Assembly (NCBI GenBank): GCA_030654075.1 | Contig: JAURYB010000005.1 | Span: 8,732 to 72,731 of the forward strand | Length of the DNA: 64,000 bases | Direction: 5' to 3' | Origin: Bacteroidales bacterium | GTDB lineage: Bacteria > Bacteroidota > Bacteroidia > Bacteroidales > UBA4417 | In this document: in pieces, positions 1 to 64,000 of the stretch | Numbering within the stretch: position 1 is the first letter of the stretch | Layout: the number at the start of each line of letters is the position of its first letter | Notes under the pieces: generated by a model | What the model was told of the DNA's origin: nothing | Databases searched by the model: none | The model's input: the letters and a program-made list of their open reading frames with translations, nothing else | Position numbers and translations under genes: made by a program

Positions 1-52
1 TGGCAGAAAATACATGTACCCACGCTCCGGATACATATACCGCGCCCCACAC

Positions 53-73
53 ATTCTATTTGAGCCTATTTGA
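53..73. repeat. 21-nt direct repeat ATTCTATTTGAGCCTATTTGA, copy 1
   Basis: Identical 21-mer recurs at 938-958. The 21-mer itself contains CTATTTGA twice in tandem. Confidence 0.7.
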
Positions 74-168
74 GAAATATTTACCGAACCCTGTACTATA
101 TCTTTGTCCCATTAAAATTCTTTAGATTTTAGATTAAAGTGTCTGTTATTAAGGAATAAACCGAAAAC

Positions 169-828
169 ATGTATACATTCTACAAACCAGAGGCAGAAGT
201 AAATAAGCTAAGAGTTTCAGCCAATAGCCCCTTGACGGCGAAAGAAGTCGTCATCACAACCAATGGTAAAACGGCAGGTCAGAGTGCAGGCCCAGGATTG
301 TCAACTACCAAAACTTATTTAGAAATGTATGGTGGTAGAATAAGGGCATACAGCATGAAAAGCATTGGCTCAGCATTATATTTCACCCTGGCTGACAATG
401 ATGAACCTGCTAAAGAAACCGTTATTCAGCAACTTGCGCCTCCAGATAAAGCCGAACAAGTCAGAAAACTGAAAATACTGATTGCCGAAGATGATGAAGT
501 ATCAGAAATGTTGATTTCCATAACACTCAGAATGTTTTGCAAAGAAATTTTAAAAGTTACGACAGGGGTTGAAGCCGTAGAGAAATGCCGTGAAAATCCT
601 GACATAGATCTGGTTCTGATGGATATTCACATGCCTGATCTGAACGGTTATGACGCTACAAGGCAAATCAGACAATTTAACAAAGAACTGGTCATTATTG
701 CACAAACTGCTTATGGACAATCCGGCGACCGGGAAAAGGCAATTGAGGTCGGATGCAACGATTATATTGCAAAGCCAATTGCCATAGATGAATTGCATGC
801 ACTAATTTATAAGTATTTCAAGAAATAA
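169..828 (+). CDS. Receiver (REC) domain protein with a degenerate histidine-kinase ATPase tail at its N-terminus; probable remnant of a hybrid sensor kinase
   Basis: C-terminal ~120 aa look like a CheY-type receiver (KILIAEDDEV, LVLMDIHMPDLNGYD, AKP). The N-terminus has only a decayed G2-box-like GPGLS...GGRIRAYS segment. An in-frame TAA at 157-159 excludes an upstream H-box or dimerisation domain. Confidence 0.6.
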   Translation: MYTFYKPEAEVNKLRVSANSPLTAKEVVITTNGKTAGQSAGPGLSTTKTYLEMYGGRIRAYSMKSIGSALYFTLADNDEPAKETVIQQLAPPDKAEQVRKLKILIAEDDEVSEMLISITLRMFCKEILKVTTGVEAVEKCRENPDIDLVLMDIHMPDLNGYDATRQIRQFNKELVIIAQTAYGQSGDREKAIEVGCNDYIAKPIAIDELHALIYKYFKK

Positions 829-937
829 CACAGAGCAAACAGGCAATTAAACGGCTGAACACAAAGCGCAAAGCTGAAATATAGCCAATGTTAATCAGGG
901 TTACATCGGTAATTCAAACGTCAACCGTATGCTGCCA

Positions 938-958
938 ATTCTATTTGAGCCTATTTGA
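938..958. repeat. 21-nt direct repeat ATTCTATTTGAGCCTATTTGA, copy 2
   Basis: Perfect match to 53-73; the two copies bracket the REC ORF. Confidence 0.7.
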
Positions 959-1050
959 AAAAGTTTTGTGGGGAAAAGTGATATATTTTTGGGAAGCGGG
1001 AAGTAGAGCAGGTACTAATTGTCAGAATATCCTTTCTAAAATTAAATACT

Positions 1051-1716
1051 ATGAGAAAAAGATTTACATTCCAAAAGGCAAGGTATTTTGGCTTTTTTGT
1101 TCTTTGCTCTTTTCTAATAACAATTCTTTCTTGTACTGGGACTTCAGAAAAAAAAGATATAGATAACTCAACGATGAATGAGTCAAATACCAAATTATTT
1201 AAATCAGAGAAGAAATCGATAGAAGAAGTTTCGCTACCGGCAAAAGAAATACCTGTTGAAATCGTACCTGAAAATGCCTGGGAAACTTTGAGTTTTAAAA
1301 ATTACACAATTAATATTCCAGGCAACAAACGCATGGTAAAAAATAACCCAGAAGGAAATTTTACTTTGTACCTGCTGTCTGAACAAACAGATAATATCAT
1401 GATGCAAATCAATGATTTAGAAGGGTATATGCTAACTTTAGATTCGTATTCATTTCAGTTTTCAGATGAATACTTCCGAAGAACAAATGTGAATCTTATT
1501 GAGGATAAGAGAATTACTGTTAACAATCAGCCCTGCCATAAATTTGTCGCTACTGCTGATGACGGACACGGAGAAATCGAATATAAAACCATGGTTTATA
1601 TTTGGGTGAAGAACAATTGGGCATACAACCTAACATTCACTGCCAAGCCAGATAAATATAATGAGCTGAAACCAATTGCGGAAAAAGTTTTTGTGAGTTT
1701 TACGCTAAAAAAATAA
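1051..1716 (+). CDS. Hypothetical lipoprotein
   Basis: 221-aa ORF with a signal peptide ending in lipobox-like ILSC. No family recognised. Confidence 0.5.
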   Translation: MRKRFTFQKARYFGFFVLCSFLITILSCTGTSEKKDIDNSTMNESNTKLFKSEKKSIEEVSLPAKEIPVEIVPENAWETLSFKNYTINIPGNKRMVKNNPEGNFTLYLLSEQTDNIMMQINDLEGYMLTLDSYSFQFSDEYFRRTNVNLIEDKRITVNNQPCHKFVATADDGHGEIEYKTMVYIWVKNNWAYNLTFTAKPDKYNELKPIAEKVFVSFTLKK

Positions 1717-1850
1717 ATAGAAACATTCGAGATTAAACCAAGAGCTAAAGCATTAAACTGATTAATAACGATAAGCTACTCAAAGAAATCCATTAAAACC
1801 ATAATAATCAATAATTATTTTCACTCAAATAACCAACAAATCTTTAAAAA

Positions 1851-2156
1851 ATGGAAAACAAAAAAACATTACCGAATTCAACAGCAACCCTGATATTAGG
1901 AATATGCTCTATCGTTTTCGGATGCTTGTTTGTAGGCTTTATTTTAGGCATCATTGGCCTATCTATTTCTGGAACAAGTAAACGCCTTTATCTACAAAAT
2001 CCAAATGATTACCAAGGTTATGGAGCCTTAAATGCAGGTAGAATTATGTCAATTATAGGATTGATACTTGGTTCTATTGCCATTCTATACTGGTTAATTG
2101 TTGTAGTTATCATTGGCGCAGGTACCCTTCCCTGGCTTCAATTCTTGAGCAACTGA
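1851..2156 (+). CDS. Small integral membrane protein (DUF4190/CCC-motif-membrane-protein-like)
   Basis: 101 aa with two to three hydrophobic helices (ATLILGICSIVFGCLFVGFILGIIGL, IMSIIGLILGSIAILYWLIVVVI). Its stop overlaps the next start (TGATG at 2154-2158). Confidence 0.5.
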   Translation: MENKKTLPNSTATLILGICSIVFGCLFVGFILGIIGLSISGTSKRLYLQNPNDYQGYGALNAGRIMSIIGLILGSIAILYWLIVVVIIGAGTLPWLQFLSN

Positions 2157-2455
2157 TGCTTAGGGTTATAGCACAATGGCTTCAAGGGCATATGTTTCCA
2201 TGCTTTTACAAACAAGTATTTGGATTTAGTTGCCCAATGTGTGGCTTTCAGCGGTCCGTAATAGAATTACTTAAAGGCAATATTCTGGAAAGCTTCATTT
2301 TATTTCCTGCATTAATTCCACTATTAATAACAAGCCTGTTATTCATTGTGCTAAAATTCAAAACAAAACAAAAATCAAGAATTGTAGTACAGGTAATGTT
2401 ACTTTTTGATCTTATGTTTATGACGTTAACCTGTGTTTGTAAAAATATTTATTAA
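2156..2455 (+). CDS. DUF2752-like membrane protein
   Basis: N-terminal CPxCG motif (FSCPMCGFQRS) followed by hydrophobic helices. Translationally coupled to the upstream small membrane protein. Confidence 0.5.
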   Translation: MLRVIAQWLQGHMFPCFYKQVFGFSCPMCGFQRSVIELLKGNILESFILFPALIPLLITSLLFIVLKFKTKQKSRIVVQVMLLFDLMFMTLTCVCKNIY

Positions 2456-2472
2456 TAATTAAATCTAAAAAA

Positions 2473-3342
2473 ATGAAAAAGACTGATTTATTTGATTACA
2501 GATTAGCTAGCAAAGCATTATTCTTTGCAATAACTATTTCGTCAATTTTATCAAGTTGCTCTGAAAAGAAACCACTTGAATTAAAACCATCAAAGACAAA
2601 TATTGTAAATGTAACAGATTTTGATGATGTTTTCGGTCCAGTTAGAAGGAGTGAATCCATATCTGAATTTATTGAGATTATTGATGGGGCATATATGATG
2701 GTTCCTATAAACGACGGAAACAATTGGAGAATTGATGTCAAGGTAAAATCAATTAAAATAGCAGATAAGGATGATGAGTTTGAAATTTCAAATACTGGTT
2801 ATACACCTGGTGGTACAGGGCTGTATCTTATTGATAAAGCCGGGACAGTAATTGCGGAAGGGGGAGGCTCTGGTCAGTTTGATCTAACAAATAAAGATGT
2901 ATTAAAAGATTATCTATATTCAGGGAAAGGTAATTGTATGTTGAGATTTGAAATAGGGGGAGCTCTTGAGGAATTCCTTAAAACACCTGAAAATATAGCA
3001 GGTTTTATTATAAGAACATCAGCATATAGGAAGACTGCTGAAACAGAAGCAAACCAGTCTATTGAATCATCGGTATCTACTTCCGAGTCCGTGACCTCTG
3101 GCAGTCAGGACTGGGATAAGCTTCTTTCCGACTATGAATCCTATACAGATAAATATATAGCACTTCTGACAAAAGCTAAAAACGGTGATGCTTCAGCAAT
3201 GACCGAGTATATAGATATGTTAGGGAAAGCAACAGAACTGCAAGAAAGCCTTATGGGATCTGATGGTGTTATGTCGCCATCACAGCTTCAAAAGTTTTCA
3301 AAAATTCAGCAGAAACTTCTAACTGCTGCAAGTAGTTTGTAA
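2473..3342 (+). CDS. Hypothetical lipoprotein
   Basis: 289-aa ORF with signal peptide and lipobox LSSC. Helical Ser/Thr-rich C-terminus. No family recognised. Confidence 0.5.
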   Translation: MKKTDLFDYRLASKALFFAITISSILSSCSEKKPLELKPSKTNIVNVTDFDDVFGPVRRSESISEFIEIIDGAYMMVPINDGNNWRIDVKVKSIKIADKDDEFEISNTGYTPGGTGLYLIDKAGTVIAEGGGSGQFDLTNKDVLKDYLYSGKGNCMLRFEIGGALEEFLKTPENIAGFIIRTSAYRKTAETEANQSIESSVSTSESVTSGSQDWDKLLSDYESYTDKYIALLTKAKNGDASAMTEYIDMLGKATELQESLMGSDGVMSPSQLQKFSKIQQKLLTAASSL

Positions 3343-3534
3343 ATTCTACCGGAATGCGGTAGATAACAAAACGTTTGCCTTTAGTTTTTGTATCATGGGT
3401 TTTATTAATGGTATTCCATTCAGTCAAAAGCTATAAGATCAGCAAATAACCGTTTGGTCTTATAGTTTTTAGAAGCCACCTTCCCTGATATTATGATAAA
3501 ATGTACCCCATTTTAACCCTCAATTTTAACTTTT

Positions 3535-3909
3535 ATGCCCATCAAACGCGGAACCGTAACCATAAAGCGCAATCCCGGGCAATTGTTAAAGCTCGGTGGG
3601 GAAATTTATGCCAAACACCTGCTGGATGGGGCGGAATCGCCTTTAAAATCGCTGGTGGATAACAACTGGGATATAACCGGCCCCAAAATTGCCCTTTGCC
3701 TGCAAAACCACCAGATGGCCGAAGAACTGAAACGCCAAATGGAACTTGCTTACAAGGAACGCGATAAGGTGCTGGCCGAAATTGAGGAAATAGTGCGCAA
3801 CAGCGCGGCATTGCTGAAAGGCATATACCGCAATACTCCCAAAAAACTCGGCGACTGGGGTTTTGAAGTAACCGAAACTATTGCTGTAAGCAAAAATCCG
3901 GCTCCCTGA
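3535..3909 (+). CDS. Hypothetical protein (orphan, visibly more GC-rich than its flanks)
   Basis: 124-aa ORF with no signal peptide, followed by a clean terminator. Flanked by repeated GATAAAATGYAC motifs. Confidence 0.4.
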   Translation: MPIKRGTVTIKRNPGQLLKLGGEIYAKHLLDGAESPLKSLVDNNWDITGPKIALCLQNHQMAEELKRQMELAYKERDKVLAEIEEIVRNSAALLKGIYRNTPKKLGDWGFEVTETIAVSKNPAP

Positions 3910-3975
3910 AAGATTTTCTGATATCAATTATTCTATATTCTGTAAAACTAACTGTAAGGTTGCAGCCCCTACAGT

Positions 3976-4007
3976 AATCCTGGGTCCCCGGACTCAGGAT
4001 TTTTTTT
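3976..4007 (+). terminator. Rho-independent terminator
   Basis: AATCCTGGGTCC / GGACTCAGGATT stem (one G:T pair) followed by an 8-T run, about 70 nt after the 3909 stop. Confidence 0.55.
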
Positions 4008-4117
4008 GCTGTCAAACAGGCAAAAGCTTGCTAAATCGTATTACAATAAATGGCTTTTATCCGGATTTGCAATTCAAAAACTCTCCACCGAAAGATTTTG
4101 TGCCTTAGTATTTTATC

Positions 4118-4175
4118 TTTCGCCTTGATAAAATGTACATTTAGTTATTTTTTCGCCTTGATAAAATGCACATTT
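4118..4175. repeat. Two 25-nt direct repeats TTTCGCCTTGATAAAATG(T/C)ACATTT at 33-bp spacing
   Basis: 4118-4142 and 4151-4175 differ at one base. The core TGATAAAATGTAC also occurs at 3494-3506. Confidence 0.6.
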
Positions 4176-4297
4176 CACCAACTTTCCGCCTATGATTAAT
4201 TACATAACTTATTATAAATAATTGATTAATAAGCAATTAAATGGAGGAGCCAACTTGTACCCTCCACTAAAGATAAAATGGGGCTTTGTTATTCGCC

Positions 4298-7200
4298 TTA
4301 AACCGATTCTTCAATTTTAAAATCCCTCAACACCTTAAGCGCATCCGAAATTGAATTAACCTTTTGAAACGTAATTGTCAGCTTTCCGGAACCTTCCTTC
4401 ATACGGCAGGAATGTGTATGCGTTTGAACATATTTGAGCACGGCTGTAAAAACCTCGCTTTGATAATAGGGTGATGCTTCGTTGCTCAGGAAATGCCCGG
4501 TCATACTTTGGTTGCGGAGAATTAGCTTTTCAATCCCGATGGTTTTTGCCAGTCGGCGGAGCCTGATTGCATTCAGCAGTTCCTGAGTTTCGGCTGGCAC
4601 CGGGCCAAAGCGGTCAATCAGTTTATCCTGGAAAGCGAGAAGGGCTTCTTCGGTTTCAAGGTTATCAAGTTCCTTATACAGGCTCAGCCTTTCGGTGATA
4701 TTGCTGATATATTGATCGGGAATCAGGATTTCGAGGTCGGTTTCAATCTGGCATTCGCGAACGAATTCCTTATCCATTTCGTCGGCATACAATTCCGAAT
4801 ATTCGGCAATTTTCAGTTCGTGCATAGCTTCGTCGAGGATTTTCTGGTACATCTCGAAACCAATTTCGGTGATAAAGCCGCTTTGTTCAGCGCCAAGAAT
4901 ATTCCCGGCACCGCGGATATCGAGGTCGCGCATGGCGATATTGAATCCGCTGCCGATATCGGCAAATTCCTCAATGGCTTTCAACCGCTTCCGTGCTTCA
5001 TCACTTAAAACTGACATGGGAGGAGCAAGCAAATAACAGAAAGCCTTGCGGTTCGACCTGCCAACACGTCCGCGCAACTGGTGCAAATCGCTCAATCCGT
5101 AATGATGCGCATCGTTAATAATTATCGTGTTCGCATTCTGAATATCCAAGCCGGACTCAACAATAGTTGTACTTACTAAAACATCAAAATCACCTTCTAC
5201 AAAGCCGAGCATCACTTTTTCGAGCTTATGCCCATCCATTTGTCCATGGCCAACTCCGACCTTTGCGTCAGGCACAAGCCGCTGAATGATACCGGCAAGG
5301 TCCATCAGGTTTTGTATCCGGTTGTTGACAAAAAACACCTGGCCACCACGTTGTATTTCGTAACTGATTGCGTCGCGGACAATATCTTCATTAAAAACAT
5401 GTACTTCCGTTTGTACGGGGTACCGGTTAGGTGGGGCAGTATTTATTATACTCATATCTCGGGCACCCATCATCGAAAACTGCAATGTACGCGGAATAGG
5501 AGTTGCCGTTAAAATCAGTGTATCAACGTTTACACGAAGTTTTTTGAGTTTCTCTTTGGCTGACACTCCGAATTTCTGTTCTTCATCAATGATCATCAAA
5601 CCCAGATCTTTAAACTTAACATCGGCGCTAAGCAAACGGTGTGTTCCAATCAGTATGTCGGTCTTGCCTTCTTCCAGGTCTTTAAGGGTTTCATTTTGTT
5701 GTTGGGTACTTTTAAAACGGTTAATATAATCCACCCGGCAAGGCATGTTTTTGAGCCTTTCGGAAAAAGTTTTAAAATGTTGTACCGCCAAAACCGTCGT
5801 AGGAACAAGGATGGCAACCTGTTTGCTGTCGGCAACAGCTTTAAAAGCGGCACGGATGGCAATTTCCGTTTTCCCGAAGCCCACATCGCCGCATATCAGC
5901 CGATCCATGGGATGATCAGCTTCCATATCGCGCTTCACGTCGAGCGTGGACTTAACCTGGTCGGGAGTATCTTCGTAAATAAAGGAGGCTTCGAGTTCGG
6001 TTTGAAGATAGGTGTCAGGAGTAAATGCAAAGCCTTTGGCAGCGCGGCGTTCGGCATACAGTTTTATCAGGTCGCGGGCAATATCTTTTACACGGGCTTT
6101 GGTTTTGGCTTTCAGTTTATTCCATGCGTTCGATCCAAGCCTGTCCATGGATGGAACATGGCCTTCCTTGCCCGAATACTTCGAAATACGGTGAAGCGCG
6201 TGAATGCTGATATACAGCAAATCTTCATTCTGATAAATAATACGGATGGCTTCCTGCCATTTGCCGTTGTTATTGATTTTTTCAAGCCCGTCGAAGCGGC
6301 CAACACCGTGATCAATATGCGTAACATAATCGCCTGGTTTCAGGTCATACATTTCCTTCAGCGTAAGCGCCTGCTTGCCGCTGAAACTTTCCTTAAGCCT
6401 GAACTTGTGATACCGGTCGAAAAGCTGGTGGTCCGTATAACAGGCAATGCCAAGTTCCTTACTTACAAATCCTTCGTGCAGCGAAAGGTTGATACAAACA
6501 AATTCGAGAGCATCCTCAGTTGGGTGGTTTTTCTCCAGGTCGTCGAGGATGGTATAAATACGTTCAACCTGCTTTGGACTATCGGCAAGCAGTACATTTC
6601 GGATATTATTGGATGTATTCTTCTGAAGTTCAGCCACGAAAAGATCGAAGTTTTTATTAAACGACGGCTGGGGTGTTATCTGAAAATCAACGGTAAACGT
6701 ATGTTCAAAGAAAGTATGCTTGCCAAATTCAACGATATTAAATCCGGTAACCTGCCTGAGGAAAGATTCCCTGTCGGCAAATAATTCTGCCGGTTCCAGG
6801 TGTTGAACAGGTCCCGTAAGCGCTTCAAAGGCTTTCACTGCTTTTTCATATTCAAGCTCAATCCTGTCGGCAGCAAAACCGGTATCATTCAGACAGAGAA
6901 TGGTGTAGCGTGGTATAAAATCAAGGAAAGTTTCACGCGTTTCGACCAGGGCGCGATCCTGCACATTCGGAACTATGGTAATATGGTCGAGCTTATCGAT
7001 GGATCGCTGTGTTACCGGATCGAACGTACGCAATGATCCCACCTCATCACCAACAAACTCGATACGATAGGGATTGTCGTTGGTAAATGAAAACACATCG
7101 ATAATACCTCCGCGCAATGCAAACTGGCCTGCTTCAACCACGTAATCGGTGCGGACAAACCCATATTCGTCCAGGAGATCATAAATAAAATCGAGGTCAA

Positions 7201-7732
7201 CCGTTTCGCCGCGCTTCAGTTTCAGTGTTGATTTCTCCAGGTACTTGCGGTTAACCACTTTTTCAGTGAGCGCTTCGGGATACGTGACAATAATGGTATC
7301 CTTGCCACGGGTTGTTATGCGTTTGAGCACCTCAGTCCGCATCAGCACATTGGAGTTGTCGGTTTTTTCGGGTTCGTAGGGTTTTTTATACGATGTAGGA
7401 TAGAACAAAACGTGACGGCGGTGGAAATTTTCGTCGGTATCGCCTAAGAGGTTTTCAAGATCATTGCAAAAATAAACAGCGCTTTCCTTATCGTTAAGCA
7501 CAACCAGATGAATCCCCGAAATGGCCTGATGCATGGCTGCTGCAGCGACAGAGGCCGATGAACCAACAAATCCCTTCAGCAGTACCCTTTGTTTATCAGG
7601 GCTTTTCAATAAAGCTACAGCCTCCTGAATACGCGTATCCCTTGTAAAGGATTGAACCATCTGCGAAGCTGAAAACGATTCGGGAACAGGTTCTCCCAAC
7701 GGCACCAAAGCTAATTTATCATTTGAACTCAT
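4298..7732 (-). CDS. mfd: Transcription-repair coupling factor
   Basis: 1144 aa with helicase motifs GDVGFGKTEIAIRAAF, DEEQKFGV and RGRVGRS, and typical Mfd length and architecture. Confidence 0.95.
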   Translation of the reverse strand: MSSNDKLALVPLGEPVPESFSASQMVQSFTRDTRIQEAVALLKSPDKQRVLLKGFVGSSASVAAAAMHQAISGIHLVVLNDKESAVYFCNDLENLLGDTDENFHRRHVLFYPTSYKKPYEPEKTDNSNVLMRTEVLKRITTRGKDTIIVTYPEALTEKVVNRKYLEKSTLKLKRGETVDLDFIYDLLDEYGFVRTDYVVEAGQFALRGGIIDVFSFTNDNPYRIEFVGDEVGSLRTFDPVTQRSIDKLDHITIVPNVQDRALVETRETFLDFIPRYTILCLNDTGFAADRIELEYEKAVKAFEALTGPVQHLEPAELFADRESFLRQVTGFNIVEFGKHTFFEHTFTVDFQITPQPSFNKNFDLFVAELQKNTSNNIRNVLLADSPKQVERIYTILDDLEKNHPTEDALEFVCINLSLHEGFVSKELGIACYTDHQLFDRYHKFRLKESFSGKQALTLKEMYDLKPGDYVTHIDHGVGRFDGLEKINNNGKWQEAIRIIYQNEDLLYISIHALHRISKYSGKEGHVPSMDRLGSNAWNKLKAKTKARVKDIARDLIKLYAERRAAKGFAFTPDTYLQTELEASFIYEDTPDQVKSTLDVKRDMEADHPMDRLICGDVGFGKTEIAIRAAFKAVADSKQVAILVPTTVLAVQHFKTFSERLKNMPCRVDYINRFKSTQQQNETLKDLEEGKTDILIGTHRLLSADVKFKDLGLMIIDEEQKFGVSAKEKLKKLRVNVDTLILTATPIPRTLQFSMMGARDMSIINTAPPNRYPVQTEVHVFNEDIVRDAISYEIQRGGQVFFVNNRIQNLMDLAGIIQRLVPDAKVGVGHGQMDGHKLEKVMLGFVEGDFDVLVSTTIVESGLDIQNANTIIINDAHHYGLSDLHQLRGRVGRSNRKAFCYLLAPPMSVLSDEARKRLKAIEEFADIGSGFNIAMRDLDIRGAGNILGAEQSGFITEIGFEMYQKILDEAMHELKIAEYSELYADEMDKEFVRECQIETDLEILIPDQYISNITERLSLYKELDNLETEEALLAFQDKLIDRFGPVPAETQELLNAIRLRRLAKTIGIEKLILRNQSMTGHFLSNEASPYYQSEVFTAVLKYVQTHTHSCRMKEGSGKLTITFQKVNSISDALKVLRDFKIEESV

Positions 7733-8158
7733 TGAATTTTATAAATGCGTATAGCCGGAAAAGTGAATTACCGGCGGATTTAATTTTGGAGCAAAGGTAG
7801 TGAAGATTCGTTTGCCGAATTAAGGTTGGATTGTGATGTAAAGTCTCAATTCAGATAGTAGTGAGGGCTTCACTTGAAGTGAAATCCTAACAAGTTTTAA
7901 TAGTTAAACCAAAGATTCATATCCACTCAAGGAAGACAAGAACTCAAATCTCGTCTATATTCTCCACAGAAAAAAGTTGAAGGTAAATTAAGAATTCCAG
8001 AATTGAAGCCTGTTAATATTTTCACACTTCGCATACTTTTCATAATTATGTGTATTACATTTGTGAAACAAAATATACAACGGCACCAATTCGTATATAG
8101 ATATAAAGGGCAGAGTATTGGGAGTAAAATAGTTATCAGTATTTATAAAATTTGATTT

Positions 8159-8665
8159 ATGAAGTTACAACTGATTCAAAGCAAGATTTATGAAATAAGA
8201 GGGCAGCGGATAATGCTCGATTTTGATCTGGCGGAACTTTACGAAGTAGAAACAAGGATTTTGAATCAAGCAGTTAAACGGAATATTGATCGATTCCCGG
8301 CTGATTTTATGTTTCAACTCGATAAAAGTGAGTGGGAATCTTTAAGATCACAAATTGTGATCTTAGAAACGGGCAGGGGCAGACATAGTAAATATCTGCC
8401 ATTGGCTTTTACGGAACAAGGATTGGCCATGTTAAGCGGAATACTAAACTCTGCAAAAGCAATTGAGGTAAACATCGCCATCATGAGGGCCTTTGTGTTT
8501 ATAAGGCAATATGCTCTCTCTCATAAAGATTTAACCGATAAATTGAAGGAACTTGAAAACAAATACGATACCCAATTCAGTGATGTTTACCAGGCATTAA
8601 ACTATCTGCTTGAAAAGGATAAGCAGGAAATGGATCAAAAGGAGAGGAAAAGGATTGGTTATTGA
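8159..8665 (+). CDS. ORF6N (KilA-N-like) DNA-binding domain protein
   Basis: N-terminal RGQRIMLDFDLAELYEVETRILNQAVKRNIDRFPADFMFQL is the characteristic ORF6N signature. Confidence 0.75.
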   Translation: MKLQLIQSKIYEIRGQRIMLDFDLAELYEVETRILNQAVKRNIDRFPADFMFQLDKSEWESLRSQIVILETGRGRHSKYLPLAFTEQGLAMLSGILNSAKAIEVNIAIMRAFVFIRQYALSHKDLTDKLKELENKYDTQFSDVYQALNYLLEKDKQEMDQKERKRIGY

Positions 8666-8742
8666 AAGTACATTAATTTATAAATACAAAGGGCACAAAC
8701 AGGTAAACCGAAAAAGGTTGTTCCGGTTGGGGTAGCCTTTTT

Positions 8743-8803
8743 GTAGCATTAGTCAGGGTTTGACTTGAAGTCAAGCCCTGACTAATTCCGGGCGGAATGC
8801 TAC
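8743..8803. terminator. Long palindromic hairpin between convergent genes (possible bidirectional terminator)
   Basis: TTAGTCAGGGTTTGACTT / GAAGTCAAGCCCTGACTAA inner palindrome, plus an outer GTAGCATT / AATGCTAC stem. Lies between the ORF6N stop (8665) and the lipase stop (8927). Confidence 0.4.
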
Positions 8804-8926
8804 TTAAAATTGCGTTCCGATTCATACAAAATACAATGAATAATAGTGGAAGCAACGCCAGAATATTTCCCGGCAAAACCTCCCTGTTGTCTTCTATTCA
8901 CAACAGTATGACTTATTGCCCTGTAA

Positions 8927-10027
8927 TTAGTCATTCAACTGCTCAAGCAGGTATAAGTATTGTGTATGCGCATGGTGAGTGAAGACGTTTTTTTTGTCAT
9001 CGGGAAAAAGCTTGTAATACGCATCATCAGCATTAAGCACGATTGTAGTTCCGGTTCTCACATAATGGCTGCTGGGGTAGTACTGCGGAGGGATAAAATC
9101 GGGCAGGTACGACTTTATCAGCTTTGAAGTCATTTCACCTAAATATTTTTCATAATTCCGTTGTGCTTTTCGGGCGGTGTTTTCCATTTTTTTGAATACA
9201 TGTTTCATTAACATGTTTTTCGGGAATTTCTGCTTTTTAAAAACGGATTCAACATTAACAAACGGATTGGTTGTATTAAAATCATTTAATGTCTGAACCG
9301 AAACCGGTGTTTCAGGAACCCAGTCGGCACTATTTACAACATTAAAAGCCCATCCGCCTTGTGTCAAAGCTTCATAATCATAGGCAAAGAAAAGATTCCC
9401 GGGTTTTGGGCTGGCACTGCCATATGTTTTAAACCGGATATCAGCGGGAATCAATTTTTGATCTTGCAGGTTAAGTAAAAAGGCTGTTAAAAGATAAGCA
9501 ATACCTCCACCCTGGCTGTGACCCATGATCAGGAACTCCCGTGTACCTTTTTTATAGCACAAATCAATTTTAGGCAACATATCCCTTGATAAATATGCAG
9601 TACTCAGCAGCCAGCCAATATGCACGGCTGCCTTGGGGTTTGATGCAAGTTCGTATTCGAAAACATCGTTCGCCGAAAGTTGCAATTTCCCCCTGGCGGG
9701 AACCATTGCAGCATAAAAATTTGCCAGCCAGCTCTCCTGTTTTGAAGTAGTTCCTCTAATACTGATAGCAGCAACTGAATTATCTCCTTTCCATAAATCC
9801 CACATATTGGCCAAACCCATTTCAGGAGAGTGGTAAACCATTTTGAAATGTTGTGGTTCAGGAAAAGTATTATAATACGCTGAATCGGAAGTGGATCGGG
9901 CAGAAATCAGCATTAGCTCCTTGTATTCCTCTTTATCGAAACCTGGTTTTAAGTGCTGAGCGGAAAGGAATAAAGGGATTAACAGTATTAATAAAAAAGT
10001 CGGATAAATCAGTTTTATAGTTTTCAT
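8927..10027 (-). CDS. Secreted class-3 lipase / alpha-beta hydrolase
   Basis: Nucleophile elbow GHSQGG in LIMGHSQGGGIAYLL. Start set at the internal ATG (10027) that gives signal peptide MKTIKLIYPTFLLILLIPLFLSAQ. Confidence 0.7.
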   Translation of the reverse strand: MKTIKLIYPTFLLILLIPLFLSAQHLKPGFDKEEYKELMLISARSTSDSAYYNTFPEPQHFKMVYHSPEMGLANMWDLWKGDNSVAAISIRGTTSKQESWLANFYAAMVPARGKLQLSANDVFEYELASNPKAAVHIGWLLSTAYLSRDMLPKIDLCYKKGTREFLIMGHSQGGGIAYLLTAFLLNLQDQKLIPADIRFKTYGSASPKPGNLFFAYDYEALTQGGWAFNVVNSADWVPETPVSVQTLNDFNTTNPFVNVESVFKKQKFPKNMLMKHVFKKMENTARKAQRNYEKYLGEMTSKLIKSYLPDFIPPQYYPSSHYVRTGTTIVLNADDAYYKLFPDDKKNVFTHHAHTQYLYLLEQLND

Positions 10028-10286
10028 TTTTATAGTTTTAAATGAATGGCAGCAAAACGAAATCAGGATTTCGTAGTACAAACGCACTGCAAATGTTTTT
10101 GTTTTTCAGCTATCGGTTTTAAAGCAAAATTCTTTTATTCCGCTGAATCAATGTTCTTGCATTTCAGCTTAAAACAGATCTATGTACCCCGGTTTGCATA
10201 CACAAAACGCATCAATTATAACCACAATAGCCGGATATAAGGGCTTTGATAAAAAATAAATTTTCCCGTATATCCACAAAATTCTG

Positions 10287-10304
10287 TTGTGATTCCATTC
10301 ACAA
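10287..10304. promoter_or_regulatory. CRP/FNR-family-type palindrome TTGTGA-N6-TCACAA
   Basis: Perfect inverted repeat TTGTGAttccatTCACAA about 75 nt upstream of the rubrerythrin start. Half-sites equal the classical TGTGA-N6-TCACA consensus. Confidence 0.35.
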
Positions 10305-10376
10305 TATCTTACCTTTACGGTTTCCGGTATTTATTACCGTATAGAATTACAACTTATTCATTTAAAATAATATACT

Positions 10377-10955
10377 ATGGAAAAGAGCATTAAAGGAACC
10401 CGTACAGAGAAAAACCTGCTGAAATCATTTGCCGGTGAATCACAGGCTATGAACCGCTACCTGTTCTTTATGAAACAAGCCAAAACAGAAGGATTTGAGC
10501 AGATAGCTGCCATGTTCGAAAAAACAGCATGGCAGGAGCAACAGCATGCAAAACGATTCTTTAAATTCCTTGAAGGCGGCGAAGTAGAAATTACAGCCTC
10601 CTACCCTGCCGGGATTATCGGAACAACAGCCGAAAACCTTAAAGCCGCCGCAGCCGGTGAAAATGAAGAATGGACACTACTCTATCCTGAATTTTCGGAA
10701 ATTGCCAAAGAAGAAGGCTTCCCACAGATTGCAACGGCGTTTAAAATGATTGCCAAAGTGGAAGCTGAACATGAAAAACGCTACCTCCGCCTGTTTGCCC
10801 GCCTCGAAAAAAATGAAGTATTCAAGCGGGAAGAAGCCACAAAATGGGAATGCCGCAATTGCGGTTATATTCACGAAGGTAAAAATCCTCCGGAGAATTG
10901 TCCTGCCTGCCAGCATCCGAAAGCATTTTTCGAAGAGAAACAGGAGAATTACTAA
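10377..10955 (+). CDS. rbr: Rubrerythrin
   Basis: Ferritin-like di-iron region (E..EQQHA, EAEHEKRY) plus a C-terminal rubredoxin-like CRNCG...CPACQHP. Confidence 0.9.
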   Translation: MEKSIKGTRTEKNLLKSFAGESQAMNRYLFFMKQAKTEGFEQIAAMFEKTAWQEQQHAKRFFKFLEGGEVEITASYPAGIIGTTAENLKAAAAGENEEWTLLYPEFSEIAKEEGFPQIATAFKMIAKVEAEHEKRYLRLFARLEKNEVFKREEATKWECRNCGYIHEGKNPPENCPACQHPKAFFEEKQENY

Positions 10956-10978
10956 GCATTATAGCACCTCATTAAATA

Positions 10979-11016
10979 AAACAGAGCCACTGATTACTGC
11001 AGCTCTGTTTTTTTAT
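10979..11016. terminator. Bidirectional rho-independent terminator
   Basis: AACAGAGC / GCTCTGTT stem with T-runs on both strands. Sits between convergent rbr (stop 10955) and family A1 (stop 11036). Confidence 0.55.
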
Positions 11017-11035
11017 TTAAAACTTTTCGATAAAA

Positions 11036-12058
11036 TTATTTCTTCCTGCTAATCAGCCCGGCCAATCCGTTCCAATTCATTGAACTAATGATCTGTTGCC
11101 CAAAATGCTTATATCCATTGTTTTTATAAAACTCATCCATTTCAACCTCGCTCATGCGAGGATTCCAAAGTGTCATAAACTGAATGGCTGAAGCAGGCAG
11201 CGAGCGGTCCCAGTAATCTGGATTGAAGCGCATGATCTGAAGGCCTTCCTTACGGCCATTTGCGTTAAGCACAAAATGTTTCGGATCGCCCTGGTATGCA
11301 GGGGCACTTAATTCTTCATCCGTGAGTTCGGCCAACTCTTTTTTCAGCTGATCAAGCATAATTTCACCCATCTCTTTACTTTTGAAGGCAGTGTAATAGG
11401 CCAGGGTGATATCAGCCAATTCCTTTAATGTAACCGGAATCCAGAATGGAGGCCGATCAGGATTGAAAACGATAAGCTGCCCATCCCCGTATAAACTCAC
11501 TCCCGGAACGATTTCCTTTTCAAACGGGAAAACCTGGAATAGGTCGTTGAGTTCCCCAGCTGTTTTATTCATTGAAACTTCCAACGAAGCGTTATCCTTT
11601 GTTTCGTCAAAACCATTAAAATTAAAATTTGTTCCATGCCCGGTTTCTGTGTTGTTGATATCAAATTCATATGAAGGAGGTTCCACGGTCCATTTGCCAC
11701 CACTGGTAAGGAACATCTGAAAACCAAAGTTCAGTTCGCAACGAATGCTATAATTGCAGTTCCTTTTCTTATACCTATTATCCCATATGCCCCATGATAC
11801 AGCCGAAAGATCAAAACCCTTGGGGTTGGTCATTATAGGGATATTCTGATGAAACCACTCCGCTACAACGGCAACATTTTTAGTCAAAGCTGCAAATTCG
11901 GCCCTATTCCCGTTTATATTGCTTTTGAAACTCCAGCTCCCTTGTTTGCTGAAATTAAACTCTGATGCTTTTTGAGCCTGAGTGAATAATGGCACTAAAA
12001 GAAATAACACAAAAAACAATCTGCAGATTTTTTGCATGGAAAATGGGTTAGTAAACAA
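11036..12058 (-). CDS. Secreted protein, paralog family A (A1)
   Basis: Motifs AEWFHQNIPIMTNPKGFD, VFNPDRPPFWIPVT, MRFNPDYWDRSLPASAIQ. The likelier start is ATG at 12037, giving MQKICRLFFVLFLLVPLFTQAQ. Confidence 0.7.
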   Translation of the reverse strand: MFTNPFSMQKICRLFFVLFLLVPLFTQAQKASEFNFSKQGSWSFKSNINGNRAEFAALTKNVAVVAEWFHQNIPIMTNPKGFDLSAVSWGIWDNRYKKRNCNYSIRCELNFGFQMFLTSGGKWTVEPPSYEFDINNTETGHGTNFNFNGFDETKDNASLEVSMNKTAGELNDLFQVFPFEKEIVPGVSLYGDGQLIVFNPDRPPFWIPVTLKELADITLAYYTAFKSKEMGEIMLDQLKKELAELTDEELSAPAYQGDPKHFVLNANGRKEGLQIMRFNPDYWDRSLPASAIQFMTLWNPRMSEVEMDEFYKNNGYKHFGQQIISSMNWNGLAGLISRKK

Positions 12059-13490
12059 TTACTTTTCGGGAATAAACTTTCGCCCCGTTAATGGCCTTTA
12101 CAATGTAAATCCCTTTGGCATACCCGGATAAATCTATTTCTTTGGTTTTCTGCCGGTTGAAATTATAATCCGCATAAATCCGTTTTCCTGCTAAACTATA
12201 AATTTCGATGGCGGTTATAGCGTTTTTGCTTCCAAGAGTAAACTTTCCTTTAGTTGGATTGGGATAAGCGCTTAAATTTGCCTCAGCCAAACCGGGGATT
12301 GAGGTTTGAGCTAAATGGTAATACATATAGGTGCTGTCACCGGATTCAATAGCAGTTCCTGCCATATTCCACGCTATAGATACCCCGTAGAGCATGAAAT
12401 TATTTTCGTCGAAGGCGTTTCTGGATTGAGAATTATTCTTCCAGTTGCTGGCATCCCAGCGTTGAACCAGATTACTTGTCTCATTATTGTTATCATCATA
12501 AGTATATTTTGACAGGTAAACATTTACCCAGGCATTGTCCTCCCATTCCTGAAGTGTTTCGCTTGTCCGGTTATGGTTGACATCATAAGTATGTGTCTTT
12601 TTGGAAACATTTTCCCAGGCTATGGCATTCCAACTCTGATCCAGTTCACCAATCAGATTATTATTGATATCATAAGTATAGGAGCTTTTCGTGAAATCTA
12701 TCCATTCCGTGTCGAACCAAATTTGATAAAGATAAGTTGTCTTATTATTGTTAGCACCATAGGTATAGGTTTCCCGGGAAGAATTCTCCCAGTCATCATC
12801 ATACCAGCCCTGAGTTAATAAAATTGTCAGTTTGTTGCTGGCATCGTATGTATAAAGCATTTTAAAGCTATTTTCCCACACGCTGTTAAACCAGCTCTGT
12901 AATACAACAGCTGTAGGGTTGTTGTTGGCATCGTACGTACGGAATGTTTGCTCTTCATTTTGCCATACACCAAGATCCCATTCCTGGATCAGCTCACTTG
13001 TTTCATTATGGTTGGCATCGTAGGTCCAGATGTATTGATATTCATTCACCCAGGCACTGCCAATCCAACTTTGCGACACTTGAGAAGTCTCGTTGTTATC
13101 ACCATCGAAGGTTGATAAGTTTCTGTACGATTTTTCCCAGGCATTGCCATTCCATTCGAAGTCAGTGGAACTTGTCAGATTACCATTCGCATCATAAACT
13201 ACATTTGCAATTTTATAGTCGAGTTTCCATGCGGTGTTGATAGTATCCCACTTCCACCATAAAAGACTATCAAATACCAGGATATCAGTGGATGCAGAAT
13301 ACAGTTCATTTTTGAACTCTTGTTCCTGATTCAATTTGGAGATTTTCAATCCTTCATGTTCTATGCGAGAATGAACATCTTTCAATGAACCTGCGTTAAC
13401 TGGCTGATTAAGATTTACTGGCCGTTTACCTTGAGCAAAACCATTAATTGAGAAAGCCAGGATTGCAAAAAAGAGTAGATTTTTTTTCAT
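12048..13490 (-). CDS. Repeat protein with T9SS C-terminal sorting domain
   Basis: About 11 repeats of ~24 aa (W.N......YTYD.NNN.T......W). C-terminus AYPNPTKGKFTL...IEIYSLAGKRIY...GIYIVKA is Por-secretion-tail-like. Signal peptide present. Confidence 0.7.
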   Translation of the reverse strand: MKKNLLFFAILAFSINGFAQGKRPVNLNQPVNAGSLKDVHSRIEHEGLKISKLNQEQEFKNELYSASTDILVFDSLLWWKWDTINTAWKLDYKIANVVYDANGNLTSSTDFEWNGNAWEKSYRNLSTFDGDNNETSQVSQSWIGSAWVNEYQYIWTYDANHNETSELIQEWDLGVWQNEEQTFRTYDANNNPTAVVLQSWFNSVWENSFKMLYTYDASNKLTILLTQGWYDDDWENSSRETYTYGANNNKTTYLYQIWFDTEWIDFTKSSYTYDINNNLIGELDQSWNAIAWENVSKKTHTYDVNHNRTSETLQEWEDNAWVNVYLSKYTYDDNNNETSNLVQRWDASNWKNNSQSRNAFDENNFMLYGVSIAWNMAGTAIESGDSTYMYYHLAQTSIPGLAEANLSAYPNPTKGKFTLGSKNAITAIEIYSLAGKRIYADYNFNRQKTKEIDLSGYAKGIYIVKAINGAKVYSRKVIVY

Positions 13491-13646
13491 ACTATCTGGT
13501 CTTATAGTTTTCCTTACTCATATGGCTTTTCAGGAACGCCCCGTTTTTTATGTAGTTTCTGGTCTCTACAAATTAGTAAAACAATTAGTGTTATAAAAAG
13601 TCATAAAAATGAGAATAAATCTCAGAAAACCTTTGTTTTTACAATT

Positions 13647-14657
13647 TTATTTCTGAAGTATTTCCGACAATTTCACCCAATCAATTTCATTGACAAGTAA
13701 TTGACTGTAAAACGGATGCCCGTTATTTTTATACGATTCAGCCAGGGCCACTTCATCCATTTGCGGGTAATAAAAAGTCATAAATTGAATAGCGGTATTT
13801 GGCAGGCCTCGATTCCAGTATGCCGGGTTAAAACGCATTAGTTGCAGTCCTTCCCTTTTGCCATTTACTTTAAGCACAAAATGTTCATCATGGCCTGAAA
13901 AAGCCGGGGCTTTAAGTTCTTCCTCCGGTAATTCGGATATTTCTTTCTGTAGCTGCTCCAGCAGCAAGCGATCCATTTCAATTTGGTTGCGCAATTTATA
14001 GTATTGCAAATGCATTTCGGCCATTTCGCCAACGGTGACAGGTATCCAGAAATCAGGACGTTCGGGATTGAAAACGACTACAGTTCCACATCCGCCATTC
14101 TCACAGTCGTATAGGTTTACTCCGGGAGCCAGGGCTTTAACAAATGGATAAACCATAAAAACTCCGTTCATTTTGATGCTGGCTTCATTTATCGCTTTTT
14201 CCACGCCCGGGTCATCTTTAAGTTCGTCGAAATAGGGATAATTGGCATTTGAACCATGCCCGTCTTCTGTATTGTTAATACCGAAGGAATAATGCGGCGG
14301 TTCAATGGTCCTTTTACCACCGGCACTGAAAAAGAGCTGAAAGCCGAAATCCAGCTCGGTACGTAAGCCGTAATTGCAGTCATTCATTTTGTAATACTTA
14401 TCCCACCCACCGTAGGTTGTGGAAGCCAGATCAAATCCTTTCGGATTTTTAAGTATCGGGATATTGACATGAAACCATTCGGCTAAGGAAGCTATAACCT
14501 TACTGAAAGCAATGTATTCAGCTTCGGTGCTGGTTATATTGTTCGAATAACTCCATTTGCCGGGTTTTTCGGGCAAATAATCGGATGGACTTTGAGCGAT
14601 GGCCAGGTTACAATGCAATAGTGTAACAAGCAGGAGGAAAGTAAGTAATTTGGTCAT
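13647..14657 (-). CDS. Secreted protein, paralog family A (A2)
   Basis: Signal peptide; AEWFHVNIPILKNPKGFD, VFNPERPDFWIPVT, MRFNPAYWNRGLPNTAIQ. Confidence 0.7.
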   Translation of the reverse strand: MTKLLTFLLLVTLLHCNLAIAQSPSDYLPEKPGKWSYSNNITSTEAEYIAFSKVIASLAEWFHVNIPILKNPKGFDLASTTYGGWDKYYKMNDCNYGLRTELDFGFQLFFSAGGKRTIEPPHYSFGINNTEDGHGSNANYPYFDELKDDPGVEKAINEASIKMNGVFMVYPFVKALAPGVNLYDCENGGCGTVVVFNPERPDFWIPVTVGEMAEMHLQYYKLRNQIEMDRLLLEQLQKEISELPEEELKAPAFSGHDEHFVLKVNGKREGLQLMRFNPAYWNRGLPNTAIQFMTFYYPQMDEVALAESYKNNGHPFYSQLLVNEIDWVKLSEILQK

Positions 14658-14712
14658 ATGGGCAATTATTTATTGGTTCAACTGGGAATTAAAGGGGATT
14701 TTGGCTTTTAGA

Positions 14713-14867
14713 GGCTGGAAGTCGGAAGACCGAAGTGCCTTTAAAAATGATCTAACTTATATTTTTTGAAACCATCTCAAATATAATTAATTGCCATCAA
14801 AACTGATATTTGTAAGGGCGAAATTATTTTTAATATGTCTTCTGAATTCTGTCTTCTGACTTTCGTC
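14713..14867. repeat. GGAAGTC-armed inverted-repeat element, copy 1
   Basis: Left arm GGCTGGAAGTCGGAAGACCGAAGTG pairs with right arm GTCTTCTGAATTCTGTCTTCTGACTTTCGTC. The ~100-nt AT-rich interior contains TTAATTGCCAT, shared with copy 2. Confidence 0.6.
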
Positions 14868-14904
14868 AAAATATTTTTACAATTAAATTAGAAGCAAAAC
14901 CTTT

Positions 14905-15936
14905 CTATTTATCAATTGCAGGAACTAATGTGGTAATATCCAATGCTTCTAAAAATCGTTGAAGACTATAACCGGCAGCGTTGAGTTTCAGCCATTCTTC
15001 CTTTTGCGTGGTGTATCGTTTAGTATCGGTGAGGCGGTCAAAGACCAGTATCTGAATGGCGGACCGCGGAAGCTTTTTATTCCAGTATTCCGGATTTAAA
15101 CGAACAACAGGCTGTGGACCGGGTATGGTTGTAATTTTCAAAAAGGGGCTGCGTTCGTCGTGCGTATTGTTATACGCCCATCCATCGCGCTCTGCTTCCG
15201 GGAATTGGGCATACTCAGCTTCCAACATTCCTAACATCAAATCAGCAGTGTACTGTTCAGGGTGAAGTTTCCAATATTCGATAAGCAACTCAGCCAATTC
15301 ACGGAATTTAACGGGCAGATAATAAGGAGGTCGTTCCGGGTTGTAAACTACAATTTTTTCGCTGCTGTACCTGTCAATTCCATTGCCCAGTTCTTCTTTT
15401 TGGCCGGGGAGGTAAATAATATCATGGAGTTTGTCGCTAACGCTTTTCCATTTTTCATAATTAAAACCTTCTTTGGGCTTTTCGGTAGGTTTTGAAGCGC
15501 CCATGCTATAATTAGGGCCGAAAACATGTTCCAGGGAATTTATCAGCACATCCCAGCTGGGAGGTTCCATTTTATAAAACTTTGCTACACCTTTGTCCAT
15601 GAACCAGTCCCCGAAATCAAACCGAAGTCTGCTGGGGATTCCATAGCCAAATTTATCAGGACAATTTTTTGCAAAAACATACACATAGCAATTGAATCCC
15701 TTCTGATCAGTAAATACCGGGTTTTTACGCACCAACTCTGTAATACCGATAATCTTTTGATAATTGGCGGTTTGTTCGGCTTTTGTGAAACCACAATCCC
15801 AATGGGTGTAAACGCCCCAATCAATTACTTCAAATGTGCCCGGGTGACCGGGAAGGAGTGGATATTCTTTCTGTGCATTGGAATTTAATGCTAGTAGAAG
15901 CATCATGTTAATAACGAAAACGGATTTGTTTTTCAT
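14905..15936 (-). CDS. Secreted protein, paralog family A (A3, divergent)
   Basis: Signal peptide; VYNPERPPYYLPVK, RLNPEYWNKKLPRSAIQ. Ends with a TAG stop. Confidence 0.65.
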   Translation of the reverse strand: MKNKSVFVINMMLLLALNSNAQKEYPLLPGHPGTFEVIDWGVYTHWDCGFTKAEQTANYQKIIGITELVRKNPVFTDQKGFNCYVYVFAKNCPDKFGYGIPSRLRFDFGDWFMDKGVAKFYKMEPPSWDVLINSLEHVFGPNYSMGASKPTEKPKEGFNYEKWKSVSDKLHDIIYLPGQKEELGNGIDRYSSEKIVVYNPERPPYYLPVKFRELAELLIEYWKLHPEQYTADLMLGMLEAEYAQFPEAERDGWAYNNTHDERSPFLKITTIPGPQPVVRLNPEYWNKKLPRSAIQILVFDRLTDTKRYTTQKEEWLKLNAAGYSLQRFLEALDITTLVPAIDK

Positions 15937-15947
15937 TGTGAATGCAT

Positions 15948-18509
15948 TTAATAGTTGATTTTAAGTGATTCAACAGTGATTTCATTAACTGAATTGAGAA
16001 TCTCCACTCCGACCTCCATCGACTTGGGACAAGCATCAAATTGCTTGAGGAAGACTTTTCCGGCTTCATCGAATGATTTTGTGCGTTCTATAAGCGATTC
16101 AATGAGAGGAGCTGTCTCTTTGGCAGCCACTTCAAACTCAGCGGGGGTGGCACTAACTGCTTTTTCCAGTCCATCAGTTACAGCTTTCCAATCGGTAAGG
16201 GTTTTGATGTATTCTGCTAACGGGCCACTGCTGAAATTATCAACGCATTTCTGCAGATTTTCAAAGCCTTTTTGCATGGTTGAAAAGGACCCGGAATTAG
16301 CGGCGAGTCCTTGCGGTTTATCGCAGCCACAATCACCAGGCTCGTAGGGCAGGCCTACCTGTCGGGGTGGGGCAGGAGTAAATTCCGGGTCGCTGTAAAT
16401 ATCCTCGCCGGATGGTGAATTTTCAGCTTGAGGCTCTTGTACAGGATTCTGTTCGGCTGGCGGATTTGGTTTTGTTGGTTCCTGTTTTGGAGCTGCATCA
16501 GGGTTTGCAGTTGGATTGGTTTTAGGTTTTTCGATATCTGCCGTGGGTTGTTCCTGTTTTGGCTGTGGCTTGGTGCCCTTCCGGCAGATACTCTGAAAGC
16601 CAGAGATCCTTATAACATTTCGATTCGCCTGCTCGTAGGTTTCAGTTGCTCCTTTTAACCGCTCGCTTGTTGAAAGTAGAGTACCCAGATCATTGCCGAA
16701 TTTTGTAGCTGCATCAATTGTTTCATTAGCGCTAACAGCAGTTTTCAACATTGGGTCGCCACTCAATTTTACTAACACCTTTGCAGCGTTATATGCCTGA
16801 GTTGCGGCATCATCGCCGCCCTTTACAATACTTAACAAAAGAGAACCGCTGCTAATTATGTTGGCGGCGGTTTTGGCGGCAGCACTGGCACCGGATCCAC
16901 CGGCAAGGGTTCCGATTATTAATTTGGCTGTCTTCTCTGCCAAATCGTAAGTAGATTTTGCAATTTCATCTGCGGCCTTTTCAAATTCCTTAGACCCTGT
17001 AATTTTTCCGATTTCCTCAGCAGCTTCTTTCTGCCCTTCTTTGGCTACGCGCATCATTTCGGCAAGCCTGGCAACGGTCTCCGCATCGCAGTACACTACC
17101 TCCACTTCCACAGGAGGGCCTGCTGTTCCTCCACATTTTGTAGTTGCCTGCATAGTTGTTTTCCCTGAGCGAATGCCCTGAAGTGCTACCACATCGCCAA
17201 GTCCAATAGCGGTTACAATTCCGGGGTCAGAGGCAGAAAACGCAAGAAGATCAGTGGCTTCGCCAGGTTCCGTTTCAACGGGAACTTTTAGTATTCCAGG
17301 GAGACTTTTCCCATCGATGTCGAAAAGGGGAATCGGAGGTATGGCTTGTCCGTTGTTGTATGATTTCAAAACAACACAAGCTGCAACTTGCGAGGATGTG
17401 GCTGTTTTCCCTTCAGGGTTTGTGTACTCAACATATAATGTTCCACGTCCGGCAGAAGTACCGCGAAGAGTGGCTGACGCCCCACTGGACTCAATCGTAA
17501 AAATTCCCTCAGGTTCAACCCGGAAACTATAGGTTCCACCTTCCTTATCGGCTTTGGCGGTTACCTGTCCCTGTTCCCCAACGCCAAGCTCGGAACATCC
17601 GCTAAGTGCTACCTGGGGTTTACGTAAAAAGCCCATGGGCGCAAGCTTAATCACAACGTCTATTTGACTCTCATATTCACTGCTGTAACTCTTGAGGTAT
17701 CGTTTGGCTGAAGTTTGGATAGTAAATACTTTTTCTTCTGGATTAAGCATAAATTCATCAAACTCCTTGTAGTTTTTAATCAGCAATGGTTCGTATATTT
17801 CATCTTCCATTTTGCGGGATGGATCTACTTTTGCCAAAACACCAATGGGTATAGGCTCATTTACCGGAACTAACTTCTCCTTTATGTCATCCCATCTAAG
17901 CCATTCACCCTCACCAAATGCACGCTCACGTAATTTATACATTGGTGTACCAAGGTTAAGTTGCAACTCATAGCATGGCAGCAAAGGAGCAAGCTGATCC
18001 GAAGGTGCTATATACGCTATGATATACAGATTTAGTTTATCAACACTGTTTTCGCCCGAAGCTGTGAAACGTTCTGTTTGTACATATTTTTCCTGACCAC
18101 CTTTATTAATATTAACGAATTTATATCCATTTGATGTGCTGTTCTTCTTCACATAGAGCGGATACTCTTTCAATGCAGGAGTACTTGAATAATTAGCTCT
18201 GAGAACAGAATTATCTGAGGTGCATGTGAAAACAGGGCAATTGGTAGAGGGATTGCATTCTGTCATTCTGGTTTCTGGATTTTTGATGTAACGATCAACA
18301 CGATCACGAAAAATCTTACCGCTTACCTGGCCTTGTATCACATTGGTACCGGTAGTCATATCCTTGTGATCCTTTTTCTCCGGGGAATATGTAGTCGAGG
18401 AAATGGTAATTGTAAATTCACCATCAATGTATTGAGCAAATATTGCAGCAGGCAGTACAGCGAGTAAAAATGCCAGCAATAATTTAACGTGTAAGTTTTT
18501 GTTTGTCAT
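15948..18509 (-). CDS. Large secreted protein with Ig-like (Big_2-like) segments, Ala/Lys-rich helical region and Pro-rich linker
   Basis: Start set at ATG 18509 (MTNKNLHVKLLLAFLLAVLPAAIFAQ). Segments such as SASDPGIVTAIGLGDVVALQGIRSGKTTMQATT resemble bacterial Ig-like group 2. Pro-rich run: KPQPKQEQPT...PNPPAEQNPVQEPQ. Confidence 0.6.
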   Translation of the reverse strand: MTNKNLHVKLLLAFLLAVLPAAIFAQYIDGEFTITISSTTYSPEKKDHKDMTTGTNVIQGQVSGKIFRDRVDRYIKNPETRMTECNPSTNCPVFTCTSDNSVLRANYSSTPALKEYPLYVKKNSTSNGYKFVNINKGGQEKYVQTERFTASGENSVDKLNLYIIAYIAPSDQLAPLLPCYELQLNLGTPMYKLRERAFGEGEWLRWDDIKEKLVPVNEPIPIGVLAKVDPSRKMEDEIYEPLLIKNYKEFDEFMLNPEEKVFTIQTSAKRYLKSYSSEYESQIDVVIKLAPMGFLRKPQVALSGCSELGVGEQGQVTAKADKEGGTYSFRVEPEGIFTIESSGASATLRGTSAGRGTLYVEYTNPEGKTATSSQVAACVVLKSYNNGQAIPPIPLFDIDGKSLPGILKVPVETEPGEATDLLAFSASDPGIVTAIGLGDVVALQGIRSGKTTMQATTKCGGTAGPPVEVEVVYCDAETVARLAEMMRVAKEGQKEAAEEIGKITGSKEFEKAADEIAKSTYDLAEKTAKLIIGTLAGGSGASAAAKTAANIISSGSLLLSIVKGGDDAATQAYNAAKVLVKLSGDPMLKTAVSANETIDAATKFGNDLGTLLSTSERLKGATETYEQANRNVIRISGFQSICRKGTKPQPKQEQPTADIEKPKTNPTANPDAAPKQEPTKPNPPAEQNPVQEPQAENSPSGEDIYSDPEFTPAPPRQVGLPYEPGDCGCDKPQGLAANSGSFSTMQKGFENLQKCVDNFSSGPLAEYIKTLTDWKAVTDGLEKAVSATPAEFEVAAKETAPLIESLIERTKSFDEAGKVFLKQFDACPKSMEVGVEILNSVNEITVESLKINY

Positions 18510-18669
18510 GATTCTTAGTGTTTCTTGTTCCATACTTCCAGAGTTAAATTACCAATACTATTTCTTATCAATCAACATTCCCGTTTTTTCAACCGGAAGA
18601 CTATTAAAAAACAATCCCACAAAATCCGTCAGTCCGCCGTTACGCGATTTGAATTTTTCCAATTCCGCT

Positions 18670-19611
18670 TCATTTTTTATTCAAGCTCCATGTAATTGTC
18701 AGATCACCTTGATTGACGGACCCTGAAGACGAATCACTCCGAGTGCTGGTTCCGATGGCGGCATCCACACTCCAGCCACCTAATGGCATAGTTATCTCTG
18801 AGGAAAAACCGCCGCCGCCTTCCAAACTGCCGCTGCATGTGCCATAGGTTTTTACCATTCCCACACTAATCGATGTCTTACCTTCGAAAACAGAAATGCT
18901 CACATCCGTTTGATCGCTGCCTGAAGCAACAGTAGTTGAATTTCCTTCTGCTCCGGTAAGCTGTTCAGAATAGTTTACAGTGCATTGAGCCACATTATTA
19001 TTGACCTCGCACTGGACAGAAAGATCGGACTTGAGGCTGCCACCAGGTCTAGCCGGATCATCAGCATTCAGTAATTTTTCATATGTGTGTTGTTCAATTT
19101 TAATAGTTCCGGTCCATGTTTTTTCGCGGCAGAGCTGGCTATTGTATTGGTATAAATCATCAATAAGTTTTTTCGCGACTCTTTTAGCTGCATCAATTGC
19201 ATCGTCAATGGGCACACTTTCAACAGTCCGGGATATCACATTATTCGGCCCATTTTTCATAATAAATGCCGAGATTGTGGTTGTATTTTCAAGAACAGTG
19301 ACACTAAGACTAACGAGATAGTCGTATTTCATTGCTTCGGCAATGTTCAATAATTGATCCTTATCTTCTACTCCGAGAATTTGTTTTTGTTTTTCCCAAT
19401 CCAGTAGCACCATAGTACTGTATTGGCTTTCTGAACTGGCGCATGGGAATTTTTTTCTAAGCCCATTAAAAAACTCCGAATCAAGGAGGTTTAGGCAACC
19501 AGAATTTGCCTTGGTCTCCGGTGAAAGCATTACGTAGAATTTGGGATCTGCTGCATGCAGGTAGTCGGCCAATATCAGCAACAGGAAAAGAAGGGTTGTT
19601 TTGTTTTGCAT
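18670..19611 (-). CDS. Secreted protein, paralog family B (B0; shared N-terminal domain, divergent C-terminus)
   Basis: N-terminal ~165 aa align to B1-B4 (FYVMLSP..., KKFPCASS, WEKQKQILGVEDKDQLLNIAEAMKYDYLVSLSVTV). The C-terminus is a different Ser/Gly/Thr-rich beta-type region. Confidence 0.6.
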   Translation of the reverse strand: MQNKTTLLFLLLILADYLHAADPKFYVMLSPETKANSGCLNLLDSEFFNGLRKKFPCASSESQYSTMVLLDWEKQKQILGVEDKDQLLNIAEAMKYDYLVSLSVTVLENTTTISAFIMKNGPNNVISRTVESVPIDDAIDAAKRVAKKLIDDLYQYNSQLCREKTWTGTIKIEQHTYEKLLNADDPARPGGSLKSDLSVQCEVNNNVAQCTVNYSEQLTGAEGNSTTVASGSDQTDVSISVFEGKTSISVGMVKTYGTCSGSLEGGGGFSSEITMPLGGWSVDAAIGTSTRSDSSSGSVNQGDLTITWSLNKK

Positions 19612-19618
19612 TTTGCTT

Positions 19619-20737
19619 TTACTTTTGTTTATTTTTATAAATCAAAACCCCCAATTTCTCAATCGGCAGGTTATTAAAAAACAATCCCACAAAATCCGAT
19701 AATCCTTGGTTAGGCTCTATGAATGCCTCAAGTTCCTGCAGGGTGGCGGGCCGGTAATCCCACGACATGTATTGTACTGTTGTTACCGGCAGTGAGCGGT
19801 CCCAGCAAGCCGGGTTAAACTTTACCACGGCTCGGCCTTCGCCACGGGCATTAATAGTCGAAATTCCACACTCTTCAGCCGGACAGGAATATGCCGGAAG
19901 TTTCAGTTCTTCGGCAGTGAAGTTTTCATATTCCTGTTTAATTACCTGGTATAGCCTTGGTTTCATGGTGTGATCAGGGTCGGGATTAAAGTTCATTTTA
20001 GCCCAGCCTGCGACCATCTTTTCGTAATTAATACTGTCAATCTCGTGTTTTACTTTGTAGTACGCCAGCTTGGTTTCCATAATTTCTTTTACTGTTACCG
20101 GAATCCAGATTTCGGGCCTTTCGGGATTGAAAATAAGTAAAGAACCTTTAAACCAGGTTCCTGCATCGGAAGCGTATAACCTCACGCCAGGGGCAATTTC
20201 TTTAATGACAGGCGCTGTGGTATAATATTTTCTGAGATTTTCGCGTGCTTTTTCCAGGGGTTGTTTTAAATGCGGCGGATCGTCGGTTTTAAATTCAGCT
20301 TCATCGAATTGTGTACTGATGTAGTACATCGGGTTGTTGATAATGATTTCTGTTCCGTGGGCAGACCAACCGGTTGCTGTATGTGATACCCCGTTTTCGG
20401 TATAAAAGTGATGAAATGAAATACCGATGGAACCTCGTATTCCATAGTCCTCCATCTTACTTCTTTCATCAAAACAATAGGCTGATAATCCAACCACAGC
20501 ATCAAAACCGGTGGGATAACCAAGCACAGAATCATTCAGGCGCACCCATTCAACAATGGCTGTGAGGTTATTTTTAAAAGTAGTTACATCTACTCCCGGG
20601 CATTTTCCCTGTTGATTATTAAAAACAAACTTACCTGGTTTATCGGGCTGATATTGCATGGATTGGGCCTGAGAAACAGAAACTAACAGGATTAATCCCA
20701 ATACTACGAAACAACCTTTTATAACACTTTTATTCAT
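19619..20737 (-). CDS. Secreted protein, paralog family A (A4)
   Basis: Signal peptide; IFNPERPEIWIPVT, KFNPACWDRSLPVTTVQ. Only 7 nt upstream of B0. Confidence 0.65.
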   Translation of the reverse strand: MNKSVIKGCFVVLGLILLVSVSQAQSMQYQPDKPGKFVFNNQQGKCPGVDVTTFKNNLTAIVEWVRLNDSVLGYPTGFDAVVGLSAYCFDERSKMEDYGIRGSIGISFHHFYTENGVSHTATGWSAHGTEIIINNPMYYISTQFDEAEFKTDDPPHLKQPLEKARENLRKYYTTAPVIKEIAPGVRLYASDAGTWFKGSLLIFNPERPEIWIPVTVKEIMETKLAYYKVKHEIDSINYEKMVAGWAKMNFNPDPDHTMKPRLYQVIKQEYENFTAEELKLPAYSCPAEECGISTINARGEGRAVVKFNPACWDRSLPVTTVQYMSWDYRPATLQELEAFIEPNQGLSDFVGLFFNNLPIEKLGVLIYKNKQK

Positions 20738-20882
20738 TGATAATCATTTTGCGGAAACATTACGAAAGTTAACAATTATATGCTCCACCTCAGATCATAC
20801 CCATAAAATCCATGAAGCTTATTATACTTTAATCCATTTGAATCACTTTATCAAGAAAATTTACCCGTGCTTAATCTACCAT

Positions 20883-22982
20883 TTATGGGAAATCAGGCGT
20901 AATAATACCTGCATCCGAAGTAAGTTCAGGACCGCTTTCCAGGGACATGCGGCCGGCAACTTCTCCTTCGACCAGTCCGCCCAGGCCTGCTTTTACATTA
21001 CTGGTGAATTCTATATTTTTTAGTACATCATCCTGTCCAACAGTTAGTTCAACCATAACGGTTGCTTCAACGGAAACATTCCCACTGCCGTATTCGCCTT
21101 TCACTCCAACACCAACTCCGATCGTGGTTTCATGTTTGTTAAAATCACGGCTTATTGACCAGAGTAATCCTTCGCCACCCGAAAGCTTAACATGATCGCA
21201 ACCCAGCTCGAACGACAAGGCGCCGATTCCCAATTTGATACCATCCTTACCCAAAGGGCAGTCCTTTTCTTTCTTTTTAGGAAGCTTCGAATCGTCGGGG
21301 GCAGCTGAAGGCGGATCAGGTGGTTTGGGCTCAACACATTTCAGCTCGTTGTATTGCTTAGCCGTTTCGGGTAGTCCTGCACCTATTCCGACAACTACTT
21401 TTTCGTGCGTCAGCACCAGCATTTCGCGGTACAGATTTTGTAACTCGTTGAAGCTGGGCGAATAAATTTTCTCCAGGATAGGATTTGTGTACGCGTAATA
21501 ATCCGACACGGCTTCCTTGAATGCACTATATTCAGTTTTATAGGCTTTGAAAGTAGCAGAAAACGTATTATTCAATTCTCCTTTTTGCAGGAGACACATC
21601 TGGTATGTTTCCTGTTCAGCTTCGTACTCAACCTGATCCATCTGGGCCTTTACTTTATTCTGGCAAACTTCATTATCGCCGCAAGCCGTCAGGTCTTCAT
21701 AGAGTTTGAGGAGCTGATCCTGCAGACGTAAAACCTTGTCCAGATGCTGTTGCATGGCAGGAAGGTCTTTTTGCAGAAAGACCGAGTTTTGCTCCAGCAG
21801 TTTGCCTCCATTCGTTATTGCTTTGCCGTAATTGCTGTTTTCACCAAAAAGCAGTTCGGTAACATCCTGAAATTGCATCAGTTCCATGGCAAAATCACGC
21901 TTGAAAACCATAGAATTATCAGAATCTTTCAGCGCTTTTTCCTGTTGCTTTCGCACTACTGCCAGGGCGGACATGTATTCATCGAGCAAGCGTTGCATAC
22001 GTGAGTCAATCCCGTTCAAATAGTTTTGAACCTGCTGTTCTTGCGAAGCGGTCCGTTCCATTTGTTCGTAAACAGGCATCTCCGGCACATTAACTTCGCC
22101 GGCATCCCCTTTTTCCGGTGTAAGCGGTTTCTCTTGCTCGCCTGATGTTTTAGGTGGCTGGGCTGCTTTTGCCTGCTTGTAGGCGGCAAATCCTACAGCA
22201 GAATAATTGTCGGCCAGAGCTTTTCTCAAATATTCTGCTGCTTTTATGTTATTACCTTCGCATTTGGCAATAAGCCCCAAACCCAGGTAAGGCGATGTCA
22301 TTTCGGGCGCAACTTTGAGTGCTTTTTCAAACATTTGCTTTGCAAGAACCTGATAGCCCATTTCGCGGTACACCCAGCCCATATTCAGGATAACAAGCGC
22401 AATGTCAGGCTTGAGTTTGTCGGCATAACGCAGCACCTGTATGGCTTTGGTATATTCACCCATATCCTTTAAGGCAACGCCAAGGTTGTTTGCCGTAAGG
22501 ATGTCATCAGGTTTTTTAGTGGCGCTCCACGAAGCCGTATAAATGGATGCCGAACCGGCACCGGCGATCCTGAACATGGCTCCCATATCGGCTCCATCGG
22601 TAGGTTTTCCGGAAGTCGCCAGCAACTTTTTCAAGCCAGGCAAATCGCCGGACTTTGGCCCATAAACTGCCATAAGCCCTTTAGCCATGGCAACATAGCT
22701 GTCGCGGGTAAGATCAGAAACCTTAAACGGAATTTTTGCAGCAGCCGGACACTCTGATTTATTAGCTCCTGTTTTTGCGGAACCTTGTTGGACGGGGGTG
22801 TTCGCCTGCTTTTCCATCTTTTTATCCATCTCGTCGAACCATTTTTCCATGGTAGCTTCTTCGGCTTCAGTTAGGTCCTCGCCGGCTTTTTCTTTCGCCA
22901 TGATGCGTTTTATTTCATCGGGCTGTGCGAAAGATACAAGACTGAAATTCAGGAAAAGCAAGAAGAGGAGGAAAAACTTCAT
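20883..22982 (-). CDS. Secreted TPR-repeat protein with coiled-coil and beta-rich C-terminal regions
   Basis: Signal peptide MKFFLLFLLFLNFSLVSFAQ. TPR-like stretch ANNLGVALKDMGEYTKAIQVLRYADKLKPD...MGWVYREMGYQVLAKQMFEKALKVAP. Confidence 0.65.
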   Translation of the reverse strand: MKFFLLFLLFLNFSLVSFAQPDEIKRIMAKEKAGEDLTEAEEATMEKWFDEMDKKMEKQANTPVQQGSAKTGANKSECPAAAKIPFKVSDLTRDSYVAMAKGLMAVYGPKSGDLPGLKKLLATSGKPTDGADMGAMFRIAGAGSASIYTASWSATKKPDDILTANNLGVALKDMGEYTKAIQVLRYADKLKPDIALVILNMGWVYREMGYQVLAKQMFEKALKVAPEMTSPYLGLGLIAKCEGNNIKAAEYLRKALADNYSAVGFAAYKQAKAAQPPKTSGEQEKPLTPEKGDAGEVNVPEMPVYEQMERTASQEQQVQNYLNGIDSRMQRLLDEYMSALAVVRKQQEKALKDSDNSMVFKRDFAMELMQFQDVTELLFGENSNYGKAITNGGKLLEQNSVFLQKDLPAMQQHLDKVLRLQDQLLKLYEDLTACGDNEVCQNKVKAQMDQVEYEAEQETYQMCLLQKGELNNTFSATFKAYKTEYSAFKEAVSDYYAYTNPILEKIYSPSFNELQNLYREMLVLTHEKVVVGIGAGLPETAKQYNELKCVEPKPPDPPSAAPDDSKLPKKKEKDCPLGKDGIKLGIGALSFELGCDHVKLSGGEGLLWSISRDFNKHETTIGVGVGVKGEYGSGNVSVEATVMVELTVGQDDVLKNIEFTSNVKAGLGGLVEGEVAGRMSLESGPELTSDAGIITPDFP

Positions 22983-23142
22983 GGAATAAGAATTTGTTGA
23001 TCAGGTAATTAAAAAAACGGTTGATAGCGATGATTAACTATCAGCCAACCAGGCTAAGGAGCAGATATTAATTATGGCTCATTTCAATTCACTGTTGTCC
23101 GGATAAATTAGATTAAAAACGCTGTAATGCCCGACATATATA

Positions 23143-23293
23143 TCGTCCCTACAGGACTTTGAACCAACCTACAATTTGATTTCTACCAATATGTTGTCCC
23201 TAACGGGACAATTCCTAAGATTATTTGTGTAATCAAATACATATAGGTAGAATGAAAAGTAACCATCATAAGCATAAAGTTCCCGAGGGACGA
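23143..23293. repeat. Nested GTCCC-N-GGGAC palindromic element, copy 1 (degenerate)
   Basis: Outer arms TCGTCCCTACAGGACTTT / AAAGTTCCCGAGGGACGA. Inner arms TTTCTACCAATAT / ATATAGGTAGAA. Internal hairpin TTGTCCCTAACGGGACAA. Confidence 0.6.
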
Positions 23294-23347
23294 AATAGAA
23301 TTTTACACGGACGCCAATGATTTTAATTAAAAAAAATCCACTATTTC

Positions 23348-23740
23348 CTATTTCTTTGCCGAAGTTGTAAAAGAAATCTCATTACCGTAAATGGTTTCGG
23401 TGCTGGTGGTGATAAACGACCTGATATACAATTTCATACCTGGAGTTAAGCCGGTTAACTGAACATTAAAACTTGGTCCCGGTGCTTTATCGGCTCCATA
23501 AACGGTGTTTTTGGTGGTAGGTCCGGGGCCTTTGCTCAGGCAGATTCCATGTTTGGTTATTGTAACTCCTGCCGCAGTAATTACATACCCGCTTTGGGCA
23601 GAAGTAGCTGTAATGTTTTTAACAGCAGTAGTTTTTACGGATGGAGTTTTTTGCGCATAAATGCCGGAAGAGAGCATTACGGTACTTATTGTTGCTATAA
23701 GTACAACGCATACAGAAATAAGAACTGACTTGTTTTTCAT
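23348..23740 (-). CDS. Small secreted single-domain (FN3-like) protein, paralog 1
   Basis: 130 aa with a signal peptide. The mature domain differs from the 25421 paralog at 2 residues. The pattern HGIC.SKGPGPT...F.V.LTGLTPG..LYIRSF is typical of FN3-like beta-sandwich modules. Confidence 0.65.
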   Translation of the reverse strand: MKNKSVLISVCVVLIATISTVMLSSGIYAQKTPSVKTTAVKNITATSAQSGYVITAAGVTITKHGICLSKGPGPTTKNTVYGADKAPGPSFNVQLTGLTPGMKLYIRSFITTSTETIYGNEISFTTSAKK

Positions 23741-23927
23741 AACATTGTTGTTTAATGATTAAAAAATAGTCTGTTTATAGTATTGATTACAAGGACAATA
23801 AAAGAGTCTGTTTTAAAGTGTTTACCAGTTTTCTGAACTGCCGGAATGCAACCCGGATCTTATTTTTCAATGGTTTTTGTATCAGAGGGAATCTCAAATT
23901 TACTAGCTTGAATTGATAGATTTTTAA

Positions 23928-24935
23928 TTATTTTACATCAAGCAGTGCCTTCAATGCATTGACATCAAGTTGTTTAACGAACTCACAGTGCCTGCGGTAT
24001 TCGAGATGAGTATCATCACAATTTCTGTCAAATGATTCCGTCAGGGTATGCACTGCTATCAGTTGAATGGAAGTTCGTGGCAACGATTTATCGAAATAAT
24101 CGGGATTAAACCGCAGCAGCGGACTGTCGTTTTCAACTGCAGTAACTCCTGATATGTTTCCTGTGGTAAAATATGCCGGCCCGTTCAGTTGTTCTGTCGA
24201 AAAAACCCCTTTTTCTTTTTCAATTTCTTCAACCACGTATACGTATGAATTGTCCTTTTCCTGAACAATACTAAAGTATTCCGTTATCTGATCGAAAAGC
24301 TCACCACATTTTACGGGAATCCAGTAAGGGCACTTTGGATTTGAAATAATAATTATTCCTGATTGATATGCCGTTACGCCCTCTGCCAGTTCTTTGGCCA
24401 CCAATGGTTTGACAAATATTTTACTCAGATTTTGCGCCGCAATTTCAAGTTTTTCAGGTGTAGGGTGAAGTTCGGAAGCGAGATAGTGCAGGTATTTTTC
24501 GGAAGTTGCTTGTGGCTCGTTCACATGTACGTCGCAACTGGTCACTTCCATGCAGTGTTTCCTGATGTTCCCTTTCTCATCTTTAAATAACGGGCAAAAT
24601 TGTATTGCAATCCGCGACCCGACAATATCATCAGCAAGTGATCGCAGGTGAAAGCCTGCTTTATCATCGGGCCATACCCTCACATTGACAGAAGGTTCAA
24701 TACCAACAGGATTTTTGAGTACCGGATTTTGGTGCAGCGTTTCAATCACAAGGTCAATGTTCTTCTGATATTCAGCCAATTCAGCCGGACTGAGTTTGTA
24801 CTTTTCTATTTCACCCGTAATCTTATGGTGATACGACCATTTTCCCGGTTGATCAGGAAGCCAGATTATTTCGTTTTGCGCATACAACCCTCTCGTCACA
24901 AGAGTAATAAGAAGTAAGTTAAAAAATAGTTTCAT
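23928..24935 (-). CDS. Secreted protein, paralog family A (A5, divergent)
   Basis: Start set at ATG 24935 (MKLFFNLLLITLVTRGLYAQ). Motifs ISNPKCPYWIPVK, RFNPDYFDKSLPRTSIQ. C-terminal LLDVK is shared with A7. Confidence 0.65.
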   Translation of the reverse strand: MKLFFNLLLITLVTRGLYAQNEIIWLPDQPGKWSYHHKITGEIEKYKLSPAELAEYQKNIDLVIETLHQNPVLKNPVGIEPSVNVRVWPDDKAGFHLRSLADDIVGSRIAIQFCPLFKDEKGNIRKHCMEVTSCDVHVNEPQATSEKYLHYLASELHPTPEKLEIAAQNLSKIFVKPLVAKELAEGVTAYQSGIIIISNPKCPYWIPVKCGELFDQITEYFSIVQEKDNSYVYVVEEIEKEKGVFSTEQLNGPAYFTTGNISGVTAVENDSPLLRFNPDYFDKSLPRTSIQLIAVHTLTESFDRNCDDTHLEYRRHCEFVKQLDVNALKALLDVK

Positions 24936-25025
24936 ATTTGATTTCTTAGTAAAAGTTTCAAAATAACTTCCCCAATTACAATTGAATATGTGAACAAATT
25001 TATAACGGTCAGACAAAATACTATC

Positions 25026-25159
25026 TCGTCCCTACGGGACTTTATTCTGACTCGTGTTTGGCTTTCTACCAATATATTGTCCCTACGGGACAGTCCCAGC
25101 GGGACTGAATATTGGTAGAAAAATAAGCTACCCCAATGACCAAAGTCCCGTAGGGACGA
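25026..25159. repeat. Nested GTCCC-N-GGGAC palindromic element, copy 2 (intact)
   Basis: Perfect 18-bp outer inverted repeat TCGTCCCTACGGGACTTT (25026-25043) / AAAGTCCCGTAGGGACGA (25142-25159). Inner 13-bp arms TTTCTACCAATAT / ATATTGGTAGAAA enclose two adjacent hairpins, TGTCCCTACGGGACA and GTCCCAGCGGGAC. Confidence 0.75.
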
Positions 25160-25420
25160 TATATTTGTTAAAAAGTACATTCAGGAATTGAGTTTAAAAA
25201 AATCTGAAATTTCTAATGTGGGATTTCTACAGAGTTTTGGGGAAGTTATTTCGAATGTTTCTCTTAGTTTGCAAATACCTAATGATCAGTGTGCTAAGTT
25301 ACATAAATTGATGTACAGATATATAAAAATTACTGATTGATAGCGATGGTAGAGTATCTGTCAACAACGCTTGGGAGCCGGTAATATTTATTGTTCATTT
25401 CAAACGAAATCTGCCTTTTT

Positions 25421-25813
25421 CTATTTCTTCGCTAAGGTTGTAAAAGAAATTTCATTCCCATAAATAGTTTCGGTGCTGGTGGTGATAAATGACCTGATAT
25501 ATAATTTCATGCCCGGAGTTAAGCCGGTTAGCTGAACATTAAAGCTTGGTCCCGGTGCTTTATCGGCGCCATAAACAGTGTTTTTAGTGGTAGGACCAGG
25601 GCCTTTGCTCATGCATATTCCATGTTTTGTAATGGTAACTCCTGCTGCTGTAATTACATATCCGCTTTGAGCAGAAGTAGCTGTGATGTTTTTCACAGGA
25701 TTAGTTTTGACAGATGGTGCTTTTTGTGCATTAATGCCGGACGAGAGCATAACGATGCCAATTGTTGCGGTAAGTACAACGCATAGAGAAAAAAGGACTG
25801 ATTTGTTTTTCAT
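25421..25813 (-). CDS. Small secreted single-domain (FN3-like) protein, paralog 2
   Basis: Start set at ATG 25813 (MKNKSVLFSLCVVL...). Near-identical mature domain to 23348-23740. Confidence 0.65.
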   Translation of the reverse strand: MKNKSVLFSLCVVLTATIGIVMLSSGINAQKAPSVKTNPVKNITATSAQSGYVITAAGVTITKHGICMSKGPGPTTKNTVYGADKAPGPSFNVQLTGLTPGMKLYIRSFITTSTETIYGNEISFTTLAKK

Positions 25814-25895
25814 AACATAGTTGGTTAAAGGGTTAAAAATAAATCTGTTTTTACTGTCAATCAAAGTACTACTGTTATTTTATTGGATATTTTTT

Positions 25896-26056
25896 GTCGG
25901 AAGGCGGAAGTCAGAAGTCGGAAGTTTCCCTGATAACTTCATTTATTCTTAAAAGTAGAAATTTGTTGACTAATTGCCATACTTCATAAATATCCCTTTA
26001 CAGGACCAAAACTCAAATTGGCACTTTCTATAGTCTTCCGACTCCGGACTTTCGAC
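25896..26056. repeat. GGAAGTC-armed inverted-repeat element, copy 2
   Basis: Arms GTCGGAAGGCGGAAGTCAGAAGTCGGAAGTTTCC and AGTCTTCCGACTCCGGACTTTCGAC. Absent from the homologous upstream region of the paralogous gene at 23.8 kb. Confidence 0.65.
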
Positions 26057-26213
26057 CATTTTAAATCCATTTCCATTCAATTCGTGTTAGAACCACAATA
26101 AATAAGTCTTTTTTAAAATGATTAGAATTATTCTGAACTGCCGGAGTGTAACCGGATTTTAATTTTCACTGATTTTTCTATCTGCGCGGATTTCAAATTT
26201 ACTTGCAAGTGCC

Positions 26214-26693
26214 CTATTGTTTGATTATTTTGTATCCTGCATACGTTTTATTTGTAACATCTTTGATTAATACCCAATATATACCTGGGGATAAATGGCT
26301 TACATGAATCTCGGCTTTTAGTTCATCGGTTATTTTATTTTGAATCAATTTCCCAAACAAATCAGAAATTGATATATCATATTTCGATTCATTTTCAAAA
26401 CTAATTGTTAATAAATCTTCTGTCGGATTGGGAAATATACTTACACCTGCCAGTTTGGTGAGTTCTTCTGTTCCCACAGTATTAAACATATCTGAATTTA
26501 TAAACCCCTCAGAAATGCCAAAAGAGCCAGTAGTTTTTTCCTGAACAGCAACTTCTCCAATGGTATAAATCATTTTAGTAGTTCCGCTCTGGGTAGAAGT
26601 TCCTCCACTATCTATACTTGATTTTTTAATTCCCACCTGGCCAAACACGGTAAGACTACAAACCAAGGCTATAAAGGTTATAAAATTTCTCAT
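26214..26693 (-). CDS. Small T9SS C-terminal-sorting-domain protein
   Basis: 159 aa with a signal peptide. C-terminus SIFPNPTEDLLTISF...SISDLFGKLIQ...LSPGIYWVLIKD is Por-secretion-tail-like. Confidence 0.7.
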   Translation of the reverse strand: MRNFITFIALVCSLTVFGQVGIKKSSIDSGGTSTQSGTTKMIYTIGEVAVQEKTTGSFGISEGFINSDMFNTVGTEELTKLAGVSIFPNPTEDLLTISFENESKYDISISDLFGKLIQNKITDELKAEIHVSHLSPGIYWVLIKDVTNKTYAGYKIIKQ

Positions 26694-26709
26694 ATAATTT
26701 AGTTTTACA

Positions 26710-28215
26710 CTATTTTTTATACACTACAAAGTTGAAAAAAGAATCAGCCAATGTTCCGGAAAGATTCCATGTAAATATGTCAAAATAATTATCGGAAGGA
26801 CTGTATGTCAATATTTTAGGACTTGATGTATCCAATATATTTCCCACAACTACATACGCACTTGCACTCAAGCCTGTGGTAAATGTGATCCGATAAGTAC
26901 CTGTACTTTGTTTGGCAACGCTAAATCCTGCAGAACAACCGTTTGAAACAGCACCATTCGTATTTACATTGCCATAGATATAGGCTTTCATATCAGCCTC
27001 GCCTCCAACTTTGGATTTGAATTTGCCTTCCAAATATAAATCACCAACAAAATAACCGGCATAACTGCCTGTTTTGGTAGCATTGGCATAAACTGCCATG
27101 TGATAGCCCCCAGCAGTACTCGGTATTAATGAATATACTCCATATTTATTCCCAGAACCCGATCCATTTAAATAAGTAGAGACTCCATAGTGACTCCCAC
27201 CTCCGCTAACACTAATATTTTGGTAAGATCCAAATTGACTTCCTGTTCCGGAACCTGTTAAAATATTGTATTCTCCATAATTAGTTCCACCTCCGCTTCC
27301 TGATAGAGCATTTTTAATCCCAAAATGCTCGCCGCTGCCGCTACCAGTAAGTTCATTACTCACTCCATAATGGGTTGCATCATTTGAATTATAGATATAT
27401 TGATACGCGCCAATTTGTTCTCCGGTTCCAGTACCAAATAATTCATTGTAAGTTCCCCTATGTATACCACTACCAGTTCCAAGCAATGAATTTCTGCTAC
27501 CATAATGCAAACCATTGCCAGAGTTAGTAATCCAGTTTAAAGTTCCATATTGAATTCCTGTACCTGTTCCATATAACTCATTATAATTTCCCGTATTAGC
27601 TCCGGAACCGGTTCCGGATACTAAACTTTGCAGTCCTCTTTTGGCTGAGGCCGAAACCGTAGCATTAAAAGCACTTAAAGCTGTCAGAGTATTGTTAGCG
27701 GCAGTTACCTGTAATTGAGCATCATATGTTTCGCTGCCAATACCAACCTTGCCCATATGATAAATATCATCGGCATTAATTGTTGCCTTGAGAGTTGTGC
27801 CCGATTTGTAAAAATCATGGTCGTTGGCATCGAGAGCTTTTGCAGCAATTTTAGCATAAGGCACATAACGCATAACGGTAGTACCCATATCGACAAAACC
27901 ACCTCCGCTGTTAACTTCCACTTTAAGTGATTGAGGCAGGCTCCAGTTTATTGCCGCGAAAACTCCGAAAATTGATGTTCCTTCACCTATGTTGGCAATC
28001 ACGATACCATTTATATCGGTTACGGTATTGATGTGTTCCTCCTGGTAGACCATGGTGGTGCCGTTCTGCAAAATAGTAAACCGCAGAAAAACAACCTGGT
28101 TATACAAAATATTCCCATTGCTGGTAATTACGGCTTTATAACTAATGCCTTGTTGTGCATAAAGGGTGATTCCTAATATAGTGAGAAAAAAACCAAGAAA
28201 AAGTTTGAATTTCAT
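26710..28215 (-). CDS. Secreted Gly-rich repeat (solenoid / tail-fibre-like) protein
   Basis: Signal peptide, then a QQGISYKAVITSNGNIL... N-terminal module. This is followed by ~10 repeats of about 20 aa (YG..N.L.G(S/T)G(S/T)G). Confidence 0.6.
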   Translation of the reverse strand: MKFKLFLGFFLTILGITLYAQQGISYKAVITSNGNILYNQVVFLRFTILQNGTTMVYQEEHINTVTDINGIVIANIGEGTSIFGVFAAINWSLPQSLKVEVNSGGGFVDMGTTVMRYVPYAKIAAKALDANDHDFYKSGTTLKATINADDIYHMGKVGIGSETYDAQLQVTAANNTLTALSAFNATVSASAKRGLQSLVSGTGSGANTGNYNELYGTGTGIQYGTLNWITNSGNGLHYGSRNSLLGTGSGIHRGTYNELFGTGTGEQIGAYQYIYNSNDATHYGVSNELTGSGSGEHFGIKNALSGSGGGTNYGEYNILTGSGTGSQFGSYQNISVSGGGSHYGVSTYLNGSGSGNKYGVYSLIPSTAGGYHMAVYANATKTGSYAGYFVGDLYLEGKFKSKVGGEADMKAYIYGNVNTNGAVSNGCSAGFSVAKQSTGTYRITFTTGLSASAYVVVGNILDTSSPKILTYSPSDNYFDIFTWNLSGTLADSFFNFVVYKK

Positions 28216-28396
28216 TGTGGATAGGTTTATTTTGGTTTAAAAATGGATTGTTTGTTTAATTATTTATAATTCCTGTTTGAGCATTCATTTTAGGTCAGTT
28301 ATTACAATTCTAGAGGAGCCTGATTAAGATTCGTCCGGCTTTTTTATAGCTAAAAACGTAAAAGTTGCATATCGTTGCGTTTTCTTTAAGCAAAAC

Positions 28397-29053
28397 CTAT
28401 TTGACTGCCGCCATTTTTATATCAGCGGGTATTTCAAACTTATCAGCGGGAATTACCGGATTTTCTTCAAATTTCTCACCGATAAGTTTCATTTTCGTGG
28501 TTCCCATATCGATATCTGATTGAAGTGCCACTCCTTTGTAAACCAGGAAGGTGCCTTTCATCTTCATTTTGGTGTAGTCGATACTCATTTTTTCGCAGGT
28601 TTTGCCAAGGTATTCTTCCGTACCTTCTTTTTTAAGGTTCATGTCCTTGACCATTTGTTCCGAAAGGTTTTCAAAATCAATGTTTTGATTGCTTCCCTGA
28701 TACGAAGCAACTTTGGTTCCGGTTTTCTTTTCCATATCAAGGGTGTACATAAACCCATCTTTGGTAATGGTAACAGTATGGATTTTTACGCCCATCATAT
28801 CCATTTCCATATCCGTGGCTTCCTTTTTGCCATAATCGTCGAAAGTAAGAGTCTGTTTCATATCCATACCCATCATCTGGGTTTTGTACTCGACTATCCC
28901 CGATTTGATGGCATACCGGCCTTTTGGGGTTGCTGTTTCGGTTGCTGCCGGATTTTCAGCGGTAGAATTGGTTTCTGAAGTTTTGCTTTTACAGGAGAAA
29001 AGCAGCGTGGCTGTTGAAAAGATTGCCAGGGCAATTAGTTTATTTGATTTCAT
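28397..29053 (-). CDS. Hypothetical lipoprotein (Met/Lys-rich)
   Basis: Lipobox LLFSC; 218 aa. No family recognised. Confidence 0.55.
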   Translation of the reverse strand: MKSNKLIALAIFSTATLLFSCKSKTSETNSTAENPAATETATPKGRYAIKSGIVEYKTQMMGMDMKQTLTFDDYGKKEATDMEMDMMGVKIHTVTITKDGFMYTLDMEKKTGTKVASYQGSNQNIDFENLSEQMVKDMNLKKEGTEEYLGKTCEKMSIDYTKMKMKGTFLVYKGVALQSDIDMGTTKMKLIGEKFEENPVIPADKFEIPADIKMAAVK

Positions 29054-29088
29054 CTTGAGAGAGTTTGGTTTTTATCTGGTTGAATAAG

Positions 29089-30081
29089 TTATTTTTTTTT
29101 AATAATCAATCCTGCCAGGTCTTCCGGTTTGATTGAATTCATGATTACGTCGCCAAAAATCGGGTATCCGTTGTATTTGAAGAAATCATCCGTTTCTGCC
29201 TGACTTCTTTCAGGGTAATAGAATGACATAATCTGTATGGCAGTCGGCGGCAGCGAGCGATCCCAATAGCCTGGATTAAAACGCATAATCTTTCCGCCTT
29301 CTTCCTTATCCTTATCCTCCATTTCAGGGTGAACACCGAGTGCGAACAGTTTTTCGTTGCCTGAATAAGCGAAAGCATTCAGTTCATCTTCAGTCAGTTT
29401 GGCTATCTCTTCCTTCAAATAGGGCAATAGATGAACCTCAATAAGGCTGTAATAAGCTACTTTCATTTCGGCTACTTCTCTTACTGTTACAGGAATCCAG
29501 AAAGGTGGCCGGTCAGGATTAAAAACGATGAGGTTTGGCCCGTATAAGCGGACTCCGGGTGCTATTTCCCGCTTAAACGGGAAAATTATAAAAAGGTCAT
29601 TTAAATCGGCGGCAGCCTTATTGAGTGGCTTTTCGAGCGAAGGAGGATCTTTTGTATTGTCAAAATCAACATATTGAGTCAGCCGGGGATGACCTTCTTC
29701 GGTATTATTGATTTCGAAACTCCAATGTGGTGGCTCAACAGTCCATTTGCCGCCCTTGCTGCTAAATAACTGGAAATTAAAATTTAATTCCCCGCGTCGG
29801 CCATAATTGCAAGGCTGCAGGCTGTATTTATCGTTCCAATACCCTGATAAATCCACTTCCAGGTCAAATCCTTTCGGGTTGGCCATAATCGGAACTTTTT
29901 GGTGGAACCACTCTGCCAGTGTTTTAACATTCTGGTGAAAAGCATCACCACTGGTAAATGAATAAGTATTAAGCACCCATTTGCCTGGTTTATCAGGAAG
30001 ATATTCGGAAGATTTTTGCGCCTTTGGCAAAAAAGGCAAAAGAAAGAATAACGCAAACAGGATTTTTAGTTTTTGAGACAT
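29089..30081 (-). CDS. Secreted protein, paralog family A (A6)
   Basis: Signal peptide; AEWFHQKVPIMANPKGFD, VFNPDRPPFWIPVT, MRFNPGYWDRSLPPTAIQ. 29 nt downstream of B1. Confidence 0.7.
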   Translation of the reverse strand: MSQKLKILFALFFLLPFLPKAQKSSEYLPDKPGKWVLNTYSFTSGDAFHQNVKTLAEWFHQKVPIMANPKGFDLEVDLSGYWNDKYSLQPCNYGRRGELNFNFQLFSSKGGKWTVEPPHWSFEINNTEEGHPRLTQYVDFDNTKDPPSLEKPLNKAAADLNDLFIIFPFKREIAPGVRLYGPNLIVFNPDRPPFWIPVTVREVAEMKVAYYSLIEVHLLPYLKEEIAKLTEDELNAFAYSGNEKLFALGVHPEMEDKDKEEGGKIMRFNPGYWDRSLPPTAIQIMSFYYPERSQAETDDFFKYNGYPIFGDVIMNSIKPEDLAGLIIKKK

Positions 30082-30110
30082 ATCTGGTTTTTTGAAAATT
30101 TGAAAATTCT

Positions 30111-31247
30111 TTAATCCCTTTTTAAATCAAAATCATACGTGATAACAGATTTTTCTTTGGTTACCGGATCTATAGTCGTAACGGTACCTTTATGGCTGAG
30201 AACTTTGTCCAGCGAAGTTCCGGGAAAAGGTCCAAAAGTCGTTTCCTTCAAACCCACGTCTGCTTTTTTATCAATGCTAACGGGAGGAGGACTTTGATTA
30301 TCACAGGTTCCTTCAGCCTTTTTTTCGGTTCTCAGTTTGAGATCTCCTTTTCGGGAAGCAGCTTTCACTTTTAATGTATAGGTTCCGTTATCAAAAAATG
30401 TGATTTCAGCTCGGGCATCTTCAATCTGTTGATTATCGGCAACACTTTCGTTGGAAAGTCCTTCAACTTTTGCGGTTTTCAGCACTGTTTCCTTATACAA
30501 TCGTGAGCCCTGCCGGCCTGAAGGACAAATGTAGCAGTCGTTATGTTCTTCCTTTTCGGTTTCTTCCTGTAAAGTATATGTAACTGAACCAATTACACGG
30601 TTTTTACTTGTTTTATTCAGTTTCCAGTTTGCATCGCTGGTATTATTTATAGTAACATCCGATTTATATAATCCATCCAGGCCGTTGCAATAAACGGTGT
30701 AAGATTCGGTTTTCTTATCGGTGAGTTCGGTTTTAACCACTACATTCATTGGCCCTTTAAACGGACATATTTCATATTTTTTTAAACCTTCGACCAACTC
30801 TTTAGAAACCTTTTCTACTGCCTGAATCCCAGCTTTTCCATCAATACCGCTTGCCGTTGAGCGTGAAATAACTCTTGATGTTCGTGTATCTGTACAGAAT
30901 GCGGTAATCAAGGCTGTATTGCCCAAAATCTTAATATTCAGGCTCACCAGATAATCACTTCCCATTGCCTCACCAATATGAGATATCTCATCATAATCAC
31001 CAACACCCAACAACTGCTTTTGCTTTTCATGTTCAAGAAGAGTCACAACAGCAGTATTACTCAAAGTTTCGACACATGGAAATTCTTCTTTCAGCGCATT
31101 GGCAAATTCTGATTCAAACAATCCGATATATCCGGTTGCTGCCTGGTTATTACAGGAAATTATAATATAAAACATTGGATTTTTTGCAGTTGCCAATCCT
31201 GAACCTATCAATAAAAAGAACAACATAATTAGTATAGGCTTTCTCAT
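30111..31247 (-). CDS. Secreted protein, paralog family B (B1), module 1
   Basis: Signal peptide; EFPCVETL, EKQKQLLGVGD, SDYLVSLNI, YEICPFKGP, CYICPSG, EGTCDN, FGPFPGTSLDKVL. Its ATG overlaps the C1 stop (ATGA). Confidence 0.7.
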   Translation of the reverse strand: MRKPILIMLFFLLIGSGLATAKNPMFYIIISCNNQAATGYIGLFESEFANALKEEFPCVETLSNTAVVTLLEHEKQKQLLGVGDYDEISHIGEAMGSDYLVSLNIKILGNTALITAFCTDTRTSRVISRSTASGIDGKAGIQAVEKVSKELVEGLKKYEICPFKGPMNVVVKTELTDKKTESYTVYCNGLDGLYKSDVTINNTSDANWKLNKTSKNRVIGSVTYTLQEETEKEEHNDCYICPSGRQGSRLYKETVLKTAKVEGLSNESVADNQQIEDARAEITFFDNGTYTLKVKAASRKGDLKLRTEKKAEGTCDNQSPPPVSIDKKADVGLKETTFGPFPGTSLDKVLSHKGTVTTIDPVTKEKSVITYDFDLKRD

Positions 31248-32125
31248 TTGAGTAGGATTTTACAGTTTGGCAATTGTTGTTTGATTCTGCTTAGCTCCAG
31301 GTCCGCAATAGAGGTTTTAGCTATTCCAAGCGTATCCAGGTTTGCCATCATATTGATGGTTGGGGTCAGAACAGAAATAGGATTCATATCAACGTAAAGT
31401 TTTTTTAATGATACTAATGTGTTGAACTCAGGGGGCAGCTGGCTGATTTTGTTGTTGTAAAGAGCAAGAAAATTCAGGTCATGAAAATTACTGATTGTCT
31501 TGGGCACCTTAGTTACAAAACTTTTAAAATTAATGATGTACAATTGTTGCAAAGGGTAATTTGCTGCTTTCGCGATTAGTGATTCCAGATCAACCGTTGC
31601 TCCGTTTTTCCCGCATGTAATTACCAGAATACTGATCGATTTATAATTTTCCATTTGATCAATCAGTAGTTGAACAGTGGGAGAAGACATATCGATGCAT
31701 AAAAAAGTCATCTCTTCGAGAACTCCTTTGCCTTTTAATTTATTCGATTCTTCCTGCCTGTATTCATCCTTAATCTGCTCGCGAACCGGCTCTGCAAGAA
31801 ATACATCAGCTCCTTTTCCACCGGCCGCGCTTTTCATTACCTGCCCCCAGGAATCCATTTTATCATCTGCTGCATCTTTTTTAGCTTGTTCGACCTCGTC
31901 TTTCGACTGATTTTTCGGCTGTTCTCCCTGGGGATTACCGGTCATCATCAGTTGTTTCGAGAGTTCTTTAATCTGCTCATTGGCTTTTTTAGCAGCTGCG
32001 GCATCTTCCCAGTTGGTTGTTGACCGTATCTGGGCCATCTTTTTCTTAATGGCAGCCGCATCCTGCTGTGCAAGGGCATTACAGGCGAGAGCTATCAGAA
32101 GTATAAAAAGTGTGAAAAATTTCAT
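31244..32125 (-). CDS. Secreted leucine-rich-repeat protein, paralog family C (C1), module 1
   Basis: Start set at ATG 32125 (MKFFTLFILLIALACNALAQ). N-terminal IRSTTNWEDAAAAKKANEQIK. C-terminal LRRs LNFLALYNNKISQLPPEF..LKKLYVDMNPIS. Ends QQLPNCKILLK. Confidence 0.75.
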   Translation of the reverse strand: MKFFTLFILLIALACNALAQQDAAAIKKKMAQIRSTTNWEDAAAAKKANEQIKELSKQLMMTGNPQGEQPKNQSKDEVEQAKKDAADDKMDSWGQVMKSAAGGKGADVFLAEPVREQIKDEYRQEESNKLKGKGVLEEMTFLCIDMSSPTVQLLIDQMENYKSISILVITCGKNGATVDLESLIAKAANYPLQQLYIINFKSFVTKVPKTISNFHDLNFLALYNNKISQLPPEFNTLVSLKKLYVDMNPISVLTPTINMMANLDTLGIAKTSIADLELSRIKQQLPNCKILLK

Positions 32126-32208
32126 AGTCCGGAATATCAGTTTAATTCTCAAACAGCCAATAAATTATACTGCATTATTAAAGGAAGGATGATCTTAAAA
32201 ACCTCTTT

Positions 32209-33156
32209 TTACGGCAATTCTTCCAGGTGAACCATATAGTCCATTAATGCTTCAAGGTACTTCAGGCCAGGTTCTGAAATCTCTTTTTTAGAGCCGGATG
32301 TAGCGCTGGCAAGCTCATTTTCAAGTACATCCATGCGGTTATAATCATCGCCTAAAGCAACAATGGTATTAAATCTTTCCAGTAGAATGGTGTTGTATTT
32401 TGGCGTGAGAAAACCGCAATAGATCTGATAGCAGGTTTCTTTTTGTAGTTTGATAGATTCATAATATTCATCTCCCAAGGTATGGTTTTCTTTATTTGCA
32501 AATTCCCTGTCGATCTTCGCTATACAAGTATCACATTCAACTTTGGTCTTTGCCTTTAGTTTGTTAAATTCAATGAGTTGTTCGTCAAATTTTTGAGACT
32601 TTAATTGTATTTTTTGAGCAAGCTGGCTTTGTTCCATCGCCATTTCGGACATGCTCATGTTATTCTTTTGCGCTGCTTTATTCTTATCCGGATTAGCCTG
32701 GGCATCGGCCATCATTTCAGTTGACATAGCTTCGCCATAGGCAGTCTGGCCTTCCTTACTCATTTTACTTGCTTTTTTAGCTTCATCAACCGGCATATTC
32801 ATATTCTGATTCATCATTGCCATAGCCATAGCCTGTTTTTCTTCTTTAGTGGCGTTTTTCATTTTTTGCATATCGGCATTAGAAACAGGAATCCCAGCCT
32901 GGTTCGACATGTTTTTTGCAGCCTGTTCATCAAATCCCGCCTGGCCTTTTTTAGAATCAGTCTTCCTGCGCGTGATTTCCTCAGCCACTTCAGCTTTTAA
33001 TTTGTCCACTTTCTTTAGAAATTGCTCCCTGATTTCCTTTTTACAGACATTGATTGTAATAACAGGCATTTCTATAACCACGAGTTCGGGATTTGTTTGC
33101 GCCTGAATTGCTATTGTAGCTATTAAGAAAAATAAAATTGTGATGGGTACTTTCAT
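32209..33156 (-). CDS. Secreted Met/Gln/Lys-rich coiled-coil protein, paralog family D (D1), module 1
   Basis: Signal peptide MKVPITILFFLIATIAIQAQ. Met-rich runs (QAMAMAMMNQNMNMP, NNMSMSEMAMEQ). Cys-containing C-terminal region shared with D2 and D3. Confidence 0.65.
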   Translation of the reverse strand: MKVPITILFFLIATIAIQAQTNPELVVIEMPVITINVCKKEIREQFLKKVDKLKAEVAEEITRRKTDSKKGQAGFDEQAAKNMSNQAGIPVSNADMQKMKNATKEEKQAMAMAMMNQNMNMPVDEAKKASKMSKEGQTAYGEAMSTEMMADAQANPDKNKAAQKNNMSMSEMAMEQSQLAQKIQLKSQKFDEQLIEFNKLKAKTKVECDTCIAKIDREFANKENHTLGDEYYESIKLQKETCYQIYCGFLTPKYNTILLERFNTIVALGDDYNRMDVLENELASATSGSKKEISEPGLKYLEALMDYMVHLEELP

Positions 33157-33546
33157 GATAATTGGTTTTAGTATTTGTTTTCCATGATGAATATAAATTG
33201 CTATAAATGATCAGCCTGATTTTTCTTTGTTTCAAACTTTCCGCTTCATAATTCTTTGGTTAAAAAAAAGCAGGAAGATCCAACGCAGCATTTTTCGCAT
33301 GATCCCCTACCCCGGATTCCTTTTTAAATTTGTTTTTTGCGCCATTGTTTAAAATTTTCATGTTGTCATAGTTACAACTATCAGATGAAGTAATATATAC
33401 AGAGGTTTTTCCTTTAACACTAGAAAAGCAGTATCATGGAAGCCATGTAGGCAATAGAAAGGAGGTTGCTTGTTTTCATTTTGCTTGAGTTGGATTAGTA
33501 GTAGTAGTTTGTAAAGAAAATCTTTGCCTGAGGTTTCAATAGCAGA

Positions 33547-34701
33547 TCATTTTCTTGTTAATGTAAAATCAATGGTAATTGTTGATTTCTCGTTTGTTGA
33601 CGGGTCGGTTGTTTCTTTGGTATCGGTTTGCCGTAAAACTTCATCTGTTGACTTGCCCGGATAAGGCCCAAAGATTACTTTCAATGGAATGGTAACTTCC
33701 CGGGGAGCTATTTTTGTTTCCTGAGGCTTATTGTCGCAGGTGCCTTCAGCTCCGGAAACTACTTTTTCTTCGCCGGGTGCCGGGTTTGATGTGCCCTGGG
33801 CAATCACATAATAGGTGCTGTCATCCAAAAACCTGAGATCAATACGGGCATCATCCTGCGGTTTTCCATTGCGAATGCTATACTGTGAGATTCCACTGCC
33901 TTTTACTTTCATTGAACTTGTCTCAGAATAGGTGCGTCCGCCTTCCCTCCCTGATTTGCATTTGTAGCAGCCATTTTCTTCTATCATTTTCGATTCCTCA
34001 GACCAGTTGAATGTCATGGTTCCTTCAGCATAAAACACTCTTAATCCTTCCGCATTGAGAAGATGTTTCCTTTGAAGTTTCCATTCACTGTAAGTGGTGT
34101 TATGAATTACCATTTCCTGATGGAACTGTTGATCTGACTCATTGCAATACACGCCATAATCGACTTTATTTGTTGAATCAAGTTCTGAATTAATTGTAAT
34201 CGAAACAGGACCAACGAACGGGCATATTTCGTATTGTTTAAGTCCTTCTGTCAACTGTTGTGCAACTTTATCCATAGTTTTCAGAACATTTCCGTCCTGT
34301 GCAACCGATGATGCCCGGGATAATACTTTTGCAATTTTGGGATTTGCACAGAAAGCAACTATGGTAGCAACATTATTCTTCATACGAATATTCAGGCTTA
34401 TCAGGTAGTCGCAAATCATCGACTCCCCGATATTTTCGACTGCATTTTCCTTTCCTACTCCCAGCAATTGACGTTCTTTTTCGCGACCGAGCATTGCAGC
34501 AACGTTTGAGGCTGTTTGAATGGATGCACATGAGTAATTCTCTTTAATTAGCTCAATTACATTTCTTTGAAAATCATCCATGTATGTTTGCTCCAACTCA
34601 TTGGTTGTAGAGGTGGTTATATAAAACCTGGCATTTACAGCATTTGCAAATTCTGCTCCTGTCACGAGTAAAAGCAACAGTATAATAGTTGTGGTTCTCA
34701 T
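33547..34701 (-). CDS. Secreted protein, paralog family B (B2), module 2
   Basis: Signal peptide; EKERQLLGVGK, CDYLISLNI, YEICPFVGP, CYKCKSG, EGTCDN, FGPYPGKSTDEVL. Start overlaps the C2 stop by 1 nt (TAATG). Confidence 0.7.
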   Translation of the reverse strand: MRTTTIILLLLLVTGAEFANAVNARFYITTSTTNELEQTYMDDFQRNVIELIKENYSCASIQTASNVAAMLGREKERQLLGVGKENAVENIGESMICDYLISLNIRMKNNVATIVAFCANPKIAKVLSRASSVAQDGNVLKTMDKVAQQLTEGLKQYEICPFVGPVSITINSELDSTNKVDYGVYCNESDQQFHQEMVIHNTTYSEWKLQRKHLLNAEGLRVFYAEGTMTFNWSEESKMIEENGCYKCKSGREGGRTYSETSSMKVKGSGISQYSIRNGKPQDDARIDLRFLDDSTYYVIAQGTSNPAPGEEKVVSGAEGTCDNKPQETKIAPREVTIPLKVIFGPYPGKSTDEVLRQTDTKETTDPSTNEKSTITIDFTLTRK

Positions 34702-35609
34702 TACTGTACAATTTTGCAGTTTGGTAACTGTTGTTTAATTCTGTTAATTTCATCGGTTGTAATCTGTGTTTTTGCAATACCAAGCGTATCCAGCTTATTC
34801 AGTGTATTGATCGTGGGCAGCAAAGCAATAACAGGATTCATTTCGATGTAGAGTGATTTTAATTGAGAGATTGAGCTGATTTCTGCTGGCAGCTGGTTGA
34901 TTTTGTTATTATAAAGTGCCAGAAAATTCAACTCACGAAAATTACCGATAGCTTTGGGAACCTTGGTTACAAAATCCTTAAAATTAATGATGTACAATTG
35001 TTGCAAGGGGTAATGTGCCGCTTTGGCAAACAGGTTTTCGAGATTGACAGCTGCGCCGTTTTTCCCTCCGGTAATGACCAGGGTTTTTATCGATCTGTAA
35101 TTCTCCATTTGGTCGATGACTAACTGAACAGTTGCCGACGACATATCAATGTACAATAAAGTCATTTCATTAAGGTATTCCCGATTTTTCACAGTCGGGT
35201 TTTCGTCTTCCTTATATTCCTCCGCAATCTGTTCCCTGAGCGGTTCGGCCAAATCCATTTTACCCTCGTCTCCTTCGCGAACGATTTTCATCATCTGGCT
35301 CGATAATTGAGTGCTGTAATCATCCATTTCCTGCTGCATTTCGGTTTTTCCCTCAGGAGTATTACCTTCTTGCAGTTGTTGAGCGGGAGCTTTGCTGTTG
35401 CGAATGGCCTGTGTAAGTTTAGCCGCTAATCCTTCAAGCTTTACATTGGCTTCTTTAGCAGCTGCAGGATCGTTCCAGTTGGTCGACCGCCGTATTGCAG
35501 CCATTTGCTGCTTTATCTGTGCGGCTTCATTGTTGGCGTTTTGGGCCAGCAACATCATATTTAGCACGAGGAAAACGAAAAGTAGAAAGAAGCGTTTCAT
35601 AAATGACAA
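34701..35609 (-). CDS. Secreted leucine-rich-repeat protein, paralog family C (C2), module 2
   Basis: Signal peptide; IRRSTNWNDPAAAKEANVK; LRRs LNFLALYNNKINQLPAE. Ends QQLPNCKIVQ. 71 of 102 C-terminal residues are identical to C1 by hand count. Confidence 0.75.
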   Translation of the reverse strand: MSFMKRFFLLFVFLVLNMMLLAQNANNEAAQIKQQMAAIRRSTNWNDPAAAKEANVKLEGLAAKLTQAIRNSKAPAQQLQEGNTPEGKTEMQQEMDDYSTQLSSQMMKIVREGDEGKMDLAEPLREQIAEEYKEDENPTVKNREYLNEMTLLYIDMSSATVQLVIDQMENYRSIKTLVITGGKNGAAVNLENLFAKAAHYPLQQLYIINFKDFVTKVPKAIGNFRELNFLALYNNKINQLPAEISSISQLKSLYIEMNPVIALLPTINTLNKLDTLGIAKTQITTDEINRIKQQLPNCKIVQ

Positions 35610-35611
35610 TT

Positions 35612-36652
35612 TTAGCCGATCGTTAAGTCTTCAGGTCCATACAGGTTATACTTGTAAGCACTCCTGAGCCGATTTATAAAACCTGAAACATTGCCCAATC
35701 CCATTTGACCGGGTTCAGGACTGTTGTTAACTCCGGTTTGCATTTTCATCACCTCGTTTGTTAATTTTTCAAGACGATAATATGCCGGCATAGATGATTG
35801 GATAAACGATTTGTATTCGTCAAGCACACTAATATACTTAGGAGTTTGTACATTACAGTAGTTTACCTTTGCTAAATACATCTCACTTCGCAATGCAACA
35901 AGTATTTGTTGATCAGGACCCCTTCCAGCTTTCGCGGTTTCGTTATAAAGATCAGCAATCTTCTCCCTTATTCCCTCAATTATGGCCAATAAATTTTTCC
36001 CTTCCTCATCTTCATCTATTTCTGCGAACTTTTGCATATATTTATTTTGTTGCGCATTCAGGCTATCCGTGAGTTGTTTATACTTTTTTTGCAGGTTGTG
36101 TTTTTGCATTTCTTTCGCATTCTGATCCTTGTATTTCTGAGGATCTGCATTCACTTCTGCCTGCGCTTCTACAGCATAGCCGGTTGCCCAGGCTCTCTGT
36201 CCCGCCGAATCCGCGGTTTTCAGGTTATCAAGCTCCGCAACCGAAATATTCATCTTTTGCTGAATCATTTGATCGGTAATGGCTTTTCTTTGAGCTTCAT
36301 AGGCTTTCGCCTGTTCACCGGTGGCTCCTTTGCTCTGTTTTTCGAGTGCCATTAATTGTTGAATTAATTCAGGAGAAATACCGGATGTTTTGACCGTATT
36401 GAACATTACCTGCTGATTCTTGGCATCCGATTCCGCATCATTATTTTCGCTTCTGCGGTCCAGTTCGTTTTGCAATAACTCACTAATCTCATCAAGTTTG
36501 GCGATGAATTCATCTTCTTCCTGCTTATTATCATCGCTGCAAATGTTTCCGGGAACTGAAGGAAGCATGCCCATAAATGCTTCGGGCCGGACCTGCGCAT
36601 CGATTACTGTCCAGAAAAGCAGAAATACTGTGATTGAAAATACCTTTTTCAT
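35612..36652 (-). CDS. Secreted coiled-coil protein, paralog family D (D2), module 2
   Basis: Signal peptide MKKVFSITVFLLFWTVIDAQ. Gln/Lys/Ala-rich helical body with DQMIQQKMNISVAELDNL. Its stop lies 2 nt before the C2 start. Confidence 0.65.
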   Translation of the reverse strand: MKKVFSITVFLLFWTVIDAQVRPEAFMGMLPSVPGNICSDDNKQEEDEFIAKLDEISELLQNELDRRSENNDAESDAKNQQVMFNTVKTSGISPELIQQLMALEKQSKGATGEQAKAYEAQRKAITDQMIQQKMNISVAELDNLKTADSAGQRAWATGYAVEAQAEVNADPQKYKDQNAKEMQKHNLQKKYKQLTDSLNAQQNKYMQKFAEIDEDEEGKNLLAIIEGIREKIADLYNETAKAGRGPDQQILVALRSEMYLAKVNYCNVQTPKYISVLDEYKSFIQSSMPAYYRLEKLTNEVMKMQTGVNNSPEPGQMGLGNVSGFINRLRSAYKYNLYGPEDLTIG

Positions 36653-36665
36653 AATTTTTAGATTT

Positions 36666-36817
36666 GTAACTAATCAGTCTGATCAAAATGCGTTTTTGCC
36701 ACAGATTACACGGATTACACTGATTTCAATTAAAAATGATAAATAATTATCTGTGAAATCTGAGTAATCTGTGGCATATATTTGTTTTTCCTTACTTTAG
36801 TCAAACTGATTAGTTAC
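36666..36817. repeat. Nested GCCACAGATT palindromic element, copy 1
   Basis: Outer perfect 13-bp inverted repeat GTAACTAATCAGT (36666-36678) / ACTGATTAGTTAC (36805-36817). Inner arms GCCACAGATTACACGGATTACAC... / ...GAGTAATCTGTGGC (36698-36775). Lies between module 3 and module 2. Confidence 0.7.
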
Positions 36818-36914
36818 TTAGATTTTTATATTTAGTCCTTTTACAATAAACATTTCCTTTTTCAAGAGATTTCAGAAGGAAGATGAATCTTATCAAATCA
36901 GCGTAAAGCGAATA

Positions 36915-38039
36915 TTACTGTCGTGTAAGCGAGAAATTGATTTTTGCCGTTGCCTTCTCTTTTCCCTGCGACAGATCTTTGGTTTCATCCTGATTCAGCA
37001 CTTTGTCTTCAGCCGTTCCTTTGTAAGGCCCCAAAACAACTTTCAGAGGGACATCAATCTCGTTATTTCTGGGTTCTTCAGGTTCCTCATTTTTCCTGGC
37101 GGCACAGGGAGCATTGATTTTTTTATCGATAGTGGTTTTCATATTGCCTTTTTGCGAAGTGGCCTCAATTAAGATATTGTAAGTTCCGTCTTCCAAAAAC
37201 ACAATTTTTATACGGCAATCGGCTACTTTTTGGCCTTCTGAAACGCTTTCGTTTGACAAGCCACTGGCCTTTGCCTCAACATCCTTTTTTTCGTTGATCT
37301 GGGCAATTGTTTTTTGACCGTCGGGACAGATGTAGCAGGGATTGTTAATGGTTGTTTCAGTTTTTTCATTCATATCGTAGGTCACATTGCCATCACCTTT
37401 CCTAAGGCCGTTTTTGTTGAGTTTCCAGTTCAGATTCATTTTTGTTGTTATCCTGGTCTGGATTGCAATCATTCCGCCATCGCATGGAATTGAGCTGCTG
37501 GTTGTTTCTTCTTTTTCACTTTCAACTTCGATGGTGAGTTTACCTTCGTAAGCGCAGATTTCGTATTCTTTCAGTTGTTTTACAAGGTCTTTTGAAACTT
37601 TTTCAGCATTCTCAGATGCCTGGCCAATTGGTCCGTGTGCATCGGTGCGTGCAATAGTATTCGCCTTTTTTACGTCCATACAGAATGCTGAGAGGTAGAG
37701 CTGGTCACCAAGAACATCGGCTTTGAATTTAATCAGATAGTCGCTACCGATCGCCCCGGCAATATTCTGAAGTTGATTATCATCAATGGCACCTAGCAAC
37801 TGTCGCTTTCTTTCCCATCGCAGCATTTCGTATAGCGAACCCCTGTCAAGAATTTCAACACAGGGGAAGGCCTCCTTTAAATCATTAAACAATTTTGTTT
37901 CAAAGGCAATACAAATTGTTTTTGCATCAACCAAATTGCTTTTTGTCTCAGAAACAATAAATATTTTGGGGTTGGCCGCATTTACATTTCCAGCCAAAAT
38001 TCCGGAAATAAAAACGATGAGTAAAATGTATTGTTTCAT
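36915..38039 (-). CDS. Secreted protein, paralog family B (B3), module 3
   Basis: Start set at ATG 38039 (MKQYILLIVFISGILAGNVNA), giving an ATGA overlap with the C3 stop. Motifs ERKRQLLGAID, SDYLIKF, YEICAYEGK, CYICPDG, LGPYKGTAEDKVL. Confidence 0.7.
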   Translation of the reverse strand: MKQYILLIVFISGILAGNVNAANPKIFIVSETKSNLVDAKTICIAFETKLFNDLKEAFPCVEILDRGSLYEMLRWERKRQLLGAIDDNQLQNIAGAIGSDYLIKFKADVLGDQLYLSAFCMDVKKANTIARTDAHGPIGQASENAEKVSKDLVKQLKEYEICAYEGKLTIEVESEKEETTSSSIPCDGGMIAIQTRITTKMNLNWKLNKNGLRKGDGNVTYDMNEKTETTINNPCYICPDGQKTIAQINEKKDVEAKASGLSNESVSEGQKVADCRIKIVFLEDGTYNILIEATSQKGNMKTTIDKKINAPCAARKNEEPEEPRNNEIDVPLKVVLGPYKGTAEDKVLNQDETKDLSQGKEKATAKINFSLTRQ

Positions 38040-39016
38040 TGTTTTAGAATTATGCAATTTGGCAATGACTTTTTGATTTTATCTAATTCTACCTCAACTA
38101 TTTTTGTTTTTGCAACACCCAATGTATCCAGGCTGGTAAGTGTATTTATTACCGGGGTTATGGTTGAGATAGGATTGATGTCGAGGTACAGATTTTTCAG
38201 AGATGTGAGAGATCCGATTGCAAGTGGTAATTTTTCGATACTGTTGTTAAAAAGTCCTAGTTCGGTAAGTTTTTTGAAATTTACGATAGTCTCTGGAATT
38301 GATTTTACGTATTGTTTAAAATTGATAACATATAAAACTTCGAGTGGATAGTTTTTTGCCCTGTCGAATAAATCATTGAGATTAACTGGTGAACCATTTT
38401 TGCCGCCTACAATGATGAGGGTGCTTATGGATTTGTAGTTTTGCATCTGGTCAATAATTAGTTCGATAGTTTTCGTCGACATATCGAGGCATAAGGTTTT
38501 TGTTTCTTCCAGTGTAAGTTCGTTTGCTGCTGAACCAGTTTCATCTTCTTTAAATTCCGCTACAATTTCCTCCCGCAAAGGCTTGGCCAATAGAACCGGG
38601 GCGCTTTTCCCCGAAGCCCCTGCTTCCCAAAGTTGGGTGTACACATCTACCTTTTGTTTGCCCATTTCCATCTGAAGCTCGCTCATTTTATTGCCGTCGG
38701 AATTGCTGTTGCCTGATCCGTCCTGATTTTGACTTCCTGGTGATCCCTGACCGCTGGAGGAAGCTGAAGTTGCTGCAACAAGCTGGCCCATCAAAACCTT
38801 AATTTGTTCGTTGGCTTTTTTAGCTTCAGCGGGATTGTCCCAATTGGTCGTTTGGCGTATTTTAGCCATCTGCTGCCTGATTTCGGCAACTTTATTCTGA
38901 CTGGTATTTTGGCAGAACGCAGCATCTGAAATCAGGAAAAACATCGAGCACAAAACTATTTTCGATATGAAACATCGAAAGAGTGCTAAAATTCTTTTGT
39001 TCAGGGAGTTGTCCAT
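38036..39016 (-). CDS. Secreted leucine-rich-repeat protein, paralog family C (C3), module 3
   Basis: IRQTTNWDNPAEAKKANEQIK; Ser/Gly/Gln-rich linker; LRRs LTELGLFNNSIEKLPLAI..LKNLYLDINPIS. Ends KSLPNCIILKQ. Confidence 0.75.
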   Translation of the reverse strand: MDNSLNKRILALFRCFISKIVLCSMFFLISDAAFCQNTSQNKVAEIRQQMAKIRQTTNWDNPAEAKKANEQIKVLMGQLVAATSASSSGQGSPGSQNQDGSGNSNSDGNKMSELQMEMGKQKVDVYTQLWEAGASGKSAPVLLAKPLREEIVAEFKEDETGSAANELTLEETKTLCLDMSTKTIELIIDQMQNYKSISTLIIVGGKNGSPVNLNDLFDRAKNYPLEVLYVINFKQYVKSIPETIVNFKKLTELGLFNNSIEKLPLAIGSLTSLKNLYLDINPISTITPVINTLTSLDTLGVAKTKIVEVELDKIKKSLPNCIILKQ

Positions 39017-39021
39017 TTGTA

Positions 39022-39987
39022 TTATTTTAACACATAGTTAAAAGCTCCTGACAAACGAGACAAGTAATTCTTTATGTATTTAAAATATTCAATCTCAGGA
39101 CCGATGGGAGTATCAATTTTTATCGGCTGCAAATTGGCAACCATCCGGTTGAGGTCGGCAATGCGGATGTAATCGGGGTATGACGCTTTCAGGTCGGCAT
39201 ATTGCATGTTTAATACTTTCCAGTAAAGTGGTGTGTACTTTTCGCAGTATTTTTCTTTTTCTTTTTTTATGAGCGATGCAATAGAATCCATTTCATATCC
39301 CTGACCAACATCAACACCGGTCATCGCTGTAATTTTACTATTCCACACCCCGATTTTTTGAAGGGTCGCCATTCGCTCCGGATCAGTATCAATTTTAATA
39401 TATTCATTCTCAATATTGTTTCGGCGTTCATCTACCTGTGACTTTAAATTTTGTAGCTGCTGGGCTAATTCTCCAGGGTTCGAACCGGTTTTTTGTTGTT
39501 CACTTATCCCCTGGCTGGACTGGGCCATGGTATAACTTTCAGCGCCATATGCTTCGGCCCAGGCTTTTTTACCTTCTTCGCTCATGCCCTGCATATTTTT
39601 GATTTCACCAGTCGAAATATTGGTTTGCTGCATCATCATTTTATCGGCTAATGCAGCTTTGTCAGCTTCTGACATTTTTTTATTGCTTTTCATTTTCTGA
39701 ACTTCTTCATCCGATAGGCCATATTGTGAAGCCATTTGATTTATCGCATTTTCTTTAGCCGGATTCCCATCAACTTTGCTTTGGCTTTTCATTTTTTTTA
39801 TCTGATCGTTTATCTCATCTTTCAGGGTTTTTACCTGGGCAACAAACGTTTCCCTGGTTTCGGGTTTAATTTTGCACAATTCATCTGGAAGCGAAGGAAT
39901 ATTATCGACAAATTGCTGGGTCTGGAACTGGGCGTTGCAAACAAATGTTGTAAGCAACATGATAAGCAGTATAAGCTGTGTTTTCAT
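39022..39987 (-). CDS. Secreted Met-rich coiled-coil protein, paralog family D (D3), module 3
   Basis: Signal peptide MKTQLILLIMLLTTFVCNAQ; DKMMMQQTNISTGEIKNMQGMSEEGKKAWAEAY. Its stop lies 5 nt before the C3 start. Confidence 0.65.
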   Translation of the reverse strand: MKTQLILLIMLLTTFVCNAQFQTQQFVDNIPSLPDELCKIKPETRETFVAQVKTLKDEINDQIKKMKSQSKVDGNPAKENAINQMASQYGLSDEEVQKMKSNKKMSEADKAALADKMMMQQTNISTGEIKNMQGMSEEGKKAWAEAYGAESYTMAQSSQGISEQQKTGSNPGELAQQLQNLKSQVDERRNNIENEYIKIDTDPERMATLQKIGVWNSKITAMTGVDVGQGYEMDSIASLIKKEKEKYCEKYTPLYWKVLNMQYADLKASYPDYIRIADLNRMVANLQPIKIDTPIGPEIEYFKYIKNYLSRLSGAFNYVLK

Positions 39988-40051
39988 ATTTTCGTTGCTT
40001 TTAGTATTTCAAACCTGATTGTTCGATTGATAATTAATCTGGAACCGTAAT

Positions 40052-40636
40052 TTAGTCTTGCTCTACACCGTTGATAACGGTATGTTTTTTGCCGTTATTC
40101 TCGTACCAATACGATATGCTACGCCCTTCACTTTCTTCAGAAGTTACCCGCCCCTGCTTATCATATGAAATTGAAATAAGCAGTTTCCCCTTTTCAACTT
40201 TTGTTTCGTTCTGTCTTCTGCCATCTTCATAAAAAAGGTTTGTATATCCTGTATATTCCCAGGGTTCACCGGTCAGATAACTGTCTAGCTTAAGTGTGCC
40301 ATCTTCATAGTATTCGAGAGATCTGCCTTTTGGGATACCATTTTCATAATTGGTATTCGATCGTAACACCCCATTTTCAAAAAACGTTTTGTAATATCCA
40401 TGGGGTACACCATGAAAGAATTCCTGTTCAGTGGATAAAAATCCTTTTTCAGTATAAAACTTGTATATCCCATTAAGCTGTCCGTTTTCCATCATATATA
40501 CCTTACTCACTTTACCATCGGGATAATACTCTGTCTTCTTTCCGTTCAAAGGGTCTTCTTTACTGGTATTCTGAGCTAACAGGCTCGTTAATCCTATTGT
40601 AATCAGGATGATGATAACTAAAATGGCAGTTTTCAT
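40052..40636 (-). CDS. Secreted MORN-repeat-variant (YwqK-like) protein
   Basis: Signal peptide plus repeated Y(Y/F).(D/N)G.(L/V)......Y.NG...G units (EYYPDGKVSKVYMMENGQLNG, TFFENGVLRSNTNYENGIPKG, EYYEDGTLKL). Confidence 0.65.
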   Translation of the reverse strand: MKTAILVIIILITIGLTSLLAQNTSKEDPLNGKKTEYYPDGKVSKVYMMENGQLNGIYKFYTEKGFLSTEQEFFHGVPHGYYKTFFENGVLRSNTNYENGIPKGRSLEYYEDGTLKLDSYLTGEPWEYTGYTNLFYEDGRRQNETKVEKGKLLISISYDKQGRVTSEESEGRSISYWYENNGKKHTVINGVEQD

Positions 40637-40719
40637 TTCAGATTATTTAATGATGTTAAATGAAAAGAGCAGAAAAAGGGAAAGGCACCACTTGATTATG
40701 CCTGCTCACTTGATGCGTA

Positions 40720-42003
40720 TCAGAGTTTAATAAACTCCACCCTCCTGTTCATCGCTTTATTGGAAGGTGTATCATTAGGTGCAACCGGCTGGCTTTCGCC
40801 CATTCCATCGGTTATAAGGCGTTCGCCATTTACATTGAATGTTTTTACAAGCTCGCTTTTAACCGAAGCGGCCCGGCGTTTCGAGAGATCCAGGTTGGCA
40901 GCATCGGCACCATCGGCATCGGTATGTCCGACTATTTTCACTTTTACATCAGGTACCTCATTCAGGATTTTAGCAATGTCTTTCAGGGTTCCGTAAGATT
41001 CAGGCTTAACCACATCCTTATTTACATCGAAATAAATGCCGTAGGTTACAAGTTTGCCTTCGGTAAGCAGTTTGTTTCGGGTATCGGGCGAAGCTGTAGT
41101 AATTTTCACATTGGTGATATACGAACTGCAGGAAGCTCCCCTATATAGTTGAAATGCCAGCCGTGTAAATTTACTGTCCTCATACAGGTTGGTAGGCATA
41201 TCCAATACCTTTTCCCCCTGATGATAAATACGAACCCGCCGGTTCTGAACCCAGATAATTACGTGATTAACCTTCTCTTCTACAACAGGTTTTAATTGTG
41301 AGTTGCCGGTTATTTTGGAGCTCCCGGCTTTTATGCCTTGTGATTCCCAGCCAGTTTTTGCCACACTTATAATCAATCCGGTTTTACAGGCAAACGGATC
41401 GCTCATTTCCTTGAACCCGTTTTCGCCATAAATAGCCACGCCAACTGCATATCGTGGGGCTCCTTTTTTGGGCACAATATCGAATTCAAGAATAAAATTT
41501 TTCGGGAACTCAATCGGTTTCAGGAACCACCAGTTACCTTCAGTTGCATTCAGATTTAACCAGTTACCGGGGGCAACATTTAATGTATTGATCTCCCCTG
41601 ATTTATTGGTTGTCCAGAGTGCAGGGAAATCGCCCACAGCATCCTGGCTGAAATCTTCGTACAATAAAACTTTATCGCCAGGAACAAAATCATAATTTGA
41701 AAAGGATTGCAGTGACTGCTGATTCTGCTTTCCTTCAGTTTTACTGCCGGGTGCTGTAGTGGTTGTTCCGGTATTTTTCTGATCTGGCTTTTGTGTTGCA
41801 GGAGTATTAGATTTTTTAAAATTAGGATTAAGGCTATCCTCAATTACATCAAGCCCTTTATCAATACCCCGGTCAATTTTACGGTTAACCCTGTTAACAA
41901 CTTTGTTTTCAATACGTTGCGGAACATTTATGATCTGCGCCGAAACCTCAATCCACAAACTTAAAAAAAAGAATGTCAGGACTGTTACAACAAGTGCTTT
42001 CAT
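40720..42003 (-). CDS. OmpA-family protein (novel N-terminal region + OmpA/MotB C-terminal peptidoglycan-binding domain), paralog 1
   Basis: C-terminus YFDVNKDVVKPESYGTLKDIAKIL...VKIVGHTDADGADAANLDLSKRRAASV...NRRVEFIKL. N-terminal amphipathic IINVPQRIENKVVNRVNRKIDRGIDKGLD. Confidence 0.8.
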   Translation of the reverse strand: MKALVVTVLTFFFLSLWIEVSAQIINVPQRIENKVVNRVNRKIDRGIDKGLDVIEDSLNPNFKKSNTPATQKPDQKNTGTTTTAPGSKTEGKQNQQSLQSFSNYDFVPGDKVLLYEDFSQDAVGDFPALWTTNKSGEINTLNVAPGNWLNLNATEGNWWFLKPIEFPKNFILEFDIVPKKGAPRYAVGVAIYGENGFKEMSDPFACKTGLIISVAKTGWESQGIKAGSSKITGNSQLKPVVEEKVNHVIIWVQNRRVRIYHQGEKVLDMPTNLYEDSKFTRLAFQLYRGASCSSYITNVKITTASPDTRNKLLTEGKLVTYGIYFDVNKDVVKPESYGTLKDIAKILNEVPDVKVKIVGHTDADGADAANLDLSKRRAASVKSELVKTFNVNGERLITDGMGESQPVAPNDTPSNKAMNRRVEFIKL

Positions 42004-42296
42004 GATCCTAAAGATTAATGAGTTAGAAATTGAATTGATATGTTTGGTATGAACAAATTTACATCAGGTCATTTCGTATCACATCCCTGTTTTAAGGGGT
42101 TTTGCAGCAGGACTTGTTATATATCTTAGTGATGTAAATATAGGGAAATTTCGCTGAAAATATTCTTTTCTCCTGGAAAAAATTCTTTTTTAATATGTCG
42201 TCCTGAAACCGGATAGTAAGAGTTTAAATAGTAAAACAGGTTGAAGATAATGAATTACTTTGATTTTGAAAATGGCATCTATTTGTGATATTTATT

Positions 42297-43349
42297 TTAC
42301 TTTACATCCAGCAATTCTCTTAAATCACTTCCTTTCATCCCCTGAATAAATTCCCAAACCCTGTGGGCATTAATTTCTCCCCATTCGGGATAATCAGCAT
42401 GACCTTCCATGGTAATGGTGATCAATTGTACACTTGTTCGCGGAAGTGCCGGATCAAAATAATTCGGATTAATTTTGTAAAGTGCCTTTGTGGAGTCCTC
42501 TTCTACGGTGCATATTCCGGTAAGGGGTCTTTGTGAATTTCCATTGATGTAAGCAGGCATCATCATCATCTCGGGAGGAATAGCATCTATTTCACTTTTT
42601 AAGGCATCTATCACCATTTGAGGAATTAAGCCCTCCTTCAGTGATGCATTATAATAGATCATCATCCTGGCAATGTATTCTTTGTTTGTAACAGGGAACC
42701 ATAGAGGGCGATCGTTGCGGGCAACAACAATCCGGTTCTCGTAATACCAATTATAAAGAAACACACCACTGCCAATATCCATTAATTCTTTAGGCAGACA
42801 AAAAATCTCTTTGAATTGATTAAGGGCTTTCTTGTCATCCAGTTTATCAAAATTCATGGCTGTTTCGTAAACAGCAGATTCATCATTGGTTCTCAGTTGA
42901 ATATAGGATACCTCCGTACAGGCATTATCAATCTTTCCATTATTATGGATAAGGTTGCAAAATGGGACATAGATTTCAGTCTTCACTTTTTCGGTTGCTG
43001 CCAGTGCATGATCATAATGATTGTAAACAGCTCTGGCTTGCGCATTCAGGTTCACCCCAAGCGGATTCTGAGCAATGGGTTGCTGATGCAGATAGCTAAC
43101 CAATTTTTCGGTAGTGGCATGGTATTTCTCCAATTCAGTCGCAGTCATTTTGTAATAGCGCGCGCCAAACCACTCCGCCGACTCGTTATTATTGGTATAA
43201 ATCCACTTACCGGGATAGGTCGCTAAGTCGCTGTTGTCCTGCGAAAAAGAAAGGAACGAAATACTTGAGATGAGAAGGAGTATAAATATTCGCCTTGGGA
43301 GATTGAATCGGGATTTTTTTTTCAAAACGTCAGAGTTTATTTTTACCAT
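42297..43349 (-). CDS. Secreted protein, paralog family A (A7, divergent)
   Basis: VARNDRPLWFPVT, KINPNYFDPALPRTSVQ, C-terminal LLDVK. 14 nt downstream of B4. Confidence 0.65.
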   Translation of the reverse strand: MVKINSDVLKKKSRFNLPRRIFILLLISSISFLSFSQDNSDLATYPGKWIYTNNNESAEWFGARYYKMTATELEKYHATTEKLVSYLHQQPIAQNPLGVNLNAQARAVYNHYDHALAATEKVKTEIYVPFCNLIHNNGKIDNACTEVSYIQLRTNDESAVYETAMNFDKLDDKKALNQFKEIFCLPKELMDIGSGVFLYNWYYENRIVVARNDRPLWFPVTNKEYIARMMIYYNASLKEGLIPQMVIDALKSEIDAIPPEMMMMPAYINGNSQRPLTGICTVEEDSTKALYKINPNYFDPALPRTSVQLITITMEGHADYPEWGEINAHRVWEFIQGMKGSDLRELLDVK

Positions 43350-43363
43350 ATTCTGGTTTTTTC

Positions 43364-44560
43364 CTATCTGCTAAACGAGAAATTAACTTTGCTGGTGTAG
43401 GTTGTTTGGCCGCCATCAATTTTATTGTTATCGGTCTCAGTTTTCGTGTCCTTCAAGGTTTTATCAGTGGGTTTTCCTTTAAACGGCCCCCAGGTACTTT
43501 TAACTGATACAATATATCCATAGGTTATTTTTTCATCGGGCTCAGGATCTTTGCGGCATTCGGTAATATTGGTTACTTTTCTCGATTTCACATATTCGCC
43601 TTTCTGGGATACGGCTTTTACCACTACCATATAAGTGCCCTGAATGGTATCAAATTCAATACTGACTTCAGCAGGGAACTTCTTTGATGTATTTGAACCT
43701 TCTGGCAACGGAGCTAATCCATCCACTTTAAATTCCTCCCTGGTAACCACCGTATAATCAGAACTGGTATAATTTGTCATATCAATTCCAGTTACATCTT
43801 TTCCTTCGTATGTCCAACAATTCACACAGCCCGATTTAAACTCGCGGTTCATTTTCTCATCAACACCACTGGCATGCATTGATCCGGTTGCCTGAATCCG
43901 ACCTTTTTTTTCCAGAACCACTTCTTCAAGATAACTGTTGCTTTTCTTTATGGTTCCTCTGAAATATCCCGAATTGTCCTTTCCGCAACGGCTTCCGGTT
44001 TCGTGAATCTCGTCACTGGTTCTTTCTGTGGACATGCTAATCGTCCCTAAGTAAGGGCATATTCCTCTGGCTAACAGATCCCTCGCCAAATCCTGTGCAT
44101 ATTTTCGCATTGCCTGAATAAAATGATCTTTGTCGGTTGTATTAATCCCCCTGGTAGCCACCTTTGAATTTCTTGTGATTGAGGTTGAACCCGTCAGATA
44201 ATAATCATCTCCAATCCTATACCCGCCCAAAGAAATAAGATAATCGCATCCCATTGCTCCGGCAATCATCGAAAGATTACCTTCTATGTCATTGGTTAAA
44301 ATAGCTTTTGTACGATCAAGTATCATCATTTGCTTTATACCTTGATAGGTCATAAAATCAGCACAGGTAATCTGTTGCTTTAATTCATCCTGCACCTGAT
44401 CTTCAAAAAGTCCTGATATATCGTCGGCAGAAAAACTCCCTAAACCATCTTTTGCTGAACCTATAATCAGTATTTTAGGTCTTACAATCTCGGGTAATTT
44501 TTGGCCAAATGAAACAATACCAAACCAGCACAAAAAAATAATTAACAATGAAGATCTCAT
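43364..44560 (-). CDS. Secreted protein, paralog family B (B4), module 4
   Basis: Signal peptide; CDYLISLGG, GICPYLG, CVNCWTY, ITECRKD, WGPFKGKPTDKTL. Its ATG overlaps the C4 stop (ATGA). Confidence 0.65.
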   Translation of the reverse strand: MRSSLLIIFLCWFGIVSFGQKLPEIVRPKILIIGSAKDGLGSFSADDISGLFEDQVQDELKQQITCADFMTYQGIKQMMILDRTKAILTNDIEGNLSMIAGAMGCDYLISLGGYRIGDDYYLTGSTSITRNSKVATRGINTTDKDHFIQAMRKYAQDLARDLLARGICPYLGTISMSTERTSDEIHETGSRCGKDNSGYFRGTIKKSNSYLEEVVLEKKGRIQATGSMHASGVDEKMNREFKSGCVNCWTYEGKDVTGIDMTNYTSSDYTVVTREEFKVDGLAPLPEGSNTSKKFPAEVSIEFDTIQGTYMVVVKAVSQKGEYVKSRKVTNITECRKDPEPDEKITYGYIVSVKSTWGPFKGKPTDKTLKDTKTETDNNKIDGGQTTYTSKVNFSFSR

Positions 44561-45387
44561 TTTGTCAAAATGTTACAGTCAGGAACTAATTTCTGAATCC
44601 GTGATTTCTCACTTTCGCTGATGCCGGTTTTGGCAATGCCGAGCAGTTTCAAGTTCTTTAACCGGCCAATGTCATCAGGTAATCTTTCTATCGGATTCAG
44701 ATCCACATATAACTCTTCCAAACCGGTCAGATTTTGAATGGAACCGGGCAATGTGCTGATTTGATTCCCGTATAATGCAAGTTTTTTCAATTTGGTTAAG
44801 TTTCCAATACTTTCAGGAACAGAGCGGGTTCCGGAATAATTCCGCAACAGGTAAAGCTCTGTAATCGGTTTATCGGCAAGCTTGAAAAAAAGTGAATCTA
44901 AATCTATTTCTGCACCTGATTTGGTTCCCTTGATAAAAAGCACTTGCAGATTTGGGAATTTGTTCAGATCAGCCAGTGATAAACCCGGTTCCGGATTCGC
45001 CAAATCAATCGCCAGAAAAGTGGTTTCTTCATAAAACTCATCAGAAATTTCATTCACGTCCTCATCCATTTCAAAATCGCGCAGAATTTCGTTTGTGAGT
45101 TGCTCAGCCATTTCAGCACCTATAACAATGGGTGCCTGTAGCGTCGTATCCAATGGAAATTCATTGGTTGCAATACCTGCATCTTTATCGATCTGTTGAA
45201 AAAGATTACCGAGTTTTATGCGGGCTTGCCTGGCTTCCTCAGGGTCATCCCAATTGGTGCTTTTCATTAATCTCTCAGTCTCTTCAGCAGATCTTTGCTG
45301 CTGAGGTGTTGGTTTTTCTTCTTCTTGCTGCGCATAACAAGCAAGTCCGCAAAACACTATCAGGAAAAGAAGAATCAGGTTTCTCAT
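44557..45387 (-). CDS. Secreted leucine-rich-repeat protein, paralog family C (C4), module 4
   Basis: Start set at ATG 45387 (MRNLILLFLIVFCGLACYAQ). LMKSTNWDDPEEARQARIK; LRRs LKKLALYGNQISTLPGSI..LEELYVDLNPIERLPDDI. Ends KLVPDCNILTK. Confidence 0.75.
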   Translation of the reverse strand: MRNLILLFLIVFCGLACYAQQEEEKPTPQQQRSAEETERLMKSTNWDDPEEARQARIKLGNLFQQIDKDAGIATNEFPLDTTLQAPIVIGAEMAEQLTNEILRDFEMDEDVNEISDEFYEETTFLAIDLANPEPGLSLADLNKFPNLQVLFIKGTKSGAEIDLDSLFFKLADKPITELYLLRNYSGTRSVPESIGNLTKLKKLALYGNQISTLPGSIQNLTGLEELYVDLNPIERLPDDIGRLKNLKLLGIAKTGISESEKSRIQKLVPDCNILTK

Positions 45388-45663
45388 ACAAAAATGGTTG
45401 AGTGGATATACCAAAATGTGGCGCACTATTTAAAAATCAACAAGGAAAGCCTGACCCATTTATTGAACTGATCGTCGGATTGGGTAATTTTTTTTGGTAA
45501 TAAAATCTAATTTCTGTTAACGAAATATTAGCTGAAAATCAGAACAATACAAGCGATTATTACTATTGATGTATTGCCTGGAGGGCAGAATAATGCCTGG
45601 CATATTAAATTTCATAATTTCCGGCAGGATAAAAGTGCCTGCCGGAAACAATGAACAAAAAAT

Positions 45664-46980
45664 CTATAATTTTATAAACTCCACCCTGCGGTTCATCGCT
45701 TTATTGGAAGGAGTATCATTTGGAGATACAGGTTTTGTTTCGCCCAGGCCATCCGATTCCAATCGTGAGGCATCAATACCGAAGTTTTTAACCAGTTCGG
45801 CTTTAACCGAAGCACCGCGGCGTTTCGACAAATCAAGATTTGCAGCATCGGCACCATCGCTGTCGGTATGGCCAACAATTTTAACCCGAACGGTCGGGTT
45901 TTCCTTTAACACATCGGCTATTCCTTTCAGGGTTCCGTATGATTCGGGTTTTACCACATCTTTATTTACATCAAAATAAATACCGTAACTCACCAGTTTG
46001 CCTTCGGTAATCAGTTTGCTGCGCATATCGGGCATACCTGCTGCTATCCTGAAATTTGTAATCATCGGGGCAGATTCTCCCCACAATTCGAAACGCATCT
46101 GGTTGCATATCATCCCAGGTTTGAACACCTTTGGCAAGTCAAAAATCTTTACCTGGTCCTGGTACACCCTGAGCCTTGTTTTCTGCACCCAGAAGGATAA
46201 CCGGTATCTTTTCCCGGCTTCCATAGTTGCATTTTCTTTTTCTCCACTTATGGTGTAGCCTTCTACATCATATGCACTGTAAGTAGCCCGGTAACCGAAG
46301 CTCATTTTAATTCCCCCATTCAAACCCGGAACAGCTCCTCCTTCGAACAGGTCTTTCGGATCTTGAGCACTGTACAAATAAAAGCCATATTCAAAGCTTA
46401 CAACATCTTCATTCAACACATAAGGAATTACATCAAACTCTATGGTATAATTTTCGGGCAGCTTAATACCTTCTTCCAGGGCCACGCACCCTTCACCAAT
46501 CAATTTAAACCAGTTGCCTGGAAAAATATTATTAGTTACAACTTCGCCCGATGCCGTTGTATTCCAGTTTGGTGGAAAATCACCAACGGCTGTTTCCATA
46601 AAATCATCGAAGTACATTACCTTTTCGCCGGGGATGAAGTCGAATTTGGAATAGGTCTGCATACTTTGTTTTTCCTGTGGAACAGCAGTAACTGCAGTAG
46701 ATCCGGCTGCTTTCACGGCAGCTTCTCCGCCTGAATTTTCCGCCTCGGTTTGTTCTACAGGTGCCTTCTCACTCTTATTTTTATTTTTTTTCTTATTCTT
46801 CCCGCTGGCTTCATCTTCAACGGCATCAAGTCCCTTGTCGATGCCATTATCAATTTTGTTATTAACACGGTTGATTACTTTGTTTTCAACCCGGTTTCCA
46901 ATGTTGATAATTTGTGCTGTTACGAACAAACCGCTCAAAACAAAAGAAGCCAGAAATACCAGTCTCATGTAAATTTTCAT
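45664..46980 (-). CDS. OmpA-family protein, paralog 2
   Basis: Same architecture as 40720-42003: IINIGNRVENKVINRVNNKIDNGIDKGLD, a Lys/Asn-rich linker, a middle beta region, and an OmpA C-terminal domain ending NRRVEFIKL. Confidence 0.8.
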   Translation of the reverse strand: MKIYMRLVFLASFVLSGLFVTAQIINIGNRVENKVINRVNNKIDNGIDKGLDAVEDEASGKNKKKNKNKSEKAPVEQTEAENSGGEAAVKAAGSTAVTAVPQEKQSMQTYSKFDFIPGEKVMYFDDFMETAVGDFPPNWNTTASGEVVTNNIFPGNWFKLIGEGCVALEEGIKLPENYTIEFDVIPYVLNEDVVSFEYGFYLYSAQDPKDLFEGGAVPGLNGGIKMSFGYRATYSAYDVEGYTISGEKENATMEAGKRYRLSFWVQKTRLRVYQDQVKIFDLPKVFKPGMICNQMRFELWGESAPMITNFRIAAGMPDMRSKLITEGKLVSYGIYFDVNKDVVKPESYGTLKGIADVLKENPTVRVKIVGHTDSDGADAANLDLSKRRGASVKAELVKNFGIDASRLESDGLGETKPVSPNDTPSNKAMNRRVEFIKL

Positions 46981-47096
46981 AATTTGTGGGATTAATTAGT
47001 ATTAAAATATAGGCACTATAAAGATATGTAAAATTACTTTGGATACTTATCCGATTTATCCCTTAAAAAAGGGATTTTTTTTATCGGTCGAAATCT

Positions 47097-47104
47097 TAAT
47101 TTTG
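47097..47104 (+). promoter_or_regulatory. Candidate Bacteroidetes -7 promoter box TAATTTTG
   Basis: Matches the TAnnTTTG consensus, 15 nt upstream of the kinase ATG. Single-motif evidence only. Confidence 0.25.
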
Positions 47105-47119
47105 TAACAGTTAAATAAT

Positions 47120-49063
47120 ATGATTTTGATAGACCGGGCTGAATTTTTTTGGTTTTCTCTGGGATTAACACTGGCAGTAGTTTTGTCGACAAACAAGATG
47201 AATGCCCAGAATGTGGATTCGATCGGCATTTCAATTGATCGCATGGTAAATGAAAAAACAAACAAAACACGTAAACTTACATCCAACGCTGTATCTTACT
47301 ATGCTGATACTTTAAATATCAGCAAATATTTATCCACGGCACGAAGTTTTCAGACCGAAAACTATGATTCTTTGCTTTTCTACACTCAAAAAGCCTTGAA
47401 ACTATCATTTAAAATCAATGATCTGCCTGGTATCTCAAGATCAGTACAGATACTCGGACGCTATTTTATGATGAAAGAGGATTATCAGAATGCAGTAAAA
47501 TGTTTCATTAAAAGCCTCTCCATTGAAGAAAAACTAAATAATTCTGCCAGAATTGCTGACCTGAATGATGAACTGGGCAGCGTTTATTATTTTCAGGAAA
47601 TATTCGGGAAAGCACTTACTTATCATACTGCAGCCCTGGTTGTTTATGAAAAGAATCACGATACCACGAACATGGCTAAAGTATATAGCCATTTGGGAAA
47701 TCTGCACCTTTCGCGTGAATATTGTGAGCAAAGAACAACGGAGCAAAAAAAAGCTGACTTTACACTAGCTATTCAATACTTTGAAAAAACAGTACAGCTA
47801 TGTACAAAAACAGGATACAAATCTTTGATTATCAATAGCTATGTGAATATTGCCGCGACATATAACAAACTGGACAAACCTGAAAAAGCCCTTGTGTATC
47901 TAAACCAGGCTGTAGATTATTACCGCAAAACAAAGAATATGAGCAGGTTGGCCGGTTCTTTACACACACTTGGAATTACATATTACAAAGCGAAACAATA
48001 TATCCTGTCTGTAAAAGCCCTGGAGGAATCCGAAAAGCTTTCGGTTGACAATAAATATACTGAAGGCATTCAATATCTCTATGAAGCAATGGCTCAAACC
48101 TACGAAGCTTCACATGATTATAAAAATGCTTATGCTTATTATATCAAATACATGACTATCAGGGATTCATTAGTAACAGCTGATAAATCGAAACAACTAT
48201 TTGAACTTGAAACCAGGTACCAGACTGAGAAGAAGGAGAAAGAAATAGTAAAACTCACATCCGAAAAGCGTGAAAAGAATATGTTGCTTTTTGCCTTGTC
48301 AGGATTAATTTTTCTGTTGGCAGTATCCGGTTATTTTTTCGTTAAAAACATAAGGAACAAAAAGTTAATAGCGGAACAAACCCTTGAAATCAAGGAGCAA
48401 TACATACAGGACCTGGAAAAAGAGCGGCTGCTTGTTGCCACAAAATCAGTTTTAAAAGGAGAGGAATCCGAACGTTCGCGCATGGCCCGCGACCTTCACG
48501 ACGGATTAGGGGGCCTGCTTTCAGGAGTTAAAATAAATCTGTCATCTATGAAAGGGAATTCGATAATTACCAGCGAAAATGCCCAGGCATTTGATCACGC
48601 CATTAAACTGCTCGACACTTCCATCAGCGAATTGCGACGCGTGGCACACAACCTGATGCCCGAAACCCTTAACCATTATGGACTTAAAACGGCACTGAAT
48701 GACTTTATAGGCGAAATGAGCAAGAATCCGTCGACAGAGCTCACGTTTAGCTTTTTCGGGGCTGATATCCGTTTCGAATCACAACTTGAACTTACGGCCT
48801 TCCGCATAGCCCAGGAACTGGTAAACAATTCTCTGAAACACTCAGGTGCTGCAAAAATCGACCTTCAGCTTATTGCTGATATCGACCGGATTTGCATACA
48901 GGTTGTTGATAATGGCAAAGGATTTGACACTAAGGGCAGATCAGGGGATGGGAAAGGCCTGGTGAGTATCCGCGACCGGGTTACTGCCAACAACGGCAGA
49001 TTTGAAATAGAAAGTATTCCTGGCGAAGGAACCGAAGCCACAGTCGAATTTTTATTATCTTAG
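47120..49063 (+). CDS. Sensor histidine kinase (extracytoplasmic TPR sensor region, HisKA_3 + HATPase_c)
   Basis: N-terminal hydrophobic segment, about 350 aa of TPR-like repeats, and a second TM (LLFALSGLIFLLAVSGYFFV). H-box ERSRMARDLHDGLGGLLSG. ATPase motifs ELVNNSLKHSGA, VVDNGKGF, GKGLVSIRDRV. Confidence 0.85.
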   Translation: MILIDRAEFFWFSLGLTLAVVLSTNKMNAQNVDSIGISIDRMVNEKTNKTRKLTSNAVSYYADTLNISKYLSTARSFQTENYDSLLFYTQKALKLSFKINDLPGISRSVQILGRYFMMKEDYQNAVKCFIKSLSIEEKLNNSARIADLNDELGSVYYFQEIFGKALTYHTAALVVYEKNHDTTNMAKVYSHLGNLHLSREYCEQRTTEQKKADFTLAIQYFEKTVQLCTKTGYKSLIINSYVNIAATYNKLDKPEKALVYLNQAVDYYRKTKNMSRLAGSLHTLGITYYKAKQYILSVKALEESEKLSVDNKYTEGIQYLYEAMAQTYEASHDYKNAYAYYIKYMTIRDSLVTADKSKQLFELETRYQTEKKEKEIVKLTSEKREKNMLLFALSGLIFLLAVSGYFFVKNIRNKKLIAEQTLEIKEQYIQDLEKERLLVATKSVLKGEESERSRMARDLHDGLGGLLSGVKINLSSMKGNSIITSENAQAFDHAIKLLDTSISELRRVAHNLMPETLNHYGLKTALNDFIGEMSKNPSTELTFSFFGADIRFESQLELTAFRIAQELVNNSLKHSGAAKIDLQLIADIDRICIQVVDNGKGFDTKGRSGDGKGLVSIRDRVTANNGRFEIESIPGEGTEATVEFLLS

Positions 49064-49087
49064 CAGCACTATTTAGTAACTTAGGCT

Positions 49088-49142
49088 GAGGTTAAGATAG
49101 AGGTTAAGTAATCTCCGCTCAATCTTAACCTTTGCCTTAACC
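49088..49142. other. GGTTAAG double hairpin between kinase and regulator genes
   Basis: GAGGTTAAGATAGAGGTTAAG pairs with CTTAACCTTTGCCTTAACC (two 7-bp stems). Lies in the 154-nt kinase-regulator spacer. Confidence 0.45.
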
Positions 49143-49217
49143 TTATTATACTTCATAAGGGAGTTATTCTTTTAGGACCCAAACCGATCCTTATTATGGT
49201 TCTATTCCGCTGCTTCT

Positions 49218-49844
49218 ATGCAAAAAACTCTTATTGTTGAAGATCACCCTATTGTAAGCGACAGCCTCACAAACCTGATCAATACATCAGATCTTGAGCT
49301 TGAATGCCACCATGTAACAAATGCGCATGATGGATTAGCGTGGCTCAACGGCAACAAAGCCGGAATCATTCTTCTGGATATAAACCTGCCCGATATGAGC
49401 GGTATTGAGTTTTGCCGGATTGCAAAGTCGCGTTATGCCGGTTTAAAAATCCTTGCCATTACTTCCATTGAGCAACGCCATGTGGTGGATCAGATGCTGG
49501 CAGCAGGGGCCAATGGTTTTATTCTGAAAAGTTCAGATACCAGCGAAATACTCGAAGCAATCGGGCTGATTTTAAGTGGCAAGCAGTACATAAGCAAAAG
49601 CGTGGCAGAATTGCTGAATGGGAAACTACCAACCAACAGCACCCTTCCGGTACTTACCCGGCGTGAGGTTGAAGTTCTGAAACTTATTGCCAACGGCCTT
49701 ACCAACCAGGAAATCGCCGAAAAACTTTTTATCAGCACCTGGACTGTGGATAGCCACAGGAAAAATCTTTTATTAAAATTCAATGCAAAAAATACCGCGA
49801 TTTTGGTGAAGACAGCAGTAACGAGTGGGATAATAAGTTTTTAG
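49218..49844 (+). CDS. LuxR/NarL-family response regulator
   Basis: Receiver domain (IILLDINLPDMSG). C-terminal HTH LTRREVEVLKLIANGLTNQEIAEKLFISTWTVDSHRKNL. Confidence 0.9.
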   Translation: MQKTLIVEDHPIVSDSLTNLINTSDLELECHHVTNAHDGLAWLNGNKAGIILLDINLPDMSGIEFCRIAKSRYAGLKILAITSIEQRHVVDQMLAAGANGFILKSSDTSEILEAIGLILSGKQYISKSVAELLNGKLPTNSTLPVLTRREVEVLKLIANGLTNQEIAEKLFISTWTVDSHRKNLLLKFNAKNTAILVKTAVTSGIISF

Positions 49845-49863
49845 AATATCTCAAATAGATAGT

Positions 49864-49952
49864 CCGTAGGCTGAGCGATTATCAGCTTTTAATAGATTAA
49901 ACACCGTAGGCTGAGCGATTAAACACCGTAGGCTGAGCGGAGCCGAAGCCTA
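49864..49952. repeat. Three direct copies of CCGTAGGCTGAGCG, the last forming a hairpin
   Basis: Copies at 49864, 49905 and 49927. GTAGGCT...AGCCTAC hairpin at 49929-49952. Lies between convergent regulator and fbp genes; the word TAGGCTGAG also occurs at 49082-49090. Confidence 0.55.
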
Positions 49953-50975
49953 CATCTTTTCCACAAAATCAGGCGAAAATTCCTGCATAAACTCCTCCGC
50001 TTTTATCACCATTTCTTTCGAACCGATAAATACGGGAGCACGCTGGTGCAAATCGTAAGGTTCAAGGTCCATAATCCGGCGAAAACCATCAGATGCTTTG
50101 CCTCCAGCTTGTTCAACTATAAAGGCCATTGGTGCAAGTTCATATAATAATCGCAGCTTCCCGTTTGGATTTTTCAAAGTACCCGGATAAATAAAAATGC
50201 CTCCGCGTATCAGGTTTCGATGAACGTCGGCTACCAATGAGCCAATATATCGTGTACTGTATGGACGGTTGGTTGCTTTATCATCTTCCTGGCAATATTT
50301 GATATATCGCTTTACGCCTTCAGGGAAATACCTGTAATTGGCTTCGTTAATCGAATAAATGGTGCCGTTTTCAGGAATTTTCATATTCGGGTGTGAAAGG
50401 AAGAATAATCCAACCGTAGCATCGTAAGTAAATCCGTTTACACCATTACCTGTAGTATACACAAGCATGGTTGAACTGCCATACATCACATATCCTGCAG
50501 CTACCAGGTGATTCCCTGATTGCAAAAGATCCTCAAGCGAACCTGAAGCCCCAACGGATGAAATCCGTTTATAGATAGCAAAAATAGTTCCTATAGGTAC
50601 GTTAACCTCAATATTCGATGATCCGTCAATCGGGTCGAAGGCAACAACATATTTGCCCTGCATCGAATATTTATTGCCAAAAATAATCATATCCTCGTTT
50701 TCTTCTGATGCCAGGGCCGCGCACTGCCCCCCATGTTTCAACGCATTGATAAACTGGTCGTTGGCAAACACATCCAGTTTTTTCTGATCCTCTCCCTGAA
50801 TGTTAGTGGTCCCGAAATAACCATTAATGTCAGCAAGCCCGGCCCGCCTGATTTCACGGTTCACTATTTTGGCGGCAATACCTATGTCATTTAATAAACG
50901 AGTCAGATCACCGGTTGCGGAAGGATACTCCGACTGTTTTTCATTAATAAACTGAACGAGGGTTTTCATTGGCAT
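49950..50975 (-). CDS. fbp: Fructose-1,6-bisphosphatase class 1
   Basis: [36 protein letters not shown]. 341 aa. Confidence 0.92.
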
Positions 50976-51032
50976 GGCTGGGATCCTTTCGTTTTGAGGT
51001 TAGGTGGTGAGGTTGGGTTGTGGTTAATTGGG

Positions 51033-51160
51033 GTCGGAAGTCGGAAGACCGGAGTCGGGAGTTCCTAAACAAAAACATTTCTCCTTATTAATATTGTCAT
51101 AATCAAAAATAAATCTTTCAGGCACCATCAGCTTCCGACTTACGTCTTCCGGCTCCGGAC
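51033..51160. repeat. GGAAGTC-armed inverted-repeat element, copy 3
   Basis: Arms GTCGGAAGTCGGAAGACCGGAGTCGGGAGTTCC and CTTCCGACTTACGTCTTCCGGCTCCGGAC around an AT-rich interior. Lies in the divergent fbp/lysC intergenic region. A solo arm occurs at 52637-52662. Confidence 0.6.
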
Positions 51161-51245
51161 CTCTCATGTTAAGTCTTCTGCTTCACATACCAACTCCATC
51201 CTTCATTCAAACAAAATTAGTACTTTTACCATGTAAAATCACTTT

Positions 51246-52532
51246 ATGCTAAAGGTTTTTAAATTCGGTGGCGCATCCGTGAAAGATGCTGATTCAGTGC
51301 GCAATGTAGCCACAATTCTAAGAAAACACTCCCCTGAAAAACTGGTCGTTATTCTTTCGGCCATGGGTAAAACAACCAATGCACTCGAAAAAGTGCTGAA
51401 TGCATGGTACGAAAGTGACGAACGTCTCAATACTTTTATTCAGGATGTAATCAGCTACCACCAGGGAATTATAATATCTCTTTTCCCCGATAAAAATCAC
51501 CCTGTATATTTTAAAACAGATCTGTTATTTGGCGAACTCGAAGGTCACCTGCATACACCACCTTCTCTGGATTATGATTTTGATTATGATCAGGTTGTAA
51601 GTTTTGGCGAACTCATCAGCACTACCATTATCAGCGAATTTCTGATCAGCGAAGGCTTTAACTGCCAGTGGTTTGATGTCCGTGAACTGATACAAACTGA
51701 CAACACCTGGCGCGAAGGCAAGGTAAACTGGGAAACTACGGAATCTCAAATCAGGGTGCAGGTTTCGGGTTTTCTCGATAATCCGAAAAGTGGACCTGCA
51801 ATTGCTCTAACACAGGGATTTTTAGGCGCTGCAACTGATGGTGCCACCGTTACACTTGGCCGCGAAGGCTCCGATTATACAGCCGCCATTTTTGCACATG
51901 CGCTCCATGCCGAAGAAATGGTGATATGGAAAGATGTCCCTGGTTTATTGAATGCCGACCCGAAATATTTTAGTGTTACTGAGAGGCTGGCAAGCATTTC
52001 GTACCGCGAAGCTATTGAATTAGCGTACTATGGCGCTACTGTAATTCATCCGAAAACGATAAAACCGCTTCAGAATAAAGATATTCCTTTACGCATAAAA
52101 TCCTTTGTCGATCCTGAAAGTGAAGGAACTGTTATAACTCAGAATACATCGGCCGACAGCCTTATTCCTTCCTTTATTTTCAAGGTTAACCAGGTTTTAA
52201 TTTCCATTTCACCACGCGATTTCTCGTTTATCGATGAACAAAGCCTGAGCGAAATCCTTGCAGTTTTTGCAGATAACTCCATTCACATCAGCCTGATGCA
52301 GAATTCAGCCATCAGTTTTTCAGTTTGTGTGGATCATAATGAGCGCAGGTTATCAGAGCTTTTCGAAGCATTAAGTAAAGAATATAAGGTTCGTTACAAT
52401 ACAGGCCTCGAATTAATAACCATTCGCCATTACGACCAGGCAACTATTGACAGGGTACTGGAAGATGGCAAGACCGTTCTACTCGAAATGAGAAGCAGGC
52501 TAACGGCTCAGTTTGTTGTTCGTCCTTCATAA
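51246..52532 (+). CDS. lysC: Aspartate kinase
   Basis: N-terminal VFKFGGASV, LGREGSDYTAA, and C-terminal ACT-like region. 428 aa. Confidence 0.9.
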   Translation: MLKVFKFGGASVKDADSVRNVATILRKHSPEKLVVILSAMGKTTNALEKVLNAWYESDERLNTFIQDVISYHQGIIISLFPDKNHPVYFKTDLLFGELEGHLHTPPSLDYDFDYDQVVSFGELISTTIISEFLISEGFNCQWFDVRELIQTDNTWREGKVNWETTESQIRVQVSGFLDNPKSGPAIALTQGFLGAATDGATVTLGREGSDYTAAIFAHALHAEEMVIWKDVPGLLNADPKYFSVTERLASISYREAIELAYYGATVIHPKTIKPLQNKDIPLRIKSFVDPESEGTVITQNTSADSLIPSFIFKVNQVLISISPRDFSFIDEQSLSEILAVFADNSIHISLMQNSAISFSVCVDHNERRLSELFEALSKEYKVRYNTGLELITIRHYDQATIDRVLEDGKTVLLEMRSRLTAQFVVRPS

Positions 52533-52711
52533 ATCAGAATAAGTCGCCTGATTTTTAATGTGTATTTACCACACCAACTTTCAACATTTTTTTATTAATT
52601 TGGCTCTCGGTAAGATCATATTGATATTTGGAATGTGCGGAGCAGCTTCTGTCTCCCGACTTCCGTCTTCCAGCCCCATTAAATAAATAAAACTCAAACA
52701 TAAAACACATC

Positions 52712-53929
52712 ATGAAAGGCTCAATCCTTATCCTTGCCGGTGGTGGTCCAGCTCCCGGAATCAACACAGTAATCAGTTCAGTTGCAAAAGTTTTCCTGCG
52801 CGATGGATATCGAGTAATCGGCTTGCACGACGGGTACAAAAACCTGTTTACCGAAAACCCAAGTACCATTGATATTGATTTCGAAATGGCCGACCGTGTA
52901 TTCAGCATGGGGGGTTCCATGTTGAGGATGAGCCGTTACAAACCTGCTGACCTGGAATTTAAAACCAATTTCTTTGTTAAAAATAATGTCAAACTGCTGG
53001 TTACTGTAGGCGGAGATGATACAGCATCTACGGCTAACCGTATTTCAAAATTCTTAACCGAACGCAAATTCCCGATTCAGAATATTCACGTTCCAAAAAC
53101 CATTGATAACGATTTGCCGCTTCCCGAAGGACAACCCACTTTCGGTTACCAGAGCGCCAAGCAGGAAGGTGTTCGCATTGGCCGTACCATTTATGAGGAT
53201 GCACGTACATCAGGAAACTGGTTCGTGGTATCAGCTATGGGCCGTGAAGCCGGTCATCTGGCTTTTGGTATTGGCGCTGCCTGCCATTACCCAATGATCA
53301 TTATTCCCGAAATGTTCAATAAAACCAAGATTACTCTTGATAAAATTACCCGTCTTATTATTTCATCCATTGTAAAACGTAAGATCCTGGGCATTCCGTA
53401 TGGTGTTGCCATTGTGAGTGAAGGCGTTTTTCATTTTATGAGCGACGACGAAATTGAAGCTTCCGGAATTCAGTTTACTTACGACGAACACGGTCATCCT
53501 GAATTAGGAACTGTGAGTAAAGCGCACATTTACAATATGCTACTGCAAATCAGGCTCAAACAACTGAGCATGAACGTTAAAAGCCGCCCGGTTGAAATGG
53601 GTTACGAATTACGTTGTATCGCACCAACAGCCTGGGATTTATTATATTGCAGTTTACTTGGAATTGGTGTTAAGAAAATATTTGACGATGGCTTAACCGG
53701 ATGCATGGTAAGTTCCGATCCTACCGGCGATATTTTCCCTTTATTCCTCAAAGATCTGGAAGATGGCCATGGCAAAGTCCGTACCCGTATGGTTACCATG
53801 GACAGCCAGAAAGCGCATATGGTTTTCTTCGACAGCATTCAATATCTCACTGCCAATGATATGGAAGCTGCTAAAGAATACATTAAAAACCCGGAAGAAT
53901 TTGATTTTATGAAAATTCTGGAGTGGTAG
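52712..53929 (+). CDS. pfp: 6-phosphofructokinase, PPi-dependent type by signature
   Basis: GGGPAPGIN, GGDDT (Asp where ATP-dependent enzymes have Gly), PKTIDNDL, MGREAGHLA. Confidence 0.8.
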   Translation: MKGSILILAGGGPAPGINTVISSVAKVFLRDGYRVIGLHDGYKNLFTENPSTIDIDFEMADRVFSMGGSMLRMSRYKPADLEFKTNFFVKNNVKLLVTVGGDDTASTANRISKFLTERKFPIQNIHVPKTIDNDLPLPEGQPTFGYQSAKQEGVRIGRTIYEDARTSGNWFVVSAMGREAGHLAFGIGAACHYPMIIIPEMFNKTKITLDKITRLIISSIVKRKILGIPYGVAIVSEGVFHFMSDDEIEASGIQFTYDEHGHPELGTVSKAHIYNMLLQIRLKQLSMNVKSRPVEMGYELRCIAPTAWDLLYCSLLGIGVKKIFDDGLTGCMVSSDPTGDIFPLFLKDLEDGHGKVRTRMVTMDSQKAHMVFFDSIQYLTANDMEAAKEYIKNPEEFDFMKILEW

Positions 53930-54594
53930 TAAGTTTCTGCACACCATTCACTAACAGTGTCTGCACACCTTTTTTAGGTGTCTGACACTGGGACTTCTGG
54001 CCTTTTTTTCAAAAAGACTCTGTTCCTGTGGGATCAGAGCCTTTTACTTTTCATGATTCAACTGTTATTATCTATTTTTTACGGGTCAGATGGAATGCGC
54101 CAGATTGATCATATTATCATTTTCAGTTGGTGTTTTCCCAATCGTGGCTATTTCATGTGCTGACTTCAAGTCGCTGCGTTTTGATACGATCACGTTGAGG
54201 TTGTCAACAAAAAGACCAACTTACTAACACTTTGCGGGTTTTGTTCGTTTGCCACTATTACCTTTTTGAAAAATCCGGATTATATGTTGATGCATTATAA
54301 TTTGTAGATTAATTATACAAAATACAGGCTTTTGCCTAAAATTCCGGACTACTGCCAGTTCCTTGCACAACATGATATATTCTTACAGGTAATGATATTT
54401 TTAGTATAGAAAGAAGCATATATTCCTTTCGCTGAATAATACACAAACAGATTTTACATTAATTGCAAAAATAACAGTGTATATGTATTAGATATTTAAC
54501 ACATTACCACACCCCCCATCCACACACACATCCCGCAAACTAATTGTCTCCGGTGGCAGCTACCCATCAGGTTTTATTTGAATATACAAGTGTG

Positions 54595-54654
54595 AGTCCA
54601 CTCCGAAAAGTCCCCATTAGGGACTTAGGGATTTTGGACTTTTCGGAGTGGACT
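54595..54654. repeat. Perfect 19-bp-stem hairpin
   Basis: AGTCCACTCCGAAAAGTCC (54595-54613) and GGACTTTTCGGAGTGGACT (54636-54654). The 22-nt loop carries TAGGGACTTAGGGATT. Confidence 0.7.
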
Positions 54655-54727
54655 TAAGTGTAAAGTAATTCGATTACTTATTCCCTTTATTACTCATTTT
54701 ATTCAACCTATTTAACCTTTAAAAGCT

Positions 54728-54949
54728 ATGAATTTTGCAAATAAAACAGAAAAAATGGAGTGCCTGATCAAATTAATAACAAATGAAAAAACCGGCACAT
54801 CGGAACAATTATGCGAAATTATTTATGTGTAGCGGCCTACACTTATGCGATACCTCACTGACTTACGCGATTTAGGCAACGAAATTGGATATTGCCGGTT
54901 CCGACGGAGCTACTATTTTATAAGAAAAAGACAACTGAATGAATATTGA
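54728..54949 (+). pseudogene. Small HTH (DeoR/HTH_11-like) regulator interrupted by an in-frame TAG
   Basis: Hand translation: MNFANKTEKMECLIKLITNEKTGTSEQLCEIIYV*RPTLMRYLTDLRDLGNEIGYCRFRRSYYF... The TAG at 54830-54832 sits where the canonical V-S-R-x-T HTH motif has Ser (TCG to TAG is one change). Confidence 0.55.
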
Positions 54950-55260
54950 GACTACAGTATCAGTTTCTGATACTGTGGGGGGCATATATTCGTAAATGCG
55001 AACAGCGACCCGGCCAGTCAACAACTTTCAGATTGAAAAACGAAAAGCAAATTAAATCTCAGGAATACTAACCCAAATAAGAAGAAGGCCTGTTTAAGAA
55101 AATCAGTTTCGGATTCCGAAAAGATAATAATTGTCCTTTATCCGCGTAGGTTAGCCAGGGAAATCCCCCTAAATTATTGACTACGAAAGTGGAAACCAGT
55201 CCTAAAATAACCTCTACAGGACACGAATTATTTAGAGGTTTAAAATTAAAACTATTCACT

Positions 55261-55608
55261 ATGAAACGAATAATTCTTATTTGCTTATTATCATTTACAC
55301 CTATAATTAACTTTTCATGCACAAAAAGTGACGAAAGCAATTCTGTAAAAAGTGACCCTGCCGGATGTGTTGAGTGCGGAAAAAAGAAACTACAAGTTCA
55401 ACTTAGTGAGCCATTAATAATTGCAAATCAGCAGGATTCATTAGTTCTTGCACTTTATAATTGTAAAGGCTTTACGCAATATAATGGTAGAAAATTTGGT
55501 GAAGATTCAATAGGATTTCTTTCCATATATATTACAATTCTTCTTCCATTTGTATATATTATATTTCTAAAATTCAGTAATAATCCAAATATTATTGTCG
55601 AAGATTAA
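55261..55608 (+). CDS. Small hypothetical lipoprotein
   Basis: Internal ATG gives MKRIILICLLSFTPIINFSC (lipobox). Hydrophobic C-terminal segment. Confidence 0.4.
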   Translation: MKRIILICLLSFTPIINFSCTKSDESNSVKSDPAGCVECGKKKLQVQLSEPLIIANQQDSLVLALYNCKGFTQYNGRKFGEDSIGFLSIYITILLPFVYIIFLKFSNNPNIIVED

Positions 55609-55816
55609 CTTTCAAATACCCCCTGATCTTGTCCGCCAGCACCTTAGCCAGTATGTATTTCGATTCCACAGTCCAACCGGCAATATGCGGCGTCAGTATC
55701 ACATTTTCTGCTTCCGCCAGGAATTTTAAGGGTTCAGGAAAAGAGTGGGCATCCATAGCTTCGAACGAAGTTTTTTCATATTCCAACACTTCACCAGGTA
55801 AATTTAGTTCTCTCTT
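55592..55816 (-). pseudogene. C-terminal remnant of a D-isomer-specific 2-hydroxyacid dehydrogenase
   Basis: Only the last ~70 aa remain (…ENVILTPHIAGWTVES…). The frame is closed upstream by TGA at 55817-55819, inside the panE 3' end. Confidence 0.6.
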
Positions 55817-56732
55817 TCAAAGAATTGTAAGCTTTTGTAAAAGCCGGCGTTTCAATATTAAAGTCCTCACCTGCCCTTAGTACATAACCAGTTAAAGTAT
55901 CAACTTCTGTTTTTGGTTTGAGGTTCAAGAAATCCCTGTGCATGGACGAAGTGGCATCGTACGGCAGCAACTTATTATAATTCACGATATAAGATGTAAT
56001 ATCAGGTTTAACAGAAATTCCTTTAGCGACAGCAATCTATTTTACTTCCTCAATAAGCTGAACCAGGGTTTCCTCATTTTCTTCAAGCAGCTTTCCAATG
56101 CTGCAATTAAAGTAAGACGTTGCTGTGGCTATGGATGCGATGAAAATAAATTTTTCCCATACTATAGTTGAAATGGAATCGGATAAGGTCACTTCAATTC
56201 CTGCTTCCTGCATTATCTTTTCAAGCCATAGAAGCTTATCGTTATTGATATTACCAGGCCCAAAGTATACTTTTTGATTAATGCCGCTATTTTCAATTAC
56301 ACCAGCTTCTTTTAATGCAGACACGATGTAAACACAGCCTTCCAAAACAGTTGTTTCCGGTAAAATCTTTTTAATTCTTTCAACGCTTTCAACCCCGTTT
56401 AAAAGAGGCAATAGAATTGTATTTTCACCAATACACGGTTTTAACTGTTCAATAGTTTCGTCCAGATCATAGCTTTTTGTGCAAATCAGGATATAGTCAG
56501 CTACACCGATTTCAGTTGCATTATCTGTTGCTATTGCTGGCCTTGCAATAAATTCAGCATTACCGTGAATTACTTTCAGCCCGTTTTCCCTGATTTTATT
56601 CAGGTGTTCACCACGAGCAAGAAAGCAGATTTCGATTGCATCACTGCTTTCGTATTGGTTAGTTAAAAGTCCGCCAAAATATCCGCCAACTCCACCAATA
56701 CCGGCAATAACTATTTTATTTTTTTTTGTCAT
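55791..56732 (-). pseudogene. panE: 2-dehydropantoate 2-reductase with one in-frame TAG
   Basis: N-terminal ORF (KIVIAGIGGVGGYFGG Rossmann) and C-terminal ORF (SSMHRDF...TEVDTLTGYV) are in the same frame. They are separated only by TAG at 56037-56039: ...LIEEVK*IAVAKGISV... Confidence 0.7.
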
Positions 56733-56911
56733 GATTATCGCTTTTTATTAAAAAATTAAACAATACCGGCTTAGTGCAACTTAGTGCTTTTGTGGCTTTG
56801 GCATGGTTGTCACAAAGGCTCTATGGCAGAAAAGGGATCAGTTTTAAAAGGTGAATAGCCTCATTCAGATCCTTTATGCCCCATCTTTTGAAAGGTATCC
56901 GATTCTTTTTT

Positions 56912-57192
56912 GTAACTAATCCGTTCAATTAAAGCAGTGACAAACAATCATATGCCACAGATTTCGCAGATTACCTTCGGTGTGATCGCTTCGCTAAGTT
57001 TCACAGATAAAAATTCAGTGCTTACAATCAAATTTCATTTAAAAAACTGCTGAGAGCAGTTTAAAATTCCCTGCTTGCAGCAGGCAAGTGTATAATCTGC
57101 GAATTGAGCGAAGCGGAATCACGAATTCCCGTAGAAACATGAGATACATGAGTAAATCTGTGGCTAAAATAGCTTTAAAGCAGACTGATTAT
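56912..57192. repeat. Nested GCCACAGATT palindromic element, copy 2 (longer)
   Basis: Outer GTAACTAAT... / ...ACTGATTAT and inner GCCACAGATTTCGCAGATT (56954-) / AAATCTGTGGC (-57164) resemble the 36.7-kb element. The interior has extra hairpins (AAACTGCTGAGAGCAGTTT, CCTGCTTGCAGCAGG). Confidence 0.6.
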
Positions 57193-57245
57193 CTGCTTTT
57201 TTTTAATGAAATTGCGTTTTCTAACGTCAGACTTCTATCTCCTGA

Positions 57246-57923
57246 TTACTCATGTTTGCCGGTTTTATTTATTTCCTTCACCCAAACAGCCGGGCTCTCA
57301 TTCCTGGGCGAGTTTACCAGTTTTGAAACCGGGTAAGCATCCATTCCCTCTGAAGAATATGGCTTCAGCAACGAAAGTATTTCAGTGGAATTTTTACTTG
57401 ATAACCATGTTTTCTCATCTTCCTGTTTCAGAATCACCGGCATTCGGTTATGAATAGGCTTCATAAAACTATTGGCTTCCGTGGTGATGATATTGAACGA
57501 TTCAATCACTGTGCCTTCAGGCGATTTCCACCTTTCCCACAATCCTGCCATCGAAAATATGGGATTATCTTTAACGAAAATCCTGAACGGTTGTTTGCCG
57601 TCATTTTGCTGCCATTCGTAAAATCCATCCGCCGGCACCAGGCAGCGTTTACTGAACAGCGGAGCCCTGAACGATGCCTTTTCGGTAATGGTTTCGGCAC
57701 GCGCATTAATCATTTTGTTACCAATGGAAACATCTTTAGCCCAGGGCGGAATTAGTCCCCACCGGTGATAGCTCAGCTTATGCGGATTTTCGCCGGTAAT
57801 TACTGCCAGCATTTGTGTTGGCGCACCATTATAGCGGGGAACATAAGGTGCATCGCCACCTGCCAGCTCAAACCGGAGGTTCAGCTCAGCTTCATTTGCG
57901 GTAAGTGAAAAACGGCCACACAT
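57246..57923 (-). CDS. yedK: SOS-response-associated peptidase (SRAP/YedK family, abasic-site processing)
   Basis: True start taken as ATG 57923, giving the obligatory MCGRFS N-terminus (catalytic Cys2). The track ORF is extended by a TTG inside the repeat array. Also has PIHNRMPVIL. Confidence 0.85.
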   Translation of the reverse strand: MCGRFSLTANEAELNLRFELAGGDAPYVPRYNGAPTQMLAVITGENPHKLSYHRWGLIPPWAKDVSIGNKMINARAETITEKASFRAPLFSKRCLVPADGFYEWQQNDGKQPFRIFVKDNPIFSMAGLWERWKSPEGTVIESFNIITTEANSFMKPIHNRMPVILKQEDEKTWLSSKNSTEILSLLKPYSSEGMDAYPVSKLVNSPRNESPAVWVKEINKTGKHE

Positions 57924-57935
57924 ATCAGGATTTTT

Positions 57936-58176
57936 GGGTGCTGCGGTTTTTAACCGCAATGAATTGAATGTCAGATTGTAATTTCAGTTTCGGGTGTTGC
58001 GGTTTTTAACCGCAATTAAAATGCATTTATCGGTTTCGGGTGTTGCGGTTTTTAACCGCAAATAATTGAATTTCAGAATGCGACTTTCGGTTTCGGGTGT
58101 TGCGGTTTTTAACCGCATATAAGTGAATTTTAGAATGCAACTTTCAGTTTCGTGCACTGCGGTTTTAAGCCGCAAT
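57936..58176. repeat. Tandem array of five 46-57-bp units, each with hairpin TGCGGTTTTTAACCGCA
   Basis: Hairpin cores at 57942, 57998, 58044, 58101 and 58158 (the last is the variant TGCGGTTTTAAGCCGCA). The inter-hairpin sequence is also homologous (…GAATTTCAGAATGCGACTTTCGGTTTCGGGTGT…). Confidence 0.8.
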
Positions 58177-58340
58177 TAGCTGCAATTAATCAAATTTCAA
58201 ATTTTTAAATTGCGATTTCAGAGTAATCCCTGCAATTCAATCTTTCCTGTAAAATTACTTTAAAAGTTTAAAATATAAATGCAACCCAATGAACTTGTTG
58301 AAAAAACATTTCGTATTTTTAAACATTTAATTTTATACCT

Positions 58341-58988
58341 ATGAAGAAATTTGCAATAATATTGGCCGGTTGCGGTGTTTACGATGGTGCCGAAATTCAT
58401 GAAGCCGTAATGAGCATGTATGCCGTAATGAAAAATGGTGCCGAATACCAGGTTTTTGCTCCTGATATTGCCCAGCATCACGTTGTTAACCATTTAACTG
58501 GTGTCGAAATGCCTGAAACCCGGAATGTCCTGGTTGAGAGTGCCCGGATTGCCCGCGGAAATATTAAGCCAGTTTCCCAGCTTAATCCGCGCGATTATGA
58601 TGCTTTGTTGTTTCCCGGCGGATTTGGTGTGGCTAAAAACCTTTGCTCTTATGCATTTGAAGGTGCACGATGCACGGTTAATCCGGAAATTTCAATTCTG
58701 ATAAAAGAAGCTGTCAGCCTGCGGAAACCTATCGGCGCTTTGTGTATTTCGCCTGTGCTGCTTGCTAAAATAATGGGTGATGTTACAATTACAGTAGGAC
58801 CTGACGAAGGGGATGCTGCAAATGTGAAAGCTATGGGTGCGCACCATATTGCCACAAAACATGGCGAGGTAATTATTGACGAAAAACACAGGCTGTTTAC
58901 GACACCATGTTACCAGCTTAAGTCAACGATTGTGCAGGTAGCTGGAGGTGCTGATAATATTGTGAAAGCGATGCTTAAAGTGATGTAG
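58341..58988 (+). CDS. elbB: ElbB-like DJ-1/PfpI-superfamily protein (isoprenoid biosynthesis glyoxalase ElbB)
   Basis: MKKFAIILAGCGVYDGAEIHEAV, LLFPGGFGVAKNLC, GALCISPVLLAK. Confidence 0.8.
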   Translation: MKKFAIILAGCGVYDGAEIHEAVMSMYAVMKNGAEYQVFAPDIAQHHVVNHLTGVEMPETRNVLVESARIARGNIKPVSQLNPRDYDALLFPGGFGVAKNLCSYAFEGARCTVNPEISILIKEAVSLRKPIGALCISPVLLAKIMGDVTITVGPDEGDAANVKAMGAHHIATKHGEVIIDEKHRLFTTPCYQLKSTIVQVAGGADNIVKAMLKVM

Positions 58989-59415
58989 AACCAGTTTTTA
59001 ACTTCAGCATTTCCATCACTTCCTGATGATCAAAAGCCAGCGGAGGTAATTTATCCGTTGAAAACCATTGCGCTTTTGCCGCATCATCACCGGCTTCAAC
59101 TGAAATGTTATCATCCGTATACCCGATAAAAACAGTGGTAATAGTCCGGTGGCGCGGATCACGGTTTACTTTGCTGAAGGTGTGAAATTGTTTCAGCTCA
59201 ACCCCGGTAATTCCGGTTTCTTCCCGGAGTTCCCGCAAAGCAGCTGCTTCAAGTGTTTCGTCCATTTCCAGAAAACCTCCGGGCAACGCCCACATGCCTT
59301 CGAAAGGCGGGTGTTTACGTTCAATTAAAAGTACAAACTGCTGAGCATTACTCTTCCTGAGTATTATGATATCGGCTGTAACTGCCGGGCGTGGATAGTT
59401 ATAGGTGTATGTCAT
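58975..59415 (-). CDS. Nudix hydrolase
   Basis: Nudix box GGFLEMDETLEAAALRELREETG. Convergent 14-nt overlap with the elbB 3' end. Confidence 0.88.
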   Translation of the reverse strand: MTYTYNYPRPAVTADIIILRKSNAQQFVLLIERKHPPFEGMWALPGGFLEMDETLEAAALRELREETGITGVELKQFHTFSKVNRDPRHRTITTVFIGYTDDNISVEAGDDAAKAQWFSTDKLPPLAFDHQEVMEMLKLKTGSTSL

Positions 59416-59581
59416 TCTTCGTCAACATTTGGATCAGCATCAGGAATTTTGGTGCCATTTTTGGTTTACTATGATATATTTCTTTAGGTTCAATAATTTT
59501 CAATTCAAGAGTGTACAACTTAGTAGTAAGACTAAATAACTCGTTACTATTTTTTATTAACCATTAACCATTTTCTATTTT

Positions 59582-60295
59582 TTATTCTTCATCATTTTCT
59601 TCGCGATCATCAATTTCGGGATTATTCCCGGTTGATCCTGCAACAACCAGCACAATTTCCCCTTTCGGAGGATGTGCTTTGTACCAGGCAGCAAGTTCGG
59701 TTAGTGTTCCACGACGGTTTTCCTCGTAAATTTTAGTTAGCTCGCGAGAAACACACGCTTGCCTTTCAGCTCCCAGGTATTCAGCAAGTTGCTCAAGACT
59801 TTTCAATAGCCGGAAAGGTGATTCGTATAAAATAAAAGTATAAGGTTGCTTTGCTAGTTCCTTTAACCTGGTTTGCCGGCCTTTTTTGTGAGGCAAAAAT
59901 CCTTCGAATTGGAACCGGTCGCTGGGTAATCCTGAATTTACAAGTGCAGGTACAAAAGCTGTCGGCCCCGGAAGGCATTCAACATCAATTCCAGCCTTAA
60001 TGCAGGCACGCGTCAGGAGAAATCCAGGATCCGAAATTCCTGGTGTTCCGGCATCCGAAATAAGCGCCATCGTGGTTCCTTCTGAAATTTGCCTCACCAG
60101 GCTTTCAGCCATTTTATGCTCGTTAAACTGGTGATGGGCAAGCACTTTTTTATCAATATCGTAATGACGCAGTAATTTTGAGGAGGTGCGCGTATCTTCA
60201 GCCAGTATAATATCCACTTCCTTAAGTATGCGCAATGCCCTGAGGGTAATATCCTCGAGGTTGCCGATAGGAGTGGGGATAAGGTAGAGTTTCAT
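59582..60295 (-). CDS. rsmI: 16S rRNA (cytidine1402-2'-O)-methyltransferase
   Basis: LYLIPTPIGNLEDITLRAL...AEDTRTSSKLLRHY...SDAGTPGISDPG. Reading frame verified codon by codon. Confidence 0.9.
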   Translation of the reverse strand: MKLYLIPTPIGNLEDITLRALRILKEVDIILAEDTRTSSKLLRHYDIDKKVLAHHQFNEHKMAESLVRQISEGTTMALISDAGTPGISDPGFLLTRACIKAGIDVECLPGPTAFVPALVNSGLPSDRFQFEGFLPHKKGRQTRLKELAKQPYTFILYESPFRLLKSLEQLAEYLGAERQACVSRELTKIYEENRRGTLTELAAWYKAHPPKGEIVLVVAGSTGNNPEIDDREENDEE

Positions 60296-60300
60296 GGATT

Positions 60301-60325
60301 GGGGTTTGGGGTTTAGGGGTTTGGG
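60301..60325 (+). other. G-quadruplex-capable tract GGGGTTTGGGGTTTAGGGGTTTGGG
   Basis: Four G-runs with 3-4-nt loops beginning 6 nt upstream of the rsmI start codon (C-rich on the mRNA strand). Further G-runs at 60338-60357. Confidence 0.5.
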
Positions 60326-60738
60326 AGACTGTGAGATGGGGCGAAGGGATGATGGGGCGATGGACTAAAAATGCAAAAGTAAATCATTTTTCTTCAGAGA
60401 CTAATATGCCGAAAATTGTAAAATTGCTTACTTTCTTTACTGGGCTCCATTATTTTCCAGTCAAATGTTTTTCCGGTATTCAACAGGCGTGCATCCCTTA
60501 ACCTGTTTAAACTGACGCGAAATATTTTTGCTGTTACCGAAACCCGATTCAAGTGCAATTTCAATGGGAATTGTGGGAAAGAGCCTACTCTGATGCTATC
60601 CGTATAAATAGAAGCAGTTCATGAGCATACAATTTTGGGTTAAATACTTAACTCTATTTCCTGTTATCGGATAATTAAGAATGACAAAAAAAACTTAAGG
60701 TACTGCAATTCTATAAATGATAAGTTTTATGCGAACCA

Positions 60739-62508
60739 TTATTTCATAAACGCTTTTACTACCATTACTTCGCTGTCCGATTCATTTATAATCTTGTAGC
60801 TTCCGGCAGCAGAGGGTATCACAAACGTTTCGGCATAATTGAATCGCTGTGTCATCCCGTTTTGAGTTTCAACACGGATACTTGTGCCTTCAACCAGCGA
60901 AAGAACGTTGCATCTGTCCTCCGTTTTTATGTCCACTTCCGTATTGAAATGATAACGGTGAACATCGTAAGTATGCTTTTCGTGAGTAGGTAAATGGTAG
61001 ATTTTCCAGTCGGTTCCTTCGGCCAGCAGGTAGGGATGTGAAATAAGTTTATCATTAACATACTGACCTTTCCGGTCGAAGAAGAGGTTGTCCATTCCCC
61101 GTTGAATATTGATGGGGCGTGGCGATCCATCCATATCGAGCCGCATCCAGTCGTACATTTTAAATGTGAAAATGTAGGGTGTTGTGCTGATTTCGAGTAC
61201 CAGGTTGTTGATTCCGGCGCCATGTACTGTACCCGGAGGAATCAGAAACAGATCGTGTTTGTGCGAAGGAAGAATCTGCACATGTTTTGTAATGTCAATG
61301 GCATGGTTGCTTTGGAAACTTTCCTGAAGATCTTTTTCAAAATTTTCAGGGACAATGTCGCCCTGAAATCCGAGATAACAGGTTGCATCTTCACCCGCAT
61401 CAAGAATATAATAGGTTTCTTCCTGGGTGAAGTTTTCGCCAAAATGCTCCTTCATGTATTCGGGGCGAGGATGACACTGGACCGACAAATTTCCGCCATC
61501 GAAAGTATCCAGAAAATCGAAGCGGATCGGGAATTCAACGCCATATTTTTCGCCATGTTTTCCCATTACGGCATTGCTTTCCTGAAACATAAGGCAATCG
61601 AACGATATTTCGAGCATTTTACCCGAACTCTCAACAACCAATCCGTTTTCGGGAACGATCAGCTCGAAGGACCAGGCATAATTGGGAACATCCTTGTTCA
61701 GACCGTCAATTTTGTTTTTCACCCACTGCCCGCCCCAGGCACCTGGCTCGAACCACGGACGGACGCGGAACATGTTTTTTCCCATTAGATTGAGTGAATT
61801 CCTCAGGTCAGTCCCGCTCATCCAACTTGGCTGATCGGGGCGCTGCCCGTCAGCCATGATATCAATCGTTGAAAGTATTTGCTGTTTATGGCGGTTCAGT
61901 ACTACCCAATCGACAAAATAATACCGTTTGTACATGGGCTTGATGTCCATCGGCTTTACTGCGCCCAGGTTGGTGGCCGACTTTGCACGTGCACGGAACT
62001 GTAACTCGTTTTTGGGCAGATCGATGTATATGAGTAGTCCATTCCAGCCTGCTAACGAAGCGCCACAACCCGACAGTATGCTGATATTGGCTTGCTGGTC
62101 GGGTTTAAAGCCTTGAAGTTTGTCCGTGTCATAAAAATCTGCCAGTTGCAAGGTGGTTCGTTTGCCAAAAATAGGATCGTCACCTCCCAGAAAAGGCTCT
62201 ATCATAATGTCGATCATTTCTTCCGGTTTCATGGCTAAGTTGGTTGATTGCCAGTAGGCTTTCATCCCCAGTTTCCGGAATTCAGCATCCAGCTTCTGCC
62301 TGAAATCGTCAAAAAACACTCCGATATATCCATCGATGACAAGCTGTTTTTCATCTTTTAATTGCCAGGCCAGTGATTCGAAACCTTCAGCAATTTTTCC
62401 ATCTTCAATTTTCAGGGTCGGGTACAAATCGTACATACCCTTTGCTGATATTTCTTTACTCACCGGCATCAGGAACTGATCCGTTTTGCGCCAATTTGTT
62501 TCAATCAT
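60739..62508 (-). CDS. Class I mannose-6-phosphate-isomerase-like cupin protein (long form)
   Basis: [11 protein letters not shown]...EETYYILDA and PPGTVHGAG match the PMI type I metal-binding pattern. The 589-aa length is unusual for manA. Confidence 0.55.
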
Positions 62509-62520
62509 AACTTAGTACTT

Positions 62521-63822
62521 CTATTTATTATTTTTTCCCCAGTTTTCGAACATTACAATGGCAGTGTAAAGCACTCCTGCTTCGCCACGGAAAGTGCCTG
62601 AACCGCGAGGTTTGTTATCCATCGAATACCACTCGTAAAATCCATTGTTATCCTTCACCCTTTTTACCATGGGCTGAATTTCGCGGTAGGCTTCTTCAAC
62701 AAATCCATTCTTAATCAGTTGCTGAATCATGCGTGCGCCAAACCAGGTCCAGTCGCCGCCGTTTTGATAGCTGTAAACGGGATTCATAATCTTATTCACA
62801 AAATAACCTTCCGGATAAGGTGGATAGAGTGTAAGTCCAATGGACGGCGCGCCAGCCTGTTTTACCCTGCTGATCATTTCATCAAGCGAAACTTTTATTT
62901 CCTCATTGCTCAGCAAGCCCGCTTCTATCGCAATTGCAGTTCCACCAAAGTAGTAAATCTGGTTTTCGTCAAAATCGGAAGGGAAAGGCGATCCCTTTTC
63001 AAGGTAAATATGCGGGATAAATTTTTGTCTGGTACTATCCCACAAATGCTTACGGCAGTTTTTGGCGATGCTTTCTCTGATCGGCTCCCATTTGGTTTTG
63101 GTTGCCGGAAGCATTTCGGCCAGGTTGTTCAGGGCAATAACAAACATGGCATTGTCGTAAATATCGATGGCCGGATGGGTATTGTTGTCGAGGTCGACAC
63201 CAAAGCCTTGTTCGGGCTGCACATCGCCCCAGTCGGCAGTGGTAGCTCCGATGATGAGACCGTATTGCTTGTTGAATCGTTGCTCCATCAAAAAAACCAT
63301 AGCCCATTCCAGACGTTCGGCAACCGTTTTGTCTCCAACTTTTTCAGCCAGGATCGAACTATCGCCAGTCAACTGAATGTATTTAAAGACTGCTTGTACC
63401 ATTGAGCTTTCCTGGTCGGTTTCAACTGTATTTTTGTGCGCTGCATAGCGTGGCTCAAGCTTCGAGTAACTGAAATCGGTTTCCCCTTTGCCTATTTTTT
63501 TAGCTGGGGTAAAGCCATCGATAATGTTGCCATCGTTGCCCTGCATGCGGCAAAATACCAGCAGGTTTTCCTTCAGTTCTTCCTTTGGGAAAGCCTGTGC
63601 CGCCAATTCGATAAAGGTATTGTAGTCGCGGATCCACACTTCGCGGTAGCCATCGCCTGCATTGAAACCGGCTTTCATTACTTCCAGAGCTTTGGATTTA
63701 ACCAACGGGAAATATTCGTTTTTCGAAATCAAATCGGCAAGCTCCTTGTTTTCAGTTTTTTTAACCGGGGTTGAACAGGCAAAAACAACAATCAGTAGGA
63801 TAAGGCATTGAATTTTTTTCAT
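62521..63822 (-). CDS. Lipoprotein, probable (alpha/alpha)6-toroid glycoside-hydrolase-like protein
   Basis: Lipobox VFAC. Motifs VWIRDYNTF, ATTADWGDVQPE, IDIYDNAMF and GGDWTWFGARM are reminiscent of six-hairpin glycosidases. Assignment is tentative. Confidence 0.4.
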   Translation of the reverse strand: MKKIQCLILLIVVFACSTPVKKTENKELADLISKNEYFPLVKSKALEVMKAGFNAGDGYREVWIRDYNTFIELAAQAFPKEELKENLLVFCRMQGNDGNIIDGFTPAKKIGKGETDFSYSKLEPRYAAHKNTVETDQESSMVQAVFKYIQLTGDSSILAEKVGDKTVAERLEWAMVFLMEQRFNKQYGLIIGATTADWGDVQPEQGFGVDLDNNTHPAIDIYDNAMFVIALNNLAEMLPATKTKWEPIRESIAKNCRKHLWDSTRQKFIPHIYLEKGSPFPSDFDENQIYYFGGTAIAIEAGLLSNEEIKVSLDEMISRVKQAGAPSIGLTLYPPYPEGYFVNKIMNPVYSYQNGGDWTWFGARMIQQLIKNGFVEEAYREIQPMVKRVKDNNGFYEWYSMDNKPRGSGTFRGEAGVLYTAIVMFENWGKNNK

Positions 63823-63827
63823 TTTTT

Positions 63828-64000
63828 CTATTTTTTAATGATTTCGGGATTACTTATCGTTTTAATAATAAAACGGTTGACCAGTTCACTTTCTTCAGGA
63901 AATACACAATCGTATTTGATGATGTGCTTGCCTGTTTTCAGTTGTGGAATGGCTTGGCTCAATTGGATGTCTTTTTTGAAACTTCCTTTACTGTTATAGA
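63828..64000 (-). CDS. 3' end of an unidentified gene (5' end beyond the window)
   Basis: Hand translation of the open frame: ...YNSKGSFKKDIQLSQAIPQLKTGKHIIKYDCVFPEESELVNRFIIKTISNPEIIKK*. TAG at 63828-63830, 5 nt before the next start, so probably the same operon. Confidence 0.35.
   Translation of the reverse strand, partial: YNSKGSFKKDIQLSQAIPQLKTGKHIIKYDCVFPEESELVNRFIIKTISNPEIIKK

Follow-up and report, generated by a model that had tools for sequence, protein, structure and literature searches.

Two OmpA-like proteins with a predicted lectin-like domain head a Bacteroidota array of secreted-protein modules and flank a D-less module

Two paralogous OmpA-like proteins head an uncharacterised array of secreted-protein modules in Bacteroidota, and the C4-B4-A7 genes lying between them are, by sequence and gene-order comparison, a distinct, rarer and intrinsically D-less type of module that was relocated as a three-gene unit. 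In the canonical module, the all-helical D is joined by the LRR protein C, by B with its TolB-N-like and beta domains, and by A. In the window, i.e. the whole stretch of 64,000 nucleotides analysed from a Bacteroidales bacterium (contig JAURYB010000005.1), the island spans about 36 kb. The first-pass annotation had read this fourth module as one in which an OmpA-family protein takes the position of D, with the C-B pair tethered to the wall through either partner. Neither proposal was supported. In relatives, OmpA2 and OmpA1 stand side by side with D-C-B-A coming next, which places OmpA and D together in one array; D has no wall-binding domain; and C4-B4-A7 is a conserved D-less unit that is found elsewhere with no adjacent OmpA gene. 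Together with the strong hairpin and about 240-280 nt that separate OmpA2 from C4, and with the conserved 140-nt upstream region that OmpA1 possesses on its own, this argues that OmpA is no stand-in for D.

The gene order OmpA2, C4, B4, A7, OmpA1 and MORN was confirmed, with all six genes on the minus strand. OmpA-like 2 (OmpA2; 45664-46980, 438 aa), which has the type-2 lectin-like core and was recognised from the ORF listing and PF00691, is followed by a stem-loop at 45611-45655, by C4 at 44557-45387 (likely start), by B4 at 43364-44560 (398 aa), and by A7 at 42297-43349 (350 aa), the seventh A-family member in the window by ORF listing and BLASTP. OmpA-like 1 (OmpA1; 40720-42003, 427 aa), with the type-1 core, is preceded by a conserved region at 42004-42160, found by comparison with the loci of relatives, and followed by a secreted MORN_2-repeat protein of 194 aa (40052-40636). 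The ORF listing begins C4 at a GTG at 45426 (44557-45426); the true start is likely the ATG at 45387, giving 276 aa, as it agrees with the called orthologues in loci L084 and L089. The ATGA overlap of the C4 stop and the B4 start and the gap of exactly 14 nt between B4 and A7 were both verified in the sequence, and no D-family homologue was detected by BLASTP in 42297-46980, in agreement with the reported absence of D from the fourth module. The OmpA1 unit does contain a D gene, however, since a canonical module (36915-39987) made up of D3 (39022-39987), C3 (38036-39016) and B3 (36915-38057), identified on the same strand by ORF listing and BLASTP, lies directly 3' of OmpA1 and MORN. D3 and C3 are 5 nt apart, C3 and B3 overlap, and the D-C junctions in the window measure 2, 5 and 56 nt. 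Paralogy within the window, well above chance level, was found by BLASTP for C4 with C1-3 (E 2e-33 to 8e-41), for B4 with B1-3 (E 6e-18 to 1e-23) and for A7 with the remaining six A copies (E 2e-6 to 3e-28). In all these array proteins, a signal peptide is present and Gln occupies position +1, and a T9SS C-terminal domain was not found in them by sequence inspection or Pfam. The same island also encodes an RHS-repeat protein that does have a T9SS C-terminal domain.

The secreted C4 is helical in its N-terminal part and carries a C-terminal LRR region (residues 151-270), which is matched by LRR_14 at 46.8 bits (cut-off 40), LRR_4 at 29.9 (27) and LRR_8 at 29.2 (27); its orthologues in L091 and L089 are 71-75% identical. 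In the AF2 model of the likewise secreted B4 (pLDDT 82.2, pTM 0.70), residues 29-164 form an alpha/beta domain resembling TolB-N, LpoB and FlgT, residues 171-280 four long beta-strands, and residues 297-397 a C-terminal beta-sandwich; six cysteines are invariant in alignments of the B family. No sequence match to B4 was found in Pfam, NCBIfam or PDB, while Foldseek matched its model to TolB (E 5e-6) and to LpoB, FlgT and PelC as well. The predicted likeness of its N-terminal domain to the TolB-N/LpoB-C/FlgT-M/PelC fold, also of CsgG type, holds at the domain level only. As TolB with Pal and FlgT with MotY, B4 is encoded alongside an OmpA_C protein. TolB, however, has a six-bladed beta-propeller that binds Pal, whereas B4 lacks a propeller and has a long four-stranded sheet and a beta-sandwich with conserved cysteines. 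Identification of B4 as TolB was rejected because only the N-terminal domain matches, with a whole-chain TM of 0.22-0.24 and an rmsd >23 A; TolQRA or flagellar genes were not found near the array. The secreted A7 gave no match in Pfam, NCBIfam or PDB, but an orthologue (62% identical) is found directly 3' of the C4-B4 orthologues in L091, and another is present in L084. For D, neither a peptidoglycan-binding domain nor any other Pfam or NCBIfam match above threshold was found. In Pfam, the 40052-40636 protein has a borderline MORN_2 match of 29.4 bits, just short of the 29.6 cut-off, and its partial match to the LIC20035 adhesin family (E 1.4e-6) falls far under that family's cut-off. With orthologues in Aquipluma L002 (46% identical), L004, L007 and L084, the MORN_2-repeat protein is a conserved accessory gene of the array.

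OmpA1 and OmpA2 are 46% identical (BLASTP E 9e-123), and the common architecture described earlier, comprising a helix, a low-complexity linker, a beta domain and a canonical OmpA_C, was borne out for both, with a signal peptide in front. In OmpA2, the signal peptide (aa 1-22) and the amphipathic helix (about aa 23-58) are followed by a K/N/E-rich linker, a ConA-like beta-sandwich and OmpA_C (aa 335-431); in OmpA1, the signal peptide (aa 1-22), helix (aa 23-58) and disordered linker (aa 59-97) precede the ConA-like beta-sandwich (about aa 98-305) and OmpA_C (aa 324-420). The helix was called unusual, and a six-frame scan of the window indeed found D.G[IV].KG[LIV][DNE] only in the two OmpA-like genes; its hydrophobic moment is 0.57-0.67 at 95-100 degrees per residue. 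In the AF2 model of OmpA1, a helix at 27-58 leads through a disordered linker into a soluble beta-sandwich, with low confidence for helix and linker (pLDDT <50 for residues 19-127). The OmpA2 orthologues in L001 and Aquipluma lack the helix, which rules it out as a docking element common to all.

At the C-terminus, PF00691 is covered over its full model (1-98) with 80.2 bits in OmpA1 and 76.8 bits in OmpA2 against a cut-off of 27.2. Foldseek matched the domain to OprF 5u1h and to A. baumannii OmpA 3td5 with bound peptidoglycan pentapeptide; identity to these C-domains is 40%, and superposition on them gave a TMt of 0.76-0.81. In A. baumannii OmpA structures, the TD...LS..RRA motif supplies the Asp and Arg that contact DAP in the peptide stem. 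The TD..G...LS..RRA motif is kept as GHTDADGADAANLDLSKRRAASV in OmpA1 and GHTDSDGADAANLDLSKRRGASV in OmpA2, and D362, R376 and R377 are invariant across 77 aligned sequences. The C-terminal 100-110 residues are canonical OmpA_C as in the OmpA/OprF C-domain, Pal, YiaD and MotB (PF00691), whereas the N-terminal part consists of the amphipathic helix, the disordered linker and the lectin-fold beta-sandwich in place of the 8-stranded barrel of OmpA/OprF, the lipobox of Pal and YiaD, or the transmembrane helix/plug of MotB, all absent here. A classical OmpA/OprF porin was rejected because the AF2 model has no N-terminal 8-stranded barrel and the NCBIfam porin OmpA model covers only residues 322-418. 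A Pal/YiaD-type lipoprotein was likewise rejected: the signal peptides end in EVSA and FVTA before QIIN and lack both a lipobox and a Cys at the point of cleavage, and the Pal model is matched at 65 bits, short of its cut-off of 125. No NCBIfam equivalog reached its cut-off for the OmpA-like proteins. Being Sec-exported with neither lipobox nor beta-barrel, both are presumably soluble periplasmic proteins. PorE (PG1058) of type IX secretion is a Bacteroidota periplasmic multidomain protein whose OmpA_C-like C-terminus binds peptidoglycan and anchors an envelope machine (PMC7192894, PMC5053529, PMC12773672). PorE, however, is a lipoprotein combining TPR, WD40 beta-propeller and CRD domains, and domain content and gene neighbourhood differ here; NCBIfam T9SS_PorE matches the OmpA_C part only, at 55-58 bits against a cut-off of 600, and no T9SS core genes were found near the array.

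The middle region, for which a jelly-roll or LamG-like fold had been raised, is predicted by AF2 (pLDDT 70-90) and Foldseek to be a jelly-roll of the concanavalin-A/lectin type, i.e. a lectin/CBM66-like beta-sandwich. Foldseek matches had a probability of 1.00 (E 8e-9 to 1e-6, TMt 0.51-0.67 versus CBM66, 7elv, 2a71, 2duq and 3u1x); the best was CBM66 4b1m (E 8e-9, TMt 0.64-0.67), and others included a legume-lectin domain, VIP36, Emp46/47p, galectin-8N and BDI_1869, with the DUF1080 structure 3u1x among the matches. The predicted fold matches that of CBM66, L-type lectins, galectins and DUF1080/3-keto-disaccharide hydrolase, yet sequence identity is just 9-18%. The middle domain of the window proteins had no Pfam match even at E 10, PF06439 was hit in one of six homologues at E 0.029, which does not place the domain in that sequence family, and a PDB profile search gave no match. 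Fusion of a ConA-like fold to OmpA_C was not found in literature searches. OmpA1 and OmpA2 share 23% identity in the lectin-like core versus 69-76% in the helix and OmpA_C, and the type-1 core is 83-94% identical across families. The two proteins represent two ancient types differing chiefly in the lectin-like core.

The stem-loop, immediately 3' of the OmpA2 stop codon, has a 12-bp core and folds as RNA with a dG of -24.5 kcal/mol (z -6.2), a stability reached by none of 200 shuffles; it is terminator-like without a clear U-tract, and its palindrome is kept in L084 and L085. In the source lineage, C4-B4-A7 occupies the intergenic space between this hairpin and the OmpA1 upstream region. The latter contains TAAATTTG at 42054-42061, similar to the Bacteroidota -7 box, the invariant 22-mer AAAACCCCTTAAAACAGGGATG at 42082-42103, which occurs once in the window, and CTATATTTACATCA at 42130-42143. 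About 140-160 nt upstream of OmpA1 are 83-92% identical in L005, L084 and L085, and short blocks only are conserved in L001 and L018, regardless of whether OmpA2, B4 or A7 is the preceding gene. Divergent from the array, on the plus strand, lies a two-component system assigned by Pfam, consisting of a sensor kinase (47120-49063), in which a TPR domain between two hydrophobic segments is combined with HisKA_3/HATPase_c, and a LuxR/GerE-type response regulator (49218-49844). In 15 of 62 species loci the OmpA-like gene has such a pair upstream, and the pair is also present in all Lentimicrobiaceae-like loci.

Homologues of OmpA1 numbered 3648; among the 120 listed, other families included, identity is 63-93%, versus 20-50% for module proteins. 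The OmpA-like family is large, strongly conserved and far more widespread than C-B. OmpA2 orthologues are 73-86% identical in L001, L002, L005, L018, L084 and L085. The proposed linkage of OmpA-like and C-B genes stood from the side of B: in all seven loci retrieved through B and not through OmpA (L084-L089 and L091), the same-strand array starts with an OmpA-like gene, i.e. at every B gene with upstream DNA, an eighth contig (P0135) being too short at its 5' end to show the upstream gene. These loci are not independent, as six of the seven share the same flanking genes. From the side of OmpA it did not hold throughout, since no A, B, C or D gene was detected within about 10 kb downstream at 35 of 59 OmpA-like loci of other species, with profile sensitivity limited for such fast-evolving families; the OmpA-like protein therefore has a module-independent role. 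Arrays with an OmpA-like head were also found at L001, L002, L005, L007, L013, L018, L024 and L033. C and B overlap by 4 nt in about 19 of 24 pairs and are usually translationally coupled. A single site with and without the module is provided by L005 (O2-O1-D-C-B) and L085 (O2-C4-B4-O1-D-C-B), where the downstream genes are identical in kind. Elsewhere, C4-B4-A7 sits after OmpA1 or after a D-C-B-A module.

A replacement of D by OmpA, with C-B tethered by either, draws on gene order. In all seven contexts (the window, L084, L085, L089, L018, L091 and the P0135 contig), no D lies upstream of the C4/B4-type pair. In five of them the pair is directly 3' of an OmpA-like gene, with a gap of just 60 nt in L018, and such pairs were found only where the locus has an OmpA-like gene with an O2-like core as well (6/6 contexts). 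Replacement is nonetheless improbable, because in L091, which by itself already weakens it, and in the P0135 contig, C4-B4(-A7) follows the A gene of D-C-B-A with no OmpA neighbour; OmpA2 orthologues exist in L001, L002 and L005 with OmpA1 and D-C-B-A next to them and C4-B4 absent; and the wide, hairpin-containing OmpA2-C4 interval is unlike the short D-C junctions. Independent housekeeping wall-binding proteins beside unrelated recombination-hotspot cargo, with no functional link, would fit the 59% of OmpA-like loci that have no module genes downstream, the conservation of OmpA1 relative to module proteins, its own upstream region, and islands whose size between the same flanking genes ranges from about 11 kb in L086 and L087 to about 36 kb in the window. 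Such mere coincidence of position is rather unlikely, yet deserves some weight. It is opposed by a linkage that survives entirely different flanks, as in Aquipluma L002, where an RND efflux pump and FtsX lie upstream in place of a two-component system, and that recurs in Chitinophagaceae L013 and Ignavibacteriaceae L033. Furthermore, modules are always downstream on the same strand, OmpA1-D gaps are short (26-111 nt in 8 genomes), and other small secreted families (c5, DUF3108-like c6 and c16) recur after the OmpA-like gene at loci without A-D.

A conflict system, e.g. periplasmic immunity proteins or decoys against interbacterial toxins or phage with LRR, MORN and lectin-like domains as variable recognition modules, was also considered. 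Diversified paralogous modules in tandem, lectin-like core swapping, the co-occurrence of LRR, MORN and the RHS-repeat protein in one island, and the strong differences in island size between close relatives all agree with it. It is, however, very unlikely: toxin, nuclease and NTPase domains were not found, and the core is strongly conserved within its type across families, unlike in an arms race. Arrays of immunity genes, moreover, differ from this one, whose module proteins are large (280-400 aa) and whose genes keep a fixed order and are translationally coupled. PADLOC returned generic OmpA/MotB-domain matches to ZorB only (E 1e-9 to 1e-11) for the OmpA-like proteins, a marginal BrxC match for D3 (E 0.0076), and none for C4, B4, A7 or MORN.

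Somewhat favoured over its negation is the reading that the OmpA-like proteins form a wall-anchored periplasmic interaction scaffold for variable modules. They would bind peptidoglycan through the C-terminal domain, while the helix and the type-specific lectin-like domain may hold C-B heterodimers, along with the MORN, D and A proteins, at a fixed periplasmic layer. Control of scaffold expression probably lies with the adjacent TPR-sensor/LuxR two-component system, and module duplication together with lectin-core swapping could diversify its binding partners. The upstream region belonging to OmpA1 and its far higher conservation than the modules also fit mere neighbourhood.

A farther-reaching proposal, which must be called a long shot, is that the OmpA-like proteins and C-B constitute a previously undescribed wall-anchored modular sensing and response system, a periplasmic recognition apparatus present across Bacteroidota. 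In a variant of it, by analogy with TolB-Pal, the tether would be mobilisable, with B controlling wall binding of the OmpA-like protein. If the recognition apparatus exists, it would comprise peptidoglycan-anchored lectin-like receptors with exchangeable cores of at least three types, which, together with arrays of LRR/TolB-N-like heterodimers, would capture specific envelope or foreign ligands and report to the adjacent periplasmic-TPR sensor kinase.

Six genes on the minus strand make up the fourth module of the window and its frame, namely OmpA-like 2 (45664-46980), C4 (44557-45426 as listed), B4 (43364-44560), A7 (42297-43349), OmpA-like 1 (40720-42003) and a secreted MORN_2-repeat protein (40052-40636). 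The first-pass annotation had given this order, with an ATGA overlap of the C4 stop and the B4 start and 14 nt between B4 and A7, and all of it was borne out; the C4 start is most likely the ATG at 45387 (276 aa), as in called orthologues, and not the GTG at 45426. All-against-all BLASTP of the window proteins found seven copies of the A family, four full copies of B plus a homologue of the B N-terminal domain at 18670-19611, four copies of the LRR family C, and three of D. The two OmpA-like proteins are indeed paralogues (46% identity, E 9e-123), and module 4 does lack the D gene that opens the canonical D-C-B-A module, as no D homologue was found within 42297-46980. The B-related protein at 18670-19611 (-) has 313 aa, of which the first ~160 residues are homologous to the TolB-N-like N-terminal domain of the B family (40% identical to B1); beyond them, BLASTP aligns nothing with the remainder of the B proteins. 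Two proteins with T9SS C-terminal sorting domains (12048-13490 and 26214-26693, both minus) are interspersed with the A copies of the same-strand island, the former with RHS repeats besides. A 699-aa TPR protein at 20883-22982 (-), a match of the iterated C-family profile, is found again in arrays elsewhere; it is 49% identical in locus L091, has counterparts of ~650-730 aa in L010, L013, L018, L029, L047 and L088, and frequently stands there in the order D, TPR protein, A.

Pfam matches in the OmpA-like proteins are confined to the C-terminal OmpA domain, which both share as first proposed (80.2 bits in OmpA-like 1, 76.8 bits in OmpA-like 2), and three quarters of the protein is without any Pfam model. 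The NCBIfam matches likewise lie within the OmpA domain, each of them under its cut-off. For the middle domain, searches of Pfam (E up to 10), NCBIfam and PDB profiles gave nothing usable. AlphaFold2, run on OmpA-like 1 with 77 homologues, places in order a signal peptide, a helix (27-58), a disordered linker, a beta-sandwich and the OmpA_C domain, with low confidence for helix and linker and pLDDT 70-90 for the sandwich. Foldseek assigned this sandwich to the concanavalin-A-like lectin fold (CBM66 4b1m in the PDB, E 8e-9, TMt 0.64-0.67), with further matches to a legume-lectin domain, Emp46/47p, VIP36, galectin-8N, the botulinum toxin Hc N-subdomain and the DUF1080 protein BDI_1869. Based on this placement, the early guess of a jelly-roll or LamG-like middle domain was right at the level of fold but found no family match at the level of sequence. 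The C-terminus groups with OprF and the OmpA_C domains of A. baumannii, Capnocytophaga and Klebsiella at 32-41% identity (Foldseek). The shared N-terminal helix proved amphipathic as claimed: its hydrophobic moment is 0.57-0.67 at 95-100 degrees per residue. Its signature, NR.N...D.GI.KGLD, is unique to the pair within the window. Both signal peptides end at an A/Q boundary, and since neither lipobox, barrel nor T9SS C-terminal domain was found in these proteins, we infer that they are soluble in the periplasm.

The two paralogues in the window are 69% identical in the helix and 76% in OmpA_C but 23% in the lectin-like core, which is thus where they mainly differ. The type-1 core, that of OmpA-like 1, is 83-94% identical across families, the 83% being Lentimicrobiaceae versus Prolixibacteraceae, and a third core type is present in L084, L088 and L089. 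In one gene (L084:12570-13871), an OmpA1-like signal peptide, helix, linker and OmpA_C (54-84% identity) surround a type-3 core (25%; reference window 40720-42003), which looks like a domain swap by recombination. This gene and L089:9514-10095 are the OmpA genes after the C4-B4 module in close relatives, both with the type-3 core. The OmpA-like 2 orthologues of a Lentimicrobium MAG (L001:8572-9675) and of Aquipluma (L002:11304-12422) have no N-terminal amphipathic helix and no long linker, the signal peptide joining the lectin-like domain almost directly, and in L014 the helix is degenerate; the helix is thus optional in the type-2 lineage.

Among the proteins of module 4, C4 has LRR matches at residues 151-270 (Pfam), while B4 gave no sequence-family match (Pfam including E up to 10, NCBIfam) and no PDB sequence match. 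The AlphaFold2 model of B4 (pLDDT 82.2, pTM 0.70) comprises an alpha/beta domain (29-164), four strands of 20-30 residues (171-280) and a C-terminal beta-sandwich (297-397), and alignments show six cysteines invariant in the B family. For the N-terminal domain, Foldseek returned the TolB N-domain (E 5e-6), the LpoB C-domain, FlgT and the Vibrio LPHT ring, PelC and GNA1162, a likeness at the domain level only, as whole-chain TM-scores are ~0.23. A CsgG-like pore, with the four long strands of B4 forming a transmembrane barrel, was rejected, since these strands (165-280) are highly polar in sequence and Foldseek gave its matches to barrels and MACPF proteins a probability of 0.06-0.28. The A, B and D families have no Pfam or NCBIfam match above threshold, and Pfam up to E 10, NCBIfam and PDB profile searches gave nothing usable for them; A7 and the D family had no match, the D profile yielding coiled-coil noise only. 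The B family is rare; at 50% identity it accounts for 447 clusters among 1.84 billion representatives. The A-D families evolve fast, and their counts in other genomes are limited by profile sensitivity: first-pass profiles made only from paralogues of the window missed copies of A, C and D, whose counts three iterations raised from 17 to 25, 14 to 17 and 23 to 27, respectively, with B unchanged at 9.

Tight gaps within groups of genes, larger gaps between them, a hairpin after OmpA-like 2 and a conserved region before OmpA-like 1 together indicate three likely transcription units, [OmpA2], [C4-B4-A7] and [OmpA1-MORN-D3-C3-B3]. D-C gaps in the window are 2, 5 and 56 nt and C shares 4 or 1 nt with B, while the separating gaps are about 240-280 nt (OmpA2-C4), 293 nt (A7-OmpA1), 262 nt (B3-D2) and 390 nt (B2-D1). 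The hairpin (45611-45655, minus) lies directly 3' of the OmpA-like 2 stop, with a 12-bp core, dG -24.5 kcal/mol and z -6.2; its palindrome is kept in L084 and L085, and it has no obvious U-tract. The 140 nt before OmpA-like 1 reach 83-92% identity in L005, L084 and L085; L001 and L018 keep shorter blocks, and this upstream region (42004-42160, minus) is conserved whichever gene precedes, OmpA-like 2, B4 or A7. It contains TAAATTTG (42054-42061), which we take to resemble the Bacteroidota -7 box, an invariant 22-mer AAAACCCCTTAAAACAGGGATG (42082-42103) that is unique in the window and includes a small CCC/GGG hairpin, and CTATATTTACATCA (42130-42143), and is a candidate promoter and regulator-binding site. 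Against genomes without module 4, intergenic conservation is confined to these OmpA1-proximal 140 nt, and the two intergenic regions flanking module 4 share no common sequence of the kind sought as an insertion footprint. A sigma-70 promoter scan, a method unsuited to Bacteroidota promoters, did no better than shuffles (19 sites versus 18.6 expected), and an Rfam search of the intergenic regions for known RNA gave one sub-threshold chance match only.

The OmpA-like family is large, with 3648 clusters at 90% identity (E up to 0.001) and at least 574 matches in species-representative genomes of Bacteroidales, Chitinophagales and Ignavibacteria, in the families Lentimicrobiaceae, Prolixibacteraceae, Paludibacteraceae, Rikenellaceae, Dysgonomonadaceae, Odoribacteraceae, Chitinophagaceae, Ignavibacteriaceae and Melioribacteraceae. 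Arrangements in nine other loci or contigs place module 4 in context, with O standing for an OmpA-like gene and percentages for identity to the window counterpart. The Lentimicrobium MAG (L001), with the same two-component system adjoining, has O2-O1-D-C-B-A...A; Aquipluma nitroreducens (L002), with wholly different flanks, O1-O2-DUF3108-like-D-C-B-MORN-A; L005, O2-O1-D-C-B...; L085, with downstream genes as in L005, O2-C4-B4-O1-D-C-B...; L084, the arrangement of the window; L089, O2-C4-B4-O; L018, O2-O1-C4'-B4' with a 60-nt gap after O1; L091, O-DUF3108-like-TPR-D-C-B-A6 (70%)-C4 (71%)-B4 (49%)-A7 (62%)-C-B-AsmA; and the P0135 contig, which carries a B homologue, D-C-B-A-C4-B4-.... From these it follows that coexistence of OmpA-like genes and D is the normal state, that C4-B4-A7 is a conserved, intrinsically D-less unit, and that its placement between two OmpA genes is lineage-specific. 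Furthermore, the site is an expansion hotspot, as window 11036-46980 holds ~36 kb with two OmpA-like genes, four C-B pairs, three D and seven A, whereas L086 and L087, with identical flanks (rubrerythrin and Mfd at one end, FBPase and the two-component system at the opposite end), hold ~11 kb with a single OmpA-like gene and a single D-C-B-A module.

The early interpretation of module 4 was that a C-B pair is tethered to the wall either through D or through OmpA-like partners, and it stands only in part: the linkage of OmpA-like genes with C-B pairs holds, but the replacement of D by OmpA is not to be carried forward, since the two normally coexist. An OmpA-like gene heads the array in 7/7 loci reached through B, though six of these have flanking genes in common and do not count as independent. 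Linkage was also seen with unrelated flanks in Prolixibacteraceae, Chitinophagaceae and Ignavibacteriaceae, and in eight genomes only 26-111 nt separate an OmpA1-type gene from D. The reverse is not true. Of 59 species loci of OmpA-like genes that have 5 kb or more of downstream sequence, 24 continue with a gene of the A, B, C, D or MORN type and 35 with none (C in 9/59, B in 5/59), and in loci without A-D the small secreted families c5 and c16 and a DUF3108-like family recur after the OmpA-like gene. Because modules are missing from most OmpA-like loci, the explanation that the genes adjoin as mere neighbours without functional link keeps substantial weight. Every locus in which a C4/B4-type pair was seen has an O2-like core as well (6/6), and O2 occurs without such a pair in L001, L002 and L005, leaving room for type-specific partnering in a sample that is small and phylogenetically clustered. 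Small secreted proteins c5 (218 aa; 28397-29053, minus) and c33 (about 130-150 aa; 23348-23740 and 25421-25864, both minus) are found in the window and recur downstream of OmpA-like genes in many genomes, including ones without A-D modules. The hypothesis of a defence system was dismissed, PADLOC being negative.

The most economical reading is that OmpA-like proteins would serve as wall-anchored periplasmic scaffolds or receptors. OmpA_C domains bind peptidoglycan, and together with the canonical motif this predicts that the C-terminus does so here; the type-specific lectin-like domain, plus the helix where present, is predicted to bind partners or glycans, and the downstream secreted proteins (C-B heterodimers, D, A, MORN) to assemble on the OmpA-like proteins. 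Heterodimers of C and B are suggested by the 4-nt overlap in about 19/24 pairs. Array expression is probably controlled by the adjoining sensor system: a TPR/HisKA_3 kinase and a LuxR-type regulator lie divergently upstream of the OmpA-like gene in 15/62 loci. An AraC-type regulator lies upstream in 13/62. The sensor kinase of the window (47120-49063, plus) has its TPR repeats bracketed by a hydrophobic segment at the N-terminus and a further transmembrane segment around residues 387-410, which probably puts the TPR domain in the periplasm, where a protein or peptide made by the array could be its ligand.

No publication on the OmpA-like architecture or the gene cluster turned up in full-text searches, and no characterised member of the family was found. 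Of characterised proteins, the nearest are OmpA_C proteins in general and, among those of Bacteroidota, the T9SS protein PorE, a periplasmic anchor of several domains including OmpA_C (PMC7192894, PMC5053529). PorE differs in domain content and gene context, and the OmpA-like proteins fall under the cut-off of every NCBIfam equivalog; they are therefore rated as an OmpA_C wall anchor of undescribed architecture, heading an uncharacterised gene array. As to TolB-Pal and FlgT-MotY, the resemblance of these pairs is one of functional analogy only. The OmpA-like family is large and its conservation unusual, and its associated families A, B and D are likewise without a match above threshold in Pfam or NCBIfam. 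Wall-binding array heads, often paired with a dedicated sensor kinase, offer concrete testable entry points, and Aquipluma nitroreducens is a cultured carrier with a complete genome. In conclusion, the OmpA-like family is a candidate general envelope component of Bacteroidota, linking the wall to the target of a lectin-fold domain.
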